Assembly: GCA_934098515.1 (NCBI GenBank)
Contig: CAKOOK010000002.1
Location: forward strand, 18,371 to 82,370
DNA: 64,000 nucleotides
Direction: 5' to 3'
DNA from: an uncultured Bacilli bacterium
GTDB taxonomy: Bacteria > Bacillota_I > Bacilli_A > RF39 > UBA660
This document shows positions 1-64,000 of the stretch, piece by piece. Below the pieces are notes generated by a model. It was given only the letters and a program-made list of their open reading frames with translations, was not told the DNA's origin and did not search any database. The translations under genes were made by a program, and so were the position numbers. How positions within the stretch are numbered: the stretch's first letter is position 1; every line of letters starts with the position of its first letter.

Positions 1-2995
1 CTCTATCATCAGAAATTACTACCCCAAACCATTTATTTTTATTCATTTTAAAATTCTTAATCAAAGTAGTCTCTTCACCTGATAAAATAGAAAACAATAT
101 CCTTGACCCAAACGAAAATGACAAATTTTCATATCTTTTTACAACCTCAATAATAACATTAACAAGCTGTATAAATCTCATTCCACAAACATAAACATTA
201 TGAATATCAATACTATCATTATAAAATAAAATATCCACTTCTTCTCTATCTTGCGTATAATTACTAGGTAACATCATAGTATTACATCCAGTACCATCAG
301 CCTTATAATTAGAACACCCAAGTATCCTAAAATCACTATCCTTATTATCTTTTCTGTTTTTAACAATCAAATACCCATCTACACAATTAGGGCATTTTGA
401 TATAGACATCTTTCCACCCTTCAAATCATTAGTCACAAAACCACAAATCTCCGGATCATTTGAACATATCCATAATCTAGTAGTCTCTGCAATTCTTCTG
501 TTTCCTCTAACTTGTAAAGGATATCCACAACAAGGACACTTAATTGAAGTCCCAACTTGTTTAATTGGTGAAAGCTTATCTCCAGAAATAAGAATATTTT
601 TAAATTTATCTATAATTTCCAAAATAAACTGAGAAGGTTTATAAACCGGCGTTATTACAAACACTCTATTTTTAGTTCTAGTAAGTGCAACATAGAACAG
701 CCTTCTTTCTTCAGCATAATCAACTACTTCAGTATCCTTAATAACAAGCTTCATTACTGGATCATCAACTATTTTAGAAGGAAAACCTAATATAGCATCC
801 TTACCATTAATAATAATTACATTATCATAACCAAGTCCCTTTGAAGAATGTGCTGTCAAATAAGTAAGTTTCAAGTTAGGATACTTAACCGACCTTATAT
901 TATTATAAAAACTAAAGAACTTTTCTTGCTTACCTAATTGATATCCTTCAAATCCATATCTGCCTATCAAAAGCACACTAGAATTTTCACCACTTGTCCT
1001 AACAATTAAATCAAGTGATTTCTCTATTGCCTTACACATTCTTTCAATTGGCGTATCACTTAACTCCTTATCATATCTATCATTATAAGACATAAGAAGC
1101 ACCGGATTCTTAATCGACTTATCACTCTTCAAATCCTTCTTTAACTGCTCATCATTAGACATTACAAATCCACCAGCAATATCAATAAGCTCTTGACTAT
1201 TTCTATAAGTCTTTGTAATTCTTAAAACGTCGGCATATCCCATCATTTCCTCAAACTTAGTAAATAACTCTATCTTAGAACCACTAAACTTAAATATGGA
1301 CTGCCAATCATCACCAACTGCAACAATCTTTGCATCACTACATTTAGAAAGTCTCTCACACAAATCAAATCTTTGTAACGAAATATCTTGATACTCATCA
1401 ATAAAAATATAATCATAAGGTAACTTCTCATTATTATCTATTTTATCCTGAATAATCCCAGCAGCATTATTAATCATATCCTCAAAATCAATACACTTCT
1501 TTGCTTTAAGTTCAGTCATATAGGCCAAATAGCACTGATAACAAATACTAATAAATAACTTAGTTCTCTCATCATTAACAGTAATCTTCCACTCATCAAA
1601 CTTAGAAGCCGAAAAATTATTTGTTTTAAATCTAGATATAAATACACAAACTAACTGAACAAATTTATTAAAATACTTATCCTCTATATTTTTAACAATT
1701 GCACTATAAATCTCTTTATTATTTTTCTGCTCAAAAGATATGCCAGCTCTTTTTAATTCTTCCTTCAAATGTGTAATAGTATCCCTGCCATCCTTATACT
1801 TAGAAAACGTATAAATAAGCTTAGTCCCATGCTTCTTATGTAAAAGAATCTTATCATTAACATGCCTCTTATAAAGATCTAGTTCTTCATCAGAAAACCT
1901 TCCATTTTTGCCATCTTCAGATATTCCAAAATGTTCTATATATATTTCCTTATCATTTTGCCTTATCACAAAATCAGGGCAATATGGCTTAATTGTATCC
2001 CTAAACCCATACGGATAAACCGGCTCATATTCATAATCAATGCCATTTATAAAGAAAAAATTAGCAATCCTGCACTCTTCAGTACTACGTACCTTTTCAC
2101 TTTTTATAGTTCTTTTATTTTTCTCTTGTAACTCTTTATAATTATTAACAGTATCCACTATATCAGAACGCATTGTAGTACAATCATTTTTACTAAGCTC
2201 ATTAATCAGCAAAGAAAGGTCCCCTTCACCACGTGGCACTTCTAAATAACTCGCAAAAAATAACAAAATATTCTTTACAAAAGACTCATCATTCACATTA
2301 TTAATTAAATACTTCTTAATAACACTAAACATAACCTCACTAGAAACAACATTATACTTCTCATTATCATTATTTCTAATTATTGTATTAGCTATAGAAT
2401 GAAATGTTGATATATTAACTGGAAGTCCTAATTTCTTACACCTATCAGCAAGTTCTTTAGTAGCTTTACGAGTAAAAGACACTATAAGAATTCTTGATGG
2501 ATCTACATTTTTCTTATCAATCAAATATTTAACTTTAGCTTCAATTGTCGTAGTTTTTCCAGAACCAGCACCAGCAATAACTAAAGTATAATCTTCATCA
2601 GACAAAACAACTCTTCTTTGTTCTTCATCTAATCGTACATTAGGATCATCTTTAATTAAAACATTATCTAAATATTCTTTATCTAAAGATAGATGCTCAT
2701 TTACAAAATTAGTATTATGAAGTTTAACATTATATTCAGTACTAGCATAATAACCAAGTAATCCACATAACTCAACATAATCAGTTCGATTATTTTTACA
2801 CCACGCAAGTAAAACATTTTCATCCTTCATAAGCATCAACTTATTAAAAACTTCATTAATATCATTATAAATACCTAAATAACACTTTTTTGAAATAAAA
2901 CTATCCTCATTAAGAAGCATCTCTAACTTTCTTTTATACTCACTAAAAATAACATACTCATTAGAATCATTACTAAATCTTTTAAACAAACCCAT
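1..2995 (-). CDS. UvrD/PcrA-like superfamily-1 helicase with tandem C-terminal topoisomerase-type C4 zinc ribbons (5' part; ORF runs off window start)
   Basis: Hand translation of minus strand from ATG at 2995 gives a continuous ORF to position 1. It shows Walker A AGAGSGKTTT, motif II FIDEYQD, LTAHSSKGLGYDNVII, then CPCCGYP..RG and CPNCVDG..GCSNYK..GC zinc-ribbon motifs. No competing ORFs in the six-frame track. Confidence 0.6.
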   Translation of the reverse strand, partial: MGLFKRFSNDSNEYVIFSEYKRKLEMLLNEDSFISKKCYLGIYNDINEVFNKLMLMKDENVLLAWCKNNRTDYVELCGLLGYYASTEYNVKLHNTNFVNEHLSLDKEYLDNVLIKDDPNVRLDEEQRRVVLSDEDYTLVIAGAGSGKTTTIEAKVKYLIDKKNVDPSRILIVSFTRKATKELADRCKKLGLPVNISTFHSIANTIIRNNDNEKYNVVSSEVMFSVIKKYLINNVNDESFVKNILLFFASYLEVPRGEGDLSLLINELSKNDCTTMRSDIVDTVNNYKELQEKNKRTIKSEKVRSTEECRIANFFFINGIDYEYEPVYPYGFRDTIKPYCPDFVIRQNDKEIYIEHFGISEDGKNGRFSDEELDLYKRHVNDKILLHKKHGTKLIYTFSKYKDGRDTITHLKEELKRAGISFEQKNNKEIYSAIVKNIEDKYFNKFVQLVCVFISRFKTNNFSASKFDEWKITVNDERTKLFISICYQCYLAYMTELKAKKCIDFEDMINNAAGIIQDKIDNNEKLPYDYIFIDEYQDISLQRFDLCERLSKCSDAKIVAVGDDWQSIFKFSGSKIELFTKFEEMMGYADVLRITKTYRNSQELIDIAGGFVMSNDEQLKKDLKSDKSIKNPVLLMSYNDRYDKELSDTPIERMCKAIEKSLDLIVRTSGENSSVLLIGRYGFEGYQLGKQEKFFSFYNNIRSVKYPNLKLTYLTAHSSKGLGYDNVIIINGKDAILGFPSKIVDDPVMKLVIKDTEVVDYAEERRLFYVALTRTKNRVFVITPVYKPSQFILEIIDKFKNILISGDKLSPIKQVGTSIKCPCCGYPLQVRGNRRIAETTRLWICSNDPEICGFVTNDLKGGKMSISKCPNCVDGYLIVKNRKDNKDSDFRILGCSNYKADGTGCNTMMLPSNYTQDREEVDILFYNDSIDIHNVYVCGMRFIQLVNVIIEVVKRYENLSFSFGSRILFSILSGEETTLIKNFKMNKNKWFGVVISDDR

Positions 2996-3273
2996 AGTCA
3001 TCAACTCACTAAGATAATTCTACCAAATATTAACAAAAAAATCTGCAAATATTAAAAATTTACAGAACATCATACAATCATAATATATTTAATCAAACAT
3101 AATTTTAACAACTTATTTTTCATTTTCCAGTATAATTAGTAGAAGTAGCAAAAACATCATTTAAATTTTTGCTCTCTTCAGTTAGAAGAGACCAAATTGT
3201 GTTAAACCCTTTAAATACTGGCCTTTTTATATTAGTATAAACCCCCATTTACCGTGTTTTTTTAATATTTTTG

Positions 3274-3293
3274 TACCTAAATTGTACCTAAAA
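3274..3293. repeat. 20-bp direct repeat TACCTAAATTGTACCTAAAA, left copy (internal TACCTAAA x2); about 34 bp similar when extended
   Basis: Exact 20-mer also present at 11907-11926. Flanking bases partly conserved. Confidence 0.7.
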
Positions 3294-3322
3294 AAGACAG
3301 TAGAGTTATCTCTACTGTCCTA
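3290..3322 (-). terminator. Rho-independent terminator of res (minus strand)
   Basis: Minus-strand hairpin GGACAGTAGAG-ataa-CTCTACTGTC followed by TTTTTT, directly after the res stop codon. Confidence 0.55.
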
Positions 3323-3324
3323 AT

Positions 3325-5889
3325 TTACTGAAGCATATTTTCTAATTCACATCTAAATTTTGATTGCCCCTCTAATATTTTACCATTCTTTATGTAATCA
3401 AAAAACTCTGGGTATGCATTAGGGCTCAAAAAATGAAAGATATATTCCTCATTTTCTCCAACCTCATCAAGAATTTCATTTAAATTTTCGAAATGTTCAA
3501 TACCATATTTATATTTAGCTTTATTTTCTTCACTATCATCACCGTCTGCTTTTATTTCGACAACTAAATAATAAACTTTATTATTCTTTACAATTTTAAT
3601 AAAGAAATCAGGGTTAAATAATTGATTTTTAATTTGGTGACTATTCTTTTTCCAAGAGTATTCTATTGAATAAAATCCCATATCTCTTGATTTTATCCAT
3701 GAATCAACACAATTTGCAATTTCCTGTTTTGTCAGGTATTCAACAAAGTCGGATTCAGGTTTTCCAGTTGTAAAAACCATACTCATAGGTGTTTTAAATA
3801 AATAGGTATTTTTATTATTTAGTGATCTAACTGGTCTACTATCATCTTCTATAAAATCATTTAATATTTTTTTATCATCTTCTAATAATTCTTTATCGTA
3901 ATCATCTGTATAATATGCACGTGCCTCTTTTCTTAAACTTGAAATTGAAATAGTTTGTTTTGACATTGAATTTGTATCAATATCAAACACATTCATATTT
4001 TTTGATATTGGAATTACAGTTTTATTCTTCTTTCGTAAAAGTGTACCAAACGTTGTTAAAATATTATTTCTATTTTTTTCTGTTAAATAGTTATCAGTTA
4101 TTCCAACTTTTTTCATAGAATCAAGAATAATTTTTTTTATTATAAATCTGTCTGGAAGATTGTTTTGAGTATATTGTTCTTCTCCAAGCTTTAAAATTTT
4201 TCCTTCCCAATCTCTTGCTCTAAATTCAGTTATGATTTTATCTACTACCTCATCTACAGAATAGCATTCTCGCTTTATAATATAGTTTACTTCACTAATA
4301 TCTCTTGAATTATATAAAGACTGAAATGTAGTACCTTTTTCAATTTCTATACTTTGAGATTCTAATTTTATTCCATTATTTACTATATTTGAATAATCTA
4401 TTACAGTAGAATTTGCTTCTTTAGCTACTTCAATTTCTTCTTTTTCATAATTAATATTTTTTACAGTAAAATTAAATTTAGATCTATAACCTTCTAATAA
4501 AGGATAACCTGCTAATCTTGTTTCAACTTCCAAAACTTCAGAAACTAAATTAGAAATATTTCTACTCCATGAAACATGATTAAAAACTTTTACACTTGGA
4601 ATATTACCATAATATTCACTTGGTATCCTTAAACCTCTTCCTAAAACTTGTGATATTAACAACTTAGAATTAAATGCTCTATCTTCCCACGGAACAATTT
4701 GCATTACATTCTTAACATCCCATCCCTCAGTTAACATTGATACTGAGACAATCCATTCTATTGGACTTTCAATTTTGTCGACACTTTTTAATTTATTTTT
4801 TTCATCTGGTGAAGATTTGCTCGTGATTAATAATACTTTTTTGCTTATTTCCTCATATGATGTATTTAACTCATTTGAAAGAAATTCAATTAAATCTTCC
4901 GATAAATTTGTTGCATTTGAAATATTGGCACATACAAATATGGTAATTGGCTTAATTAAAGCATATCTTTCCTTATTCCTTATATGATTTTGATATATTT
5001 TTTGAAATTTTTCTTTTGTGGTTGTAGTATCATCTTTTATAGCATAATTTATATCTTTTACCGTTCTTTCATCTATTGCTTTTCTTAAAGAATATCTATA
5101 AATAACATCATTAAAGTATTCATTTTCGATATACGCAGTTCCTGTTAACCCTAAAATATACTTAAAGTTATAACTATCATTTAGCAAAAATTCTTTCCAC
5201 TTTTTCAAATCTTTATAAATACTCGCATTATAAATATGGTGTGCCTCGTCATTTATGACTAAAACATTGCCATGTGCATTTTTAAAGCTATCTTCAATGG
5301 ATGAACCAGTATTAGAATAAACTGCGTGAATATTCTCTATACATATATCTCCTGATTTAATTGTATAATTGCCATTAGTTAAATGAGGATTTTTTGTAAT
5401 TGCATCATCAGGAACTAAGCTTTGAATATTATTATCTGATAATAATTGCATAAACTTTTCAGTTAATCCGGCTTCTATTGTTGTAGATGGGCATAAAACT
5501 AAAACTTTATCCACTAACCCCAATCCAAGCATTATTTGTGCAACACCAAATATTATATAAGATTTACCTGTGCCAGTTGCTAAGTCAATAGTCGCAGTTA
5601 ATTTGTTTTTTAATTGTATATTATCATAGTATTCATTTATTGTATTATATTTTTCTTGTAAAACAGGATTTCTTTGATAATTTTCAAGTACTAAATCTTC
5701 AACACTACTATAATTGCCAGATCCTAAATATATAATTGCATTTTTAATTGCATCTATCTGATAATATCTATTACCACATAAACGTTCAATATATTCTTCC
5801 CATTTATCCAATGCTAATTTGTTATGATCATAATTTTTACTAACTTTAAGTGTCAAATCATCTGTTTTAAATATGTAATTATCTTTCAT
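3325..5889 (-). CDS. res: Type III restriction endonuclease Res subunit (SF2 helicase-like)
   Basis: 854 aa. GTGKS Walker A and DEAH box (LVINDEAHH). Overlaps the mod stop by 11 bp (translationally coupled mod-res). Confidence 0.85.
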   Translation of the reverse strand: MKDNYIFKTDDLTLKVSKNYDHNKLALDKWEEYIERLCGNRYYQIDAIKNAIIYLGSGNYSSVEDLVLENYQRNPVLQEKYNTINEYYDNIQLKNKLTATIDLATGTGKSYIIFGVAQIMLGLGLVDKVLVLCPSTTIEAGLTEKFMQLLSDNNIQSLVPDDAITKNPHLTNGNYTIKSGDICIENIHAVYSNTGSSIEDSFKNAHGNVLVINDEAHHIYNASIYKDLKKWKEFLLNDSYNFKYILGLTGTAYIENEYFNDVIYRYSLRKAIDERTVKDINYAIKDDTTTTKEKFQKIYQNHIRNKERYALIKPITIFVCANISNATNLSEDLIEFLSNELNTSYEEISKKVLLITSKSSPDEKNKLKSVDKIESPIEWIVSVSMLTEGWDVKNVMQIVPWEDRAFNSKLLISQVLGRGLRIPSEYYGNIPSVKVFNHVSWSRNISNLVSEVLEVETRLAGYPLLEGYRSKFNFTVKNINYEKEEIEVAKEANSTVIDYSNIVNNGIKLESQSIEIEKGTTFQSLYNSRDISEVNYIIKRECYSVDEVVDKIITEFRARDWEGKILKLGEEQYTQNNLPDRFIIKKIILDSMKKVGITDNYLTEKNRNNILTTFGTLLRKKNKTVIPISKNMNVFDIDTNSMSKQTISISSLRKEARAYYTDDYDKELLEDDKKILNDFIEDDSRPVRSLNNKNTYLFKTPMSMVFTTGKPESDFVEYLTKQEIANCVDSWIKSRDMGFYSIEYSWKKNSHQIKNQLFNPDFFIKIVKNNKVYYLVVEIKADGDDSEENKAKYKYGIEHFENLNEILDEVGENEEYIFHFLSPNAYPEFFDYIKNGKILEGQSKFRCELENMLQ

Positions 5890-7768
5890 TCAAATCACCA
5901 CTACCTTTTTTTATTTCGGTAAACTCATTACCAAAAATATCAGTATATATAATCATAACATCTAAATTACCAATTTTATTAAGATTAATTGTTATATTAT
6001 CATCTATTATTTTCAAATCATTAGCAAAATAATAATCAGTCATTAGAAAGTTTTGTCCATCATAGTTTTTATCAATAAAAATCGAAGCTAACGTTTCAAA
6101 ATTTTTATATTCATTGCCATCATTATCTACTAATGTCTTGCTATAGAATTTACTAAGAATTATTTCAATTGAACTATCATGTAGAATTATTTTGCTTTCA
6201 ACATCAGGCTGTTCAATGAAGTGAAAACCTATTGCCATATCTATATTATTGACACTATTCATGCTTTTTGATTGTTCCATTTTTTGAAATGGATATTTAT
6301 GTAATTCTTTTATTACTTGATATGGAATTTTTAAAAAATAATATCTAATTTCATTAATTTCAAAATAATCATTTAAAAAATCTACATTATTACTTGGAGC
6401 AACAATATAAATTCTGCCATTAATCCTACTTCCAATATTTTTATGTAATTCGTTTAGATAGTCTTCATCAATGCTAGAATCTTTATTTTTATTAAAGTCC
6501 CATATTTTAACATAATGATTCTTTTTAATACCATCAAAAGAAATTCCTGATATTTTCGTTTCCTTTAATTCAAATTCAAAAAGTTCAGAAACAAATTTTT
6601 TATAATCTTTCCAATCAAGTTTTAAAGTTTTTTCTAAATCATATAATCCAAGTTGGTATGTAGAAAATGTCTCGAAATCTTTCCCATATTTTTTATTTGG
6701 ATTAGTTAATGACCTGGATTTTTTAATATTTAATATTCTCTTCTGAATTGTATAAATAGATAATTTACCAATATCGCAAATAATCCACTTTCTTCCTAAT
6801 TTTTCAGCAGCAAAAGCAGTCATTCCTGATCCACCAAAGAAATCCATAACAATATCACCTTTTGATGATGCCGTTTTAATTATTTTTTCAAGCAATTTAA
6901 ACGGTTTTTCTGTTGGATATCCTGTTCTCTCAATTCCATCAATTTTTTGACGAGCAATAACTGGAATGTACCACCAATCTTCTGGAATTTTTCCTTTTTC
7001 CCTATTTTTTATCACATCTTCTTCTGAATAGTCTGCTCCAAATGCCTTTCTTAATCCTTGATTTGGATCTTTATATTCTTCTCTGATTTCATCTTCATTA
7101 AAAATCCATGTATCAGTTTTTGTATACCATAGTATAGTATCATGTTTTCTATTAAATTGTTTCATCTTTGATGATCCTGGACCAGTATATGTCCATATTA
7201 TTTCATTTCTTAAATTATTTTTACCAAATATTTCATCTAAAATCACTTTGATATAATGCGACATCCTGTAATCCAAATGAACAAATATTGAGCCATCATC
7301 TGATAAAATTTCTCTTGCTAAAATCAATCGTCTTCGCAGAAATTCTATAAATTGTGATCCTTTAACTTTGTCGCTATATGCCTTGGCCCCCTTTTTATTT
7401 TTAAATTCATCTTCCGTTGCAAATGGCGGATCGATATAAATGATTTTTACTTTGTCTTTTACTTTATCTTTAATTATAGGATCTTCATTTTCATATATAT
7501 TTTTTAATAATTGCAAATTATCTCCAAATACAAGCATATTCTCCCATTCGTTTTTATTTTTTTTAGCCCCAAACGTTTTATCTTTTTGCAAAGGAATAGA
7601 AAAAACCCCGTCAGCATCTTTTAGTATATCTTCCCTTTTCATTTTTCCAAAATATGACAATTCATATTCTTTATTTACTGTTGGAAAAAGAATTTCTTTA
7701 TATTCATCCGGAATACTATTTCCGGATGTTAACAATCTAATTAATTCATTTTTTGTTTCTTCGCTCAT
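5879..7768 (-). CDS. mod: Type III R-M Mod subunit (N6-adenine DNA methyltransferase)
   Basis: 629 aa. DPPF motif (IYIDPPFAT). Strong SD GGAGGT upstream of ATG. Immediately upstream of res. Confidence 0.85.
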   Translation of the reverse strand: MSEETKNELIRLLTSGNSIPDEYKEILFPTVNKEYELSYFGKMKREDILKDADGVFSIPLQKDKTFGAKKNKNEWENMLVFGDNLQLLKNIYENEDPIIKDKVKDKVKIIYIDPPFATEDEFKNKKGAKAYSDKVKGSQFIEFLRRRLILAREILSDDGSIFVHLDYRMSHYIKVILDEIFGKNNLRNEIIWTYTGPGSSKMKQFNRKHDTILWYTKTDTWIFNEDEIREEYKDPNQGLRKAFGADYSEEDVIKNREKGKIPEDWWYIPVIARQKIDGIERTGYPTEKPFKLLEKIIKTASSKGDIVMDFFGGSGMTAFAAEKLGRKWIICDIGKLSIYTIQKRILNIKKSRSLTNPNKKYGKDFETFSTYQLGLYDLEKTLKLDWKDYKKFVSELFEFELKETKISGISFDGIKKNHYVKIWDFNKNKDSSIDEDYLNELHKNIGSRINGRIYIVAPSNNVDFLNDYFEINEIRYYFLKIPYQVIKELHKYPFQKMEQSKSMNSVNNIDMAIGFHFIEQPDVESKIILHDSSIEIILSKFYSKTLVDNDGNEYKNFETLASIFIDKNYDGQNFLMTDYYFANDLKIIDDNITINLNKIGNLDVMIIYTDIFGNEFTEIKKGSGDLNER

Positions 7769-7905
7769 AACATTACCTCCAAAATACCAATATCCCTTGT
7801 ATAAAAATTATAACATATTTTTCGACAAAATTTGATAATTTGCGACCAATTCATACCAGAAATTACTGAATTGTACGAACAATCTTGACTAATTTTTAAT
7901 TTTAA

Positions 7906-8262
7906 GTGATTAATACAAGGAATTTGAAGAATTGTCTGATTAGAAAATGTACTAACGAGGATATTTCTGATGAAGAATTAGAGAAAGTTATAAATCCTTT
8001 TTATGATAATTATCATAAGTATATTATTACATATGTTATGACTGAAGTAATTATATTTTATATAGCCAGTTCCTTTAGTAGGAATGCTATATGGGAAGCA
8101 ACATTTTATCATCACTATAATTCAGCTAAAGATATATTTAATGTCAGTGATGATGAAAATTATGAAAGTATTAAAGCTGAGGTAATAAAGTTATTAAGAA
8201 TGAAGTATTCTTTAGAAATTATTAGTGAAAATCCATTAGATCTTAAAAAAATTAAGTATTAG
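7906..8262 (+). CDS. hypothetical protein
   Basis: 118-aa ORF with no recognisable motifs. Accessory context. Confidence 0.3.
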   Translation: MINTRNLKNCLIRKCTNEDISDEELEKVINPFYDNYHKYIITYVMTEVIIFYIASSFSRNAIWEATFYHHYNSAKDIFNVSDDENYESIKAEVIKLLRMKYSLEIISENPLDLKKIKY

Positions 8263-8322
8263 TTTTTGTTCTAATACTCTTTTTATTATACAATTTATAA
8301 CTTTCAAGCAGTATATAATAAA

Positions 8323-8966
8323 ATGACAAAGTTTCAAGTTCCTAATGAGTGTAGAAAAGAAATGGCTTATTATACTTATGATAAAATTAAAAAGTTTATT
8401 TCTTATGAAGAAGATATAAGATGAAAATGTGTATTTGAAATATTATATTATTGTGACCTTCGTAAAGGAGAACTAAAAGGTCTTACTTGGAAGGATAATT
8501 ATTTTGATAAAAAAGTATTATCTGTTAATAAACAAATAACTCAACGAAATAATCGTGTTAAGTATGAATTTTCGGATACTAAAACAAGAGATAGTAGAAG
8601 AATAGTTTTCATTATTAAAGTCTTGTTAAATGAACTTAAAATGCTCTATGAACAGGATAAAAAAGAGTATTACGAATTTAATGATGATTTCTTTGTTGTA
8701 TCTGATGCTAAACCTATAGCTGATTCTAATATATATATCTTAGAAGAACTAAACTGGCTACATTAGCTGGTTTAAAGGTTATTAGGATCCATGATTTTAG
8801 ACATACGTGTGCATCACTACTTATTAACAATGGTGCTAATGCTACATTAGTTGCAAAATATTTAGGACATACAAAAATCGAGGAAACACTAAATACATAT
8901 TCACATATGTTTAGTACTGCCCTCGACTCTGTTGTTTCTGTTATAGATAGCTTAGAAGATGACTAA
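8323..8966 (+). pseudogene. Tyrosine recombinase/phage integrase remnant (5'-truncated, in-frame TGA at 8422-8424, frameshift near 8750)
   Basis: Translation gives ..LRKGELKGLTWKD.. then, after a frame switch, ..IRIHDFRHTCASLL..LGH..TYSH.. (HxxR box and catalytic Tyr). No SAM-like N-domain. Broken reading frame. Confidence 0.7.
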
Positions 8967-9907
8967 GCTATTTTTTTATTATATGTTCTACATTCAACTG
9001 GTTGCAAATATTGTTCTTCTGGTTCAACTCCATACATATCTGCTCTAAACTCTTCTAAATTTATCAACATTTTATTTAAAAATTTATTATTTATAATATA
9101 ACTTTTATAATCATCAGATTCCTTAATTTTAACATCAAATAATTCTTTTTGCAGTTCTAAAAGTTTTTCCAATACCACCGCTTCATTTCCTTCTCCATTT
9201 AAAAACAATTGAAAATGGTAACATTCCTCTTTCATTTTATTTAACATTTCAAATAAGGGTTGATATGTATTATTATGTATTTTTGTATAAGATTTTTCCC
9301 CTGAAAAAAACTGCATATCGCCTAACATAAAACTTAATTCAATAGTGCTTTCTTTTGATATACTTATATATTGTTCATATATTTCCTTTGCTTTATTTCT
9401 TAGCTTTTCAATATGTGTATCTACACACTCACTAGCATATATTTGTATAGATGTCTTAGATACTTTTTTTGCTAATTCAGGATGATTGTTAATATATTCT
9501 TTTATAAGAATATCTTTATATTTTTTATCTCCAATAATAATTTTATCTTTACTTATCTTATTGAATTTTTCTTTCCACTTTTTATTATTTAATTCATTTA
9601 TATATGAGATAACGGTATCTTTGCTATATTCATTAAATAAAAATTGCATATTAGAAAATTTTTCAATCAATCTTCTGGTTTCCTGCCAATATTTTTCTAA
9701 CAATTGTCTCTTACTAACATTATATGCTGGAATAGCTAGTAAAAGAGCTACGCATCCACTTCCAAATAAACCTATAAATATGTTTAATAATACTTCAAAT
9801 AATTTATTATCATAGTTTAATACTAAGAGAGTAAAAATTATTATTAAAACTAAAAAAATACTACTTATAATAATCGAAGCTTTTAATGCTCTACAATTTG
9901 CTTTCAT
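8963..9907 (-). CDS. hypothetical membrane protein (2 N-terminal TM helices plus long Lys/Glu-rich, probably coiled-coil cytoplasmic domain)
   Basis: 314-aa ORF. Hydrophobic segments at residues about 10-30 and 40-60. Start overlaps the stop of the upstream Zn-ribbon ORF (ATGA). Confidence 0.5.
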   Translation of the reverse strand: MKANCRALKASIIISSIFLVLIIIFTLLVLNYDNKLFEVLLNIFIGLFGSGCVALLLAIPAYNVSKRQLLEKYWQETRRLIEKFSNMQFLFNEYSKDTVISYINELNNKKWKEKFNKISKDKIIIGDKKYKDILIKEYINNHPELAKKVSKTSIQIYASECVDTHIEKLRNKAKEIYEQYISISKESTIELSFMLGDMQFFSGEKSYTKIHNNTYQPLFEMLNKMKEECYHFQLFLNGEGNEAVVLEKLLELQKELFDVKIKESDDYKSYIINNKFLNKMLINLEEFRADMYGVEPEEQYLQPVECRTYNKKIA

Positions 9908-10125
9908 TATTTTTCACCCTGAATATTACTAATAACATATTTAGATAATTCTTCATAATCACTTATATTTCCAATTCTTTTTAAATATTCATATCCACCA
10001 TCTATTGCAACTGCACCACATGAGCATCTTTTAAAATCATTAATATCTTTTGATTCAAGAATTGAACCACACTTTTTACATTTTATCTTGTTCAATTTTA
10101 TTATTTTTATTTCTTTATTTTCCAC
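9907..10125 (-). CDS. small zinc-ribbon protein (CxxC...CxC)
   Basis: 72 aa. CKKCGS...CSCGAV. Translationally coupled to the 314-aa membrane protein. Confidence 0.45.
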   Translation of the reverse strand: MENKEIKIIKLNKIKCKKCGSILESKDINDFKRCSCGAVAIDGGYEYLKRIGNISDYEELSKYVISNIQGEK

Positions 10126-10240
10126 AAAACATCACCCAAGAAATATTATATCATAACTATGCATTATGTATATTATACCGTTCGCGATATAATATATTTT
10201 ATTCAACAAAAAAAGAACATTAATTGCTCTTTTATGAGGT

Positions 10241-10359
10241 GTTCAGTTCTGTTCGGAGCTGTTCAATGTGTTCGCTCCTGTTCAGAGCTGTTCACTTCTG
10301 TTCAGTGGTGTTCAGTTCTGTTCAGAGCTGTTCACTTCTGTTCAAAGCTGTTCAGCCAA
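10241..10359. repeat. Tandem array of 12 x 10-bp units (GTTCAnnnnn) with 40-bp higher-order periodicity
   Basis: GTTCA at 10241, 10251, 10261, 10270, 10280, ... 10350 (step 10, one 9). 20-mer GTTCAGAGCTGTTCACTTCT exact at 10280 and 10320. Confidence 0.85.
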
Positions 10360-10360
10360 A

Positions 10361-11812
10361 TTATTGTTTTATGATATATTTTCCATAAGCGTCATTCTTT
10401 GTAGTACCAGTCCATATTATTAATTCTTTTTCTATTAATCTGTTTAGCAATGCTACAGCAGTAGTTTTACTTCTACCTATTATATTACTAATTTCTTCTC
10501 TTGTTGCTCCATTGTTATTAATAATAAATTCAATTGCTTTTTGCTCAGGATATGTTAATTGATTCCAAATATTTTTTACTGTTTCATTTGATGAAGCATT
10601 GTTTACATTAGATCTATTTTCTATATCATTATCCAAAACAAGCAATACTGAATTACGATCCGGTTCAGAATAATCTGGATCTTTCAAATTATAGTCATGC
10701 ATCTCTTTATAAATTCTTTTTACACCTTCATTTAATTCTCTTACAATGCCAAACTCAACTAATGCTCTTGCAATTTGTGGATTTCTTGAATATCTTTTTA
10801 CCTTCATTGTATCTAATGTTACAAAACCGCCAAGTTTACCAGGAGAAGATATTTCCATTCTATTATTATATATTTTCACTATTATTTGTTCACCACTATT
10901 AGAATAATCTCTATGAGTTACAGCATTAACGATTCCTTCATACCATGCAAATTCCGGATATTCAGGATGTTTTTCAAAAACACCATTTGAATTTAAATAA
11001 CTAAATTCTCTTAATTGCGAATTAATAAAATCCTTGGCTTCATTTAAAATTCTATATAAATTTTTATCAAAAGTCTTTTCTTTTATTACATTCATTGAAG
11101 TTCCAATTTGAAAATCATTACCTTCAAATTTAATTACTCTTAAACGAGAGCAAGGAAAATATATTGATGGATTTTTACCAAATAAAAGCATACCTGCATT
11201 AGTAAATTTTAATTCACCCTTAATTTCTCTAATATAACCTCTTGCTTTTAATACAGAAATATCATCAGCATCTGTATCAATTTTTTTCTTAAAAATACCA
11301 ACTACTTCTGTATCAATATCATCCATGCTAGAATCCCAAACAATTTGATTTTCAAAATTAGTTTCATTTCTATCATATTCTAAACTTTTTATTTGATCAT
11401 ATGTTAGTTTAATAGATGAGTCTCCTTGTCTACAATAAACCTCATCCTTAACGTTTCTAATTACTCTATTCATAGATGGTTCTACGTGATATAAAATTAT
11501 AATATCATCTTCATCTTTAGAATTATTAATATTTATTATCTCACAATTGCAAATTGGTGTCGGCTTTAAGTATGCTGAAACTATTTTCTGTGCTTCGTTT
11601 AATTTATCTATTCCATATTTGTTAAATCCTTCTATTTTTCCATTATCTGCAACACCAAGTGCTACTATTCCTCCTTGAGCATTAGCTAGTGCCATTACCT
11701 CATTAGCAACCGTTTTCAAATCTGTTTTACCAGATTTCCTTTCAAAATATAGATTTTCAGGTTGTTGCAAATATTCTATTGTGATTTTTTTGTTTATTTT
11801 AGATAAAGACAT
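10361..11812 (-). CDS. COG2865-type ATP-binding protein (AlbA_2/Schlafen-like divergent AAA domain + HATPase-like + C-terminal wHTH)
   Basis: 483 aa. N-term FERKSG...ANAQGGIVALGV typical of AlbA_2. C-term ..ATREEISNIIGRSKTTAVALLNRLIEKELI (HTH). Confidence 0.6.
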   Translation of the reverse strand: MSLSKINKKITIEYLQQPENLYFERKSGKTDLKTVANEVMALANAQGGIVALGVADNGKIEGFNKYGIDKLNEAQKIVSAYLKPTPICNCEIININNSKDEDDIIILYHVEPSMNRVIRNVKDEVYCRQGDSSIKLTYDQIKSLEYDRNETNFENQIVWDSSMDDIDTEVVGIFKKKIDTDADDISVLKARGYIREIKGELKFTNAGMLLFGKNPSIYFPCSRLRVIKFEGNDFQIGTSMNVIKEKTFDKNLYRILNEAKDFINSQLREFSYLNSNGVFEKHPEYPEFAWYEGIVNAVTHRDYSNSGEQIIVKIYNNRMEISSPGKLGGFVTLDTMKVKRYSRNPQIARALVEFGIVRELNEGVKRIYKEMHDYNLKDPDYSEPDRNSVLLVLDNDIENRSNVNNASSNETVKNIWNQLTYPEQKAIEFIINNNGATREEISNIIGRSKTTAVALLNRLIEKELIIWTGTTKNDAYGKYIIKQ

Positions 11813-11906
11813 ATTATCACCTCATTAACATTTTATCATAAAAATGAGTTATTTATTCAATTATTAAAATATTTATACTAAATAAATTTTTAATTCTAAT
11901 TTTTTT

Positions 11907-11926
11907 TACCTAAATTGTACCTAAAA
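11907..11926. repeat. 20-bp direct repeat TACCTAAATTGTACCTAAAA, right copy
   Basis: Exact match to 3274-3293, same orientation. Confidence 0.7.
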
Positions 11927-11971
11927 TTATTTTAGCAATACTGATACCTCGTAAGCTCTTATAAAATGGGA

Positions 11972-12110
11972 CCAAAAAATGAGAGCACAGTTAAATGCTC
12001 TCTTCAGGGGGTTTTGGTTGATACACCTTAACATTGAATTCGTTAAGGTTATCAGCATGATATCTCTACCATGCTAAAATAATCATAAACGAATTTTTAA
12101 TCTTTGTCAA
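11972..12110 (-). ncRNA. candidate small RNA (sigma-A promoter + three stem-loops + intrinsic terminator)
   Basis: Minus strand: TTGACA (12109-12104) - 17 nt - TATGAT (12086-12081). Then hairpins AGCATG..CATGCT, CCTTAAC..GTTAAGG, GAGAGCA..TGCTCTC followed by ATTTTTTGG. No ORF. Confidence 0.35.
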
Positions 12111-12230
12111 TCACAATTTTTAATAATTTACAAAATGTTAATTAAAATAGTAAATTCTCTATTCTTTAAAAAACGAGAAATTAGTTTTATAATCCTTTTC
12201 TTTTCTGTCATGAAAGAAAATTAAATAAAA

Positions 12231-12833
12231 TTATTTAACTTTTTTAAGTTCTTCGTAATATAAAATAAATGTTACGTTCATATAAGGAACAAGCCAAATA
12301 TATAAAATTCCTAAAGTAAAAATTCCAAGTAATAACCAGCCAAAGAAACTTAGAACTAACATAAAATAATCCATCTTATATCCATTCATCATTTCCTTAC
12401 TTTTTCTAATGCAATCCATCGGATTCGTATTTCCATCGATCATTAATAAATTTACCATTGAGTAACTTAATGCTGCAATAATACCAGGAATAATAAGAAG
12501 TAATGCCCATAAAGTTGAAAATAGTGAAGTTAAAAACCATACTCCAAATATTGGTCCAAACATCTTGTAATATTGAAACATTCCTTTAATATCACATTCT
12601 TCACCTCTAACAAATTTCATAACATAAGCAGTAGCTCCAAAACTTAGTGGTAACGTAATAATTGTTGATAGCATTTGTGCGCTCGTACTAACATAAATAT
12701 TATCACTATTTACTCCAAAAAATGCTCCAATAAGCGAATTTATCAAAGACACAATAACAAACGGTATTACTAAATCCCACACATGGCCTTTAATCATAGC
12801 TTTAGCTTTTTCTTTTAATTCTTTTCTATTCAT
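12231..12833 (-). CDS. DUF975-family integral membrane protein
   Basis: 200 aa, multi-TM, N-terminal basic stretch. Family call from overall architecture only. Confidence 0.45.
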   Translation of the reverse strand: MNRKELKEKAKAMIKGHVWDLVIPFVIVSLINSLIGAFFGVNSDNIYVSTSAQMLSTIITLPLSFGATAYVMKFVRGEECDIKGMFQYYKMFGPIFGVWFLTSLFSTLWALLLIIPGIIAALSYSMVNLLMIDGNTNPMDCIRKSKEMMNGYKMDYFMLVLSFFGWLLLGIFTLGILYIWLVPYMNVTFILYYEELKKVK

Positions 12834-12869
12834 ATCATCACCAATATAATTATATACAATTCTAAAATT

Positions 12870-14858
12870 CTAAGCAATAGTTAAGTTCTCAAGAATTTCC
12901 TTCTGCACTTTATAATTATCTAAATTCTTATTTTTCAAAAATTCCTCAGCATCACTTTTACATTGCATTAAAATTTTATAATCTCTATTTAAATTTGCAA
13001 TTTTAAAACTCTGCTCACCACTTTGTCTAATTCCAAAAATGTCTCCTCCACCTCTTAGCTTAAAGTCCTGCTCACTAATATAAAATCCATCATTACTCTC
13101 TTCTAAAACTTTTAACCTTTCAGCATCATAATCACTTATCAAATAACAATAACTTTGCATGTCATTTCTACCAACTCTACCTCTTAACTGATGAAGTGTA
13201 GCAAGTCCAAACCTTTCTGCATTAAAGATAACCATCATCGTCGCATTTTTAACATCAACACCAACTTCGATTACCGTTGTTGAAATCAATATCTTAGTAT
13301 CACCGTTTTTAAAACTATTCATTACTTCATCTTTTTGATTAGGTTTCATTCTTCCGTGCAATAAGCCCGTAGGAACCATTCCATTAAATGCTACATCAAA
13401 CTTGTCTTTTAAGGAAGTTACATTCATCTTTTCATCCTCTTCATCATCAATAAGTGGTGCTACGACATATATTTGATGCCCTGCTTTTATTTCATCTAGC
13501 ATTTTCTCTAAAACATTTTTAAGTTCACTATTTTTAAAAATTTTAGTAATAATCTCTTTTCTGCCACCAGGTTTAGTTCTAATTTCTGTAATATCCATAT
13601 CACCATAAATAGTTAAAGCTAGTGTTCTAGGAATTGGTGTTGCACTCATATATAACACGTCAACATCTTTTCCTTTTTCTTGTAAAGTCTGTCTTTGATT
13701 AACACCAAATCTATGTTGCTCATCAGTAATAACAAGCCCAAGATTATTATAAACAAGTTCATCATTAAGTAAAGAATGCGTACCAATTAAAACTTGAGTC
13801 TCACCATTTTTTAAATTCTGTAAAATCTTATTTCTTTCACCTTTTTTAGTTGAACTTGTAAGTAACTGGATATTTAACTTATCTCCAAAAAGACTTTTCA
13901 TATTATTAAAATGTTGTATTGCTAATATTTCTGTCGGTGCCATAAGCACGCCTTGATACCCTGCTAGCATATTCATATAAAGTGCAATAAAAGAAACTAT
14001 CGTCTTACCACTACCAACATCACCTAAGATTAATCTATTCATTTTCTTCTTAGATAAAAAGTCTCCCTTAATATCACTTACTGCCTGCATTTGCCCATCA
14101 GTTAAGTTAAATGGCAAACTACTAATAAAATTATTAACCTTATCTTCATCAAAACTCTTAATGTTAAATTTGCCATCACTTGCATTCTTCTCTTTTAAAT
14201 AACTTACCTTTAACATAAAAGTAAATAGTTCTTCATATATTAAATGCAAATCTGCTTTTTTCAAACTGTTAATATCTTTAGGTTTATGCACATTAGTAAC
14301 CGCTTCTTTTTTATTTATAAAATTGTACTTTTCTATTAAATAATCTGGTACATTACTTTTAATTTCTACTGTATTATCCAAAATCTCATCAACTAATTTT
14401 TTAAAATTGCTTCTCTTTATCCCTTGATTCAAATGATAAACTGGTTCAATCACCGTTTTAGTTATTGGCGTAAGCTTTATATCACTCGCCATAAATGTAT
14501 TAGATTTTCTATTATATTTACCAATTACTGATATATAACTTTTAATTCTAATATTCGGTTTTAAATAAGCCCGATTAAAGATAGTAACATTTACTAGTTC
14601 ACTTCCAGTATTAAATGCAAAAGATAATTTATTAAGATTTTTTCTTATAAAAAATACTTTAACTGCAGACTCAACATATCCAGTAATTGTGCATGTATCG
14701 CCTTCACTAGACTCTCTTAACTTGACTGGTGTATAAACATTATATCTGTAAGGAAAATAATTAATAACATCATCTTTTGTATATAAATTAAGTGCTTTTA
14801 AAGCAAGTAAACTTTTAGGTCCAATTCCTTTTATATCTTCTAGCATTGTAATCACCAT
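12870..14858 (-). CDS. recG: ATP-dependent DNA helicase RecG
   Basis: 662 aa. Wedge domain plus GDVGSGKT Walker A, DEQHRFG, QLRGRVGR. Confidence 0.85.
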   Translation of the reverse strand: MVITMLEDIKGIGPKSLLALKALNLYTKDDVINYFPYRYNVYTPVKLRESSEGDTCTITGYVESAVKVFFIRKNLNKLSFAFNTGSELVNVTIFNRAYLKPNIRIKSYISVIGKYNRKSNTFMASDIKLTPITKTVIEPVYHLNQGIKRSNFKKLVDEILDNTVEIKSNVPDYLIEKYNFINKKEAVTNVHKPKDINSLKKADLHLIYEELFTFMLKVSYLKEKNASDGKFNIKSFDEDKVNNFISSLPFNLTDGQMQAVSDIKGDFLSKKKMNRLILGDVGSGKTIVSFIALYMNMLAGYQGVLMAPTEILAIQHFNNMKSLFGDKLNIQLLTSSTKKGERNKILQNLKNGETQVLIGTHSLLNDELVYNNLGLVITDEQHRFGVNQRQTLQEKGKDVDVLYMSATPIPRTLALTIYGDMDITEIRTKPGGRKEIITKIFKNSELKNVLEKMLDEIKAGHQIYVVAPLIDDEEDEKMNVTSLKDKFDVAFNGMVPTGLLHGRMKPNQKDEVMNSFKNGDTKILISTTVIEVGVDVKNATMMVIFNAERFGLATLHQLRGRVGRNDMQSYCYLISDYDAERLKVLEESNDGFYISEQDFKLRGGGDIFGIRQSGEQSFKIANLNRDYKILMQCKSDAEEFLKNKNLDNYKVQKEILENLTIA

Positions 14859-14885
14859 CTTTTATTATTTTTTTATTAAAAACGC

Positions 14886-15016
14886 TTGACAAAAGTGTCT
14901 CATTCGGTTAGTATATAAATCACCAATTCACTTATAGGCGAATTGGTGCTAGTATCACACTAGCCAACCCCTTTTTATTCTTTGAGGCTGCTTATTAAGC
15001 AGCCTCCATTTTTTTA
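14886..15016 (+). ncRNA. candidate small RNA (plus strand, antisense orientation to flanking genes) with C-rich single-stranded motif
   Basis: TTGACA (14886-14891) - 17 nt - TAGTAT. Hairpins CACCAATTC..GAATTGGTG, CTAGT..ACTAG. ACCCCUUUUU stretch, then GAGGCTGCTTATTAAGCAGCCTC + T7 terminator. Confidence 0.35.
14979..15013. terminator. Bidirectional intrinsic terminator (serves PFOR gene on minus strand and sRNA candidate on plus strand)
   Basis: GAGGCTGCTTATTAAGCAGCCTC flanked by A7 on one side and T7 on the other. Confidence 0.55.
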
Positions 15017-18000
15017 TTTATCTAATAATTTTTTATAATATTCATAACGCTCTTTTGCAGCGTTTTTATTTTTTTCTAATAACACATCTGCTTTTTCTTT
15101 ATCTTTTAAAATTAATGCATTATATCTTACCTCATTACGTAAGAAATCATCATACTTCTCAAAATCAGGTTCTGCACTATCAATATGAAGCTCACCATCA
15201 AAGTATCTCATAAGAGTTACATAACCACACATTACAGCAAGCTTTTCTTCATTAATAGAGTTACTCATACCACCTTTAATTCCCTGCTCAATACAAGGAC
15301 TATAAGCAAGAATAATTGATGGTCCATCATGCTCTTCAGCCTCTTTAATAGTCTTAATCGCCTGCATCATATTAGCACCTAAACTAATCTGACCAACATA
15401 CACATTAGGGTATCCCATACAAATCTTAAATAAATCTTTCTTATAAGTATCCTTACCCATATCAGCAAACTCTGCTACTGCCCCAATATGTGTACTCTTA
15501 CTAGATTGTCCACCGGTATTAGAATAAACTTCAGTATCAAGCACCATAATTCTAACCTTTTTATTACTTGAAAGCACATGATCTAAACCACCAAAACCTA
15601 TATCATAAGCCCAGCCATCTCCACCAATAGTCCATACACTCTTTGGTGTTAAATAATTAACCAAATCAGAAGATACATACTTCTTAGCTTCATCTAATAC
15701 AGCATTAATCTTTTCATAATCATTCTCATTATCTTTAACAAACTTATAAAGATTAGCAGCCGCCTTATTACTCTCAAGCTCCTTAAGTGCTCTAGCATGT
15801 AACTTATCATAAGTTCTTAACATTCCATAGCCATACTCGGCATTATCTTCAAATAAACTACTACCCCAAGAAACATTATATGGCATACTTGGGCAAGATG
15901 CCCCATATATACTAGAACATCCTGTAGCATTTGCAATAACTAATCTCTTACCAACAATCTGCGTTAATAACTTAATATAAGGTGTCTCACCACATCCAGC
16001 ACAAGCTCCAGAAAACTCAAATAATGGTTTCTTCAAAGAAACTCCTTTTATATTATTCGCACTTGTTACATCATTTTCATAATTCTTAAATAAATCATCT
16101 GCTCTTTTTTGATTCTTGTCATCAATTTCTCCCCAAGATAGACACTTAACAGGACATATATTAGAACATAAACCACAAGCCGTGCAATCCCTCTCACTTA
16201 CTGCCACAATAAACTTATTCTTCTTATCTAAGCTATCCTTTGCATCACTTGCATACTTATCATTCTTATCAATTACAAAAGGTCTAATAACAGCATGAGG
16301 ACAAACAATATTACACATACCGCACTCAATACATCTATTCTTATCCCACTTAGGAACCATACTAGCCATGCTTCTCTTCTCTAAAGCACTAGTCCCACCT
16401 CTCGTCGTTCCATCACGCATCTCATAAACATCACGCGTACTTAACTGATTACCTCTTCTAGAATTAATATAATCAAACACTGTATTACCGTACTTCATAT
16501 CATAAGAACTAGCACCATCTATCTTACACTCTTTTAAATAATACTTACTTTCCTTAATACATGAAACATTTGCTTTAACAATATCTTCACCCTTAGTAAA
16601 GAAACGTTTCTTAACATTCTTAATAAGCACTTTCTCATAATCATCAAAACCAAACAAATTTAAGATAGCACTTTCCATAATTAAACTAATCTTACCAGAA
16701 ATACCATACTTACTTGCTAGCATTCCTGCATCAATTAAATACACCTTTATATTATTATCAATTAAGTATTTCTTTACTTCATTTGGTATAAATTTATTAA
16801 ACTCTTCTTCTGTCCTATAAGTATTAACAAGTAAAGTACCGCCTGTAACTAAACCATCTAAACAATCAAACTTCTTAAAATATTCATCTTTAGAAACTAC
16901 AACTAAACTAGGGCTCGTAACATAATAAGGCGCTTTAATTAACTTTTTACTCGTTCTTAAATGAGAAATAGTTACTCCACCACTCTTCTTAGAATCATAC
17001 TCAAAATAACCTTGAACATAACTACTTTCACCAAGTATTTTAAGCATGTCTTTAGACGCACTAACAAGTCCATCAGAACCAAATCCGAATATCTTAAATT
17101 CTTTATAATTCTCTTTATAATTAAACTCGAAATGTTTTAAAGATAAATTAGTAATATCATCATCTATTCCAATAACAAAATTATTTACCAACTTTGTATC
17201 AAGCATCTTATAAACATCATAAATATAACTTGGTGTCGTATTCTTACTAGATAGTCCATATCTTCCATGAACTATCTTTATCTTTTCATCACTAAGAGCA
17301 GATAACACATCTAAATATAAAGGCTCACCAGCACTCCCACTTTCCTTAGTTCTATCTAAAACAGCAATCTTACGCACACTTTTTGGTAATACTTTCTTTA
17401 AATAATCAGCACTAAAAGGTCTATATAAATGAACCTCAATTAAACCATACTCATCATTTTTACACATATCTATTGTATTTTTAATAGTATCACAAACAGA
17501 TCCCATTGCTACAATAACCTTCTTAGCATTCTTACTACCATAATAATTAAAAGGTTTATAACTAGTGCCTGCAATCTTATTAAGCCTCTTCATATAAGTA
17601 TTAACAATATCTGGCATCTTTAAATAATCTTTATTTCTAGCTTCGGTTACTTGAAAATAAATATCCTCATTTTGCGCAGTACCCTTAGTAATCGCCTTAC
17701 CAGAATTAAGTGCTCTATTTCTAAACTCATTAACTTTTTCATAATTAATCATTGACTTAATATCTTTATCACTAATAAGCTCTATTTGGTTATACTCATG
17801 ACTTGTTCTAAAGCCATCAAAGAAATGTAAAAATGGAAGACTTCCCTCAATTGCCGATAAGTGTGCTATCATTGCTAAATTATAAGCGTCCTGCACATTG
17901 GTACTAGCTAAAATACAAAAACCAGTTGCTCTTGTTGCATAAACATCCTGATGATCGCCAAAAATACTAAGTGCATGCGTAGACAAACTTCTTGCCGCAA

Positions 18001-18319
18001 CATGAATAACTCCTGGAAGCATCTCTCCTGCCATCTTATACATATTTGGTATCATTAATAAAAGTCCTTGACTAGCCGTAAAAGTACTAGCTAACACACC
18101 AGCATTAAGTGCTCCATGCATTGCTCCTGCTGCTCCAGCTTCACTTTGCATTTCAATAACATTTACCGTATCTCCAAACACATTCTTTTGGTTCTCACTG
18201 CCCATTAAATCTATTTGACTAGCCATTGGACTAGACGGTGTTATTGGATAAATAAAACTAAGCTCACTAAAATTATAAGCCATCTTAGCACACGCAGTAC
18301 ATCCATCAACAACTTTCAT
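15014..18319 (-). CDS. nifJ: Pyruvate:ferredoxin (flavodoxin) oxidoreductase
   Basis: 1101 aa. N-term ..IYPITPSSPM.., two 4Fe-4S CxxCxxCxxxCP motifs (CIECGMCNIVCP, CTACGLCSNICP), TPP-binding GGDGW. Confidence 0.9.
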   Translation of the reverse strand: MKVVDGCTACAKMAYNFSELSFIYPITPSSPMASQIDLMGSENQKNVFGDTVNVIEMQSEAGAAGAMHGALNAGVLASTFTASQGLLLMIPNMYKMAGEMLPGVIHVAARSLSTHALSIFGDHQDVYATRATGFCILASTNVQDAYNLAMIAHLSAIEGSLPFLHFFDGFRTSHEYNQIELISDKDIKSMINYEKVNEFRNRALNSGKAITKGTAQNEDIYFQVTEARNKDYLKMPDIVNTYMKRLNKIAGTSYKPFNYYGSKNAKKVIVAMGSVCDTIKNTIDMCKNDEYGLIEVHLYRPFSADYLKKVLPKSVRKIAVLDRTKESGSAGEPLYLDVLSALSDEKIKIVHGRYGLSSKNTTPSYIYDVYKMLDTKLVNNFVIGIDDDITNLSLKHFEFNYKENYKEFKIFGFGSDGLVSASKDMLKILGESSYVQGYFEYDSKKSGGVTISHLRTSKKLIKAPYYVTSPSLVVVSKDEYFKKFDCLDGLVTGGTLLVNTYRTEEEFNKFIPNEVKKYLIDNNIKVYLIDAGMLASKYGISGKISLIMESAILNLFGFDDYEKVLIKNVKKRFFTKGEDIVKANVSCIKESKYYLKECKIDGASSYDMKYGNTVFDYINSRRGNQLSTRDVYEMRDGTTRGGTSALEKRSMASMVPKWDKNRCIECGMCNIVCPHAVIRPFVIDKNDKYASDAKDSLDKKNKFIVAVSERDCTACGLCSNICPVKCLSWGEIDDKNQKRADDLFKNYENDVTSANNIKGVSLKKPLFEFSGACAGCGETPYIKLLTQIVGKRLVIANATGCSSIYGASCPSMPYNVSWGSSLFEDNAEYGYGMLRTYDKLHARALKELESNKAAANLYKFVKDNENDYEKINAVLDEAKKYVSSDLVNYLTPKSVWTIGGDGWAYDIGFGGLDHVLSSNKKVRIMVLDTEVYSNTGGQSSKSTHIGAVAEFADMGKDTYKKDLFKICMGYPNVYVGQISLGANMMQAIKTIKEAEEHDGPSIILAYSPCIEQGIKGGMSNSINEEKLAVMCGYVTLMRYFDGELHIDSAEPDFEKYDDFLRNEVRYNALILKDKEKADVLLEKNKNAAKERYEYYKKLLDK

Positions 18320-18373
18320 ATAATCACCATTCCTATATAATAATTATATCTTAAAACCAAAGAAAAACAATAC

Positions 18374-18739
18374 TTAAATCTTTTCATAAAGTATTGTTTC
18401 ACTATTTTCATAAACATAAAATTTACAGTTTACATATTTCTCCATTATACTCTTAAATCCAGCACCAACTAAAGTAAAATCCCCTTGCTTTTTATTAAAC
18501 CACTTTCCCCTATAATAAGGCACCTTTCCACTAACAATAACTGTATCACTATCAAACAAAGAAAATGCATCTATAAACTTTATACTTACATTACTAATAA
18601 AATTAAACAAAGAATTATATAAATACACCTCACAAGGCTTTAACTTATCAAAATACAAAATATTATACTTCACCTTAAACAAACTACTAACCAAATTATT
18701 TTTAGACGTAATATTATATATAATCCTCTTTAATCTCAC
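18374..18739 (-). CDS. hypothetical protein (GTG start; ORF continues upstream without ATG)
   Basis: 121-aa ORF only; no motif recognised. Confidence 0.25.
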   Translation of the reverse strand: MRLKRIIYNITSKNNLVSSLFKVKYNILYFDKLKPCEVYLYNSLFNFISNVSIKFIDAFSLFDSDTVIVSGKVPYYRGKWFNKKQGDFTLVGAGFKSIMEKYVNCKFYVYENSETILYEKI

Positions 18740-18864
18740 ATAATCATATATATGGTTATTTACTATAACATTATCTGGTAATTCCTCTTTAATTATCCTC
18801 TTACTTTTATGAGAATAAATTAAAACATACTCATCAGTAAACTCAAAAGTATAAATAAAATCAC

Positions 18865-19500
18865 CTAAGAAAGTTCTTTAATATTCATACCATATATATT
18901 TTCTGGATTAGTATAAGTTCCATTATGTTCTACTTCAAATAAAAGCATATTACTATAAGTACTATCAATCTTATTTTCACCACTAGTCCCAATAACATCG
19001 CCTTTTTTTAAAGTATCGCCAACCATAACATTAACTTCATTTAAACTTTCATATCTTGTAATTAAGTTATTTGTATGTTTAATAGTTACTACGTTACCTA
19101 ATACTTCATCAGCTACTACATCTTCAACAGTACCATCAGCAACAACTAAAACTTCAAACTCTTCTTTAGCTCCATAAAGCACTCCTGTATTTGGCATATA
19201 AGTATTTTGATAATAAATTATAGATTGCTCTTGTGCCTTACTTTCAGCATCCTTCTCATAAAATCCTTTTACAACAGACACTTCTTCACCACCAAATGGC
19301 TTAATCACCTTTCCATCATCCGTGCTTACTACTGGAACTGTATCATCTATTAAATTTCGGTAAACATAAGACAAGTTATCATTACTATAAACTGAAGCTT
19401 TCAAAACCTTAGCAGTCAAATACAAACTTGAAATAATTGCTCCTACACTTAACAAATAAATACATACTACTACTGAACTTTTTAACTTATATCTTTTCAT
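18865..19500 (-). CDS. M23/LytM-domain membrane-anchored protein (peptidase or degenerate SpoIIQ-like)
   Basis: 211 aa. N-terminal TM helix. C-terminal LytM-like ..VGDTLKKGDVIGTSG.. motif. Adjacent to spoIID. Confidence 0.55.
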   Translation of the reverse strand: MKRYKLKSSVVVCIYLLSVGAIISSLYLTAKVLKASVYSNDNLSYVYRNLIDDTVPVVSTDDGKVIKPFGGEEVSVVKGFYEKDAESKAQEQSIIYYQNTYMPNTGVLYGAKEEFEVLVVADGTVEDVVADEVLGNVVTIKHTNNLITRYESLNEVNVMVGDTLKKGDVIGTSGENKIDSTYSNMLLFEVEHNGTYTNPENIYGMNIKELS

Positions 19501-19546
19501 CTCGCACCTTCCTAATAAAAGTGTGAGTAAAAAAATCTATTTTATA

Positions 19547-20425
19547 CTAAAAATCTTTAATAATTATATCTTTATAATAATACTTAAGTATTTCCTTATA
19601 ACTATAACCATCTTTAGCAAGCAAATTAGCTCCGTTTTGACTCATACCAACACCATGTCCATACCCCTTAGTAGTAATGTTTACTTCATCCCCATTTATT
19701 TTTATCTCAAAATCAGTAGATCTTAAATTAAGTAATTTTCTTACCTCTACTCCTTTAAAACATTTATCTTTAACACACATCTGACTAACATGATTAGTAT
19801 CATTTCTCTTAATATCAAACCCATCAAGTGAACTTACTCCTAACTTACTTAATATATCACTAAGTTTATAATTCTTACTAACCTCATAATTATTTAAATT
19901 AACCTCTAAAAGTGATGGTACACTTTCTATATCATTAGTTCCAAAAACCTCTACAGAATTTTCTGTATATCCATTACTCATTGCAAAATAAAATGTCTTC
20001 ATAATACTATCATTCTTATAAATTACCTCATTACCTGTCTCATTTACTGCATTTATTACTTTTTCATAATACTTATTAAAGTCATCACCCCATCTTTTTT
20101 TTAATTCATAAATATCCAAATAAGCCTGAGCATTCAAATTTGTACTATATAAATTATCACTATCTTTAGAACTTAATAAATAACTTCTTGCAGCAACCGA
20201 CTGTGCTTTTAAAGCCTCATCATTAAATAAAGCCGGCATTTCTGCCGCAACTACTCCAAACACATAATCATTAACATCTAAATATAAATTTCTATCTTGC
20301 AAATTTACAATTTTTGTATTTTTAGAAGTATTTTCATCAATAAAAAAAGTAGCTTTTCTTTTAAACCAAAAACTACATATACTGCATGGAATCAAAAACG
20401 TAATAACAAGTAAAAGTTTTTTCAT
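19547..20425 (-). CDS. spoIID: Stage II sporulation protein D (SpoIID/LytB family lytic transglycosylase)
   Basis: 292 aa. Signal peptide. ..EALKAQSVAARSY.. SpoIID motif. Confidence 0.7.
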   Translation of the reverse strand: MKKLLLVITFLIPCSICSFWFKRKATFFIDENTSKNTKIVNLQDRNLYLDVNDYVFGVVAAEMPALFNDEALKAQSVAARSYLLSSKDSDNLYSTNLNAQAYLDIYELKKRWGDDFNKYYEKVINAVNETGNEVIYKNDSIMKTFYFAMSNGYTENSVEVFGTNDIESVPSLLEVNLNNYEVSKNYKLSDILSKLGVSSLDGFDIKRNDTNHVSQMCVKDKCFKGVEVRKLLNLRSTDFEIKINGDEVNITTKGYGHGVGMSQNGANLLAKDGYSYKEILKYYYKDIIIKDF

Positions 20426-20433
20426 AAAATCTC

Positions 20434-20628
20434 CTATACAATTGCACTTATACTTAAAAACTCTATAATAAAACTTCCAAATAAATATCCCATAATAAAA
20501 CTAATTACAACTATAAAACATCTTGCTTCCCAAACATGATTTGCCTTAAAAAAATTATTAAAGTTAATCCCTGAAACAATAAATATGCTAAGTAAAACAG
20601 ATAAAATATAAATTACTGTCTTATACAT
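20434..20628 (-). CDS. small hypothetical membrane protein
   Basis: 64 aa, two hydrophobic segments. Confidence 0.25.
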   Translation of the reverse strand: MYKTVIYILSVLLSIFIVSGINFNNFFKANHVWEARCFIVVISFIMGYLFGSFIIEFLSISAIV

Positions 20629-21064
20629 TATATTCTCCCTTTTCTATTTTTATAATCTCTTCACATCTTCTTATGTGTCTTTCTTCATTACTAAAGCTAG
20701 TTTCTAAAAATATTTTAACCATCTCTATTGCATCAGGATTCTTTGCCCCAAAAGCCATAACATTTGCATTATTATGCATCTTACTAAGTCTAGCCTCTTG
20801 AGCATTTGTAACATGGGCACATCTAATACCCTTAACCTTATTAGCAGCTATACTCATTCCAATACCAGTTCCACATATTAAAATACCTAAATCAGCCTTA
20901 CCACTAACAACCATCTCACTTACCTTATACGCAAAATCAGGATAATCATCTAAAGGATCATTAACCGGACTACAATCAATAAACTCTGCTATATCACTTA
21001 ACTTATTAATAATTTCTTCTTTTAAAGCTGGACCATTATGGTCAGTTCCTATTGCTACTTTCAT
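20621..21064 (-). CDS. rpiB: Ribose-5-phosphate isomerase B (RpiB/LacAB family)
   Basis: 147 aa. MKVAIGTDHNG..ILICGTGIGMSIAANK. Confidence 0.8.
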   Translation of the reverse strand: MKVAIGTDHNGPALKEEIINKLSDIAEFIDCSPVNDPLDDYPDFAYKVSEMVVSGKADLGILICGTGIGMSIAANKVKGIRCAHVTNAQEARLSKMHNNANVMAFGAKNPDAIEMVKIFLETSFSNEERHIRRCEEIIKIEKGEYNV

Positions 21065-21129
21065 ACTATCACCACCATCATTATACTATCACTCTTATTT
21101 ATAAGCAAATAAAAACTAAGATATTACTC

Positions 21130-21357
21130 TTAGTCCAAATTGTATTTTTTATTAAATTTATCTACTGCACCAGTCTTCTTATGCTTTCCTTGAGCACCAG
21201 TATAGAATGGATGACAAGCATTACAAGTATCAACTGTAAATGACTCTGCCTTTAATGTAGAAACTGCTTCAAATTCATTACCACAAACACATTTAAAAGT
21301 TACCTTTTTAGTTTCTGGATGTAATCCCTTTTTCATATTCGCATCTCCTTCCGCCAT
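21130..21357 (-). CDS. rpmE: 50S ribosomal protein L31 (probable true start at 21336, MKKGLHPE)
   Basis: MKKGLHPE..CxC..CNACHPFYTG signature. Confidence 0.8.
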   Translation of the reverse strand: MAEGDANMKKGLHPETKKVTFKCVCGNEFEAVSTLKAESFTVDTCNACHPFYTGAQGKHKKTGAVDKFNKKYNLD

Positions 21358-21424
21358 GACTTTTACTAAGCCATAGAAATTCGTTTCTTATGTATTATAT
21401 CATATTTTTTCAAATATTCAACAA

Positions 21425-22681
21425 CTATTCGTCGATTATTTCGATTTTAGCTCCTACTGAAGATAACTTACCAACAATATTTTCATAACCTCTTAAAATA
21501 TGTTCAATATTTACAATCTTCGTAGTCCCTTCAGCAATCATCCCCGCAACCATCATCGCCGCTCCTGCTCTTAAATCAGTTGCTTCAACATCTCTACCTA
21601 ATAAATCAGACTTACCAAAAATAATTGCACTTTTATCAAATAACTTTATATTAGCTCCCATCGCATTTAAATACTTAATATGTCTCATCCTGTTTTCATA
21701 TATAGTCTCTTCAAATAAAGACTCACCTTCACACTGAGTAAGTAACGTACTCATTGGTTGACCTAAATCCGTTGGAAATCCCGGATAAACAAGTGTCTTA
21801 ACATTTACTGGTTTAAGTTTATCTACCTTATTAACAACTATTGTTGTCCCATCAATCTTAATATCACAACCAGCTTCCATTAATTTAGTTAAAACAGACT
21901 CTAAATGCTCTTTAATAACGCCTTCAATTACTAAATTCTTACCAAGAAGACTACCAATCATAATATAAGTTCCAGCTTCAATCCTATCTGGTATAACCTC
22001 AACAATACCATCACCTAAAGTATCAACGCCTTCTATCGTTATCTGACTAGTTCCAGCACCATAAACCTTAGCGCCCATCGTACCTAAAAATGATGCTACA
22101 TTTACTATCTCTGGCTCCTTAGCAGCATTATAAATATGTGTTACACCCTTTGCTTTAACTGCTGCAAACATAATATTAAGCGTAGCTCCTACACTAGCAA
22201 AATCTAAGAATATATCATTACCTTTAAGTTCTTTAGCATCAACAATATATTCCTTATTATCCTTAATCTTAACATTAGCACCCAACTTTTCAAATCCATT
22301 TAAATGAAAATTGATTGGCCTAGATCCTATTGAGCATCCACCAGGATAAGAAATCTCTGCATGTCCATACTTAGCAAGCAAAACTCCCATAAAATAATAT
22401 GATGCCCTTAATTTAGAAGCATATTCCTCGTCAATAACAGCATTCTTAGAATTACTATTATCAATATAAAGAGTATCCCCCTCAAATTTTATAGATGATC
22501 CTAATTTTTCCATCATCTCAATAAGTCTATGAACATCACTTATGTCTGGCACGTTATAAATAACGCATTTCCCATCAGTAAGCATCGCTGCTGGAATAAG
22601 TGCAACTACACTATTCTTAGCTCCACCTATTTTAATAGTTCCAGATAACTCATGCTTGCCTTCAATAATTAATTTCTTCAT
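21425..22681 (-). CDS. murA: UDP-N-acetylglucosamine 1-carboxyvinyltransferase
   Basis: 418 aa. Characteristic MurA N-term and active-site Cys region (PGGCSIGSRPI). Confidence 0.9.
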   Translation of the reverse strand: MKKLIIEGKHELSGTIKIGGAKNSVVALIPAAMLTDGKCVIYNVPDISDVHRLIEMMEKLGSSIKFEGDTLYIDNSNSKNAVIDEEYASKLRASYYFMGVLLAKYGHAEISYPGGCSIGSRPINFHLNGFEKLGANVKIKDNKEYIVDAKELKGNDIFLDFASVGATLNIMFAAVKAKGVTHIYNAAKEPEIVNVASFLGTMGAKVYGAGTSQITIEGVDTLGDGIVEVIPDRIEAGTYIMIGSLLGKNLVIEGVIKEHLESVLTKLMEAGCDIKIDGTTIVVNKVDKLKPVNVKTLVYPGFPTDLGQPMSTLLTQCEGESLFEETIYENRMRHIKYLNAMGANIKLFDKSAIIFGKSDLLGRDVEATDLRAGAAMMVAGMIAEGTTKIVNIEHILRGYENIVGKLSSVGAKIEIIDE

Positions 22682-22742
22682 ATCTCTTCCTCTTTACATA
22701 ATTATCCAACTTTAATATATAATGACTGACTTTTTAAATCAA

Positions 22743-23279
22743 CTAATTAAAGAATATTTTACATAAATTTACAATTGCTAAAATAAAAAGCAACACACTT
22801 CCAAAAACATTTGCTTCCTTTTTTAAACACTTCTTTGAATACTTGCCAGTCATAAGGCCAATGTAAGTTAAAGATCCAGCACATGTACTAAAAATAATTG
22901 AACTTGCAATATAATGATTTGTTATACCAGATAATCCTAATCCTACAGTTAAACTATCTATACTAACACTAAAAGCCGTAAATAAAATACTAATAAAACT
23001 CTTTAAAATAACATTATCTTCATTATTTCTAGTAACAAACATCATAATAGACAAATAAAAAAATACGGCAACCATTAAAAAACTAGGATCAAAATATAAA
23101 ATATCTCGAATAAAAAAACTAAAACTATTCCCAAGCATCGGCATTACAAAATGAAACACGGCTACACATAAAGGAAGTAAAATAAATGTTCTCTTACTTA
23201 TCTTCTGCATCCCAATACCAATCGATAATCCAAAAGCATCCATACTAAGAGCAAGACCAATAAAAAAAATACTTAACAT
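22743..23279 (-). CDS. MntP-like (DUF204) putative manganese efflux membrane protein
   Basis: 178 aa, 6 TM. N-term LALSMDAFGLSIGIG matches the MntP signature. Confidence 0.5.
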   Translation of the reverse strand: MLSIFFIGLALSMDAFGLSIGIGMQKISKRTFILLPLCVAVFHFVMPMLGNSFSFFIRDILYFDPSFLMVAVFFYLSIMMFVTRNNEDNVILKSFISILFTAFSVSIDSLTVGLGLSGITNHYIASSIIFSTCAGSLTYIGLMTGKYSKKCLKKEANVFGSVLLFILAIVNLCKIFFN

Positions 23280-23300
23280 TATGCCTCCTAGTTAAGTATA

Positions 23301-23825
23301 TTATCTAAATTTTTCAATTATGCTCTTTACAAAAAATTTATATTCAACATCGCTTGTCGTTTCATTTTCTTCCATAAGACAAAGTGGAGGAAATAGAACA
23401 CACCACCAGTTATCACCTTCTCCATCACCCAAAGTAACAACTAATGAATTATAATACCCGCCATCATACACTATACCTTTATAAGTTTTACTTGGAAAAT
23501 AATTCATTCCATAACTAACAGTAAAATTATCACTCATTAAATTCTGCTTTATTAACCCATTTATATTATCAACTTCACTTGACACAATTTTTTCTGCTTC
23601 ACCAACCGTACTAGCACTCACCACTTTATCATATAAATAATCTTCTAATTTTCTCTTTAAATTTAACTTAGTTTTAATATCACCAGGAGCATTGCTATTA
23701 CTAACTACTCTAAATCTAATTGATGAACTAGGAATAACAACTGATTCATTCTTACTTTTATTAAGTACGCCCACCGAAATAACAGCAGCTGTTATTATTA
23801 ACAATTTCTTCATAAAAAAAATCAC
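23301..23825 (-). CDS. spoIIR: Stage II sporulation protein R (SpoIIR)
   Basis: 174 aa. Signal peptide. Conserved DNWWCVLFPPLC motif. Confidence 0.7.
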   Translation of the reverse strand: MIFFMKKLLIITAAVISVGVLNKSKNESVVIPSSSIRFRVVSNSNAPGDIKTKLNLKRKLEDYLYDKVVSASTVGEAEKIVSSEVDNINGLIKQNLMSDNFTVSYGMNYFPSKTYKGIVYDGGYYNSLVVTLGDGEGDNWWCVLFPPLCLMEENETTSDVEYKFFVKSIIEKFR

Positions 23826-23859
23826 CTTTCACTTAAACAGTGGGTGACTTTCAAACTTT

Positions 23860-24594
23860 TTATTCATTTATAACAAAAATATATCTGTCTCTGCCAGTTA
23901 AATCTTTTTCTAACTTTACTTTAGCCTTAGGAAATGCTTCCTTAGCAAGTGCTTTTATTTCTTTACCATTATCTTCATCTATCTCAAGTGCTATTAAAAA
24001 CTTCTTATTTAAATATTTCTTAGCTACTCCAAAAATTACTGGATAAAACTTTAGTCCATCCTTACCACCAAACAAAGCATTATGTGGTTCAAACCTTGTC
24101 TTCTCATCTAAAACATCTGTTTCTTTTAAATAAGGAGGATTACTAATTAACACATCATAATTGTTGAAAAGTTTACACTTATTAACATCCTGCTTTATAA
24201 AAGTTATCTTACACTTATTAAGTTTAGCATTCTTTTTAGCTATCTTTAAAGCACCAATACTAATATCAGTAGCAGTAATCTCTAAGTCTTCCTTCTCTTT
24301 CTTTAAAGCAATACTTATACATCCTGAACCAGTACCTATCTCAAGCACAGAAGCCTTATTAAACTTATACTCATCAATATATTTAAGTGTCTTTTCAACA
24401 AGCGTTTCTGTTTCAAACCTTGGTATCAAAACATTCTTATTAACCATAATCTTATATCCATAAAAGTCTACATTACCAATCAAATACTGAATCGGATAAC
24501 CATTTTCAATCCTTCTAATTGGATAATCCATATTCTGATACTTCTGTTCTAAAAGACGCCAATCAGTTAAACTTATAAAATCTGGTCTTTTCAT
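23860..24594 (-). CDS. prmC: Release-factor glutamine N5-methyltransferase PrmC/HemK
   Basis: NPPY motif (ISNPPYL), SAM-binding EIGTGSG. Overlaps the prfA stop. Confidence 0.8.
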   Translation of the reverse strand: MKRPDFISLTDWRLLEQKYQNMDYPIRRIENGYPIQYLIGNVDFYGYKIMVNKNVLIPRFETETLVEKTLKYIDEYKFNKASVLEIGTGSGCISIALKKEKEDLEITATDISIGALKIAKKNAKLNKCKITFIKQDVNKCKLFNNYDVLISNPPYLKETDVLDEKTRFEPHNALFGGKDGLKFYPVIFGVAKKYLNKKFLIALEIDEDNGKEIKALAKEAFPKAKVKLEKDLTGRDRYIFVINE

Positions 24595-25649
24595 TCTGCA
24601 TTTTCCATCTTAATTCTAGTATCTTCAGCAATTAATGCCTCAATAATAGGTTCAATATTACCATCCATAACTCTATCAAGTTCCATAATACTAAAATTAA
24701 TTCTATGATCTGTAACTCTATTTTGTGGATAATTATAAGTTCTAATCTTCTCTGACCTATCTCCCGTACCAATCATACTCTTGCGAGCGCTACCAGCTGC
24801 TTTATTCTTCTCTTGTTGTTGCATATCATAAATTCTACTCTTTAAAACAACCATCGCTCTTGCCTTATTCTTAATTTGACTTCTTTCATTTTGACAAGTA
24901 ACAACAATACCAGTTGGAATATGTGTAACTCTAACAGCACTATCAGTAGTATTAACACCTTGTCCGCCCTTACCACTAGAACGATATACATCAACCCTTA
25001 CATCTTCTGGCTTAATCTCAACATCAACATCATCAACTTCAGGCATAACTAAAACAGTCGCAGTAGAAGTATGAATTCTTCCCTGTGTCTCAGTTTCTGG
25101 AACTCTTTGAACTCTATGAACTCCACTTTCAAACTTTAATTTAGAATAAACATTATCTCCCTTAACTAAAAACTCAATCTGTGAAAATCCACCACTAGTT
25201 CCTTCTTCTTCTCTAGATACTTCAATCTTCCAATTATTTTTTTCAGCGTATCTACTATACATTCTAAATAAATCTCCAGCAAAAATATTAGCTTCATCTC
25301 CACCAGCAGCACCTCTGATTTCCATAATAATATCCTTACCATCATTTTCATCCTTAGGTAAAAGAAGAATCTCAAGCTCACTATTAATCTTTTCAAGAAG
25401 AGCATGTTTCTCATCCAACTCCATGGACGCAATCTCATGCATTTCTGGGTCATTAACCAAAGACTTCAAATCTTCTATTTCTGCAGTAACTTTTTTTAGC
25501 TCATCATACTTCATTACAGAAGGCTCAATACTGCTCTTTTCCTTTGAAAGTTTCATCTGCTTAGAAAAATCACTTAACACTTCAGGATTAAGTAATTCCT
25601 CATTTAACTCCTCATATCTCTTTTTTAATAATTCCAATCTTTCTATCAT
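24591..25649 (-). CDS. prfA: Peptide chain release factor 1
   Basis: 352 aa. GGQ motif (SSGKGGQGVNTT), PET tripeptide region. Confidence 0.9.
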   Translation of the reverse strand: MIERLELLKKRYEELNEELLNPEVLSDFSKQMKLSKEKSSIEPSVMKYDELKKVTAEIEDLKSLVNDPEMHEIASMELDEKHALLEKINSELEILLLPKDENDGKDIIMEIRGAAGGDEANIFAGDLFRMYSRYAEKNNWKIEVSREEEGTSGGFSQIEFLVKGDNVYSKLKFESGVHRVQRVPETETQGRIHTSTATVLVMPEVDDVDVEIKPEDVRVDVYRSSGKGGQGVNTTDSAVRVTHIPTGIVVTCQNERSQIKNKARAMVVLKSRIYDMQQQEKNKAAGSARKSMIGTGDRSEKIRTYNYPQNRVTDHRINFSIMELDRVMDGNIEPIIEALIAEDTRIKMENAE

Positions 25650-25678
25650 ATTAACCTCTTTCTTTATATAAGAGTAGG

Positions 25679-26113
25679 CTACATTAACTCTCCATCATTC
25701 TCTTCTTCAGAATCAATAATTACTAAATCATCTAAATCATCATCACTATCTAAATCATCCATAGATTCATCATCATAGTTCTCTTCTTCAGATTCCTCTT
25801 CAGTATCCATATCTTCCTCATTCATCATTTCATACTCTTCATCGTCATCATCATCAATAATAACTTTAGTACTATGATTTATCTTCAAATCACAATATCC
25901 TTTATCTAATATAATAAATCTTTTATCTGTCGTAATAAGTTCAAAAAAGTCACCAATACCTTCTTCATATTCACTTTCAGGTAATCCCATAACTTTAATT
26001 ACTTTTTTAAATAAATCTTGTATTTTAATTTTCTTTTTTTCATCGTTTAAGATTAAATATGCTACATCATCATAAGACAAAGTTTCCTTTTCTTCATCTG
26101 TAAGTTTTACCAT
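25679..26113 (-). CDS. rpoE: RNA polymerase delta subunit (HARE-HTH N-domain + acidic tail)
   Basis: 144 aa. N-domain aligns with B. subtilis RpoE (..DGRFI.LDKG..). C-terminal about 60 aa almost entirely D/E. Confidence 0.7.
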   Translation of the reverse strand: MVKLTDEEKETLSYDDVAYLILNDEKKKIKIQDLFKKVIKVMGLPESEYEEGIGDFFELITTDKRFIILDKGYCDLKINHSTKVIIDDDDDEEYEMMNEEDMDTEEESEEENYDDESMDDLDSDDDLDDLVIIDSEEENDGELM

Positions 26114-26227
26114 AACTATATCCTCCTCTAAAAACCATTATATGTTTCACTAAAATAAATGATAATGGCTTTTTAAACAAACATAATTTTATCATATTAT
26201 ATTGCATTGTCAACAAAAAAAATATAC

Positions 26228-26545
26228 TTAATCGAAAGTTAACACAATCCTGTTGTTTATCTGTGTTTCACTTTCAATATTATAGTATATTTCTCTTCTC
26301 TTATTCCCATTATTTACACTAAGAACATCTATCTTTAAATTCAAATGATAATCCTGCTCTTTAATAATAATCTCACTAGTACTATTCTTAAAATCTAATA
26401 AATATCTAAAACTAGCATCTTCTCTAATAAGAACATCCTTATCTAAATCATAAATAATATTTCCAAAAACTAGTAATCTATCATCTATCTTACCATCAGA
26501 ACTTAATACTAAATCTCCGTCTTTATATAATTCAATTTTAATCAT
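26228..26545 (-). CDS. hypothetical small protein (possibly DUF1934/YwiB-like beta-barrel)
   Basis: 105 aa. Weak resemblance only. Confidence 0.3.
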   Translation of the reverse strand: MIKIELYKDGDLVLSSDGKIDDRLLVFGNIIYDLDKDVLIREDASFRYLLDFKNSTSEIIIKEQDYHLNLKIDVLSVNNGNKRREIYYNIESETQINNRIVLTFD

Positions 26546-26611
26546 AAAACATCACTACAACCATTCTAGCATAAAAACAAACACTTTTACCATAATAATA
26601 AACGGTGAAAC

Positions 26612-28525
26612 ATGAAAAAACTAAAATTTATATATAAATTAACTATCTTTTTGATGATAACATTTACAGTAATTATCTCTTGTCTTTACACATACGCCTA
26701 CTTCAGTCCCAAAATAACCCTAAACTCTGCAAATGCATTATCTCTATATGATAATGAAAACAATCTAATTCTGCAAACAAGTAACAACAAAAAATGGGCT
26801 AATATAAATGAAATATCTAATGACTTAATAAACGCAACAATTTCTGTTGAAGATAAAAACTTTTACCATCACTTTGGCTTTGACTATTTAAGAATCATAA
26901 AATCACTATATTTAAACGCTAAAACTAAATCTATAACAGCTGGAGCATCAACTATCTCTCAACAGTACGTTAAAAACTTATTTTTAGACTTCGATCAAAC
27001 CTGGAAAAGAAAAATTAAAGAAGCTATGCTAACTCTAAATCTAGAAGTTCACTACTCAAAAAAAGAAATACTAGAAGGCTATCTTAATACAATAAATTAT
27101 GGTCAAGGAAACTTTGGTATCGAAAATGCTAGTAACTATTACTTTAATAAAAAAAGTAGTGAACTTACCCTAGAAGAGGCAATTATCCTCGCCGGTATAC
27201 CTAAAAGTCCAGAAAACTATAACCCAGTAAGTAACTATGACGCCTCCATTAAAAGAGCAAAAATCGTTGCTAAAGCAATGTACAAAAATAAAAAAATTGA
27301 TGAAGAAACTTACAAAAATCTATTTTCTAAAAAAATTAATATTTACGGTCAAAGAAAAACAAATAACATGCAAACCTTAATGTATTATTATGATGCTGTC
27401 TTAAATGAACTAAATAGTATTCCAAATATTCCCAAAGACTTAATTAAATCAAAAGGTCTAAAAGTATATACAAACCTCGATATAAATGCTCAGCAAAAAC
27501 TAGATAATACTTTTAAAGAAAATGAAAATAAAGATAACATTGAACTTGCAGCAATAATGGCTGAACCATCTACTGGAAAAATATTCGCTCTTGCTGGTGG
27601 TCTAAACTACTCTAAAAGTCAGTTTAATCGTGCAATCTTTGCTAAAAGACAAGTCGGTTCAACTATTAAACCATTTCTCTACTACGCAGCATTAAACAAT
27701 AACATGACCGAAGCAAGTACATTTAAAAGTGAAGAAACAAGTTTCGTCTTTGCAGAAAATAAAAAATATACACCCAAAAACTACAGTAACATCTACGCAG
27801 ATAAAAACATTACTATGGCAGCCGCTCTAGCCTATTCAGACAATATTTATGCCGTAAAAACCCATTTATTCATCGGAACAGAAGAATTAGTAAACACTTT
27901 AAAAGAAGCTGGCCTAAAAAAAGAAATAGATGCATTCCCAGCCTTAGCTCTTGGTGCAGTTGAACTAAACTTATTAGATTACGTCGAAACATATAACACC
28001 CTAGCAAACTATGGCACATATAAAGACTTATACTTCATCGAAAAAGTCGAAGACTATGAAGGTAACCTTATATATAAGCATAAAAATGAAACAAAAGACG
28101 TACTAAACAAAGATAACGTATTCATTATAAACGAAATGCTTACAAACACGTATAATGCCTCTTTTATTGACTACCAATCACCAACAATAATTTCACTAAA
28201 TAGTAGACTAACTAAAAAATACGCCATCAAAAGTGGTACAACAGATAACGACTATCTAGTTATTGGCTATAACCCTGACGTTTTAATGTTCGTATGGGCA
28301 GGCTCTGATTACAATGGAACAGTACCTAAAGCATATTCATCTAAAATAAAAAATATTTGGTGCGATAACGTCGAAGAATATCTTAAAGATAAAGAATCAA
28401 TATGGTATACTCCTAGTGATAATATAATTGCAGTTCCTCTAGACCCAATAAGCGGTAAAGCAGCAGAATCTAACAAAAACATTCTATATTATTTCAAACG
28501 TGGTACAGAACCAATAACTAACTAA
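26612..28525 (+). CDS. Class A penicillin-binding protein (glycosyltransferase + transpeptidase)
   Basis: 637 aa. N-terminal TM. GT51 motifs (SVEDKNFYHHFG). TP motifs STIKP, YSDN, KSGTT. Confidence 0.8.
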   Translation: MKKLKFIYKLTIFLMITFTVIISCLYTYAYFSPKITLNSANALSLYDNENNLILQTSNNKKWANINEISNDLINATISVEDKNFYHHFGFDYLRIIKSLYLNAKTKSITAGASTISQQYVKNLFLDFDQTWKRKIKEAMLTLNLEVHYSKKEILEGYLNTINYGQGNFGIENASNYYFNKKSSELTLEEAIILAGIPKSPENYNPVSNYDASIKRAKIVAKAMYKNKKIDEETYKNLFSKKINIYGQRKTNNMQTLMYYYDAVLNELNSIPNIPKDLIKSKGLKVYTNLDINAQQKLDNTFKENENKDNIELAAIMAEPSTGKIFALAGGLNYSKSQFNRAIFAKRQVGSTIKPFLYYAALNNNMTEASTFKSEETSFVFAENKKYTPKNYSNIYADKNITMAAALAYSDNIYAVKTHLFIGTEELVNTLKEAGLKKEIDAFPALALGAVELNLLDYVETYNTLANYGTYKDLYFIEKVEDYEGNLIYKHKNETKDVLNKDNVFIINEMLTNTYNASFIDYQSPTIISLNSRLTKKYAIKSGTTDNDYLVIGYNPDVLMFVWAGSDYNGTVPKAYSSKIKNIWCDNVEEYLKDKESIWYTPSDNIIAVPLDPISGKAAESNKNILYYFKRGTEPITN

Positions 28526-28535
28526 AAAAGCAAGC

Positions 28536-29774
28536 CTACTCAGCTTGTTTTTCTATCTTTATAATCATCTGATACAAATCTTCAAAATCAAAATCTTCAC
28601 TAGAAACATTATATCCTGCTTCCTTTAATTCGTTAACAAAATCATTATAAGCCTCTTTAACAGAATCTAAATTATTTTCTAAAATTCTCTTCTTTGGAGG
28701 TTCTACCGGTTTTTCTTCTTCTTTTTTAACTTCTTCAAGTGGAACATCAAGACTTTCTAATGGTACATCTTTACTAATAGTACTACTACTATTAAATGGA
28801 TTAAACTCTTCCAATCTATCCATAGGCTCCATATTCATATTAGTAACTTCATCCTCTAAAGATGGATACTCTGGAGTATTATTACTAAAATTAAATAAAT
28901 TAAATCCTGGACTTGGTTGTGTTTTTTCTTTTTTAACATCTGATTCATTTATAGGATCTTCTGCCATTAAATCAAGAGTTTCCGTTTTCTCTTCTTTTGC
29001 TGGTTCAGAATTAAATATATTATCAGAATTATCAAATATATTGGTAGATTCATCAACTTTAGGAGCATTATCTAACACGCTTAAATTTTCAACTGGAGTA
29101 CTAACATCACCTAAATCTTCATAAGCAGGTGCCTCACTTATAACTGGTTCACTTACTAAATTACTTTCCTTCTTTATCTCATCATCTAACTGTCTAACAG
29201 TAAGTCTTTCAGAAATAACCTTATTTAATAAAGCCTTCTGCTTCTCAGGATCAGTTACACTAAGTAAACTTCTCGCATGTCTTTCACTAATTTTATCATT
29301 CATGAGTGCATCTTGCGCTTCACTAGTTAAATTCAATAATCTTAACTTATTTGCAATCGTTGACTGTGAAACTCCAATTTTCTTAGCAAGTTCATCTTGC
29401 GTTAAACCTTCCTTATCAAGAATCTTCTTATAACTCTTAGCTTCCTCTAGTGAATTTAAATTTCTTCTTTGAACATTTTCAACTAAAGCAATTTCAGCAC
29501 TCTTATTATCATCAATATTAGAAATTATTGCTGGAACTTCAGTTAACCCAGCAAGTTGTGCAGCCTTATAACGTCTTTCACCTGCAATTATCTCATATTT
29601 ATCCCCAAGTCTTCTTAATACAAGTGGCTGAATAATACCATGCTCTTTAATTGATGAAGCAAGCTCATTTAAAGACTTCTCATCAAAAGTAAGTCTAGGC
29701 TGAAACCTATTTGGAATAATATAATCTATATTAACATTTTGTATTAACGGCTCTCTATTCATAAAACAACCCAT
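28536..29774 (-). CDS. ParB/Spo0J/Noc-family protein with about 200-aa acidic low-complexity C-terminal extension; no adjacent parA
   Basis: ParB N-domain (..IIPNRFQPR.., IQPLVLRR..YEIIAGERRYKAA), HTH (LTQDELAKKIGVSQSTIANKLRLL). Sits next to rsmG as noc does in Bacillus. Confidence 0.75.
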   Translation of the reverse strand: MGCFMNREPLIQNVNIDYIIPNRFQPRLTFDEKSLNELASSIKEHGIIQPLVLRRLGDKYEIIAGERRYKAAQLAGLTEVPAIISNIDDNKSAEIALVENVQRRNLNSLEEAKSYKKILDKEGLTQDELAKKIGVSQSTIANKLRLLNLTSEAQDALMNDKISERHARSLLSVTDPEKQKALLNKVISERLTVRQLDDEIKKESNLVSEPVISEAPAYEDLGDVSTPVENLSVLDNAPKVDESTNIFDNSDNIFNSEPAKEEKTETLDLMAEDPINESDVKKEKTQPSPGFNLFNFSNNTPEYPSLEDEVTNMNMEPMDRLEEFNPFNSSSTISKDVPLESLDVPLEEVKKEEEKPVEPPKKRILENNLDSVKEAYNDFVNELKEAGYNVSSEDFDFEDLYQMIIKIEKQAE

Positions 29775-29792
29775 CCTATTCTAAATATAATA

Positions 29793-30509
29793 TTACTTTA
29801 TTTTTCTAATTTTTGCAATAGGAGATTTACGTATTTTATCATAAACTCTAGGATAACCATTCGGTGTATCACTAACCTTTTCAACTTTAACTAGTGTTCT
29901 TTCACCAGCATCATTAAGTAAAGAAAATTCCTCTTTCTCACTAATTTTTCCGCCTAAGAACTCGATAGCATAATTAGCACTATCAATTTCCTCTGTATTT
30001 TTACCCTTCATAGCAATAAAATAACCACCAACTTTACAAAAAGGAATTGCAAGTTCACTAAGAATACTCATATCAGCAACTGCCCTCGAAACAACAACAT
30101 CAAATCTTTCACCAGATAAATAATACTTTTCTGCTCTATCATTAATAACCGTAGCATCTATTCCTAACTTACCTAAAACATACTTTAAAAAAGTAGTTTT
30201 TTTATTATTACTATCTAAAAGCGTCAACTTAATATCAGGAAACATAATTTTCAAAACAATTCCCGGAAATCCAGCACCAGTACCAATATCAAGTACACTT
30301 TCATTACTAAAACTATAAACCTTATAAATAGTCAAACTATCATAAAAATGCTTTAAATAAACTTCATCAATATTACGAATAGCCGTCAAATTAGTATGTT
30401 CATTATAAGAAAGAAGTTCACTAGCATACACCCTAAATTTATTTATCTGCTCATCACTAATACTTAAACCTAAATTTTCTAAAGAACTTATAAACTCACT
30501 TTCACTCAT
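29793..30509 (-). CDS. rsmG: 16S rRNA (guanine527-N7)-methyltransferase RsmG (GidB)
   Basis: 238 aa. SAM motif DIGTGAGFPG. Conserved position after mnmG. Confidence 0.85.
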   Translation of the reverse strand: MSESEFISSLENLGLSISDEQINKFRVYASELLSYNEHTNLTAIRNIDEVYLKHFYDSLTIYKVYSFSNESVLDIGTGAGFPGIVLKIMFPDIKLTLLDSNNKKTTFLKYVLGKLGIDATVINDRAEKYYLSGERFDVVVSRAVADMSILSELAIPFCKVGGYFIAMKGKNTEEIDSANYAIEFLGGKISEKEEFSLLNDAGERTLVKVEKVSDTPNGYPRVYDKIRKSPIAKIRKIK

Positions 30510-32386
30510 TTGTTATACTCCTTCTTCAAATAAACAGCAAGTACTGAAATATCTACCGGATTAACTCCACTAATTCTAGACGCCTGTGCTAAAGTAAGCG
30601 GTCTAACTAATTTAAGTTTTTGTCTAGCCTCGCTTGCTAAATTCTTAATCTTATCATAATCAATATCAGCAGGAATCTCTTTTTCCTCAAGTTTTAATAA
30701 CTTATTAGCTTCCTGATATTCTTTATTAATATAACCTTCATACTTAACAAAAAACTCAGCCTGCTCCAGTACATCCTTATCATATTCTTTAATTAAATTG
30801 CCTCTTAAATAATCTATAATTTTAACCTCTGGTCTCTTTAATAAATCATAAAGACTATAACCTGTTGATAAATTATCCTTTAAATAACTTAAAGCCTCCG
30901 GAAGTGTATTTTTACTAACCCTAGCATTTTTAAGTTCATCAAGAAGTGTATTAATCGCCTTTTCCTTAATAAGAAGTTTACTATATCTTTCTTCATCAAT
31001 TAATCCAGCCTCATATCCATACTTTCTAAGTCTCAAATCGGCATTATCATGACGAAGTATTAACCTGAATTCAGCCCTAGAAGTTAGTAATCTATAAGGT
31101 TCTTTAGTACCCTTAGTAACTAAATCATCAACTAAAACTCCAATATAAGATTCATTTCTTTTAAGTATTAATGGTTTCTCACCTTTTAACATCAATCCCG
31201 CATTAATTCCAGCAATAATACCTTGACCAGCAGCCTCTTCATAACCACTAGTACCATTTATCTGCCCAGCAGTAAATAAATTCTTTAATACCTTAGTTTC
31301 CAAAGAAGGATTTAATTGTAACGGATTAATCGCATCATACTCAATAGCATAAGCATACTTCTTAATAACCGCATGCTCCAACCCTACCAAACTATGTACC
31401 ATCTCTTCTTGAACATCAACTGGCATACTCGTTGAAAATCCCTGTAAATACAAATCATCATAATATAAACTTTCTGGCTCTAAAAATAACTGATGACGCT
31501 CTCTATCTGCAAATCTAACAACCTTATCCTCAATTGAAGGACAATATCTTGGACCAATACCTTCTGCATAACCACCATACATAGCAGATCTAGACAAATT
31601 ATCTCTTATAATCTTATGTGTATCTTGATTAGTATAAACTATATAACACTTTTCCTGCTTATCTTTATCATAAAATGGTCCATTATCAAAACTAAAAGTC
31701 CAATAACAATCATCACCACACTCTTCACTAAGCTTAGAAAAATCAACACTACTTCTCTCAATTCTTTGAGGTGTACCAGTCTTTAATCTTTGAATTTCAA
31801 ATCCATAATCAGCGAGCTTTCTACTTAAATTATTACTTCTTCTCTCTCCATGAGGTCCTTCATATTTAAAAGTATCACCAACTAATATCTTACTATTTAA
31901 ATAAGTACCAGTAGTTAAAATAACCGCTTTAGAATTTATTGTATTTCCATTTTCTAATATTACACCGGTTACAGTATTATCATTAACAATTAAATCTTCA
32001 ACCATAGCTTCCATAATTGTTAAATTAGGAGTATTTTCCAACTTTTCAAGCATAACTCTAGGATAAGTAATCTTATCAGCTTGCGCTCTTAAAGATCTAA
32101 CAGCCGGACCCTTAGCATTATTAAGCATCTTAATTTGAATATGGGTTTCATCTGCAACCTTACCCATTAAACCACCTAAAGCATCTATCTCTCTAACAAC
32201 AATACCCTTAGCAGTTCCACCAATAGATGGATTACATGGCATATCCGCAATATTCTTCTTATTAGCAGAAATTAAAAGCGTTTTTAACCCCATAACCGCA
32301 GTAGCATGCGCAGCTTCACATCCAGCATGACCACCACCAACAACTATAACATTATAATTCATAAATTCACCTACTTTCCTAAACAA
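30506..32386 (-). CDS. mnmG: tRNA uridine 5-carboxymethylaminomethyl modification enzyme MnmG (GidA)
   Basis: 626 aa. FAD-binding VIVVGGGHAGCEAA. Confidence 0.9.
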   Translation of the reverse strand: MFRKVGEFMNYNVIVVGGGHAGCEAAHATAVMGLKTLLISANKKNIADMPCNPSIGGTAKGIVVREIDALGGLMGKVADETHIQIKMLNNAKGPAVRSLRAQADKITYPRVMLEKLENTPNLTIMEAMVEDLIVNDNTVTGVILENGNTINSKAVILTTGTYLNSKILVGDTFKYEGPHGERRSNNLSRKLADYGFEIQRLKTGTPQRIERSSVDFSKLSEECGDDCYWTFSFDNGPFYDKDKQEKCYIVYTNQDTHKIIRDNLSRSAMYGGYAEGIGPRYCPSIEDKVVRFADRERHQLFLEPESLYYDDLYLQGFSTSMPVDVQEEMVHSLVGLEHAVIKKYAYAIEYDAINPLQLNPSLETKVLKNLFTAGQINGTSGYEEAAGQGIIAGINAGLMLKGEKPLILKRNESYIGVLVDDLVTKGTKEPYRLLTSRAEFRLILRHDNADLRLRKYGYEAGLIDEERYSKLLIKEKAINTLLDELKNARVSKNTLPEALSYLKDNLSTGYSLYDLLKRPEVKIIDYLRGNLIKEYDKDVLEQAEFFVKYEGYINKEYQEANKLLKLEEKEIPADIDYDKIKNLASEARQKLKLVRPLTLAQASRISGVNPVDISVLAVYLKKEYNK

Positions 32387-33726
32387 AACCTAGAAAATAA
32401 CTCATCTAATAAATCATCATCATAAGTTTTACCAATAACTTTACCTAATAAATCATAAGCATCTTTAATATCAATCGTATACATATCAATTGGTACTCCA
32501 GTATAAGTATTATTTACTGCTCCATTTATACTAGCAAGAGCTAGCTTAACCAAAGAAATCTGTCTTGCATTAGATAAAAATGAATAATCACTAGTCTCTA
32601 ACTCGTTAATCTTAAATAACTCTATAATTTTATTTTTCAAAGATTCTAATCCGGAAGACTCAATAGTATTTCCATAAACTAAAATATCTTTATCAATACC
32701 ATCATAATTATTACTACTATCTAAATCATTCTTATTGACAAAAACTAACTTTTTATCTTTTAAAGATTTTATAAATTCTAAAGTTTCATTATCTAACTTT
32801 TCACTATTATCTAAAACATAAATTCTCAAATCAGCATTTTCTGCACTTTCTAAACTCTTTTGTACACCTATCTTTTCAACCACATCATCGGTTTCTCTAA
32901 TACCAGCAGTATCAATAAAATTTAACACAATACCATCTAAAATAACTTTGCCTTCAATAACATCTCTAGTAGTTCCTGGAATATTTGTTACAATTGCTTT
33001 ATTTTCTTCTAGTAAACCATTTAAAATACTACTCTTTCCAGCATTAGGTTTACCTATTAAAGCAATATTAATTCCATTTTTAATCATCTTACCATTACTA
33101 GAATTACGTACTAACTCATCTAATTCTGCACTTATTTTTTCAAGTTTTGGTCTTATAGTAGACTCGGTATACTCCTCAGCCTCCTCATACTCTGGAAAAT
33201 CTATATTAACTTCAATCTCTGCTTGCAAAGAAAGTAATTCCTTTCTAATACCATCAATTTTAGGAGTTAACTTACCACTAATTTGATTAATTGCAAGCTT
33301 TCTAGCTTTCTCACTTTCTGCTTCAATAATGTCTTCAACCCCTTCAGCCTGAGTTAAATCTATTCTGCCATTTAAAAAAGCTCTCTTAGTAAACTCACCA
33401 GGCTCTGCTAATCTGCACCCATTATTTAAAAGAAGCTCAAGCACTCTATCAGTAGTTGTAATTCCTCCATGAACATTAATCTCTACAACATCTTCACACG
33501 TAAAAGTTTTAGGAGCTCTCATTACAGATACTAACACCTCATCTATAACTTCATCACCAGACACAATATGACCATAAGAAATAGTATGAGAATTCACTTT
33601 CTCCAAATCCTTACCCTTAAATATTGAATTAACTATTTTAATTGCATCTACTCCACTACATCTTACAATAGAAATAGCCCCAGTTCCAACAGCAGTAGAC
33701 ACTGCACAAATTGTAGAATTATCCAT
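32371..33726 (-). CDS. mnmE: tRNA modification GTPase MnmE (TrmE)
   Basis: 451 aa. G-domain GKPNAGKSS, DTAG. C-terminal CLGK. Confidence 0.9.
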   Translation of the reverse strand: MDNSTICAVSTAVGTGAISIVRCSGVDAIKIVNSIFKGKDLEKVNSHTISYGHIVSGDEVIDEVLVSVMRAPKTFTCEDVVEINVHGGITTTDRVLELLLNNGCRLAEPGEFTKRAFLNGRIDLTQAEGVEDIIEAESEKARKLAINQISGKLTPKIDGIRKELLSLQAEIEVNIDFPEYEEAEEYTESTIRPKLEKISAELDELVRNSSNGKMIKNGINIALIGKPNAGKSSILNGLLEENKAIVTNIPGTTRDVIEGKVILDGIVLNFIDTAGIRETDDVVEKIGVQKSLESAENADLRIYVLDNSEKLDNETLEFIKSLKDKKLVFVNKNDLDSSNNYDGIDKDILVYGNTIESSGLESLKNKIIELFKINELETSDYSFLSNARQISLVKLALASINGAVNNTYTGVPIDMYTIDIKDAYDLLGKVIGKTYDDDLLDELFSRFCLGK

Positions 33727-33791
33727 GACAAAAACTCCTCTTCTAGTGCGTATTATAGCACAATTCTCTTAAAAATAAAAAAAGACTATTT

Positions 33792-34403
33792 CTAATCTTT
33801 TTTTGGCTTTACAATAATATGTCTATTAGGTTCTTCACCTTCACTAATTGTCGTTACTCCCTTAAAATCAGTAAGAACATTATGAACAATACGTCTTTCA
33901 TAAGAATTCATATTATCCATAACAACTTCTCTACCAGTATTTCTAACTTCACGTGCAATATTCTTAGCAAGTCTTTCTAAATGACTAACTTGCTTATCCT
34001 TATAATCAGAAGCATCTAAATTTAAATAAGGATATACACCAATTTTTGCAAAAACAGCAGCTTTACAAACAGCAGTTAGTGCAGTAAGTGTCTGTCCATT
34101 CTTTCCAATTAATATAGGATTATTATTTGAATACATCTTAATATTAATTTGTTTATCTCTAATATTAGATTCAAACTTAACCTCAAGACCCATCTCAGTT
34201 AATAAAGTATTTAAATACTCTTTAATAAAATCTAAGATATCTGTATTTAAATAAACATGATATTTAGTAGTTCCAGCCTTAAAAAGTTTACCCTTTACTT
34301 CTTCTTTTTTATAAACAAAATCATTCTCAGTAACATTTAAATCTTCTAAAACTTTCTTTATTACAACCTCTTGGTCTTTTCCCTCATAAACATACTCTTT
34401 CAT
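33792..34403 (-). CDS. jag: Jag/KhpB-like RNA-binding protein (KH + R3H)
   Basis: 203 aa. Conserved position between yidC and mnmE. R3H-like C-terminus. Confidence 0.7.
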   Translation of the reverse strand: MKEYVYEGKDQEVVIKKVLEDLNVTENDFVYKKEEVKGKLFKAGTTKYHVYLNTDILDFIKEYLNTLLTEMGLEVKFESNIRDKQINIKMYSNNNPILIGKNGQTLTALTAVCKAAVFAKIGVYPYLNLDASDYKDKQVSHLERLAKNIAREVRNTGREVVMDNMNSYERRIVHNVLTDFKGVTTISEGEEPNRHIIVKPKKD

Positions 34404-34404
34404 A

Positions 34405-35364
34405 TTAACTTCTCCTTTTACTTACAATATAATTTTGAATTACACTAAATCCATTAGTAACAATCCAATATAGTGCAATTGCTGTTGGTAAACTAAATGA
34501 AGCAATTGAGATAAACACTATCATAAATCCAGTCATAAACTTCATCTGTTGTTGTTGCTCAGTGCTACCTGCACTCTTCATATTAAATGATAAAGACAAA
34601 TAAGTAGTTAATATAATAAGCAAAATCAAAATAATATAATAATAATTACCACTCTTTAAAGCAACTAAAGGTGTTGTACCTAATTGGAATGCTCCAAGAT
34701 ACTCTTCAAATATTGCAGGAATTCTGTTAATTGCTTCTAAAAACGCAAAGAATATAGGAAGCTGAATAAAACTCATTAAACAACTACCAACCGGACTAAT
34801 ATTATACTTCTTATAAATAGCAAGCATCTCCTGACTCTTCTGCATCATTGCATCATTATCAGTTCTATTTTTATACTTTTCTTCAAGTCTATTTAGATCT
34901 TTTTGAGCCTTTTGCATATTTTGACTTTGCTTAGTAGCTTTAATTGAAAATGGCATCAAAATTAATCTAATAAGTAATCCAACAATCATTACAGATACAC
35001 CATAACTTTTAACAAGTGTACCTAATTTAACAATTATCCAAGCAAGAGGCATAACAAAGAATTGAACCCATAATCCATTATAATTTTTACTATCATAAAT
35101 CTTAATATCTTCACACTTAGGTAAATTATCCAAATTAACATCTAAATTGTCTTTATATTTTTCATAAATACTAGCTAAATCATCATCACTAGGCTTACAT
35201 AAAATATTTGATGGTAAACTCTGTCCAGTGACTTCATACACAACACGTTTTTTGTTATCATCTGCAATATATTTAGTACAACCACCAAGTAACATAATCA
35301 TTGCACATAACAATATCATCTTCTTTTTCATTATTTCACCTTTTTTATTAAATTTAAGAAACAA
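34405..35364 (-). CDS. yidC: Membrane protein insertase YidC/SpoIIIJ/OxaA
   Basis: 319 aa, lipoprotein-like N-term, 5 TM. Conserved position after rnpA. Confidence 0.8.
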   Translation of the reverse strand: MFLKFNKKGEIMKKKMILLCAMIMLLGGCTKYIADDNKKRVVYEVTGQSLPSNILCKPSDDDLASIYEKYKDNLDVNLDNLPKCEDIKIYDSKNYNGLWVQFFVMPLAWIIVKLGTLVKSYGVSVMIVGLLIRLILMPFSIKATKQSQNMQKAQKDLNRLEEKYKNRTDNDAMMQKSQEMLAIYKKYNISPVGSCLMSFIQLPIFFAFLEAINRIPAIFEEYLGAFQLGTTPLVALKSGNYYYIILILLIILTTYLSLSFNMKSAGSTEQQQQMKFMTGFMIVFISIASFSLPTAIALYWIVTNGFSVIQNYIVSKRRS

Positions 35365-35657
35365 TCTTCCATTTCTCTATAATCTATTGTATCACAACTT
35401 TTCCTAATTAAAAGCACATAATCATAGTTTTGATTAAATTTATCATAATTGTTCCTTATTATATTACGTAACCTTCTCTTATATAAATTTCTCTTATAAG
35501 CTTTTCCAAACTTATTACCAATAGCAATCCCAATTCTTACATTATCAAGTTTCTTTTCCTTTTTATATAATACAAAAAAATTGTTACTTATTCCTTTAGA
35601 ATTCTTAAAAAAATCATCAAATTCTAACTTACTCTTTATTCTAATTTCTTCTTTCAT
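35331..35657 (-). CDS. rnpA: Ribonuclease P protein component
   Basis: 108 aa, basic. RNR-like motif (KAYKRNLYKRRLR). Downstream of rpmH. Confidence 0.75.
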   Translation of the reverse strand: MKEEIRIKSKLEFDDFFKNSKGISNNFFVLYKKEKKLDNVRIGIAIGNKFGKAYKRNLYKRRLRNIIRNNYDKFNQNYDYVLLIRKSCDTIDYREMEDCFLNLIKKVK

Positions 35658-35694
35658 AACTCACCCATATAGAATAAAAACCACTGTACGTGGC

Positions 35695-35817
35695 TTATTT
35701 ACATAAAACTTTGCGTCCTTTTGCTCTACGTCTATTTAAAATATTACTAGCTTTTCTTGCAAAAAAACCAAACTTTTTCTTCATTTTACGATTATTAGGT
35801 TGAAAAGTTCTCTTCAT
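35695..35817 (-). CDS. rpmH: 50S ribosomal protein L34 (below track size cut-off)
   Basis: Hand translation [40 protein letters not shown]. Confidence 0.8.
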
Positions 35818-35829
35818 AAAAAATTGCAC

Positions 35830-36203
35830 CTCCACATCAAATTTAGCGTTTTTATTATATTATATTAAAGGCTGCAAGTCAATAAAAAGTTAACCTTCAA
35901 TTTATTAAAAAAATATCAAATAAAAAAATCTAACAAAAAATATAATTTTTAAATTTATAAAAAAGCAAAATTAGTAAATCCTAAATTATCAAAAAGTGGA
36001 AAATGTTTATATCTTTTTTTATTGTTAATTGTAATTTGTGGATATTGTTGAAAACTCACTCTAGACTATATAAATAAAAGGTTTGCATGTTGATAAAATG
36101 TTGAAAAAATTGTCGAATTTAATTTTTTTCATTTTCTCTCTTTATTTTTCCACAGACTTGATTTAAAATAGAACTATCAAAAACGAAGGACCGGGGTGAG
36201 GTA
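35830..36203. promoter_or_regulatory. oriC (rpmH-dnaA part): AT-rich unwinding region with DnaA-box-like 9-mers
   Basis: TGTGGATAT (about 36039), TTTTCCACA (36147-36155), AGTGGAAAA (about 35994). Further box-like TGTGGAGAA in the dnaA-dnaN spacer (about 37606). Confidence 0.6.
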
Positions 36204-37556
36204 ATGAAACATAATGTAAATTGGAATGATATTCTAGAAGTAATACAAAGCAAACTAAATCCATTATCTTATGATACCTGGTTCAAAGAAACTAAACTAA
36301 TTGGCATTAAAAACAATACCATACAAATAGAAGTTCCAATGGAATTTCATAAAAAAATTCTTAATCAAACATATTATGATTTAATCGAAGAAATAGTAAG
36401 TACAGTAACCGGAACATCTTATGACATTGAATTCTTATCATCAGAAGAAATAAAACCTCTTGAAATCCTTGAATTAGATAAAGTAGAAGAGCCAGAAAAT
36501 GAGAATTTAAATTCAAACCTTAAACCAGAATACACATTCGAAAATTTTGTAATAGGGGATAGTAATAGATTTGCTCAACTAGCAGCACTAGCCGTAGCAG
36601 AACAACCAGGAAAAATCTATAACCCATTATTTATATACGGTAAAAGTGGCCTAGGAAAAACCCACTTAATGCATGCAATCGGTAACTATATAGTACAAAA
36701 ATCAAATAAAAAAGTTCTATACGTTACAAGTGAAGAATTCATATCAGACTTCATTGGAATTAATAAAAAAGACGAAAACAACTACGATATAGTAAGTCAA
36801 TTTAAAGAAAAATATCGAAACATAGATATCTTAATGATAGATGACATCCAGTTCCTTGGTGGAGCAGCTAAAACTCAGCAAGAATTCTTCCATACATTTA
36901 CAAATCTCTATGACTCAAATAAACAAATTATTATTAGTTCAGACCGTTCCCCAGACGACTTAAAACTTCTTGAAGAGAGGTTACTAACAAGATTTAGATG
37001 GGGGCTAACAGCTAACATCGAACCACCAGATTTTGAACTTAGATGTAAAATTCTTAAAGATAAAATGACTGGACACGAAGTTGCTAAAATGGTTCCAAAT
37101 GAAGTAATAGAGTACATTGCAACAAACTGTGAAAACGATGTTAGACACTTAGAAGGTGCTATAACAAGACTATATGCTTATGCAGCAATGATGGGCCCTA
37201 AAGAAATTAACCTTGAATTTGCCGTAGATGCCCTTAAAGATTACATTGGTAAATCAATATATATAACCAACGACATTCAAAAAATTCAAAAAGCCGTCGC
37301 TGATTACTATCACATAACAATTGAAGATTTAAAAAGTAAAAAAAGAACATCAAACATCAATTATCCAAGACAAATTGCTATGTATCTGTGCCGAATGACA
37401 ACATCTGAAACAATCATAAAAATAGGACTAGAATTTGGTAATCGTGATCATTCGACAGTTTTACACTCATATGATAAAATAAATAATGAAATTCAAAATG
37501 ATGAAAACAACATAAGACAAGTAATAGAGGATATAAAAAACAAAATTGTTAATTAA
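36204..37556 (+). CDS. dnaA: Chromosomal replication initiator DnaA
   Basis: 450 aa. AAA+ GKSGLGKTHL. C-terminal DNA-binding domain. Confidence 0.95.
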   Translation: MKHNVNWNDILEVIQSKLNPLSYDTWFKETKLIGIKNNTIQIEVPMEFHKKILNQTYYDLIEEIVSTVTGTSYDIEFLSSEEIKPLEILELDKVEEPENENLNSNLKPEYTFENFVIGDSNRFAQLAALAVAEQPGKIYNPLFIYGKSGLGKTHLMHAIGNYIVQKSNKKVLYVTSEEFISDFIGINKKDENNYDIVSQFKEKYRNIDILMIDDIQFLGGAAKTQQEFFHTFTNLYDSNKQIIISSDRSPDDLKLLEERLLTRFRWGLTANIEPPDFELRCKILKDKMTGHEVAKMVPNEVIEYIATNCENDVRHLEGAITRLYAYAAMMGPKEINLEFAVDALKDYIGKSIYITNDIQKIQKAVADYYHITIEDLKSKKRTSNINYPRQIAMYLCRMTTSETIIKIGLEFGNRDHSTVLHSYDKINNEIQNDENNIRQVIEDIKNKIVN

Positions 37557-37669
37557 AAAAGTTTTGCACAAACAATACACATCAAATTTTTCCCATAATT
37601 GTGGAGAAAAAAAGACTTATTAACATTTTCAACAGCAATAATAATAAAAAAAAGAAAGAAGGAATAAAA

Positions 37670-38785
37670 ATGAAATTATTGATTGAAAAAAATATTATTT
37701 TAGAAAGCTTAAGTAACGTAATGAGAGCTATCTCACCAAGAAATATAATTCCAATATTAAACGGAGTATTATTTGAACTAACAGAAGAAGGGCTATACCT
37801 AACTGCAAGTGATAGTGATTTAGTTATTAAAAACTTTATTCCTAAAGAAAACATTAAAAACATCACAGAAACTGGAAAAACAGTAATTCAAAGTAAATAC
37901 TTACTAGACATCATCAGAAAAATGCCTAATACAGATATTAATATTGAAGTACTAGAAGACTTAAAAGTAATAATTAGTACAGAAAACACTATGTATAATT
38001 TAAATTGTTTAAATATAGAAGATTATCCACAAATAAATCTAGAAGAAACCAAAAATCCCATTATTATAGAAAGCGATGTACTAAAAAAGATTATTTCCCA
38101 AACAATATTTGCAATCTCAACACAAGAATCAAGACCATTACTTACAGGTTTAAACTTCAAAATAACTGGTAATGTACTAGAATGTATTGCTACTGATTCT
38201 TATCGTCTAGCTAAAAAAACTATAATTTTAGATAAAGAATATGATTCATGCAACATAGTAATCCCTGGTAAAAACATTAATGAATTTGATAAACTACTTA
38301 CTACAAACGAAAATGTGGAAATACATACATTTAGTAACAAAATTTTATTTAAATATAATGGATATTTATTTCAATCAAGCTTATTAAATGGAACTTATCC
38401 AAATACTTCTAACTTAATACCAAATGAATTTAGCATTATTTTAACAACATCTTTAGATAAATACTTCAGTGCTATAGATAGAGCAGCACTTCTTACTCAA
38501 AGTAAAGAAAAAAACATTGTAAAAATGGAAACAAGAAATAATGAATTAATCGTTTCTTCATACGCCAGTGAAATTGGAAAATCTGAAGAAAGCGTAGAAG
38601 TAGACAAAAACACATCAGAAGACATATCTATCTCATTTAGTTCAAAATACATGTTAGAAGCCCTAAGAACATTTGAAGAGGAAGAATTACTAATATTCCT
38701 AAACTCAGATTCTAAGCCAATAGTACTTAAATCTGTTAAAGATGAATCATTAATTCAATTAATATTACCAATTAAAACGTACTAA
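37670..38785 (+). CDS. dnaN: DNA polymerase III beta sliding clamp (start taken at internal ATG MKLLIEK)
   Basis: Three-domain clamp, about 372 aa from this start. Follows dnaA. Confidence 0.9.
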   Translation: MKLLIEKNIILESLSNVMRAISPRNIIPILNGVLFELTEEGLYLTASDSDLVIKNFIPKENIKNITETGKTVIQSKYLLDIIRKMPNTDINIEVLEDLKVIISTENTMYNLNCLNIEDYPQINLEETKNPIIIESDVLKKIISQTIFAISTQESRPLLTGLNFKITGNVLECIATDSYRLAKKTIILDKEYDSCNIVIPGKNINEFDKLLTTNENVEIHTFSNKILFKYNGYLFQSSLLNGTYPNTSNLIPNEFSIILTTSLDKYFSAIDRAALLTQSKEKNIVKMETRNNELIVSSYASEIGKSEESVEVDKNTSEDISISFSSKYMLEALRTFEEEELLIFLNSDSKPIVLKSVKDESLIQLILPIKTY

Positions 38786-38816
38786 AAGTGGGAAAAATCT
38801 CACTTTTTATTTTTTT
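38786..38816 (+). terminator. Probable intrinsic terminator after dnaN
   Basis: AAGTGGGAaaaaTCTCACTT followed by TTTTATTTTTTT. Confidence 0.45.
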
Positions 38817-38824
38817 GTGCATAA

Positions 38825-38851
38825 TTCGACATTTTTCGACAAATTTCGACA
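38825..38851. promoter_or_regulatory. Three direct TTCGACA repeats (= Spo0A-box TGTCGAA on the opposite strand) at exactly 10-bp phasing
   Basis: TTCGACA at 38825, 38835, 38845. Located 40-70 bp upstream of the comK-like start. Confidence 0.5.
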
Positions 38852-38891
38852 AACCACCTGTGCTATAACTAAAAGCAAGGGGGTGAAGTAC

Positions 38892-39335
38892 ATGAAAGAT
38901 TACAATATTAATAAAAACACACTTGCACTAATGCCATATGGTAAAAACAAATCATTAGTTTTTGAAAAACACAAATATTATATAGTTAACCAAAAAGTAA
39001 ATAAACTAATGGATGAAAGTTGTCGTTATAACGGAAGCACCATTGAAGGAAGAGCTAAAGGAACAGAATCGTTAACAGGAATTTCTTATAAAGCTCCAAT
39101 TATTGTTAAAGAAGAAGAGAATATTATATTTTTTCCAACGTGCTCACCAAGGCTAAAAGAATGTTCTTGGATTAATGCAGGTAATATCAGTAATATCTAT
39201 AAGAAAAAAGACCGATGTTTAGTTGAATTTTATAACAAAGAAACTTTAGAATTTGATATATCTTATAACATTATGAATAATCAATTAAGCAAATCACTAT
39301 TATTAGAAAAAAAGTTTAAAAAAAGAGGCAAATAA
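38892..39335 (+). CDS. ComK-like competence transcription factor homologue
   Basis: Aligns with B. subtilis ComK core (..DESCRYNGSTIEGRAKGTE..KAPIIV....IFFPTCSPRLKECSWIN..). Strong SD AAGGGGGTG. Confidence 0.55.
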   Translation: MKDYNINKNTLALMPYGKNKSLVFEKHKYYIVNQKVNKLMDESCRYNGSTIEGRAKGTESLTGISYKAPIIVKEEENIIFFPTCSPRLKECSWINAGNISNIYKKKDRCLVEFYNKETLEFDISYNIMNNQLSKSLLLEKKFKKRGK

Positions 39336-39443
39336 CGCCTTTTTTTATTTTATAACCCATTAAATTATGATATAATATTAACTGTATATAGGAGTACGCA
39401 TAAACCTATTTTGTTAAAAATTTGTTCTAAAAGAGGGTTAAAA

Positions 39444-42450
<3,007 letters not shown>

Positions 42451-42460
42451 GAGGTATAAA

Positions 42461-44914
42461 ATGGATCATAGTAGAGACAGATTAGAAGAAAATAACATAG
42501 TAAATGAAGTAAAAACATCCTTCTTAGAATACTCAATGAGCGTCATAGTATCACGTGCGCTTCCAGACTTAAGAGATGGTTTAAAACCAGTTCATAGAAG
42601 AATTCTTTACTCAATGTACGAATCAGGTTACACTCCAGATAAACCGCATAAAAAGAGTGCAAGAATTGTCGGAGACGTAATGGGAAAATACCATCCACAT
42701 GGAGACTCAAGTATATATGAAGCAATGGTAAGAATGGCCCAAGATTTCAGCTACAGATACATGCTAGTTGATGGACACGGAAACTTTGGTAATATCGAAG
42801 GATATGGCGCAGCAGCAATGCGTTACACCGAATCAAGACTCTCAAAAATATCCCTAGAATTATTAAGAGATATCAAAAAAGATACAGTTAATTTTACACC
42901 GAACTTCGATGAAAGTGAAAAAGAACCAACAGTTTTACCATCAAGATTCCCAAATATCCTAGTAAATGGAACAATGGGTATCGCAGTAGGTATGGCCACA
43001 AATATTCCACCTCATAACTTAGGTGAAGTAATCGACGGCTGTATAGCATATATAGATAACCCAGACATCGACGTTCTAGGTCTAATGAATCATATTAAAG
43101 GCCCAGACTTTCCTACAGGAGGCATAATACTAGGTAATAGTGGAATCAAACAGGCATATGAAACAGGAAAAGGCACTATAACAATTAGAAGTAAAGCCCA
43201 AATTGAAGAAAAAAATGGCAAACATTACATAATTATTGATGAAGTTCCATATGGAGTTAATACCTCAGAACTTAAAAATAAAGTCGCCGAATTAGTTCAT
43301 AATAAGACAATTGAAGGCATTGCAGACTATCATACAGACCTAAAAGAAGGTATTAAAATAACAATAACTCTAAAAAAAGATGCTAATGCCCAAGTTGTTC
43401 TAAATAAACTATTTAAGCATACACAATTTCAAACAAATTACGGAATAAGCTTCTTAATGTTGGATAATGGCGTGCCAAAAACCCTTGGACTAAAAGAAAT
43501 AATTGAAAAATATATTAATTATCAAAAAGAAATAATCGTAAGAAGAACCAAATTTGACTTAGATAAGGCCGAAAAACAAGTACATATCTTAGAAGGCTTA
43601 AAGATTGCATTAGACAACATAGATGCTGTAATAAAGACTATTAAAGAATCAAAAAGCGATGATGTAGCAAAAGAAGCCTTAATGAAACGCTTTGGCTTAA
43701 CATTAATTCAATCAGAAGCAATTTTAGAGATGAAACTACGTAGATTAACAGGCTTAGAAAGAGACAAAATAGAAGCAGATCTTAACGAATTACATAAATT
43801 AATAGCTGAATTAAAATCAATTTTAGAAAGCGAAGCAAAAGTGCTACAAATTATTAAAGATGAGTTAATCGAAATCAAGAATAAATATGGTGATGAAAGA
43901 AAGACATCTATTGATATGACTGCTATAGACTATATTGAGGATGAGTCACTAATTCCTGAAGAAAACATCATAGTTACAGTAACAAAGAACGGTTATATTA
44001 AGAGATGTACGTCTGACACTTATAAAATTCAAAATCGTGGTGGCGTAGGTGTAAAGGGAATGTCAACCAATGACGAAGATTTTGTGGAATACTTACTAAA
44101 TCTATCAACTCATGACTATATACTGATATTTACCAATAAAGGTAAAGTATATAGATTAAAAGGATATGAAATACCTGAATTTAGTAGACAATCAAAAGGA
44201 TTACCAATAATTAACGTATTACCTGTGGAAAAAGATGAGAAAATAAGTAGTATAATAAAATTAAATGTGGAAAACCAAGAAAAATACTTAATTCTAGCTA
44301 CAAAACAAGGCTTAATCAAACGTACAAACCTAGAAGAATTTGAAAATATTAGAACAACCGGAAAAATTTGTATAAAACTAAAAGAAAACGACGAACTAAT
44401 AGGTGTTAAAAAAACAAATGGTGAATCCAATATCCTATTAGCATCTTCTGAAGGTAGAATGAATGTCTTTGATGAAAATGAAATCAGAGTTATGGGAAGA
44501 ACAGCTTCCGGTGTTAAAGGTATCAATCTAGGAAGTGCTGAATGTGTAAGCATAGAAAATGTAAAAGACGATGATAATATAGTAATAGTAACCGAAAATG
44601 GTTATGGTAAAAAAACATTAATTTCTGAATACAGAAAGACAAAACGAGGAAGCAAAGGTGTAAAAGCTCTAAATATTACTGAAAAGAATGGAAATATAGC
44701 AAGTATTAAAAAGGTTATTGATGATTCAGACATCATGATTATTACAAATCAAGGAATAATCATTAGATTACCATTAGAACAAGTATCACAATTAGGTAGA
44801 GTTACCCAAGGTACAAGACTGATTAATCTAAAATCAGGACAAAAAGTATCATCTGTAAGTATTGTTCAGAAAGAGAAAGAACAAGAAGAAGAAATTTTTG
44901 AAAAAAACGAATAG
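42461..44914 (+). CDS. gyrA: DNA gyrase subunit A
   Basis: 817 aa. Catalytic-Tyr region [24 protein letters not shown]-terminal beta-pinwheel repeats. Confidence 0.95.
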
Positions 44915-44936
44915 TTTAACTATTCGTTTTTTTATG
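44907..44936 (+). terminator. Intrinsic terminator of gyrA
   Basis: ACGAATAGTTtaaCTATTCGT + T7, overlapping the gyrA stop. Confidence 0.6.
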
Positions 44937-45277
44937 TTTCACGTGAAACATAAAAAGTAAAGAGATAGCACTTATGAACAATGTTTCACGTGAAACTTTT
45001 TAATCGAAGCCTTTAAAACTATATATAAAATAGTAAATATAATTAAATATTTTAAAGATATCAACATTCAGATGTTTCACGTGAAACATCTGAATGTTCA
45101 CTTTAAATAGAATTAACAGTCATCAACATAATTATGAAAAACTGAATTTTAGATTAAAAGATATAAACATAGTTTCACGTGAAACCTTTAAAACATTGCG
45201 TAATTAATCCAATAACAACAATAATAAAAAAATCAACAATTAATATTTATCAACAATGTTTCACGTGAAACATTGTT
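44934..45277. repeat. Five dispersed copies of palindrome GTTTCACGTGAAAC (extended to 18, 26 and 36 bp in three copies)
   Basis: Cores at 44936, 44983, 45075, 45172, 45259. 36-bp perfect palindrome at 45063-45098, 26-bp at 45252-45277. Confidence 0.85.
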
Positions 45278-45326
45278 TAATAACAATATAAGTTGCATCA
45301 AAGATATAAGTATGATAACATTTAAT

Positions 45327-45406
45327 TGTGCAATATTTATGCAATAAACTGGTCAGATTCGGAAGAAAGCAGCCACATTTGCCTCTAAATATGTGCACTT
45401 TTTTTA
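45327..45406 (+). ncRNA. ffs: Small SRP RNA (ffs/scr), short 4.5S-like form; boundaries approximate
   Basis: GGTCAGATTCGGAAGAAAGCAGCCA matches the universal domain IV motif. Closing helix GTGCAATATTTA/TAAATATGTGCAC, then T7. Confidence 0.55.
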
Positions 45407-45416
45407 AGGAAAAATT

Positions 45417-45848
45417 ATGGAAGAAAAATATATCGATGAATTAATAAAATTAAGTCAAAAATCATTAAAGAAAAGTGAAGTACCAATAGCAGCTTTAATA
45501 ATAGATGAAAATGGTAAAATTATTTCAAAAACTCATAATTCAAGAAATATTAAACAACAAACGATTAATCACGCTGAAATTCTAGCTATCATTAAAGCAA
45601 ATAAAAAACTTAAAAGTTGGAGATTGAACAAATGTACGCTATATGTAACCGTCGAACCATGCGACATGTGCAAGTCAGTAATAAAAGAGAGTAGAATACA
45701 AAATGTATTTTATTTATTACCAAGATTACCAGAAAAAAATCAATATAACAAAACCATATTTAATAAATTAAAAGACATGAACGAAAAAGAAGATAAATAT
45801 CAAGAAATTATCAATAAATTCTGGAAAAATAAGCGTAAAATGATATAA
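45417..45848 (+). CDS. tadA: tRNA-specific adenosine deaminase TadA-like (CDA fold)
   Basis: HAEILAI and VEPCDMC zinc ligands. Conserved position before dnaX. Confidence 0.7.
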   Translation: MEEKYIDELIKLSQKSLKKSEVPIAALIIDENGKIISKTHNSRNIKQQTINHAEILAIIKANKKLKSWRLNKCTLYVTVEPCDMCKSVIKESRIQNVFYLLPRLPEKNQYNKTIFNKLKDMNEKEDKYQEIINKFWKNKRKMI

Positions 45849-45866
45849 TAAATATAGGAGGTTTAA

Positions 45867-47525
45867 ATGGCATATAAAGTACTTTACAGAAAATATAGAC
45901 CACAAAACTTTAATGATTTATATGGTCAAGATTCAATAAAAGAAATACTTAAAGATTCTATAATAAACAATAAATTAGCACATGCTTACTGCTTTAACGG
46001 CCCAAGAGGAACCGGAAAAACCTCAACAGCAAAACTATTTGCAAAAGCAATTAACTGTGAAAATGCTAAAGATGGAATTGCATGTGGTGAATGCAACTCA
46101 TGTAAAAATTTTAATGAGAACCCAGATATAATTGAAATAGATGCTGCATCAAATAATGGTGTAGAAGAAATAAGAGAACTTCGCGATAACGTAAAAATTC
46201 TTCCTTCAAATTCAAAATATAAAATATATATAATTGATGAAGTACACATGCTATCACAAAGTGCGTGGAACGCCTTTCTAAAAACTTTAGAAGAACCACC
46301 AAAGCATGTCATATTCATTTTAGCAACTACTGAAATTCAAAAGGTTCCAATAACTGTTTTATCTAGATGTCAAAGATTTACCTTTAGAAAAATACCTAAA
46401 AATATAATATGCGAAAGAATCTTATCAATTGCTAAAGAAGAAAATATTGAAATTGACGAATCAGCTGCCGAATATATTGCAGACCTAGCAGACGGTGGAA
46501 TGAGAGATGCTTTAGGATACTTAGACCAATTATCAAAAGAAAATAAAAAAATAACAACCGAGATTATTCAAAACTGTTTTGGTGTCATAGGCGATTCAAC
46601 AATAGAAGAAATATTTTTAACAGCAAAAGAGGAAAATCTAGAAAATTTGCAAAATATATTTAATGACATATCTAATCAGGGACTTGAAGTGAATTTATTA
46701 ATTTCAAAAATATTAAATTATCTATATAATGAAGAGATAAAAATACTTCAAAACAAAGTTTCAGTATTTAATAATCTACAAACGATTAAAGAACTAGCTT
46801 TTGAAATATCGAACTGTTACTTAAAAAAAGATGCTCTTACTTTAATAAAAATAGTTATATTAAGTAAAATAAAAACTCAAAATGGAATAGAAACAATTAA
46901 AAATACAGATAAAATTATTTCCCGGGAAATAATTTCTAAAGAAATAAACAACAAAATGTCTCCTAAAACAAATACTATTATAGAAATTCAAAGTAATAAA
47001 GCACAATCAAAAGAAATTACAAAGCCTTCAAAGACGGTAGTAATAACTTCACGTAGTGATGAAGAAATAAATAGATTAAAAATAATAAGAATAAATAATG
47101 TATTTATAACTGCCAGTAAAATTAATAAAGAGACTTTTAATACAAACTGGGATGATTTAAAAAAAGATATTAAATATAAAAATAGCGATTTATATTCAAA
47201 AATTGAAGATGCAGAAGTAGAAATAGTTTCAGACGATATTGCAGTATTATCACTAAATACAGAAACTGCAGTATATTTATTTAATTCAAATCTTGAAACT
47301 ATTGAAGAAGAATATAATATGAAATTTAATAAAAAATATAAAATAATTTGCCTACTAAAGCAAGAATGTACTAACGCAAAAAAAGAATATATCAAAAATA
47401 AAAGTAAAAAATATATTTATATGGAAGAAAACTTAGCAGAACCAGCATCAAAAGAAAACACTACTGAAGAAAATAACAATAGTGCACTTGAAATATTTGG
47501 CAAAGATTTAATAGAAATAAAATAG
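45867..47525 (+). CDS. dnaX: DNA polymerase III subunits gamma/tau
   Basis: GPRGTGKTS Walker A, zinc module CGECNSC, SRC motif. Confidence 0.9.
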   Translation: MAYKVLYRKYRPQNFNDLYGQDSIKEILKDSIINNKLAHAYCFNGPRGTGKTSTAKLFAKAINCENAKDGIACGECNSCKNFNENPDIIEIDAASNNGVEEIRELRDNVKILPSNSKYKIYIIDEVHMLSQSAWNAFLKTLEEPPKHVIFILATTEIQKVPITVLSRCQRFTFRKIPKNIICERILSIAKEENIEIDESAAEYIADLADGGMRDALGYLDQLSKENKKITTEIIQNCFGVIGDSTIEEIFLTAKEENLENLQNIFNDISNQGLEVNLLISKILNYLYNEEIKILQNKVSVFNNLQTIKELAFEISNCYLKKDALTLIKIVILSKIKTQNGIETIKNTDKIISREIISKEINNKMSPKTNTIIEIQSNKAQSKEITKPSKTVVITSRSDEEINRLKIIRINNVFITASKINKETFNTNWDDLKKDIKYKNSDLYSKIEDAEVEIVSDDIAVLSLNTETAVYLFNSNLETIEEEYNMKFNKKYKIICLLKQECTNAKKEYIKNKSKKYIYMEENLAEPASKENTTEENNNSALEIFGKDLIEIK

Positions 47526-47545
47526 AAAGAAAAAGGTGAAAGATA

Positions 47546-47845
47546 ATGAACATGCAAAATTTAATGGCACAAGCTCAAAAAATTCAAAATGATATTCAAA
47601 AAAAACAAAGTGAAATTAATTCAACTATATACAGCACACAAAACGAATTCTTAAGTGTAGAAATGTATGGTAGTAAGAAAATTCATAAAATAAACATTAA
47701 TAAAGAAATCGTAAAAGACCAAGAAGATTTAGAAACTCTAGAAGATATGATTATGGTAGCTATTAATGAGACAGTAACTAAAATAGATAAAGACAAAGAA
47801 CAAAAGCTTGGGGCATACACTAATGGACTAAACGGGTTACTATAA
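47546..47845 (+). CDS. ybaB: Nucleoid-associated protein YbaB/EbfC
   Basis: 99 aa. Conserved dnaX-ybaB-recR order. Confidence 0.8.
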   Translation: MNMQNLMAQAQKIQNDIQKKQSEINSTIYSTQNEFLSVEMYGSKKIHKININKEIVKDQEDLETLEDMIMVAINETVTKIDKDKEQKLGAYTNGLNGLL

Positions 47846-48444
47846 TGATCTATCCTAAAGTTTTAGAAGAATTAATTGAAAATTTTAAAATACTTCCAGG
47901 AATAGGAGATAAATCTGCTGAAAGAATGGCACTATCAATTCTAAATAAGGAAGAAAGTGAAATACAAGGATTTGCTTCATCATTAATAATTGCTAAAAGC
48001 AAACTTCATCCTTGTCCAGTGTGTGGATTTATAACAGACCAAGAGATATGCAACATATGTGACAATCCTGTAAGAAATAAAAATAGCATTTGTGTAGTAG
48101 AAGATTATAAAAGTGTATTTATGTTTGAGAAAATGGGAAAGTACCATGGCGTATATCATGTGCTTGATGGTTTAATCTCCCCAATCGATGGCATAGGACC
48201 AGACGATATAAATATTGATAACTTAATTAAAAGATGTAACGCCTCAAAAGAAAAAACTGAATTAATTATAGCCCTAAAACCAACCATCGAAGGAGAAACA
48301 ACTTTACAATACATAAATAAGTTATTAAAAAATAAAAATGTTGAAATATCTAGATTATCTTACGGAATACCAGTTGGAACAGAAATAGATTATCTAGATG
48401 CATTGACATTAGAAAGAGCATTTGAAGACAGACGAAATTTATAG
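47845..48444 (+). CDS. recR: Recombination protein RecR
   Basis: HhH N-term, C4 zinc finger CPVCG..CNIC, Toprim. Confidence 0.9.
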   Translation: MIYPKVLEELIENFKILPGIGDKSAERMALSILNKEESEIQGFASSLIIAKSKLHPCPVCGFITDQEICNICDNPVRNKNSICVVEDYKSVFMFEKMGKYHGVYHVLDGLISPIDGIGPDDINIDNLIKRCNASKEKTELIIALKPTIEGETTLQYINKLLKNKNVEISRLSYGIPVGTEIDYLDALTLERAFEDRRNL

Positions 48445-48486
48445 CATAACTACAAAACTTTATACATATATATTATTGGTGAAAAA

Positions 48487-48666
48487 ATGATAACTAGACT
48501 TGTAAAAAAGATAGTATTTTCAATTTTATTAATTTACGGTTTCGATTTAATAATGCAAGGATTTAATATTTTAATTCCTCTTAATTACTTTAATATATTA
48601 GTTATTGTTATGTTAGGTTTTCCAGGGCTTATAGCACTGGCAATAAGTTTCTTCTTCTTCATATAG
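48487..48666 (+). CDS. bofA: BofA-like small membrane protein (pro-sigma-K processing inhibitor family); 59 aa, below track cut-off
   Basis: ..ILIPLNYFNILVIVMLGFPGLIALAI.. resembles BofA ..HVPINLVTTAISGILGIPGIAALVV. Conserved position after recR. Confidence 0.45.
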   Translation: MITRLVKKIVFSILLIYGFDLIMQGFNILIPLNYFNILVIVMLGFPGLIALAISFFFFI

Positions 48667-48674
48667 AGGATAGT

Positions 48675-49391
48675 ATGAAACAAGATTTTATAGAATACTT
48701 AGAATTATGTATACGTGAGAAAAAACTATCTCATGCTTTTTTGGTTGAAACAAATAATCAAGAAGAACTACTAAATAATATATACAACTTTCTTAAAAAT
48801 GAAAATCTTGTAGCAAAACTAAAAATAGAAAATAATACAGATATAGTTGTAATAGAGCCGGAAAATAATATTATTGATAAAGAAAAAATTTTAAATATTC
48901 AAAACAAATTTTTAACAATGTCTTTTAACAATACATTAAAAGTTTATTTCATTAAATCAGCAGAAAAAATGAATTTATCAGCTAGTAACAAATTATTAAA
49001 ATTTCTCGAAGAACCAAACGATAATATAATAGGTATTCTTTTTACATCAGATATTAACATGATTTTGCCAACAATAAGAAGTAGATGTGAAATATTTAAT
49101 ACTCAAAAAGCAAATATCAACGACCCTGAAATACAAGAAATAACTGATAACTTAAAAAAACAAGTAAACAATTACAGATATGATATAATGTTATACATGA
49201 GGACTTATAAAACTTTAGAAAAAGAAAAACTATCTAAAGCATTAGAATCATTAATAAATCAAATTGACGAAATTCAATTAGACGACAAATATAATAGAAT
49301 GCTAGAAATAAATAAAGCAATATTATGGTTAAATAGTTCTGTTAATATTGAATTAGTCTTAGCAAAAATTGCTAAAGCACTAGGGAGGTAA
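48675..49391 (+). CDS. holB: DNA polymerase III delta' subunit
   Basis: 238 aa, AAA+-like lacking intact Walker A. SRC motif (RSRCE). Conserved position. Confidence 0.7.
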   Translation: MKQDFIEYLELCIREKKLSHAFLVETNNQEELLNNIYNFLKNENLVAKLKIENNTDIVVIEPENNIIDKEKILNIQNKFLTMSFNNTLKVYFIKSAEKMNLSASNKLLKFLEEPNDNIIGILFTSDINMILPTIRSRCEIFNTQKANINDPEIQEITDNLKKQVNNYRYDIMLYMRTYKTLEKEKLSKALESLINQIDEIQLDDKYNRMLEINKAILWLNSSVNIELVLAKIAKALGR

Positions 49392-49393
49392 AT

Positions 49394-50161
49394 ATGAAAG
49401 TATGTGGAGTAATATTTAAAGAAAACAGTAAAGTATATAATTTTGATCCAAAAGATTTACCAATCGAAAAAGGAAAATATGTTATAGTAATTACTGAAAG
49501 AGGAGAGCAAATTGGTAAAATCGCAACAATAGACGATAAAGATGTCAAAAACACATTAAAAGAAGTTGTAAGAATGGCTACAGATAAAGATTATAATCAA
49601 TACTTAATTAACTTAAGAGACGCTCAAGAAGCTTTAAAAGACGCTAAGGCCGAAGCAACACATTTAAATTTAAAAATGCAATTAGTGGACTCAGAATTTA
49701 CATTTGATAGAAAGCAACTTTTTATAAACTTTGTTGCAGACGAAAGAGTAGATTTTAGAGAACTAGTTAAGTTTCTTGCTGGAAAATATAAAACTAGAAT
49801 TGAACTACATCAAATGGGAGCAAGGGATAAAGCTAAAAAAATTGGTGGAATAGGAATCTGTGGAAGAAAATTATGCTGTGCTAAATACCTAAATAAAATG
49901 GATACTATTTCTATAAACATGGCAAAAAATCAAAATATAGCATTAACACCATCAAAAATAAATGGATGCTGTGGAAGATTACTATGTTGTTTAGCATATG
50001 AAGATGAAACTTACAAAGAAAACAAGGAAAAATTGCCTAAAATAGGTAGTAAGATTAAAATAGATGATAAAATCGGTACAGTTTTATCCATAAATGTTCT
50101 AAGCAAAAAATATAAAGTTTCTTTTGACGACGAAGTAAAGGAATACAAAATTGATGAATAA
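49394..50161 (+). CDS. ricT: PSP1-domain protein YaaT/RicT
   Basis: 255 aa. Cys-rich cluster GICGRKLCC..CCGRLLCC. Follows holB as in Bacillus. Confidence 0.7.
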   Translation: MKVCGVIFKENSKVYNFDPKDLPIEKGKYVIVITERGEQIGKIATIDDKDVKNTLKEVVRMATDKDYNQYLINLRDAQEALKDAKAEATHLNLKMQLVDSEFTFDRKQLFINFVADERVDFRELVKFLAGKYKTRIELHQMGARDKAKKIGGIGICGRKLCCAKYLNKMDTISINMAKNQNIALTPSKINGCCGRLLCCLAYEDETYKENKEKLPKIGSKIKIDDKIGTVLSINVLSKKYKVSFDDEVKEYKIDE

Positions 50162-50837
50162 AAATACAACAGTTCTAAACGATTTATATGATACAGGATT
50201 TAAAATTTATCAAAATGATGAATATTTTAAATTTTCTTTAGATTCATTGCTTCTAGCAAAATTTGTAAATCCAGATTATAAAGATAAAAAAATCCTAGAC
50301 CTTTGCACTGGTAATGCTCCAATTCCTATAATTTTATCATCAAATAAGAATTTTGAAATAACTGGAATTGAAATACAAAAAGAAATTTATCATTTAGCAG
50401 TTGAATCTATAAAAATTAATAATATAAAAAATGTGAATATTATAAACGATGACCTAAAAAAGCTTAAAAATTATTTCCCGGGAAATAATTTTGATATAAT
50501 TACCTGCAATCCACCATACTTTAAAGTGGAAAAAGAGTCATTATTAAACAAAAATGAAATTAAATCAATAGCAAGACATGAAATACATATAACGTTAGAA
50601 GAAATTATAAAAATCTCACATAGTATGCTAAAAGACAAAGGTAAACTATATATAATTCATAGAACAGATAGAATGATTGAATTAATAAACCTTCTAACAA
50701 AATATAAATTTGGTATTAAAAGAATGCAAATTATATATCCAAACGAACATAGTAATGGTTCTATGATAATTTTTGAAGCTAAAAAAGATTGCAAACATGA
50801 TGTCAAAATATTGTCACCTATATTTACAAACATATAG
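50151..50837 (+). CDS. SAM-dependent methyltransferase, YabB/TrmN6-like
   Basis: LDLCTGN and CNPPYF motifs. Confidence 0.65.
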   Translation: MMNKNTTVLNDLYDTGFKIYQNDEYFKFSLDSLLLAKFVNPDYKDKKILDLCTGNAPIPIILSSNKNFEITGIEIQKEIYHLAVESIKINNIKNVNIINDDLKKLKNYFPGNNFDIITCNPPYFKVEKESLLNKNEIKSIARHEIHITLEEIIKISHSMLKDKGKLYIIHRTDRMIELINLLTKYKFGIKRMQIIYPNEHSNGSMIIFEAKKDCKHDVKILSPIFTNI

Positions 50838-50849
50838 TAGGAGGAAGTT

Positions 50850-51395
50850 ATGAAATTAATAGTTGGATTAGGAAATCCAGGAAAAGAATATACTAATACA
50901 CGTCATAATATTGGATTTATGGCTCTTGATAATTATCTAAAAAATCCTGATTGGAAAGAAAATAGTTATGCATATTATGTTAATTATAAAACAGATAAAG
51001 ATAATATTCTATTCATTAAACCTAAAACATACATGAACCTATCTGGAAATGCCGTAAATTATTTTGTTAACTATTACAAAATAAACAAAAATGATATTCT
51101 TGTTATTCAAGATGACCTAGATTTAGAACTTGGTAAAATTAAATTAAAATTTAATAGTTCATCAGGCGGTCATAATGGAATCAAATCTATAATTGAAAAT
51201 TTACATACTCAGGAATTCTTAAGATTGAAAGTAGGTATATCAAAACCAGAAAACAACATAATAAACTATGTACTAGACAAGTTCTCTAAATCAGAATTAG
51301 ATAAACTAAACAACAGTCAAGAAATTATTAATAATATTTTAAATGACTTTATTGATGGAACTACCAATGATAAGTTAATGAATAAATACAATTAA
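50850..51395 (+). CDS. pth: Peptidyl-tRNA hydrolase
   Basis: LIVGLGNPG..TRHNIGF signature. Confidence 0.85.
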   Translation: MKLIVGLGNPGKEYTNTRHNIGFMALDNYLKNPDWKENSYAYYVNYKTDKDNILFIKPKTYMNLSGNAVNYFVNYYKINKNDILVIQDDLDLELGKIKLKFNSSSGGHNGIKSIIENLHTQEFLRLKVGISKPENNIINYVLDKFSKSELDKLNNSQEIINNILNDFIDGTTNDKLMNKYN

Positions 51396-51557
51396 GAGTC
51401 TAACACATAATGTGACTGTAAAACCATAATTATAAATACACAATGTGGAATTATTATACGACTAATTGTATAATAACTCAAAAATATAAATAGAAAGGGA
51501 TTAATAAATAATAGAAATTAACTAATATTTCTATAAGATTGATTATACGAGTAAATT

Positions 51558-54500
51558 ATGGAAATATCTAAAAAATATGCAGATATTTTAAATAATTCAG
51601 ACATATCTGGTTTATCAGATGAATTAAAAATACAATATATAAAATATCAATATGAAAATAATGAAAATGACACAATAGTCTTATGTAATTCTTTATATGA
51701 AGCAACTACAATTTACAACAACTTAAGAACGTATATTGACAACGTTCTTCTTTTTCCAATGGATGATTTTTTAACAACTATGGCCCTTGCTGTATCTCCA
51801 GAACTTAAGGTTAAAAGACTTGAAACTCTAAATGCTCTTCAAAACGAAAGCAAAAAACTTATAATAACCAATCTAATGGGCTATTTAAAATTTGTTCCTA
51901 ATAAATCTGTTCTTCAAAAAATGAACATCATACTTAATAAAAATGACAAAATTAATCGTGAATCATTCGAAGAACTTATTGATAAATATGGATACACCAA
52001 AACTTCAATTGTAACATCAACAGGTGAATACTCATTAAGAGGATTCATTATAGATATTTTTCCATATAACTATGATAACCCAGTAAGAATAGAACTCTTC
52101 GGTAATCAAATAGAAAGCATAAAAATCTTTGATGGCGAAAGTCAAAGAACAATAAATGAAATTGAAACAGCTGAAATCTCCCCATATAAAGAACTAATTA
52201 GTAACAATCATACCTCAATTTTAAATTTATTAAATAACCCAAATTTAATATATTATGATAAAGAATTAATCTTGCAAGGTTATAAAACTCTCGCGGATCA
52301 AATACTTGAATATAAAGAAAATAACGATATAAAAGATAAATTAATGTTTACACTAGAAGAACTAAAACCAACAACCGAAAAAAATCTTTATGCATTCTCA
52401 AAAACAGGTGTTTTAAACATAACCAGTGAGAATATTGAAAATTTTAATGGTAACTACGAACTTCTTATAAATTTTATTAAAAATAAAGAAGACAATCACA
52501 ATATTTATATTTATGCAACAAATAAAATAATATTAGATTTTCTAAAAACCGCCTTATCAAACAGTAACTCACAAAATATCCATATAATAAAAGAAAAATT
52601 AAATAAAGGATTCATAATTAACGATAATATTTTTATTTCTGAAAACGATATTGAAAAAACAAGCCAAACAAAAAATTACCACAACCCCGTAAAAATAGGC
52701 CGCAAAATTAAAGATTTCAGCGATATTAAGCCAGGAGATTACGTTGTACACAGCGTTCATGGGATCGGCATTTATGGTGGTATAATTACTCTAGAAAAAA
52801 AAGGCTTTAAAAAAGATTACATTCTAATAAACTATGCAGAAAATGACAAAGTATATATTCCGGTCGAAAAAATAACCACAATTTATAAATACTCAGATGC
52901 TGAAGGGACCGCACCAAAAATAAACAAACTAAATTCAACATCATGGATAAAAACAAAAAACTCGGTCAAAAAAAGAATCAAAGACATTTCAGCCGAACTT
53001 TTAAAACTATATGCAGAAAGAGCAACATTAAAATCTCCAAAATATAATCACTTTGTTGAAGAAGAAGTATTTGCTAGTGAATTCAAATATACACCGACTA
53101 AAGATCAAATAAAATGTTCAGAAGATATTTTATTTGATCTAAAAAAGTCAATTCCAATGGATCGTTTACTATGCGGAGACGTAGGCTTTGGTAAAACAGA
53201 AGTAGCATTTAGAGCAATTTTTAATACGATCTTGAACGGTTATCAAGTGGCCTACTTATGTCCAACAACAATATTATCAAAACAACAATATGATAGTGCC
53301 CTAGAAAGGTTTAAACAATTTCCAATAAGTATAGCTATTGTCAATCGTTTCACAACAGCAAAAGAATTTAATAAGATATTAGAAGGTTTAAAAGAAGGTA
53401 AAATTGATTTAGTATTTGGCACTCATAAGCTATTTAACGCAAAAATTGAATATAAATCACTTGGCCTACTTGTAATCGACGAAGAACAAAGATTTGGTGT
53501 ATCACAAAAAGAAAAAATTAAAGAAATGAAAAAAAATGTTAACATATTAACACTATCTGCAACGCCAATTCCAAGAACACTAAAAATGGCAATGTCCGGA
53601 TTAAAAGACTTATCAGTACTAGATACGGCACCTTCCGACAGATATCCAGTTCAAACCTATGTCGTCGAAAAAAACGATATGTTAACTAAAGAGTCCATAT
53701 ATAAAGAACTATCTCGTAACGGCCAAATATTTTACTTATACAATAATGTTAAAGGTATCGAAAATGAAGCAACCCATATATCAAAACTAGTGCCAGAAGC
53801 ACGGGTTTGCTATGCACATGGTCAAATGTCAAAAACAGAACTAGAAAAAATAATTGAAGACTTTGTTGAATATCAATATGATATTCTCGTATGTACAACT
53901 ATAATTGAAACCGGCATAGACATACCAAACGTAAACACATTAATAATATCAGACGCTCAAAACTATGGGCTAAGTCAGTTATACCAGTTAAGAGGACGTG
54001 TTGGTAGAAGTAATAAAATAGCTTATGCCTATCTAACATATACTCCAGGAAAAACCCTAACAGACACTGCAGTTAAGAGACTTAAAGCAATAAAAGAATT
54101 CACGGAATTAGGTAGTGGATATAAAATAGCAATGAGAGACCTTGCAATAAGAGGAGCAGGTGATTTACTAGGTGGCGAGCAAGCTGGCTTCATCGATAGT
54201 GTCGGTATAGACCTATACACAAAACTTTTAGAAGAAGCTATTAACGAGTTAAAAGGAATCAAAACAGAAGATGAAGAAGATGATAGATCATCACTACTTG
54301 ATGTAGATACACATATAAAAACTGATTATGTAAACGAGGAAAGCGTTAGAATCGAAATACATAAATTAATAAACACAATAGATAATAAAGAAACTCTCGA
54401 AAAAGTAAAATCAGAACTTGAAGATCGATTTGGTAAAATAGATGAAGACATGCTTATATATATGTATGAAGAGTGGTTTGAAAAACTAGCGAATAAACTA

Positions 54501-54737
54501 GAAATAAATCACGTAATTCAAACAAAAAATCAGATAGAGATTCAAATTCCAGAAAAATATTCAAACAAAATTAACGGCGAAAAACTATTCTTAAAAATGT
54601 ATAACATTAATCCTAAATTTAAAATAAGATACCAATTTAAAAAAATTATCATATCACTACCGATAATCAATCAACCTAAGCATTATATTTATTACATTAC
54701 TGAACTTTTACAAGAAATTATAAACGATATAGAATAA
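51558..54737 (+). CDS. mfd: Transcription-repair coupling factor
   Basis: 1059 aa. GDVGFGKTEVA, DEEQRFGV, QLRGRVGRS. TRG and D7 regions. Confidence 0.9.
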   Translation: MEISKKYADILNNSDISGLSDELKIQYIKYQYENNENDTIVLCNSLYEATTIYNNLRTYIDNVLLFPMDDFLTTMALAVSPELKVKRLETLNALQNESKKLIITNLMGYLKFVPNKSVLQKMNIILNKNDKINRESFEELIDKYGYTKTSIVTSTGEYSLRGFIIDIFPYNYDNPVRIELFGNQIESIKIFDGESQRTINEIETAEISPYKELISNNHTSILNLLNNPNLIYYDKELILQGYKTLADQILEYKENNDIKDKLMFTLEELKPTTEKNLYAFSKTGVLNITSENIENFNGNYELLINFIKNKEDNHNIYIYATNKIILDFLKTALSNSNSQNIHIIKEKLNKGFIINDNIFISENDIEKTSQTKNYHNPVKIGRKIKDFSDIKPGDYVVHSVHGIGIYGGIITLEKKGFKKDYILINYAENDKVYIPVEKITTIYKYSDAEGTAPKINKLNSTSWIKTKNSVKKRIKDISAELLKLYAERATLKSPKYNHFVEEEVFASEFKYTPTKDQIKCSEDILFDLKKSIPMDRLLCGDVGFGKTEVAFRAIFNTILNGYQVAYLCPTTILSKQQYDSALERFKQFPISIAIVNRFTTAKEFNKILEGLKEGKIDLVFGTHKLFNAKIEYKSLGLLVIDEEQRFGVSQKEKIKEMKKNVNILTLSATPIPRTLKMAMSGLKDLSVLDTAPSDRYPVQTYVVEKNDMLTKESIYKELSRNGQIFYLYNNVKGIENEATHISKLVPEARVCYAHGQMSKTELEKIIEDFVEYQYDILVCTTIIETGIDIPNVNTLIISDAQNYGLSQLYQLRGRVGRSNKIAYAYLTYTPGKTLTDTAVKRLKAIKEFTELGSGYKIAMRDLAIRGAGDLLGGEQAGFIDSVGIDLYTKLLEEAINELKGIKTEDEEDDRSSLLDVDTHIKTDYVNEESVRIEIHKLINTIDNKETLEKVKSELEDRFGKIDEDMLIYMYEEWFEKLANKLEINHVIQTKNQIEIQIPEKYSNKINGEKLFLKMYNINPKFKIRYQFKKIIISLPIINQPKHYIYYITELLQEIINDIE

Positions 54738-54773
54738 AAAAAAATAAATGTATCAAAATAAAATAGTGATAAT

Positions 54774-55193
54774 ATGAACGGAATTACTTTTATAAGAAAA
54801 ATAGATGATCTAGGAAGAATAGTTATTCCTAAAGAACTACGTGGAAAACTAAAACTATCTGAAAATGAAAACATCCTTCTAAAACTAACTGATAACAAAA
54901 TAGAAATTCAAAAATATTCGTACATTAACAACTATCAATTATTGATAAATGGAATAATAAATGTATTCTATGAAATATACAAACTTCCAATTAGATTGTG
55001 TGATAATGATAAAATAATTATAGAAGCAGGGCCCACTAATGAAACCATGGAAATAATTAGTGAAAACATCCATTTTAACTCTACAATAATTGGTACATTA
55101 ACAATATATTCAGCCCCCGAAAATCATCAAGATGCGAAAAAACTCTGTAAATTATTATCAAAAATTATTGAAACTTCCATAACAAGCAGTTGA
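54774..55193 (+). CDS. AbrB/SpoVT-family regulator (SpoVT-like, short)
   Basis: N-term ..IDDLGRIVIPKELR.. swapped-hairpin domain. Follows mfd as spoVT does in Bacillus. Confidence 0.6.
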   Translation: MNGITFIRKIDDLGRIVIPKELRGKLKLSENENILLKLTDNKIEIQKYSYINNYQLLINGIINVFYEIYKLPIRLCDNDKIIIEAGPTNETMEIISENIHFNSTIIGTLTIYSAPENHQDAKKLCKLLSKIIETSITSS

Positions 55194-55214
55194 TTTTCTT
55201 CAAATATTATGTTA

Positions 55215-55430
55215 GATTAACATTATTAAACAAAGAAGGAAAGAGTAATAATTAAAAACTAACAGAGAATTCTTGGTTGGTGAAAAAGAATTAGATTTTT
55301 AATTATGAACATGGCTCCAGAGTTTAAACGTTAATCGCGTTAAAGATATAAGAGCATGATAAAATCATGAATTAAGGTGGTACCGCGGAAAACTTCGTCC
55401 TTAATTTGTGATTTTTTATTTGTTTAAAAA
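55215..55430 (+). promoter_or_regulatory. T-box riboswitch leader of metG (probable Met specifier)
   Basis: Conserved T-box AATTAAGGTGGTACCGCGG at 55370-55388. Downstream hairpin + T-tract. AUG in a candidate specifier loop (..UUAUGAAC..). Confidence 0.75.
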
Positions 55431-55448
55431 AAGAAAAGAGGAAGAAAA

Positions 55449-56990
55449 ATGGAAAAATATTATATTTCAACAGCAATTGCCTACACATCTGCAAAGCCAC
55501 ATTTAGGAAATACTTATGAAATCGTTTTAGCAGATGCTATTGCCCGTTTCAAAAGACTACAAGGCTATGACGTATATTTTCAGACTGGCACAGACGAACA
55601 TGGTGAAAAAATTGAAGGAAAAGCTTTAGAAGCAAACGAGACACCACAAGAATATGTAGACAACATTGCCGCTCAAATAAAAGACATTTGGGATGTAGTA
55701 AACACAAGCTATGACAAATTTGTAAGAACAACAAATAAAGAGCATGAAGAAATTGTTCAAAAAATATTCAAAAAATTTTATGATAATGGAGACATTTACA
55801 AAGGAGAATACAAAGGACTTTACTGCACACCATGTGAATCATTCTGGACATCTTCACAACTAGTTGATGGCAAGTGCCCAGATTGTGGTAGAGAGGTATA
55901 CGAGAAAAACGAAGAAGCTTACTTCTTTAAAATGAGTAAATACTCAAAATGGCTTGAAGATTATATAAATGAGCACCCAGATTTTATTATGCCAGAAGCA
56001 AGAAAAAATGAAATCATTAATAACTTTATTAAGCCAGGACTTCAAGACCTATGTGTATCAAGGACAAGCTTTAAATGGGGAATTCCAGTAACATTTGATG
56101 AGAATCACGTTATCTACGTATGGATCGATGCTTTATCTAATTACATAACATTCCTAGGATATAATCCAGACGGAGAATCAAGTGAGAACTTCAAAAAATA
56201 CTGGCCTGCAAATGTGCATTTAATAGGAAAAGATATTTTAAGATTTCACACAATTTACTGGCCAATTATGCTTCACTGTCTAGGATTAGAAATGCCAAAA
56301 CATATCTTCGGACACCCATGGCTACTATTTGCATCAGACAAAATGAGTAAAAGTAAAGGCAATATCGTATATGCCGACGATTTAGTAGAAAAATATGGAG
56401 TAGATGCTGTAAGATACTATTTACTTCACGAAATACCTTTTGCAAGTGATGGTAACTTCACAATCGAACTACTAGAAAATTCAATAAATAGTGACTTAGC
56501 AAACGTTCTAGGGAACCTCGTTAACCGAACAATTGGCATGATCAACAAATACTTTGACGGAGAAGTTGAAAACACACATATCACGGAAGATATAGATGAC
56601 GACTTAAAAAGTACAATCGCAAACAGCATTACAGCTATCACCAATAAAATGGACGAATTCAAAATAGCGGACGCATTAGATGAACTATTTAATATTTTTA
56701 GAAGATGCAATAAATATATTGACGAAACAACTCCTTGGATTTTAGCAAAAGATCCTGAAAAACAGGCAAGATTAAAGACTGTTCTATACAATCTAATCGA
56801 AAGCATTAGAATAGGTGCTGTACTATTACAAGCATTTTTACCAGAAACAGCAGCATCAATTTTCAAACAAATTAATACAGACAAAACTACAATTGACTCA
56901 ATCAAAACATTTGGAAAGTACGATAGTAAAAAAGTTGGTACACCAGTAGTATTATTTCAAAGGATTGAAAATGATAAAACTAACAGATAG
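55449..56990 (+). CDS. metG: Methionyl-tRNA synthetase (short form)
   Basis: HLGN (HIGH-class), KMSKS, zinc knuckle CTPCESF..CPDCG. Confidence 0.9.
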   Translation: MEKYYISTAIAYTSAKPHLGNTYEIVLADAIARFKRLQGYDVYFQTGTDEHGEKIEGKALEANETPQEYVDNIAAQIKDIWDVVNTSYDKFVRTTNKEHEEIVQKIFKKFYDNGDIYKGEYKGLYCTPCESFWTSSQLVDGKCPDCGREVYEKNEEAYFFKMSKYSKWLEDYINEHPDFIMPEARKNEIINNFIKPGLQDLCVSRTSFKWGIPVTFDENHVIYVWIDALSNYITFLGYNPDGESSENFKKYWPANVHLIGKDILRFHTIYWPIMLHCLGLEMPKHIFGHPWLLFASDKMSKSKGNIVYADDLVEKYGVDAVRYYLLHEIPFASDGNFTIELLENSINSDLANVLGNLVNRTIGMINKYFDGEVENTHITEDIDDDLKSTIANSITAITNKMDEFKIADALDELFNIFRRCNKYIDETTPWILAKDPEKQARLKTVLYNLIESIRIGAVLLQAFLPETAASIFKQINTDKTTIDSIKTFGKYDSKKVGTPVVLFQRIENDKTNR

Positions 56991-57732
56991 TCACACTCAT
57001 ATTCTCCCAACAGATGTTCCAAACTATCAAGAAATACTTGAAAACTTAAAACAAGATAATATTAAAAGAATCATTATAAATGGATATAACGACAAAACAA
57101 ATAAAGAAGTTCTAGAACTAGTAAGTAAATATGAAAATGTTTATGGAGCCCTTGGCTTTCATCCAGATAACATCAATGAACTAACTGAAGATTCTCTAGC
57201 GTTTATCGAAGAAAATCTAAATAATCCTAAAATAATTGCCGTTGGTGAAATAGGACTTGACTACTATCATAATAAAGAAAACAAAGAAGACCAAATAAAA
57301 CTGCTAGAAAAGTTTCTAGAATTATCAACTAAAACAAACAAACCAGTAATTATCCATAATAGAGAAGCAACGGGTGATTTAATTACAACCTTAAAAAAAT
57401 ATAAAACAAAAGGAATAATTCACTGCTTTAATGGAAGCAAAGAAACCGCAAACATCTTTCTAAAACTTGGATATAAACTTGGTATAGGTGGTGTAATAAC
57501 CTTTAAAAATTGCAAATTAAAAGAAGAAATAAAAGGCTTTTCTCCAGATAGTTTTCTACTAGAAACTGACGCCCCATACCTAACTCCAGAGCCTTATAGA
57601 GGAAAGCCAAACGAACCAAAATATATGATTTACACCTTAAGAGCACTATCTAGCGCTTTAAACATAAATGAAGAAGAACTATCTAACATCTTAGAAAACA
57701 ATTTTCAAGAGCTTTTTGACATTAAAGAATAA
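56965..57732 (+). CDS. tatD: TatD-family metal-dependent DNase (YabD)
   Basis: HTHI.., GEIGLDY, HCF motifs. Confidence 0.8.
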   Translation: MKMIKLTDSHTHILPTDVPNYQEILENLKQDNIKRIIINGYNDKTNKEVLELVSKYENVYGALGFHPDNINELTEDSLAFIEENLNNPKIIAVGEIGLDYYHNKENKEDQIKLLEKFLELSTKTNKPVIIHNREATGDLITTLKKYKTKGIIHCFNGSKETANIFLKLGYKLGIGGVITFKNCKLKEEIKGFSPDSFLLETDAPYLTPEPYRGKPNEPKYMIYTLRALSSALNINEEELSNILENNFQELFDIKE

Positions 57733-57764
57733 TTATGCTAAAATCAAAAATAGGTGAAGCCTAG

Positions 57765-58292
57765 ATGAAAATAAGAAACATTTTTAAAACAGCGAAAATT
57801 CTAATAATCCTAGTTGTAATAGCAGTCTGTGGTCAAACAGGGATCATAGAGCAAGAAGTAAAAACCAGAAACAACAATTTAAATAAAACCCTTGATTTAA
57901 CTGCGATGGCCTTAAAAATAGACGAAATTAATCATAATGATTTATATTATCCACTAGACACTTACAATGGAGTACTAACTGGGTATGCAGCAAATTGTCC
58001 TCTATGTGGTGGAACCCTTGGATGTACGGGTCAAAATGTTCTAGATGGAACAACAACATACCAAGATAAAGATTATGGTAATGTAAAAATAGTAGCTTCA
58101 TCAAAAAGTCTTCCATGTGGATCTATAGTAAATTTTAGTTTAAATAATGAAAATATAACAGCAATAGTTCTAGATAGAGGCGTAACCGGAACAGCTCTAG
58201 ATTTACTAGTTGAAAGCGAAGCCTATGCATTATCAAATGTAGGTAGAAAAAACATATCATATCAAATTTTAAGATTTGGTTATAACAGGTAG
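57765..58292 (+). CDS. 3D-domain protein (short YabE-like)
   Basis: Signal/TM N-term. C-terminal 3D-like domain (..VASSKSLPCGS.., ..AIVLDRG..). Confidence 0.45.
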   Translation: MKIRNIFKTAKILIILVVIAVCGQTGIIEQEVKTRNNNLNKTLDLTAMALKIDEINHNDLYYPLDTYNGVLTGYAANCPLCGGTLGCTGQNVLDGTTTYQDKDYGNVKIVASSKSLPCGSIVNFSLNNENITAIVLDRGVTGTALDLLVESEAYALSNVGRKNISYQILRFGYNR

Positions 58293-58337
58293 TTTGAAAC
58301 TATCTGTTTTTATGTTATCATATACCTGTGATGAACT

Positions 58338-59114
58338 ATGGAAAAAATTAATTACAAAAAAAAATATGGTCAAAACTTTCTATATGATGAAAACATTCTT
58401 GAAAAAATAATTAAAAACACAAGCATTAATGAAGATGACCTCATAATCGAAATAGGGCCAGGAAGTGGCAATCTCACAAAAAAACTGCAAACATTTAATG
58501 CACAAATAATCGCTTTTGAGATTGATGAAACTCTTTCAAAGCAACTGGACCTTATTAAAAATGATAAAACAAAAATTATTTTCAAAGATTTCCTGGAAGT
58601 GGATTTAACAGAAGAGTTAAAAAATATCAAATATAAAAATATTTATATCATTGCAAACATCCCATATTACATAACAACTCCAATAATAACCAAAATTATA
58701 AATAGTAAAATAAATCCACGTGAAATTATTTTAATGGTTCAAGAAGAAGTGGCCGACAGACTTTCAGCAAAGCCAAATAGCAAAGAATATGGATACATAA
58801 CCGTATATATCCAAAGTTTTTATAACGTCTCTAAATTATTTAAAGTTGGTAGAAATTGTTTTTTTCCTGTACCTAACGTTGATAGTGCAATAATCAAATT
58901 AACTCCAACAACTAAAGAAATAAATAACTTAGATAAATACAACAAATTAATCGAAGACGCTTTCAAATTTAAAAGAAAAACTCTTAAAAACAACTTAAAA
59001 AATTATGATTATGAACAAATAAATACTATCCTTGAATCTCACGGCTTTTCTATGCAAAATAGAGCAGAGCAAATTCCAATAGACATTTTTATCGAAATTT
59101 CTAATCAAATTTAG
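58338..59114 (+). CDS. rsmA: 16S rRNA (adenine1518/1519-N6)-dimethyltransferase RsmA/KsgA
   Basis: KKYGQNFL, EIGPGSGNLT, NIPY. Confidence 0.85.
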   Translation: MEKINYKKKYGQNFLYDENILEKIIKNTSINEDDLIIEIGPGSGNLTKKLQTFNAQIIAFEIDETLSKQLDLIKNDKTKIIFKDFLEVDLTEELKNIKYKNIYIIANIPYYITTPIITKIINSKINPREIILMVQEEVADRLSAKPNSKEYGYITVYIQSFYNVSKLFKVGRNCFFPVPNVDSAIIKLTPTTKEINNLDKYNKLIEDAFKFKRKTLKNNLKNYDYEQINTILESHGFSMQNRAEQIPIDIFIEISNQI

Positions 59115-59148
59115 AAATTTTTTTTAATTTAAGCATATACTTTTTTAG

Positions 59149-59931
59149 GTGAATCATATGAATTTTCAAAAAGGAGACTTTGTAACCCGAAAAAGTTATA
59201 ATAATGATACAATATTTAAAATACTAAATATTAAAGAAAATATATGCTACTTAAAAGGAATAGACGTCAGACTATATGCAGATGCCGAAAAAACTGATTT
59301 AGTTTTAGTAAATAAAAAAAGTGAAGATAAATTTGGCGAAAACATTGAAGACTTCAAAGCTCTAGATCGCAGCAATTACTTTTACATGCCACCCAAAATA
59401 ATGCAAATAGATGGAGACAAAGACTATCTCACACGTTGTTTAAACTTTTATAAGAAATATAATTTACAAGCAATAGGTAAAGTATTACAAGAAGAAGAAC
59501 TACCATTAAAAATAGAAGAATTATTAAAAGAATACACACCAGACATAATAATCATAACCGGCCATGACGCATACTATTCAAAAAAAGGAAACAAAAACGA
59601 TATAAATAACTATCGTAACTCCAAATATTTTTGTGAGGCGGTTAAAAAAGCAAGAAAATACGAAAAAGATAACAATAAACTAATCATAATAGCTGGTGCT
59701 TGTCAAAGTGATTATGAAGAACTTTTAAAATGTGGGGCAAATTTTGCATCAAGTCCAAAAAGAATAAATATTCATGCGCTAGACCCAGCAATAATTGCAA
59801 CATCAATAGCTCTAACCGAAAAAGGAGAAGTAATAGATTTACTATCAGTACTAAATAAAACAAAATATGGAGCAGACGGCATAGGGGGAATTAAATGTAA
59901 TGGCTTAATGTTCGTGGGGTATCCAAGATGA
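59149..59931 (+). CDS. yabG: Sporulation-specific protease YabG
   Basis: N-term ..GDFVTRKSYNNDT.F.I.. and ..IITGHDAY.. match the YabG family. Confidence 0.7.
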   Translation: MNHMNFQKGDFVTRKSYNNDTIFKILNIKENICYLKGIDVRLYADAEKTDLVLVNKKSEDKFGENIEDFKALDRSNYFYMPPKIMQIDGDKDYLTRCLNFYKKYNLQAIGKVLQEEELPLKIEELLKEYTPDIIIITGHDAYYSKKGNKNDINNYRNSKYFCEAVKKARKYEKDNNKLIIIAGACQSDYEELLKCGANFASSPKRINIHALDPAIIATSIALTEKGEVIDLLSVLNKTKYGADGIGGIKCNGLMFVGYPR

Positions 59932-60137
59932 TAGAATCAATTAAAAATCAAATCCTAAACCATTTAAACAAAGAAGTAAAAGTCGTATCCAAAGAAAACC
60001 GAAATAAAACTGATATCTTTTATGGCAATATTACAGAAATATACTCACATGTATTTATAGTCGATAATGGCATTGAAAAAAGAAGTTACTCATATTCAGA
60101 CATTTTAAGCAACGACATTTTTATGACTTTTTTATAA
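59928..60137 (+). CDS. veg: Veg protein
   Basis: 69 aa. ..RSYSYSDIL.. matches the Veg signature (..RVSYSYADIL..). Confidence 0.7.
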   Translation: MIESIKNQILNHLNKEVKVVSKENRNKTDIFYGNITEIYSHVFIVDNGIEKRSYSYSDILSNDIFMTFL

Positions 60138-60208
60138 AAAACATTGCAATTTAAAATATAATGGGTTAAAATTAAATTAGGTTAAAGATCTTAGAAGGAG
60201 TGAATGTT

Positions 60209-60466
60209 ATGCAAATTACATCTGTAACTGTACGTAAAATTGAAAAAGAGGGTTCAAGAATGAAAGGTATAGCTTCTGTATTATTAGATGATGCATTCGC
60301 TGTACATGACATTAGAATCATTGAAGGTGACAACGGATTATTTATTGCTATGCCTAGTAGAAAAACTGCTACAGGCGGATACAGAGATATAGCACATCCA
60401 ATCAACCCAGACGTACGCAAACAATTTGAAGATGCTATTATTGACGAATACAATAAGGCTGAATAA
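60209..60466 (+). CDS. spoVG: Septation protein SpoVG (start at ATG MQITSV; SD GAAGGAG 8 nt upstream)
   Basis: ..[44 protein letters not shown].. is near-identical to the SpoVG core. Confidence 0.85.
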
Positions 60467-60522
60467 TGCTAAGAAATTAGCATTTTTTTTATTTAAAATA
60501 ATATACTTAAGCAGGAGGCAAT

Positions 60523-60804
60523 ATGGATAAAATAATAGACGTACCTGCATTAAACCACATAATTAAACTTACAGATCGCAAAAACATTATTATAAGTGGT
60601 ATAAAAAAAATAAACAGCTTTGATGAAAAAGAATTTGACCTAGACAGTATAATGGGAAATATTATAATTAAAGGCTCAAATTTAGAAATGATAAAACTAG
60701 ATACAATTGAAGGAAACGTATCAATAAAAGGTCAGATTAACAGCTTCACTTACAGTGATACAAATGATAAAGAATCTTCTATTTTAGCCAAACTATTTAA
60801 ATGA
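60523..60804 (+). CDS. yabP: Sporulation protein YabP
   Basis: 93 aa. Conserved yabP-yabQ-divIC arrangement. YabP-like beta-rich sequence. Confidence 0.55.
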   Translation: MDKIIDVPALNHIIKLTDRKNIIISGIKKINSFDEKEFDLDSIMGNIIIKGSNLEMIKLDTIEGNVSIKGQINSFTYSDTNDKESSILAKLFK

Positions 60805-61046
60805 AACAACTAATACCAATCATATACACAATAATCTATTCATTAGTATTCAGCTTAATATTACATAGTATCAAAAAACATAAACCACTTTTCTCTAGCA
60901 TAACATTAATACTCTCAACAACATATATAATCCTTTTATATCATATTAATAATGGTAATTTTCCACTTTTACTTCAATTAATCTTCTTAATAAACATAAT
61001 TCTTTGTCCAAATTATGTAAAATTTATAAAAAAACATAAAAAATAA
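60801..61046 (+). CDS. YabQ-like small membrane protein
   Basis: 81 aa, 3 TM. Start overlaps the yabP stop. Confidence 0.4.
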   Translation: MKQLIPIIYTIIYSLVFSLILHSIKKHKPLFSSITLILSTTYIILLYHINNGNFPLLLQLIFLINIILCPNYVKFIKKHKK

Positions 61047-61102
61047 ACTTCTAATAATTCAAAAAAATCAAAATAATGCTAAAATAAAAATAGGAGACTA
61101 AG

Positions 61103-61387
61103 ATGGCAAAGAAAAAGACAAAAAGAAGATTACTAGTTTATTCATTATTTATCTTGGCGGCTATATCATATATTGCTGTTTTTGGCATTGATCAATGGGG
61201 CAAAATATTAAACAACCGTAAAGAAACAAAAGAATTAGAACAAAAATATAAGTCTCTATTAGAAAAAGAAGAAGAACTAAATTCTGAAGTTACTAAACTT
61301 CAAGATGACGAATACGTAGCTAAATATGCTAGAGAAAAATATATGTACTCTAAAGATGGAGAATATATTATAAAAATAGCGGACTAA
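61103..61387 (+). CDS. divIC: Septum formation initiator DivIC/FtsB
   Basis: 94 aa. N-terminal TM, coiled coil. C-terminal ..EKYAREKYMY.. DivIC/FtsL signature. Confidence 0.6.
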   Translation: MAKKKTKRRLLVYSLFILAAISYIAVFGIDQWGKILNNRKETKELEQKYKSLLEKEEELNSEVTKLQDDEYVAKYAREKYMYSKDGEYIIKIAD

Positions 61388-61427
61388 TTGACTAATCTTA
61401 AATAATTTGCTATGATTATATTCATTC

Positions 61428-61779
61428 GGGGTCGTATGGTTTCGACAGAATATATATTTATATATTTGCAAGTGGTATGCTATGCCTAAAATAGCAACAC
61501 AGTTAAAATAACTGACAAAACTAATTATAATACTGCTTTAGCATTTGCCTAGTTGCAATTAAAGCGCTACCTATCAATCTTATTTCTGCGGAGACAATAG
61601 GTGGTTCATATTAGCAGAATATACTTTAGTATTTCTTCAATACTAGAAAGAATCCCTAGAAGATATTCAATATAACTTTGTTAGTTTGCAGATATTGAAA
61701 AATTAATAAACTGACTAAACTTGTAGAAGGTATATAAATAGTATTTTGGACAGTGGTTCAAATCCGCTCGGCTCCACCA
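61428..61779 (+). ncRNA. ssrA: tmRNA (ssrA); candidate tag reading frame ..(A)DKTNYNTALAFA*
   Basis: 5' GGGGTCGTATGGTTTCGACAG (tRNA-like acceptor/D region). 3' GGACAGTGGTTCAAATCCGCTCGGCTCCACCA (T-arm + CCA). Internal ORF ending GCT TTA GCA TTT GCC TAG. Confidence 0.85.
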
Positions 61780-61869
61780 AATAGAAATATTCAACCATTA
61801 TGGTTGTTTTTTTAAATAAAATATTGAAAATTGCTAATAAAAAAGATAAAATACTAATAGGAGGTAAAT

Positions 61870-62703
61870 ATGAGTAGAACATTAAGAAGCTGGATTATCG
61901 CAATTGTTATTATAATAATTCTATTAATTCCAATTTATGTTGACTACTACAAAAATAGCCGTATAGGAACTATTAAAAGTTACAACAGTTATACAGAACT
62001 AGTAAATAAAAATAGTTTTGCAGTTATTTATGTAGGAAAAGATGTTGATACAAAGGTTGATACTTTAAAGAATCTTAAAAAAGAATTCAATACTAGTGAA
62101 ACTTCTGCTGATTTTAAAACAATTAATGTAGAAAATATTAGTGATGCTGATAAAGAATCATTTAAAAAAGAAAACATTGACTTAACAAAGACAGCATGGG
62201 TTTTCCTAAATGAAAAAGAAGTAGTATACACATCTTCAGAAGATTTAAACGAAAAACAACTAGAAACTCAAATTAACAAATACTTAAACAATATAATCCC
62301 TGAAGAAGAAGTAGCATATAAAACAGTATCAACATATGACGAATACATGAAAGTAATTAAAAGTAAAAAAGTTATAATGACAGTCTTTGGTAGAAATTCA
62401 TGTTATTGGTGTAATAAATTTAAACCAATTTACAATGAAGTTGCAAAAGAACAAGGCGCAGATATTTACTACATAGATTCTGATTCATTTGATAAAGATG
62501 AATATAACAAGATTCTAAACTCAGGATTAAATATCCCAGCTAAGTGTACAGAAAGCAAAGAAAAAGACTTACCACTTTCATCAGGCTTCGGGACACCACT
62601 TACAATCTTTACTAAAAAAGGTAAAGAAGTTGATTGTATTGGTGGATACGTTAATAAGGCAAGCCTTGAAAGTAAATTAAAAACAGTTGGAATGATTAAG
62701 TAA
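61870..62703 (+). CDS. Membrane-anchored tandem thioredoxin-fold protein (CYWC active site in second domain)
   Basis: N-terminal TM. ..GRNSCYWCNKFKP.. CxxC motif. Confidence 0.5.
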   Translation: MSRTLRSWIIAIVIIIILLIPIYVDYYKNSRIGTIKSYNSYTELVNKNSFAVIYVGKDVDTKVDTLKNLKKEFNTSETSADFKTINVENISDADKESFKKENIDLTKTAWVFLNEKEVVYTSSEDLNEKQLETQINKYLNNIIPEEEVAYKTVSTYDEYMKVIKSKKVIMTVFGRNSCYWCNKFKPIYNEVAKEQGADIYYIDSDSFDKDEYNKILNSGLNIPAKCTESKEKDLPLSSGFGTPLTIFTKKGKEVDCIGGYVNKASLESKLKTVGMIK

Positions 62704-62713
62704 GGAGAAAAAT

Positions 62714-63142
62714 ATGGCTAGTACTTATGATTATGTTAGAGAATTTAAAAAGAAATATCCAGCAACAATAAATTGGTGGAGAACAAAAAAACACGCAGAT
62801 TTAGTTGATAAAAATTTAAACCCAGGTGAATCTGTTATTTATGCATTTGCTGCTCAAAACAATAATGATCACGGAAGCATTTTTGACACAGCAGTTCTTG
62901 CATTGACAACGCAAAGAATTATTGTAGCTCAAGATAGATTGATTGTTGGTTATAAAGTGAATTCTATAACTCCAGAACTATATAATGATATGCAAATTAA
63001 TGCTGGTATCATTTGGGGAACAATAACTATTGATACAATGAAAGAAGTAGTTCATTTCTCAAACATATCAAAAAAAGCACTTACTGAAATTCAAACAACA
63101 ATAAACTCTTATATGTTAGAGGAAAAGAAAAAGAACTCATAA
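62714..63142 (+). CDS. hypothetical protein, possibly bacterial PH-domain (YokE-like)
   Basis: 142 aa. Weak pattern similarity only. Confidence 0.3.
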   Translation: MASTYDYVREFKKKYPATINWWRTKKHADLVDKNLNPGESVIYAFAAQNNNDHGSIFDTAVLALTTQRIIVAQDRLIVGYKVNSITPELYNDMQINAGIIWGTITIDTMKEVVHFSNISKKALTEIQTTINSYMLEEKKKNS

Positions 63143-63169
63143 CGAGTTCTTTTTTCAAAAGAGGTACCT

Positions 63170-64000
63170 ATGAAAAAGATTATAATACTTATTTTAATAA
63201 TAATTATTCCATTTGCCATATTCATTATAGTTTCAAATACTCCAAGAAATTATGAGACAAAATACACCATAGATGAATTAGAAGTAAACGAACAATATAA
63301 TAAAGATAACCAAACATATTTATTTGTAGTAAAGAAAGATAAAGTAGAAATTCCGTATCTAATTACTCACGAATATACTAAAAAAAGAAAACTTATAACA
63401 AATATAAAAATTGAAGAAAACTGCTATACAATAAACGTTTTTGAAAACGATTATAAATTGTGTGTTAATGACGGTTTAATTGAAATAGACACAACCACAA
63501 ATGATGAACCTCCAATAAACAGTGAAGGTAATATCAAAATATATAAAAACAGCGAAGAAATCTATATTTGGAATTATAAAGGATATTACAAAGTAGAAAA
63601 TGCTAAATTAAAAAATATATCAATCTTAAAAAATGATAATTACGAAAATAAATTATCTGCTTCTAATGATAAATACTTAATAACCGCTAACTATGATGAA
63701 AAATATGAATTTACAAAATTCTATATAATTAACAAAGAAAATAATAAAATTAGTGATCTTACATTAGAAAAACCGATTTCTTCAAACGCATACTTTCTAG
63801 GAACACATAATAATAAATTATATTTATTAGATCCTAAATATAAATATGAATATGAAATAGATCCAAATAAAAACAAAATAACTATAATAAGCAAAGATGG
63901 AAATGGCATCTACTATGACAAAGAAGAGGTAAAAATATCAATAAACAAGCTAATCAAAGAAAAACTAACTTTTCCAGAAAATAATCCATATAATTATAAT
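63170..64000 (+). CDS. hypothetical membrane-anchored/secreted protein (5' part; ORF continues beyond window end)
   Basis: ATG at 63170 with MKKIIILILIIIIPFAIFIIV signal/anchor. Open to end of window. Confidence 0.4.
   Translation, partial: MKKIIILILIIIIPFAIFIIVSNTPRNYETKYTIDELEVNEQYNKDNQTYLFVVKKDKVEIPYLITHEYTKKRKLITNIKIEENCYTINVFENDYKLCVNDGLIEIDTTTNDEPPINSEGNIKIYKNSEEIYIWNYKGYYKVENAKLKNISILKNDNYENKLSASNDKYLITANYDEKYEFTKFYIINKENNKISDLTLEKPISSNAYFLGTHNNKLYLLDPKYKYEYEIDPNKNKITIISKDGNGIYYDKEEVKISINKLIKEKLTFPENNPYNYN

Follow-up and report, generated by a model that had tools for sequence, protein, structure and literature searches.

The stretch of DNA analysed here (the window, 64 kb in length) comes from a low-GC (28.5%) uncultured gut bacterium whose DnaA is 99% identical to that of UMGS1021, and it is a classical Firmicute origin region. 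The gene order on the minus strand is mnmE-mnmG-rsmG followed by a gene of the ParB family; then comes rnpA, after which the plus strand carries dnaA-dnaN-comK-recF-gyrB-gyrA, followed by the intergenic array that is the subject of this work and then by the SRP RNA gene and tadA-dnaX-ybaB-recR. The landmarks needed to place the array are the following:

36037..36154, no strand assigned: DnaA boxes ATATCCACA, TTATCAACA and TTTTCCACA in the rpmH-dnaA spacer, the conventional location of oriC
36204..37556, plus strand: dnaA (gene annotation)
44901..44940, plus strand: intrinsic terminator of gyrA, a perfect inverted repeat of 16 nt (44901-44916 / 44918-44933) with a T-run after it
45322..45407, plus strand: small SRP RNA gene (Rfam RF00169, 55.5 bits), the right boundary of the array

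The array lies 7.4-9 kb from dnaA, the DnaA-box spacer and the switch in gene orientation, and its description as origin-proximal rests on these three features and not on nucleotide skew. At dnaA, neither the GC nor the AT skew of third codon positions reverses its sign in the sub-lineage to which the window belongs (window positions 12000-60000; among the loci of relatives, which are numbered with the prefix L, also L016, L004, L012, L045 and others). On both arms the bottom strand of this sub-lineage is rich in G+T, over a distance of at least 84 kb, and the skew of head-on genes follows the strand rather than the gene (the PBP gene at 26612-28525; YfhO in L016). Other members of the clade have the classical skew pattern. 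Judged from these skews, the sub-lineage of the window may have a displaced origin or may replicate asymmetrically.

Several further features of the region were recorded. In the bipartite oriC of B. subtilis a second module of DnaA boxes and unwinding sequence lies between dnaA and dnaN; the corresponding spacer in the window (37556-37601, at most about 45 bp) is too short to hold such a module, so the origin architecture in the clade may differ from the Bacillus model. A comK homologue (38817-39335, plus strand; Pfam ComK, 137.7 bits) lies between dnaN and recF, a position which is conserved across the clade (L031, L033, L041, L047, L063, L065, L066, L073, L075). Genes for sporulation (spoIID, spoIIR, yabG and yabP, with spoVG and veg in L016) and for the cell wall (a class A PBP, a MurA-type enzyme and FemAB) were placed at 19547-20425, 23301-23825, 59149-59931 and 60523-60804 and in L016; the lineage, of which the MAGs are deposited as “uncultured Tenericutes” (in some records “Bacilli”), is evidently a walled member of the Bacilli and is probably spore-forming. 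A defence island to the left of recG (3325-11812, minus strand) varies between strains, as seen by comparison with L020-L023. It contains a type III restriction-modification system (Mod at 5879-7768, Res at 3325-5889) and a Schlafen/AlbA_2-HATPase protein (10361-11812), with UvrD-like and DUF3800 genes beyond the window; in the strain variant L023 the outer part of the island is missing and its place is taken by gmk and smc.

Five palindromes between gyrA and the SRP RNA gene

The palindrome GTTTCACGTGAAAC occurs five times within 44935-45272, with starts at 44936, 44983, 45074, 45172 and 45258. The first-pass annotation, which had been made by a reader of the letters of the window, had the count and the location of these copies right, as well as the flanking features (the end of gyrA at 44914 and the SRP RNA gene at 45322-45407), and it placed the third and fifth copies one base too high. 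The spacing, which it rightly called irregular and gave as 47, 92, 97 and 87 bp, is 47, 91, 98 and 86 bp from start to start. Five copies compare with 0.09 expected by chance, a count of five is reached in none of 100 shuffles, and no further match is present in the 64-kb window even if two mismatches are allowed, which bears out the earlier claim that the motif is found nowhere else in this stretch.

When GTTTCACGTGAAAC is lengthened by one base on each side it becomes TGTTTCACGTGAAACA, which matches the parS consensus TGTTNCACGTGAAACA over 16 bp. This consensus, found in B. subtilis and in many other phyla, is the binding site of ParB/Spo0J (PMC7022226). The 16-mer is perfect at 44935, 45073 and 45257 and has one mismatch at 44982 and two at 45171, and the 14-bp core is perfect in all five sites:

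44935..44950, no strand assigned: parS copy 1, TGTTTCACGTGAAACA, perfect; inside a 28-bp perfect palindrome
44982..44997, no strand assigned: parS copy 2, TGTTTCACGTGAAACT, one mismatch
45073..45088, no strand assigned: parS copy 3, perfect; centre of a 36-bp perfect palindrome at 45063-45098
45171..45186, no strand assigned: parS copy 4, AGTTTCACGTGAAACC, with a perfect 14-bp core and two outer mismatches
45257..45272, no strand assigned: parS copy 5, perfect; inside a 26-bp palindrome

In the first-pass annotation the motif had been matched to none of the common Firmicute operators. It is the canonical site of ParB/Spo0J (consensus TGTTNCACGTGAAACA; PMC7022226), and this identity was missed because the motif had been compared with transcription-factor operators. 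The related site NBS, bound by the paralogous protein Noc in B. subtilis, is not matched: its core ATTTCCCGGGAAAT has A1 and C6 in each half-site, and the five sites have G1 and A6 and therefore differ from it at both specificity positions. The palindromes are thus very probably a chromosomal parS centromere array, that is, a set of predicted ParB/Spo0J binding sites. Since the motif is parS, it is to be regarded as a chromosome-segregation element and not as a transcriptional operator or the mark of a new regulon. The earlier suggestion of a dense operator array for a dimeric regulator was essentially right in that dense sites for a dimeric protein lie near oriC, and wrong in that these sites are parS.

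Three of the copies lie in longer palindromes. The first-pass annotation had measured those around copies 3 and 5 correctly, at 36 and 26 bp, and had given 18 bp for that around copy 1, which extends over 28 bp. Such extensions are about twice as common as in a null model with shuffled flanks. They are not kept at orthologous positions in relatives and so are unlikely to be a selected structure; selected hairpins or cruciforms were rejected on this ground, and the extensions are more likely a mutational by-product of palindromes.

The sites were also considered as intrinsic terminators and rejected, as the earlier annotation had maintained. A T-run is present only at the separate gyrA hairpin (44901-44940), of which the stem (44901-44933) directly adjoins copy 1 and lies outside the parS sites. 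A terminator scan flagged copy 3, on the minus strand only, owing to its 36-bp palindrome, an extension which is absent in the orthologues. The gyrA terminator forms the left boundary of a gap that is predicted to be free of read-through transcription.

The array in related lineages

The first-pass annotation had proposed that the motif be counted in related species and that the genes downstream be listed. Among relatives recovered through DnaA, all whose locus reaches that far carry 3-6 parS sites just after gyrA, and a scan of metagenomes added about 45 contigs with the context gyrA-array-tadA-dnaX. This gives a total of 51 distinct arrays at the gyrA-tadA position, with 2-11 parS sites each, in a low-GC clade of uncultured gut Bacilli. 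When strains with 98-99% identical DnaA are compared, the parS columns are 96-98% identical and the spacers, which are full of indels, 71-77%. As judged from these alignments, the 16-bp core is under strong purifying selection while its flanks diverge.

No parS site is present elsewhere in about 84 kb of the species (the window and 10 kb beyond each end). Wherever flanking genes could be identified on a clade contig, they place the sites in the gyrA-tadA-dnaX region. The contigs off that region which bear composites of parS with a second site, described below, are three of high GC, at chance level, and a few short ones without identifiable flanking genes. The conservation of parS, the contrast between sites and spacers, and the restriction to a single locus within these sequences together exclude chance, a REP-like element and a dispersed regulon.

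These results bear directly on two alternatives. According to one of them, the palindromes are a selfish repeat family of REP or MITE type that has accumulated here, a reading which the first-pass annotation had entertained in the form of a dispersed REP-like element. The variation in copy number between strains by recombination and the twofold excess of extended palindromes would both suit such a family. It is nevertheless extremely unlikely, since there are zero copies elsewhere in the 84 kb, since the position is strictly conserved in relatives, with composite-bearing clade contigs confined to the gyrA-tadA-dnaX region save for the short ones without identifiable flanks, and since a strongly conserved 16-bp core stands between diverging flanks.

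According to the other, the palindromes, with their E-box-like CACGTG core, serve as operators at which an unrelated dimeric transcription factor regulates the SRP RNA gene or the tadA-dnaX operon. In its favour, about 22 bp separate copy 5 from the putative -35 element of the SRP RNA gene downstream (a promoter read from the sequence), and ParB-bound parS can itself influence neighbouring promoters. Against it, the match to parS extends over all 16 bp, the motif is found at one locus only, and arrays of 2-11 copies, which in L027 place parS sites on both sides of tadA, fit a nucleation array rather than operators positioned at promoters. The operator reading is therefore given very little weight, and the identification of the sites as parS is retained.

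The copy number of the array is itself subject to change. Copy 2 of the window (44982-44997) is a recombinant which combines the left flank of the second unit of relatives with the right flank of their third unit (compared with L004, 18780-18900), so that the five-copy array of the window is derived from a six-copy array by recombination between two parS sites. It follows that copy number, here from six to five, changes through homologous recombination between parS sites.

In six loci (L056, L038, L057, L059, L069 and L035) the array takes the form of tandem 84-bp repeats, equal to eight helical turns, with up to 11 parS sites; in L056 the parS starts run from 7000 to 7829 in locus coordinates. 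Behind each parS in these arrays, at a distance of 1 nt, stands an inverted TTATCAACA box, and the whole has a plasmid-like centromere architecture on a chromosome. Helical phasing of the sites in the window was considered and rejected, as the spacings of 47, 91, 98 and 86 bp show none; only the lineages with 84-bp tandem repeats are phased. Tandem-repeat centromeres of plasmids, such as the 12 x 43 bp sopC of F, consist of ParB-type sites arrayed head to tail with a regular period. The clade arrays resemble them in being head-to-tail arrays of ParB-type sites, and differ in that they are chromosomal, consist of the universal chromosomal parS, are irregularly spaced in the window, and adjoin no parAB operon.

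Among chromosomal systems, B. subtilis has 10 parS sites and S. pneumoniae has four, the latter with a ParB-parS-SMC system that operates without ParA (PMC7022226). The array shares with the parS/ParB systems of Firmicutes an identical 16-bp palindrome, a position near dnaA and the presence of SMC, and it shares with S. pneumoniae the circumstance that no ParA gene was found near dnaA. It differs from Firmicute systems in that the window sites are packed into one intergenic array of 340 bp, while Firmicute parS sites are scattered over tens to hundreds of kb and often lie inside genes, and in that no canonical parB was found next to rsmG or dnaA.

DnaA boxes beside parS

The gyrA-side flank of most parS copies carries the sequence T-T-A-T-C-[C/A]-A-C-A, a DnaA box, one base from the 16-mer. 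The box variants that adjoin parS (ATATCCACA, TTATCAACA and TTTTCCACA) are those of the oriC spacer of the window. Within the window the following matches are found:

44972..44980, plus strand: weak DnaA-box-like 9-mer TTATGAACA, which differs from TTATCCACA by two mismatches and stands 1 nt ahead of copy 2; relatives have TTTTCCACA at the orthologous position
45058..45066, plus strand: DnaA-box-like ATATCAACA, two mismatches, 6 nt upstream of copy 3
45247..45255, plus strand: DnaA box TTATCAACA, one mismatch, 1 nt upstream of copy 5; the variant is also present in the oriC spacer

Only the last of these lies within one mismatch of TTATCCACA, and the remainder in the array have two or three, so that the window array does not count as a DnaA-box cluster. 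Relatives do have such clusters, with three boxes each in L013, L006 and L011 and four to five perfect boxes in L025, L046 and L061. As far as can be read from these matches, the coupling to DnaA boxes is partly eroded in the window and is weaker there than in relatives.

In the clade as a whole, about a third of the parS sites abut an oriented DnaA box at a fixed gap, which is 1 nt or sometimes 3 nt. A box in register with at most one mismatch accompanies 60 of 259 sites on one side and 29 of 257 on the opposite side; the background is 3e-4. If the sites which had been selected by the scan pattern are removed, 25 of 134 (19%) still carry a box, compared with about 0.1 expected, and all 25 boxes lie at offset -11 or -13 and point towards the parS site. 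Boxes inside one array share their orientation, with 1-3 per array on one strand versus 0.1-0.3 expected. In one sub-lineage the association extends to a 46-bp module, NBS-att-TTATCCACA-a-parS (sequence TATTTCCCGGGAAATAATTTTATCCACAATGTTTCACGTGAAACA), which is repeated 4-5 times with unrelated spacers of 270-420 bp between the repeats. Outside the clade only 3 of 49 composite hits were found (GC 45-54%), which is about the chance level. The motifs with which DnaA reads its box, YPRQIAMYL and GNRDHSTVLH, are kept. The association is not universal: the parS arrays of L014, L034 and L041 have no box in register, so that parS is the constant element of the arrays, with the boxes as a facultative one.

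Comparable arrangements are known from other bacteria. Clusters of DnaA boxes near the origin act synergistically with Spo0J in B. subtilis (PMC3245932). The clade arrays resemble these clusters, and datA of E. coli, in that consensus DnaA boxes are clustered near oriC and outside it; they differ in that each box stands at a set distance of 1 nt (sometimes 3 nt) from a parS site, with one orientation per array, and in that the boxes of the window are largely degenerate. In Caulobacter crescentus, DnaA binds a DnaA box within the parS region and thereby links initiation with segregation (Mera et al. 2014; PMC6399470), but that centromere belongs to a different phylum and has no repeated composite module, and DnaA binding has been demonstrated there while it is predicted here. 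Literature searches found no published report of a fixed module of DnaA box and parS. It is the composite architecture of DnaA box and parS, in some cases with NBS, that is new; the parS motif itself is known and ordinary.

Since an oriented DnaA box directly adjoins many parS sites of the clade, DnaA is probably bound at the locus as well. A stronger version of this idea would make the region primarily a DnaA-box cluster, of the datA or DBC type or as part of the origin, with parS as a secondary component. The excess of oriented boxes on one strand, the perfect TTATCCACA boxes in the modules of some lineages and the fact that such clusters are typically origin-proximal in Firmicutes (PMC3245932) speak for it. 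However, the window retains a single box within one mismatch while all five of its parS cores are perfect, and the three lineages without in-register boxes keep their arrays. The possibility that the array is itself a replication origin was rejected, since the sign of the GC3 skew is constant across it in all lineages. A primary role as a DnaA-box cluster is thus unlikely.

The Noc-like protein and the predicted role of the locus

The question of which protein reads the array leads to the ParB-family gene downstream of rsmG and to the NBS sequences of the region:

28536..29774, minus strand: Noc-like ParB-family gene, 412 aa, downstream of rsmG, with a GERRYKA motif of the CTP-binding type
46916..46931, no strand assigned: perfect NBS TATTTCCCGGGAAATA, inside dnaX and kept in relatives
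50472..50487, no strand assigned: second perfect NBS (sequence match)

The protein scores 283 bits on the Noc model, and its best solved relatives are Noc structures (203 bits, versus 159 for Spo0J of B. subtilis). Its DNA-binding specificity residues are Q-K-N-R, with K171 replaced by V, and a long acidic low-complexity linker precedes a short C-terminal domain; most relatives have 330-350 aa. One homologue, from a Bacilli MAG, is named “ParB/RepB/Spo0J family partition protein” by NCBI. In variants of this protein family Q173 reads A1 and R201 reads C6 of NBS, provided that one lysine is present at 179 or 184, and parS-specific variants invariably have R173 (PMC7383237). All of the at least 120 homologues listed carry Q173 and R201, and it is predicted from these residues that the Noc-like protein reads NBS and not parS.

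The locus resembles the Noc/NBS system of B. subtilis in having a paralogous protein family and a related palindrome, with a perfect NBS and a Noc-like gene downstream of rsmG in the window. The amphipathic N-terminal helix which Noc needs for membrane binding and nucleoid occlusion (PMC8429893) is not present in the local protein, in which the ATG is preceded by a stop codon at a distance of two codons, and the short N-termini of the listed homologues likewise leave no room for it. In this the protein differs from Noc of B. subtilis, the function of which is defined by the membrane-targeting helix (PMC8429893). The arrangement of the sites differs as well, since NBS is arrayed with parS in some relatives and is scattered round the chromosome in B. 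subtilis. The perfect NBS of the window are situated to the right of the parS array, within 5 kb of it; NBS is found inside the array in L011 (19133) and L012 (19135), and in L025, L046 and L061 it precedes every parS at a fixed offset of 29 bp. A count over 575 kb of clade DNA gave 249 cores of pure parS type and 85 of pure NBS type, with not one hybrid between them, which argues for two separate readers.

Searches for a second reader gave the following results. A phmmer search that used the Noc-like protein as query and covered every six-frame ORF of the window and of the related loci detected no second homologue, and a search of the same sequences for the Walker A motif of ParA found none. 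Neither ParA nor a canonical ParB (R173/G201 type) was found in the window or 10 kb beyond each end, or in relatives within 10 kb of dnaA or noc, the long contigs of distant homologues included. When databases were queried with the N-terminal and DNA-binding domains, the at least 120 matches listed were all Noc-like orthologues. Within about 84 kb of dnaA the Noc-like gene thus stands alone as a member of the ParB family, as it does in every relative examined; the species also encodes SMC (L023). Unannotated small ORFs in the vicinity of noc were considered as alternative parS binders, and no DNA-binding family matched any of them. One of them, of 144 aa, we take on reading its translation, and with no match to that family by any tool, to resemble an RpoE-type protein (the delta subunit of RNA polymerase) with an acidic tail.

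It might be supposed from this that the sites are read by the Noc-like paralogue next to rsmG, either with dual specificity for parS and NBS or after loss of canonical ParB, and that this protein acts as the centromere clamp. Its status as the sole ParB-family gene near dnaA, its lack of the helix required for nucleoid occlusion (PMC8429893) and the clustering of NBS beside or inside parS arrays, with the fixed 29-bp offset in one sub-lineage, would all be in keeping with such a role. The Q173/R201 pair in every listed homologue stands against it, given the invariable R173 of parS-specific variants (PMC7383237), as does the separation of the cores into two discrete classes, since one tolerant reader of both would not be expected to keep them apart. 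This supposition is judged to be quite improbable, and the preferred reading remains that the array is a set of sites for ParB/Spo0J.

If the array is a parS centromere of this kind, a ParB-CTP clamp would load at each parS and slide onto the flanking DNA, and the resulting partition complex, built about 7-9 kb from dnaA, would recruit the SMC condensin and mark the origin-proximal region for segregation. The process would probably need no ParA, as in Streptococcus pneumoniae. The array occupies the gap, predicted to be free of read-through, between the gyrA terminator and the SRP RNA promoter. DnaA binding at the adjoining boxes could couple the availability of the initiator to the centromere, either through a DnaA-titrating cluster of boxes or through mutual control of ParB loading and DnaA binding.

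A more far-reaching proposal, which is put forward tentatively and extrapolates from the geometry of the sites, is that the region is a composite “origin-organising” locus at which DnaA, ParB and a helix-less Noc paralogue load side by side and control one another. DnaA might, for example, block or gate ParB-CTP clamps in one direction, or the titration of DnaA might be under the control of ParB and Noc clamps. In its extreme version canonical ParB would be absent and the Noc-like protein would have taken over the centromere function, in which case the strand-fixed GC3 skew of the sub-lineage of the window might reflect an altered use of the origin.

Work on how bacteria bring replication initiation (DnaA) into step with segregation (ParB/SMC) and with the control of the division site (Noc) has so far relied on diffusible intermediaries such as Soj or on genetic synergy between loci that lie apart. 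In the clade described here the three types of site occur clade-wide at fixed distances that are precise to the base pair, and the 46-bp module is a compact substrate for in vitro tests, with which cooperation, exclusion or roadblocking between DnaA, ParB and the Noc paralogue would be directly testable. The tandem lineages indicate in addition that chromosomal centromeres can take a plasmid-like form, with up to 11 sites at a period of 84 bp.

Follow-up and report, generated by a model that had tools for sequence, protein, structure and literature searches.

A parS array between gyrA and ffs as the probable chromosomal centromere of an uncultured group of gut Bacilli

Background

The spacer directly downstream of gyrA in the window (the whole 64-kb stretch of DNA analysed here) contains five copies of a short palindrome, which raises the question of what these palindromes are and which protein would read them. 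The answer we arrived at is that they probably constitute the chromosomal centromere, that is, a canonical parS array in the gyrA-ffs spacer about 9 kb clockwise of oriC, read by a ParB protein that is encoded elsewhere.

Results

Five parS sites in the gyrA-ffs spacer

The locus is made up of the following features, given with their coordinates in the window:

35819..36203 (left coordinate approximate), no strand: rpmH-dnaA spacer, presumed oriC on the basis of the flip in GC skew and the gene order, 8.7 kb from the array
42461..44914, plus strand: gyrA, the left boundary of the array (Pfam DNA_topoisoIV and six DNA_gyraseA_C repeats)
44901-44933: hairpin overlapping the gyrA stop codon, an inverted repeat followed by a T-run, likely a terminator
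44915..45321, no strand: gyrA-ffs spacer, non-coding (no ORF of at least 80 aa), holding the entire parS array; the homologous spacer of relatives has 2-12 parS sites
45322..45407, plus strand: small SRP RNA (ffs), the right boundary of the array (Rfam RF00169, 55.5 bits)
from 45417, after ffs: tadA (NCBIfam TadA)
from 45867, after tadA: dnaX

To the left of the array the gene order is rnpA (minus strand), dnaA (plus strand), dnaN, a comK-like gene, recF, gyrB and gyrA, and downstream of ffs it is tadA, dnaX, yaaK and recR. Because dnaA starts at position 36204 and the sign of the GC skew switches near 36 kb, the array can be placed 8.7-9.1 kb to the right of the dnaA start and the skew switch, in agreement with the distance of about 9 kb from oriC that was given in the first-pass annotation.

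A search of both strands of the window with TGTTTCACGTGAAACA, allowing for at most two mismatches, yielded five matches (starting at 44935, 44982, 45073, 45171 and 45257) and no others in the 64 kb. The number expected by chance, as derived from shuffled versions of the window, was 0.01, and none of 100 shuffles reached five. The sites take up 338 bp (44935-45272) of the 407 bp that separate the gyrA stop (44914) from the small SRP RNA, which amounts to about one site per 70-85 bp:

parS-1, 44935..44950, no strand: TGTTTCACGTGAAACA, 16/16 (no mismatch), centre of a 28-bp perfect palindrome (44929-44956)
parS-2, 44982..44997, no strand: TGTTTCACGTGAAACT, 15/16 (one mismatch), core intact
parS-3, 45073..45088, no strand: 16/16 (no mismatch), centre of a 36-bp perfect palindrome (45063-45098)
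parS-4, 45171..45186, no strand: AGTTTCACGTGAAACC, 14/16 (two mismatches), both changes in the outermost bases and the 14-bp core intact
parS-5, 45257..45272, no strand: 16/16 (no mismatch), centre of a 26-bp perfect palindrome (45252-45277)

The five parS-type palindromes that had been claimed at 44934-45277 were thus all recovered, three as full matches, one at 15/16 and one at 14/16. The 14-bp core GTTTCACGTGAAAC is intact in every one of them, and the variant found at parS-4 is also present in a relative (L001). The spacers that separate the sites in the window are mutually unrelated. A tandem-repeat origin of this array was dropped as TRF found no repeat unit; such an origin applies to some of the relatives only.

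Conservation of the array across the clade

Using GyrA as a handle, we collected 75 related loci from species-representative genomes, which brought the total to 76 genomes including the window. The related genomes are MAGs of uncultured low-GC gut 'Bacilli/Tenericutes', the closest relatives being UMGS1021 and two others (GyrA identity 98-99%). Nearly every locus that extends past gyrA was found to have parS-type sites directly downstream of that gene (2-12 per genome), with no others in the 10 kb to either side. Among the 62 complete loci, 53 have at least two parS sites in the gyrA-tadA gap and most of the others have sites between tadA and dnaX. Over all 76 genomes, 348 of the 349 parS cores fall in the stretch from the gyrA stop to the dnaX start (89.7 kb in total), and the other 1.37 Mb of the gyrA-centred loci contains the remaining one.

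The first-pass annotation had regarded a motif occurring at high copy number over the chromosome arms and the terminus as inconsistent with parS. Such a spread finds no support in the DNA that was covered, all of which is origin-proximal: parS cores were absent from the remainder of the window, from the flanks up to 10 kb past its two ends in the same species, from 80 loci centred on the Noc-like gene described below (956 kb) and from 16 ParB-centred loci (neither the first three nor a further 13 had any). Altogether, about 2.4 Mb of DNA of the clade, all of it origin-proximal, yielded one parS site outside the gyrA-dnaX locus.

The sequence between the sites was found to change much faster than the sites themselves. 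In the closest relatives identity is 92-94% for the gyrA DNA but about 75% for the spacer, which has many indels and has gained or lost one site; the cores are kept. The consensus over 344 distinct sites reads (C)AAT-GTTTCACGTGAAAC-ATT(G), with conservation ending at +-11 bp, and of the 16-bp forms observed across about 70 species TGTTTCACGTGAAACA accounts for 220 copies and TGTTCCACGTGGAACA for 57. The architecture of the array varies, from the irregular spacers of the window to a 61-bp tandem unit repeated 10.8 times in L043, an array that has grown by tandem duplication, and periods of about 53 bp or about 37 bp elsewhere (e.g. about 53 bp x 11, head-to-tail, in L008). The largest arrays consist of 12 parS sites over 1.7 kb, or of 11 sites in a 53-61 bp tandem array. 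Because the sites are confined to a single locus and the cores remain constant while copy number, spacing and spacers vary, we take the post-gyrA locus to be a selected binding site at a dedicated position, unlike a dispersed repeat, and the cores to be under purifying selection relative to their surroundings. The parS identity proposed earlier is borne out by both sequence and origin-side position, with 348 of 349 cores in the gyrA-dnaX spacer and the cores invariant over the 76 genomes.

Long palindromes around the parS sites

Three of the five window sites (parS-1, parS-3 and parS-5) form the centre of longer perfect palindromes of 28, 36 and 26 bp, respectively. These longer palindromes were absent from the first-pass annotation. 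In the clade as a whole, a perfect palindrome reaching 4 bp or more past the 18-mer is found at 32% of 271 distinct sites, whereas control centres show this in 1.1% of cases, and at many sites the palindromes measure 26-42 bp, with a half-length of up to 21. The outer arms show no sequence conservation across the clade sites. When folded as a DNA hairpin the palindrome of parS-3 has an energy of -15.1 kcal/mol (z = -6.9); parS-2 and parS-4, the two window sites that have no extension, form no stable hairpin and have nevertheless kept the core.

A clue to the origin of the palindromes comes from parS-3, the left arm of which (AACATTCAGA) is similar to the left arms found in L001 and L002. Its right arm (TCTGAATGTT) is the exact reverse complement of the left arm, whereas the right arms in L001 and L002 differ at several positions. 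The right arm of parS-3 thus seems to have been copied with the left arm as template, and a single hairpin-templated conversion would produce this pattern. Intrastrand hairpin-templated copying at a perfect core that is held by selection would symmetrise its flanks, and the long palindromes are probably best explained as a mutational by-product of the selected core, for which a requirement on the side of ParB need not be invoked.

Two other roles for the palindromes and their flanks were considered and dropped. As intrinsic terminators, only parS-3 scored in a terminator scan, and on the minus strand only, and at parS-1 the T-run precedes the stem rather than trailing it. The left flanks of parS-3 and parS-5 (TATCAACA/TTATCAACA) were candidates for DnaA boxes. 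The motif TTATCMACA is weakly enriched in the window (7 matches versus 2.7 expected, with 1 of 100 shuffles reaching 7), just one match falls in the array, and the clade-wide logo has no one-sided motif.

The Noc-type gene at 28536-29774 and its binding sites

The first-pass annotation had connected the array to the ParB/Noc-like gene at 28536-29774. The features that bear on this connection are:

28536..29774, minus strand: Noc-type ParB paralogue of 412 aa (Pfam ParB_N and HTH_ParB), not the predicted reader of the array
46916..46931, no strand: NBS 1, perfect 16-bp TATTTCCCGGGAAATA, predicted Noc-binding site inside dnaX, at the same place in L001-L004
50472..50487, no strand: NBS 2, perfect 16-bp, predicted Noc-binding site inside a methyltransferase ORF (50151-50837)

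The top NCBIfam match of the 412-aa protein is nucleoid_noc (TIGR04285), at 283.5 bits, which is below the cutoff of 315, and covers model positions 2-195 of 255. Among PDB entries the Noc structures 7NG0, 7NFU and 7OL9 (E 1e-59 to 1e-53) score better than those of ParB/Spo0J (1e-48 to 1e-40). The gene is found directly after rsmG (29793-30509), as is noc in Bacillus. A GERRY box is present in the protein, which further has an acidic linker of about 150 aa followed by a short conserved C-terminal domain. When aligned without gaps to B. subtilis Noc (7OL9), the protein has the specificity residues Q137, K143, N148 and R165, the equivalents of which in B. subtilis Noc are Q158, K164, K169 and R186. 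Four residues set the specificity for parS versus NBS, being R-T-A-G in ParB and Q-K-K-R in Noc; all parS binders have R173, and a single lysine, at 179 or at 184, is enough (PMC7383237). The combination QKNR occurs in all 120 orthologues retrieved and QK[NAST]R in 74 of 80 metagenomic orthologues; the homologue search with the Noc-like protein returned orthologues that are at least 89% identical.

For membrane targeting Noc needs helix a1 (10 aa), helix a2 and an 8-aa loop (PMC8429893). The N-terminal amphipathic membrane helix is missing from the protein described here: 16-20 residues precede PNRFQPR in all 120 orthologues, versus about 37 in Noc, and the ORF is not extendable upstream, where the rsmG stop lies at a distance of 18 nt. 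The 412-aa protein is therefore predicted to be Noc-like in DNA recognition but falls outside Noc proper on two counts, the membrane helix and the TIGR04285 cutoff.

With Noc-type residues in place the genome should hold NBS sites, and it does so in the form of two perfect copies, where 0.02 were expected in the window. In the related loci we found 110 perfect NBS cores, which represent 110 of the 114 occurrences of CCCGGG; the gyrA-dnaX spacer holds 70 of the 110. Several relatives have repeated modules in which NBS and parS take turns at a constant distance, which is 28 bp (start-to-start) in L045 and about 45 bp in L025. The site classes are discrete, with 349 pure parS sites, 110 pure NBS sites and 3 hybrids among the 462 sites, which favours two readers over one relaxed reader. 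A literature search for post-gyrA parS arrays or parS/NBS co-arrays gave nothing specific. The link between the array and the gene at 28536-29774 is not supported in view of the Noc-type residues, the two NBS copies of its own and the separate Soj and ParB found in a sister sub-clade (see below), and we predict that this gene belongs to a separate Noc/NBS system.

The search for the cognate ParB

The first-pass annotation had also asked whether a second, canonical ParB/ParA pair exists elsewhere. Searches by tblastn with Spo0J, Soj and the ParB of the clade returned no R173-type ParB and no ParA/Soj in the 64-kb window or in any of the gyrA loci, nor was either of them found in the flanks of the same species, up to 10 kb past each end of the window (about 17 kb altogether). 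In a sister sub-clade the outcome was positive: in six of the loci centred on the Noc-like gene, soj and a gene for a 292-aa ParB are located about 8 kb from the orthologue of the Noc-like gene. In these loci noc, rsmG, mnmG, mnmE, jag, yidC, rnpA and rpmH, all pointing to the left, are followed by soj, parB, CSD, a Rce1-like gene, DnaB_2, dnaI and dnaE, all pointing to the right. The ParB of the sister sub-clade reads GKSRSHITNTLGLLNL...ISMGHAR, corresponding to R-T-N-G, and RTNG was found in 120 of 120 homologues. Two paralogues, one of the parS type and the other of the NBS type, are thus predicted in the genomes of the sister sub-clade, and the second pair that was asked for can be located in the sister sub-clade, and not in the window or its flanks.

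The origin layout differs between the two sets of genomes, with rpmH next to dnaA in the window and most gyrA loci, versus rpmH next to soj-parB in the genomes of the ParB that is tied to the clade. A homologue search with this ParB gave matches that are all at least 82% identical, and the three that were looked up all had the rpmH/soj-parB layout. Among the loci compared, a canonical ParB and a post-gyrA array were not found on one and the same genome, every clade-tied ParB being in genomes with the rpmH/soj-parB layout, and there was no overlap in flanking genes between the sister-sub-clade genomes and specific gyrA loci. Tetranucleotide signatures failed to separate the genera within the clade, as all correlations were 0.97-0.99. 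A second Soj-ParB family (296 aa, R..G type) was found in the context ftsH-soj-parB-mscS-DUF951-ychF-rpsF-ssb-rpsR; no tie to the clade could be established for it. Its MAGs (CDRRMA01 and CAOMAY01) match none of the MAGs of the gyrA loci. In one contig with the same Noc-like protein (L164) a SMC gene is located just left of the window. Going by these residues and gene contexts, the reader of the array is most likely a canonical R173/G201-type ParB encoded outside the 64-kb window.

Discussion

A predicted loading zone for ParB

By analogy with the ParB proteins that have been studied, canonical ParB dimers would nucleate on each 16-bp site (PMC7022226, PMC7383237); after binding CTP they would close to form clamps and slide onto the flanking DNA. 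This would result in one dense partition complex that would mark the origin region, be moved by Soj/ParA where present, and load SMC. Five sites within 338 bp would make the spacer a high-flux loading zone, combining redundancy with a high local loading rate. The array itself turns over fast through gain, loss and duplication of sites, with selection holding on to the 14-16 bp cores. In other species one parS site is usually enough, and multiple origin-proximal sites are the rule (PMC7022226); as a single site is usually enough elsewhere, the multiplicity probably provides robustness.

Alternative explanations

The Noc-type paralogue might be the only ParB-family protein of the genome and read both parS and NBS, or it might have taken over the centromere, an alternative that we consider unlikely. 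In its favour one can adduce that no other ParB-family gene is present in the 64 kb and about 17 kb of flanks, that the NBS and parS sites of relatives are interleaved in one array with constant offsets, 70 of 110 NBS sites being in the gyrA-dnaX spacer, that a protein without the membrane helix may not be a classical nucleoid-occlusion factor (PMC8429893), and that dual-specificity variants do occur in deep mutational scans (PMC7383237). The protein has, however, a Q at the position equivalent to 173 and an R at that equivalent to 201, whereas parS-specific binders have an invariant R173 and dual binders mostly have T or S at 201 (PMC7383237). Moreover, a relaxed reader would tolerate hybrid sites, yet these make up only 3 of the 462, and relatives that have a QK(N/S/A/T)R protein possess an RTNG ParB besides it.

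Two further alternatives deny the array a centromere role, and to both we assign a very small probability. Palindromes centred on CACGTG are also bound by other families of regulators, and the sites are located immediately before the SRP RNA gene, in an intergenic region that bears a promoter, so that they could be operators of an unrelated transcription factor for ffs/tadA-dnaX or gyrA, with a coincidental resemblance to parS. It is hard to reconcile with this that most sites over about 70 species match the universal parS across 16 bp, that arrays of 12 copies over 1.7 kb or 11 copies in a 53-61 bp tandem array go well beyond the architecture of an operator, and that in some species the array is found between tadA and dnaX, with no adjoining regulator gene. 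The array could also be structural or selfish DNA, such as REP/MITE-like hairpin repeats or replication-associated structures, as three of the sites are perfect palindromes of 26-36 bp with stable hairpins and the palindrome extension is far over chance across the clade. Yet the repeats are confined to a single locus within about 2.5 Mb of DNA from the clade and are not dispersed, the 14-18 bp parS core is conserved and the arms are not, the two window sites that have neither extension nor stable hairpin keep the core, and there is no transposase or target-site feature. A canonical parS array read by a ParB encoded elsewhere accordingly remains our preferred reading.

A more far-reaching proposal, which we put forward only tentatively and regard as rather doubtful, is that the centromere is a composite element with two readers, ParB and the helix-less Noc paralogue, which would be loaded side by side as CTP-dependent clamps from phased parS and NBS sites. 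The Noc-like protein would then be a second origin-organising or centromere protein, and not a nucleoid-occlusion factor; in the extreme version the window's sub-clade would have lost ParB and the Noc-like protein or another factor would read parS. On this composite reading, the NBS sites in the genus of the window may have moved away from the array, to places in dnaX and the methyltransferase gene that lie 1.6-5.2 kb downstream of it.

Comparison with known systems

In B. subtilis most of the parS sites lie within genes and are scattered across the origin-proximal part of the chromosome, and parB adjoins noc. The window is different in that all sites are located in one non-coding spacer after gyrA and that soj-parB is missing near noc; the clade also differs in that many of its sites are embedded in long perfect palindromes. 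What is shared with the parS/Spo0J system of B. subtilis, which has 10 parS sites (PMC7022226), is the 16-bp palindrome itself (tGTTNCACGTGAAACa) and its origin-proximal position (PMC7383237, PMC7022226), as well as a host of the Bacilli in which a Noc paralogue reads NBS (PMC7383237).

Clusters of many consensus parS sites at a single origin-proximal locus are known from Myxococcus and Corynebacterium, where they form the ParB nucleation zone and the tip of the chromosome fold (PMC3899335, PMC7083940). In Corynebacterium glutamicum there are 10 parS sites in 35 kb, 73 kb from oriC (PMC7083940). The array had been called unusually dense by the first-pass annotation; it is indeed at the dense end, with about one site per 70-85 bp, but Myxococcus xanthus has 22 parS sites in about 3 kb, 4 kb from parAB (PMC3899335). 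Unlike these clusters, which span coding DNA, the array of the window is smaller and tighter, having five sites in 338 bp of one gyrA-ffs spacer, and there is no parAB nearby.

There are plasmid centromeres that are built of tandem iterated repeats. The arrays of L043 and L008 resemble these in being head-to-tail with one binding site per unit, but the site of the clade is the chromosomal parS at an origin-linked locus, and the spacers of the window array are unrelated. Judged by its sites, the array belongs to the chromosomal parS class, and its density is notable but not unprecedented. What is particular here is the clade-wide confinement of all detected sites to a single non-coding post-gyrA spacer, the very high density, the palindromic embedding and the pairing with NBS in relatives, and the literature searches turned up no account of any of these.

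With the Noc/NBS system of B. subtilis, the gene at 28536-29774 shares its position after rsmG, the ParB_N and HTH domains, the GERRY box, the Q..K..R residues and the exact NBS TATTTCCCGGGAAATA. It differs from B. subtilis Noc in having no amphipathic helix, in its acidic linker of about 150 aa and in scoring below the NCBIfam Noc cutoff. Whereas the NBS sites of B. subtilis are scattered round the chromosome, relatives of the window pack many of them beside parS in the centromere array.

Conclusions

With the array described here, an uncultured and highly prevalent group of human-gut Bacilli gains a precisely mapped predicted centromere, which could serve to mark the origin region in metagenomic assemblies and meta-Hi-C data. 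A tempting mis-annotation is corrected at the same time, as the sole ParB-like gene near the origin is predicted to be a Noc-type paralogue that has binding sites of its own. The restriction of all detected parS sites to a single spacer, the phased NBS/parS modules, the helix-less Noc and the hairpin-like palindromes all bear on the question of how ParB and Noc clamps may coexist on one stretch of DNA.

Extended palindromes and Noc-binding sites

Many parS cores of the array between gyrA and the SRP RNA gene lie within longer perfect palindromes of 26-42 bp, both in the window and clade-wide in the related gyrA-centred loci L001-L075, in which the outer arms show no sequence conservation. Compared with those of L001 and L002, the arms of the third window site (parS-3) look like products of hairpin-templated conversion. 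Two perfect 16-bp Noc-binding sites (NBS) were also found in the window, and their positions are kept in its closest relatives (L001-L004).

Palindromes enclosing parS and Noc-binding sites in the window
44929-44956, perfect palindrome enclosing parS
45063-45098, perfect palindrome enclosing parS
45252-45277, perfect palindrome enclosing parS
46916-46931, perfect NBS TATTTCCCGGGAAATA, inside dnaX
50472-50487, perfect NBS TATTTCCCGGGAAATA, inside a methyltransferase ORF

In several relatives, NBS and parS form pairs with a constant start-to-start distance of 28 bp or about 45 bp, and these pairs build composite modules that are repeated within the post-gyrA array, for instance in L045 (12600-13750) and L025 (12740-14140), and also in L059, L046 and L065. 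The NBS itself is enclosed by a longer palindrome, AATT-ATTTCCCGGGAAAT-AATT.

Some public MAG contigs that carry the gyrA and parS array of this clade are labelled Vescimonas, Methanobacteriaceae, Muribaculaceae, Lachnospiraceae or Agathobacter (L007, L008, L012, L027, L041, L054, L062, L067 and L074); they are probably mis-binned contamination in those MAGs.

Gene content of the window

The Noc-type ParB paralogue (28536-29774, minus strand) scores below the NCBIfam Noc cutoff and leaves no room for the N-terminal membrane helix of Noc. It contains an acidic low-complexity linker of roughly 150 aa, and its C-terminal domain is short and conserved (..AGYNVS..YQ.IIK). A ComK-family ORF is inserted in the origin gene cluster, with dnaN on one side and recF on the other. 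Sporulation-type genes (SpoIID, M23 peptidase, SpoIIR, SpoVG, YabP and DivIC; 18865-20425, 23301-23825 and 60523-61387) and a class A PBP gene are present; MAGs of the lineage often carry the label 'Tenericutes'.

Other features of the window (RNAs are Rfam gathering-score matches)
3325-5889, res, and 5879-7768, mod, type III restriction-modification pair
10361-11812, Schlafen/AlbA_2 ATPase gene
21345-21376, L31-Firmicutes ribosomal leader
26612-28525, class A PBP
38817-39335, plus strand, ComK-family ORF (Pfam PF06338, E 3e-40)
55224-55405, T-box leader preceding a tRNA-synthetase ORF (55449-56990)
61428-61779, tmRNA

Locus L163 retains the restriction-modification and Schlafen/AlbA_2 genes of the region 3325-11812, with the neighbouring RecG/PFOR block swapped for unrelated genes. 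Locus L161 has a serine-recombinase island near the window's right end.

Origin-region layouts

'Bacilli bacterium' MAGs (L173-L177) carry a second family of canonical Soj-ParB (296 aa), in the ancestral context ftsH-soj-parB-mscS-DUF951-ychF-rpsF-ssb-rpsR-rplI-dnaB; neither parS nor NBS occurs within 10 kb of these soj-parB genes. Comparison of L135, L138-L147, L156-L158 and L165-L171 with the window and L001-L075, and of L031, distinguished three layouts. The window type has rpmH|dnaA, a sister sub-clade has rpmH|soj-parB-CSD-...-dnaE, and L031 has rsmG->noc->dnaA. This variation of the origin region within the lineage implies that the rpmH/dnaA junction has undergone large rearrangements.
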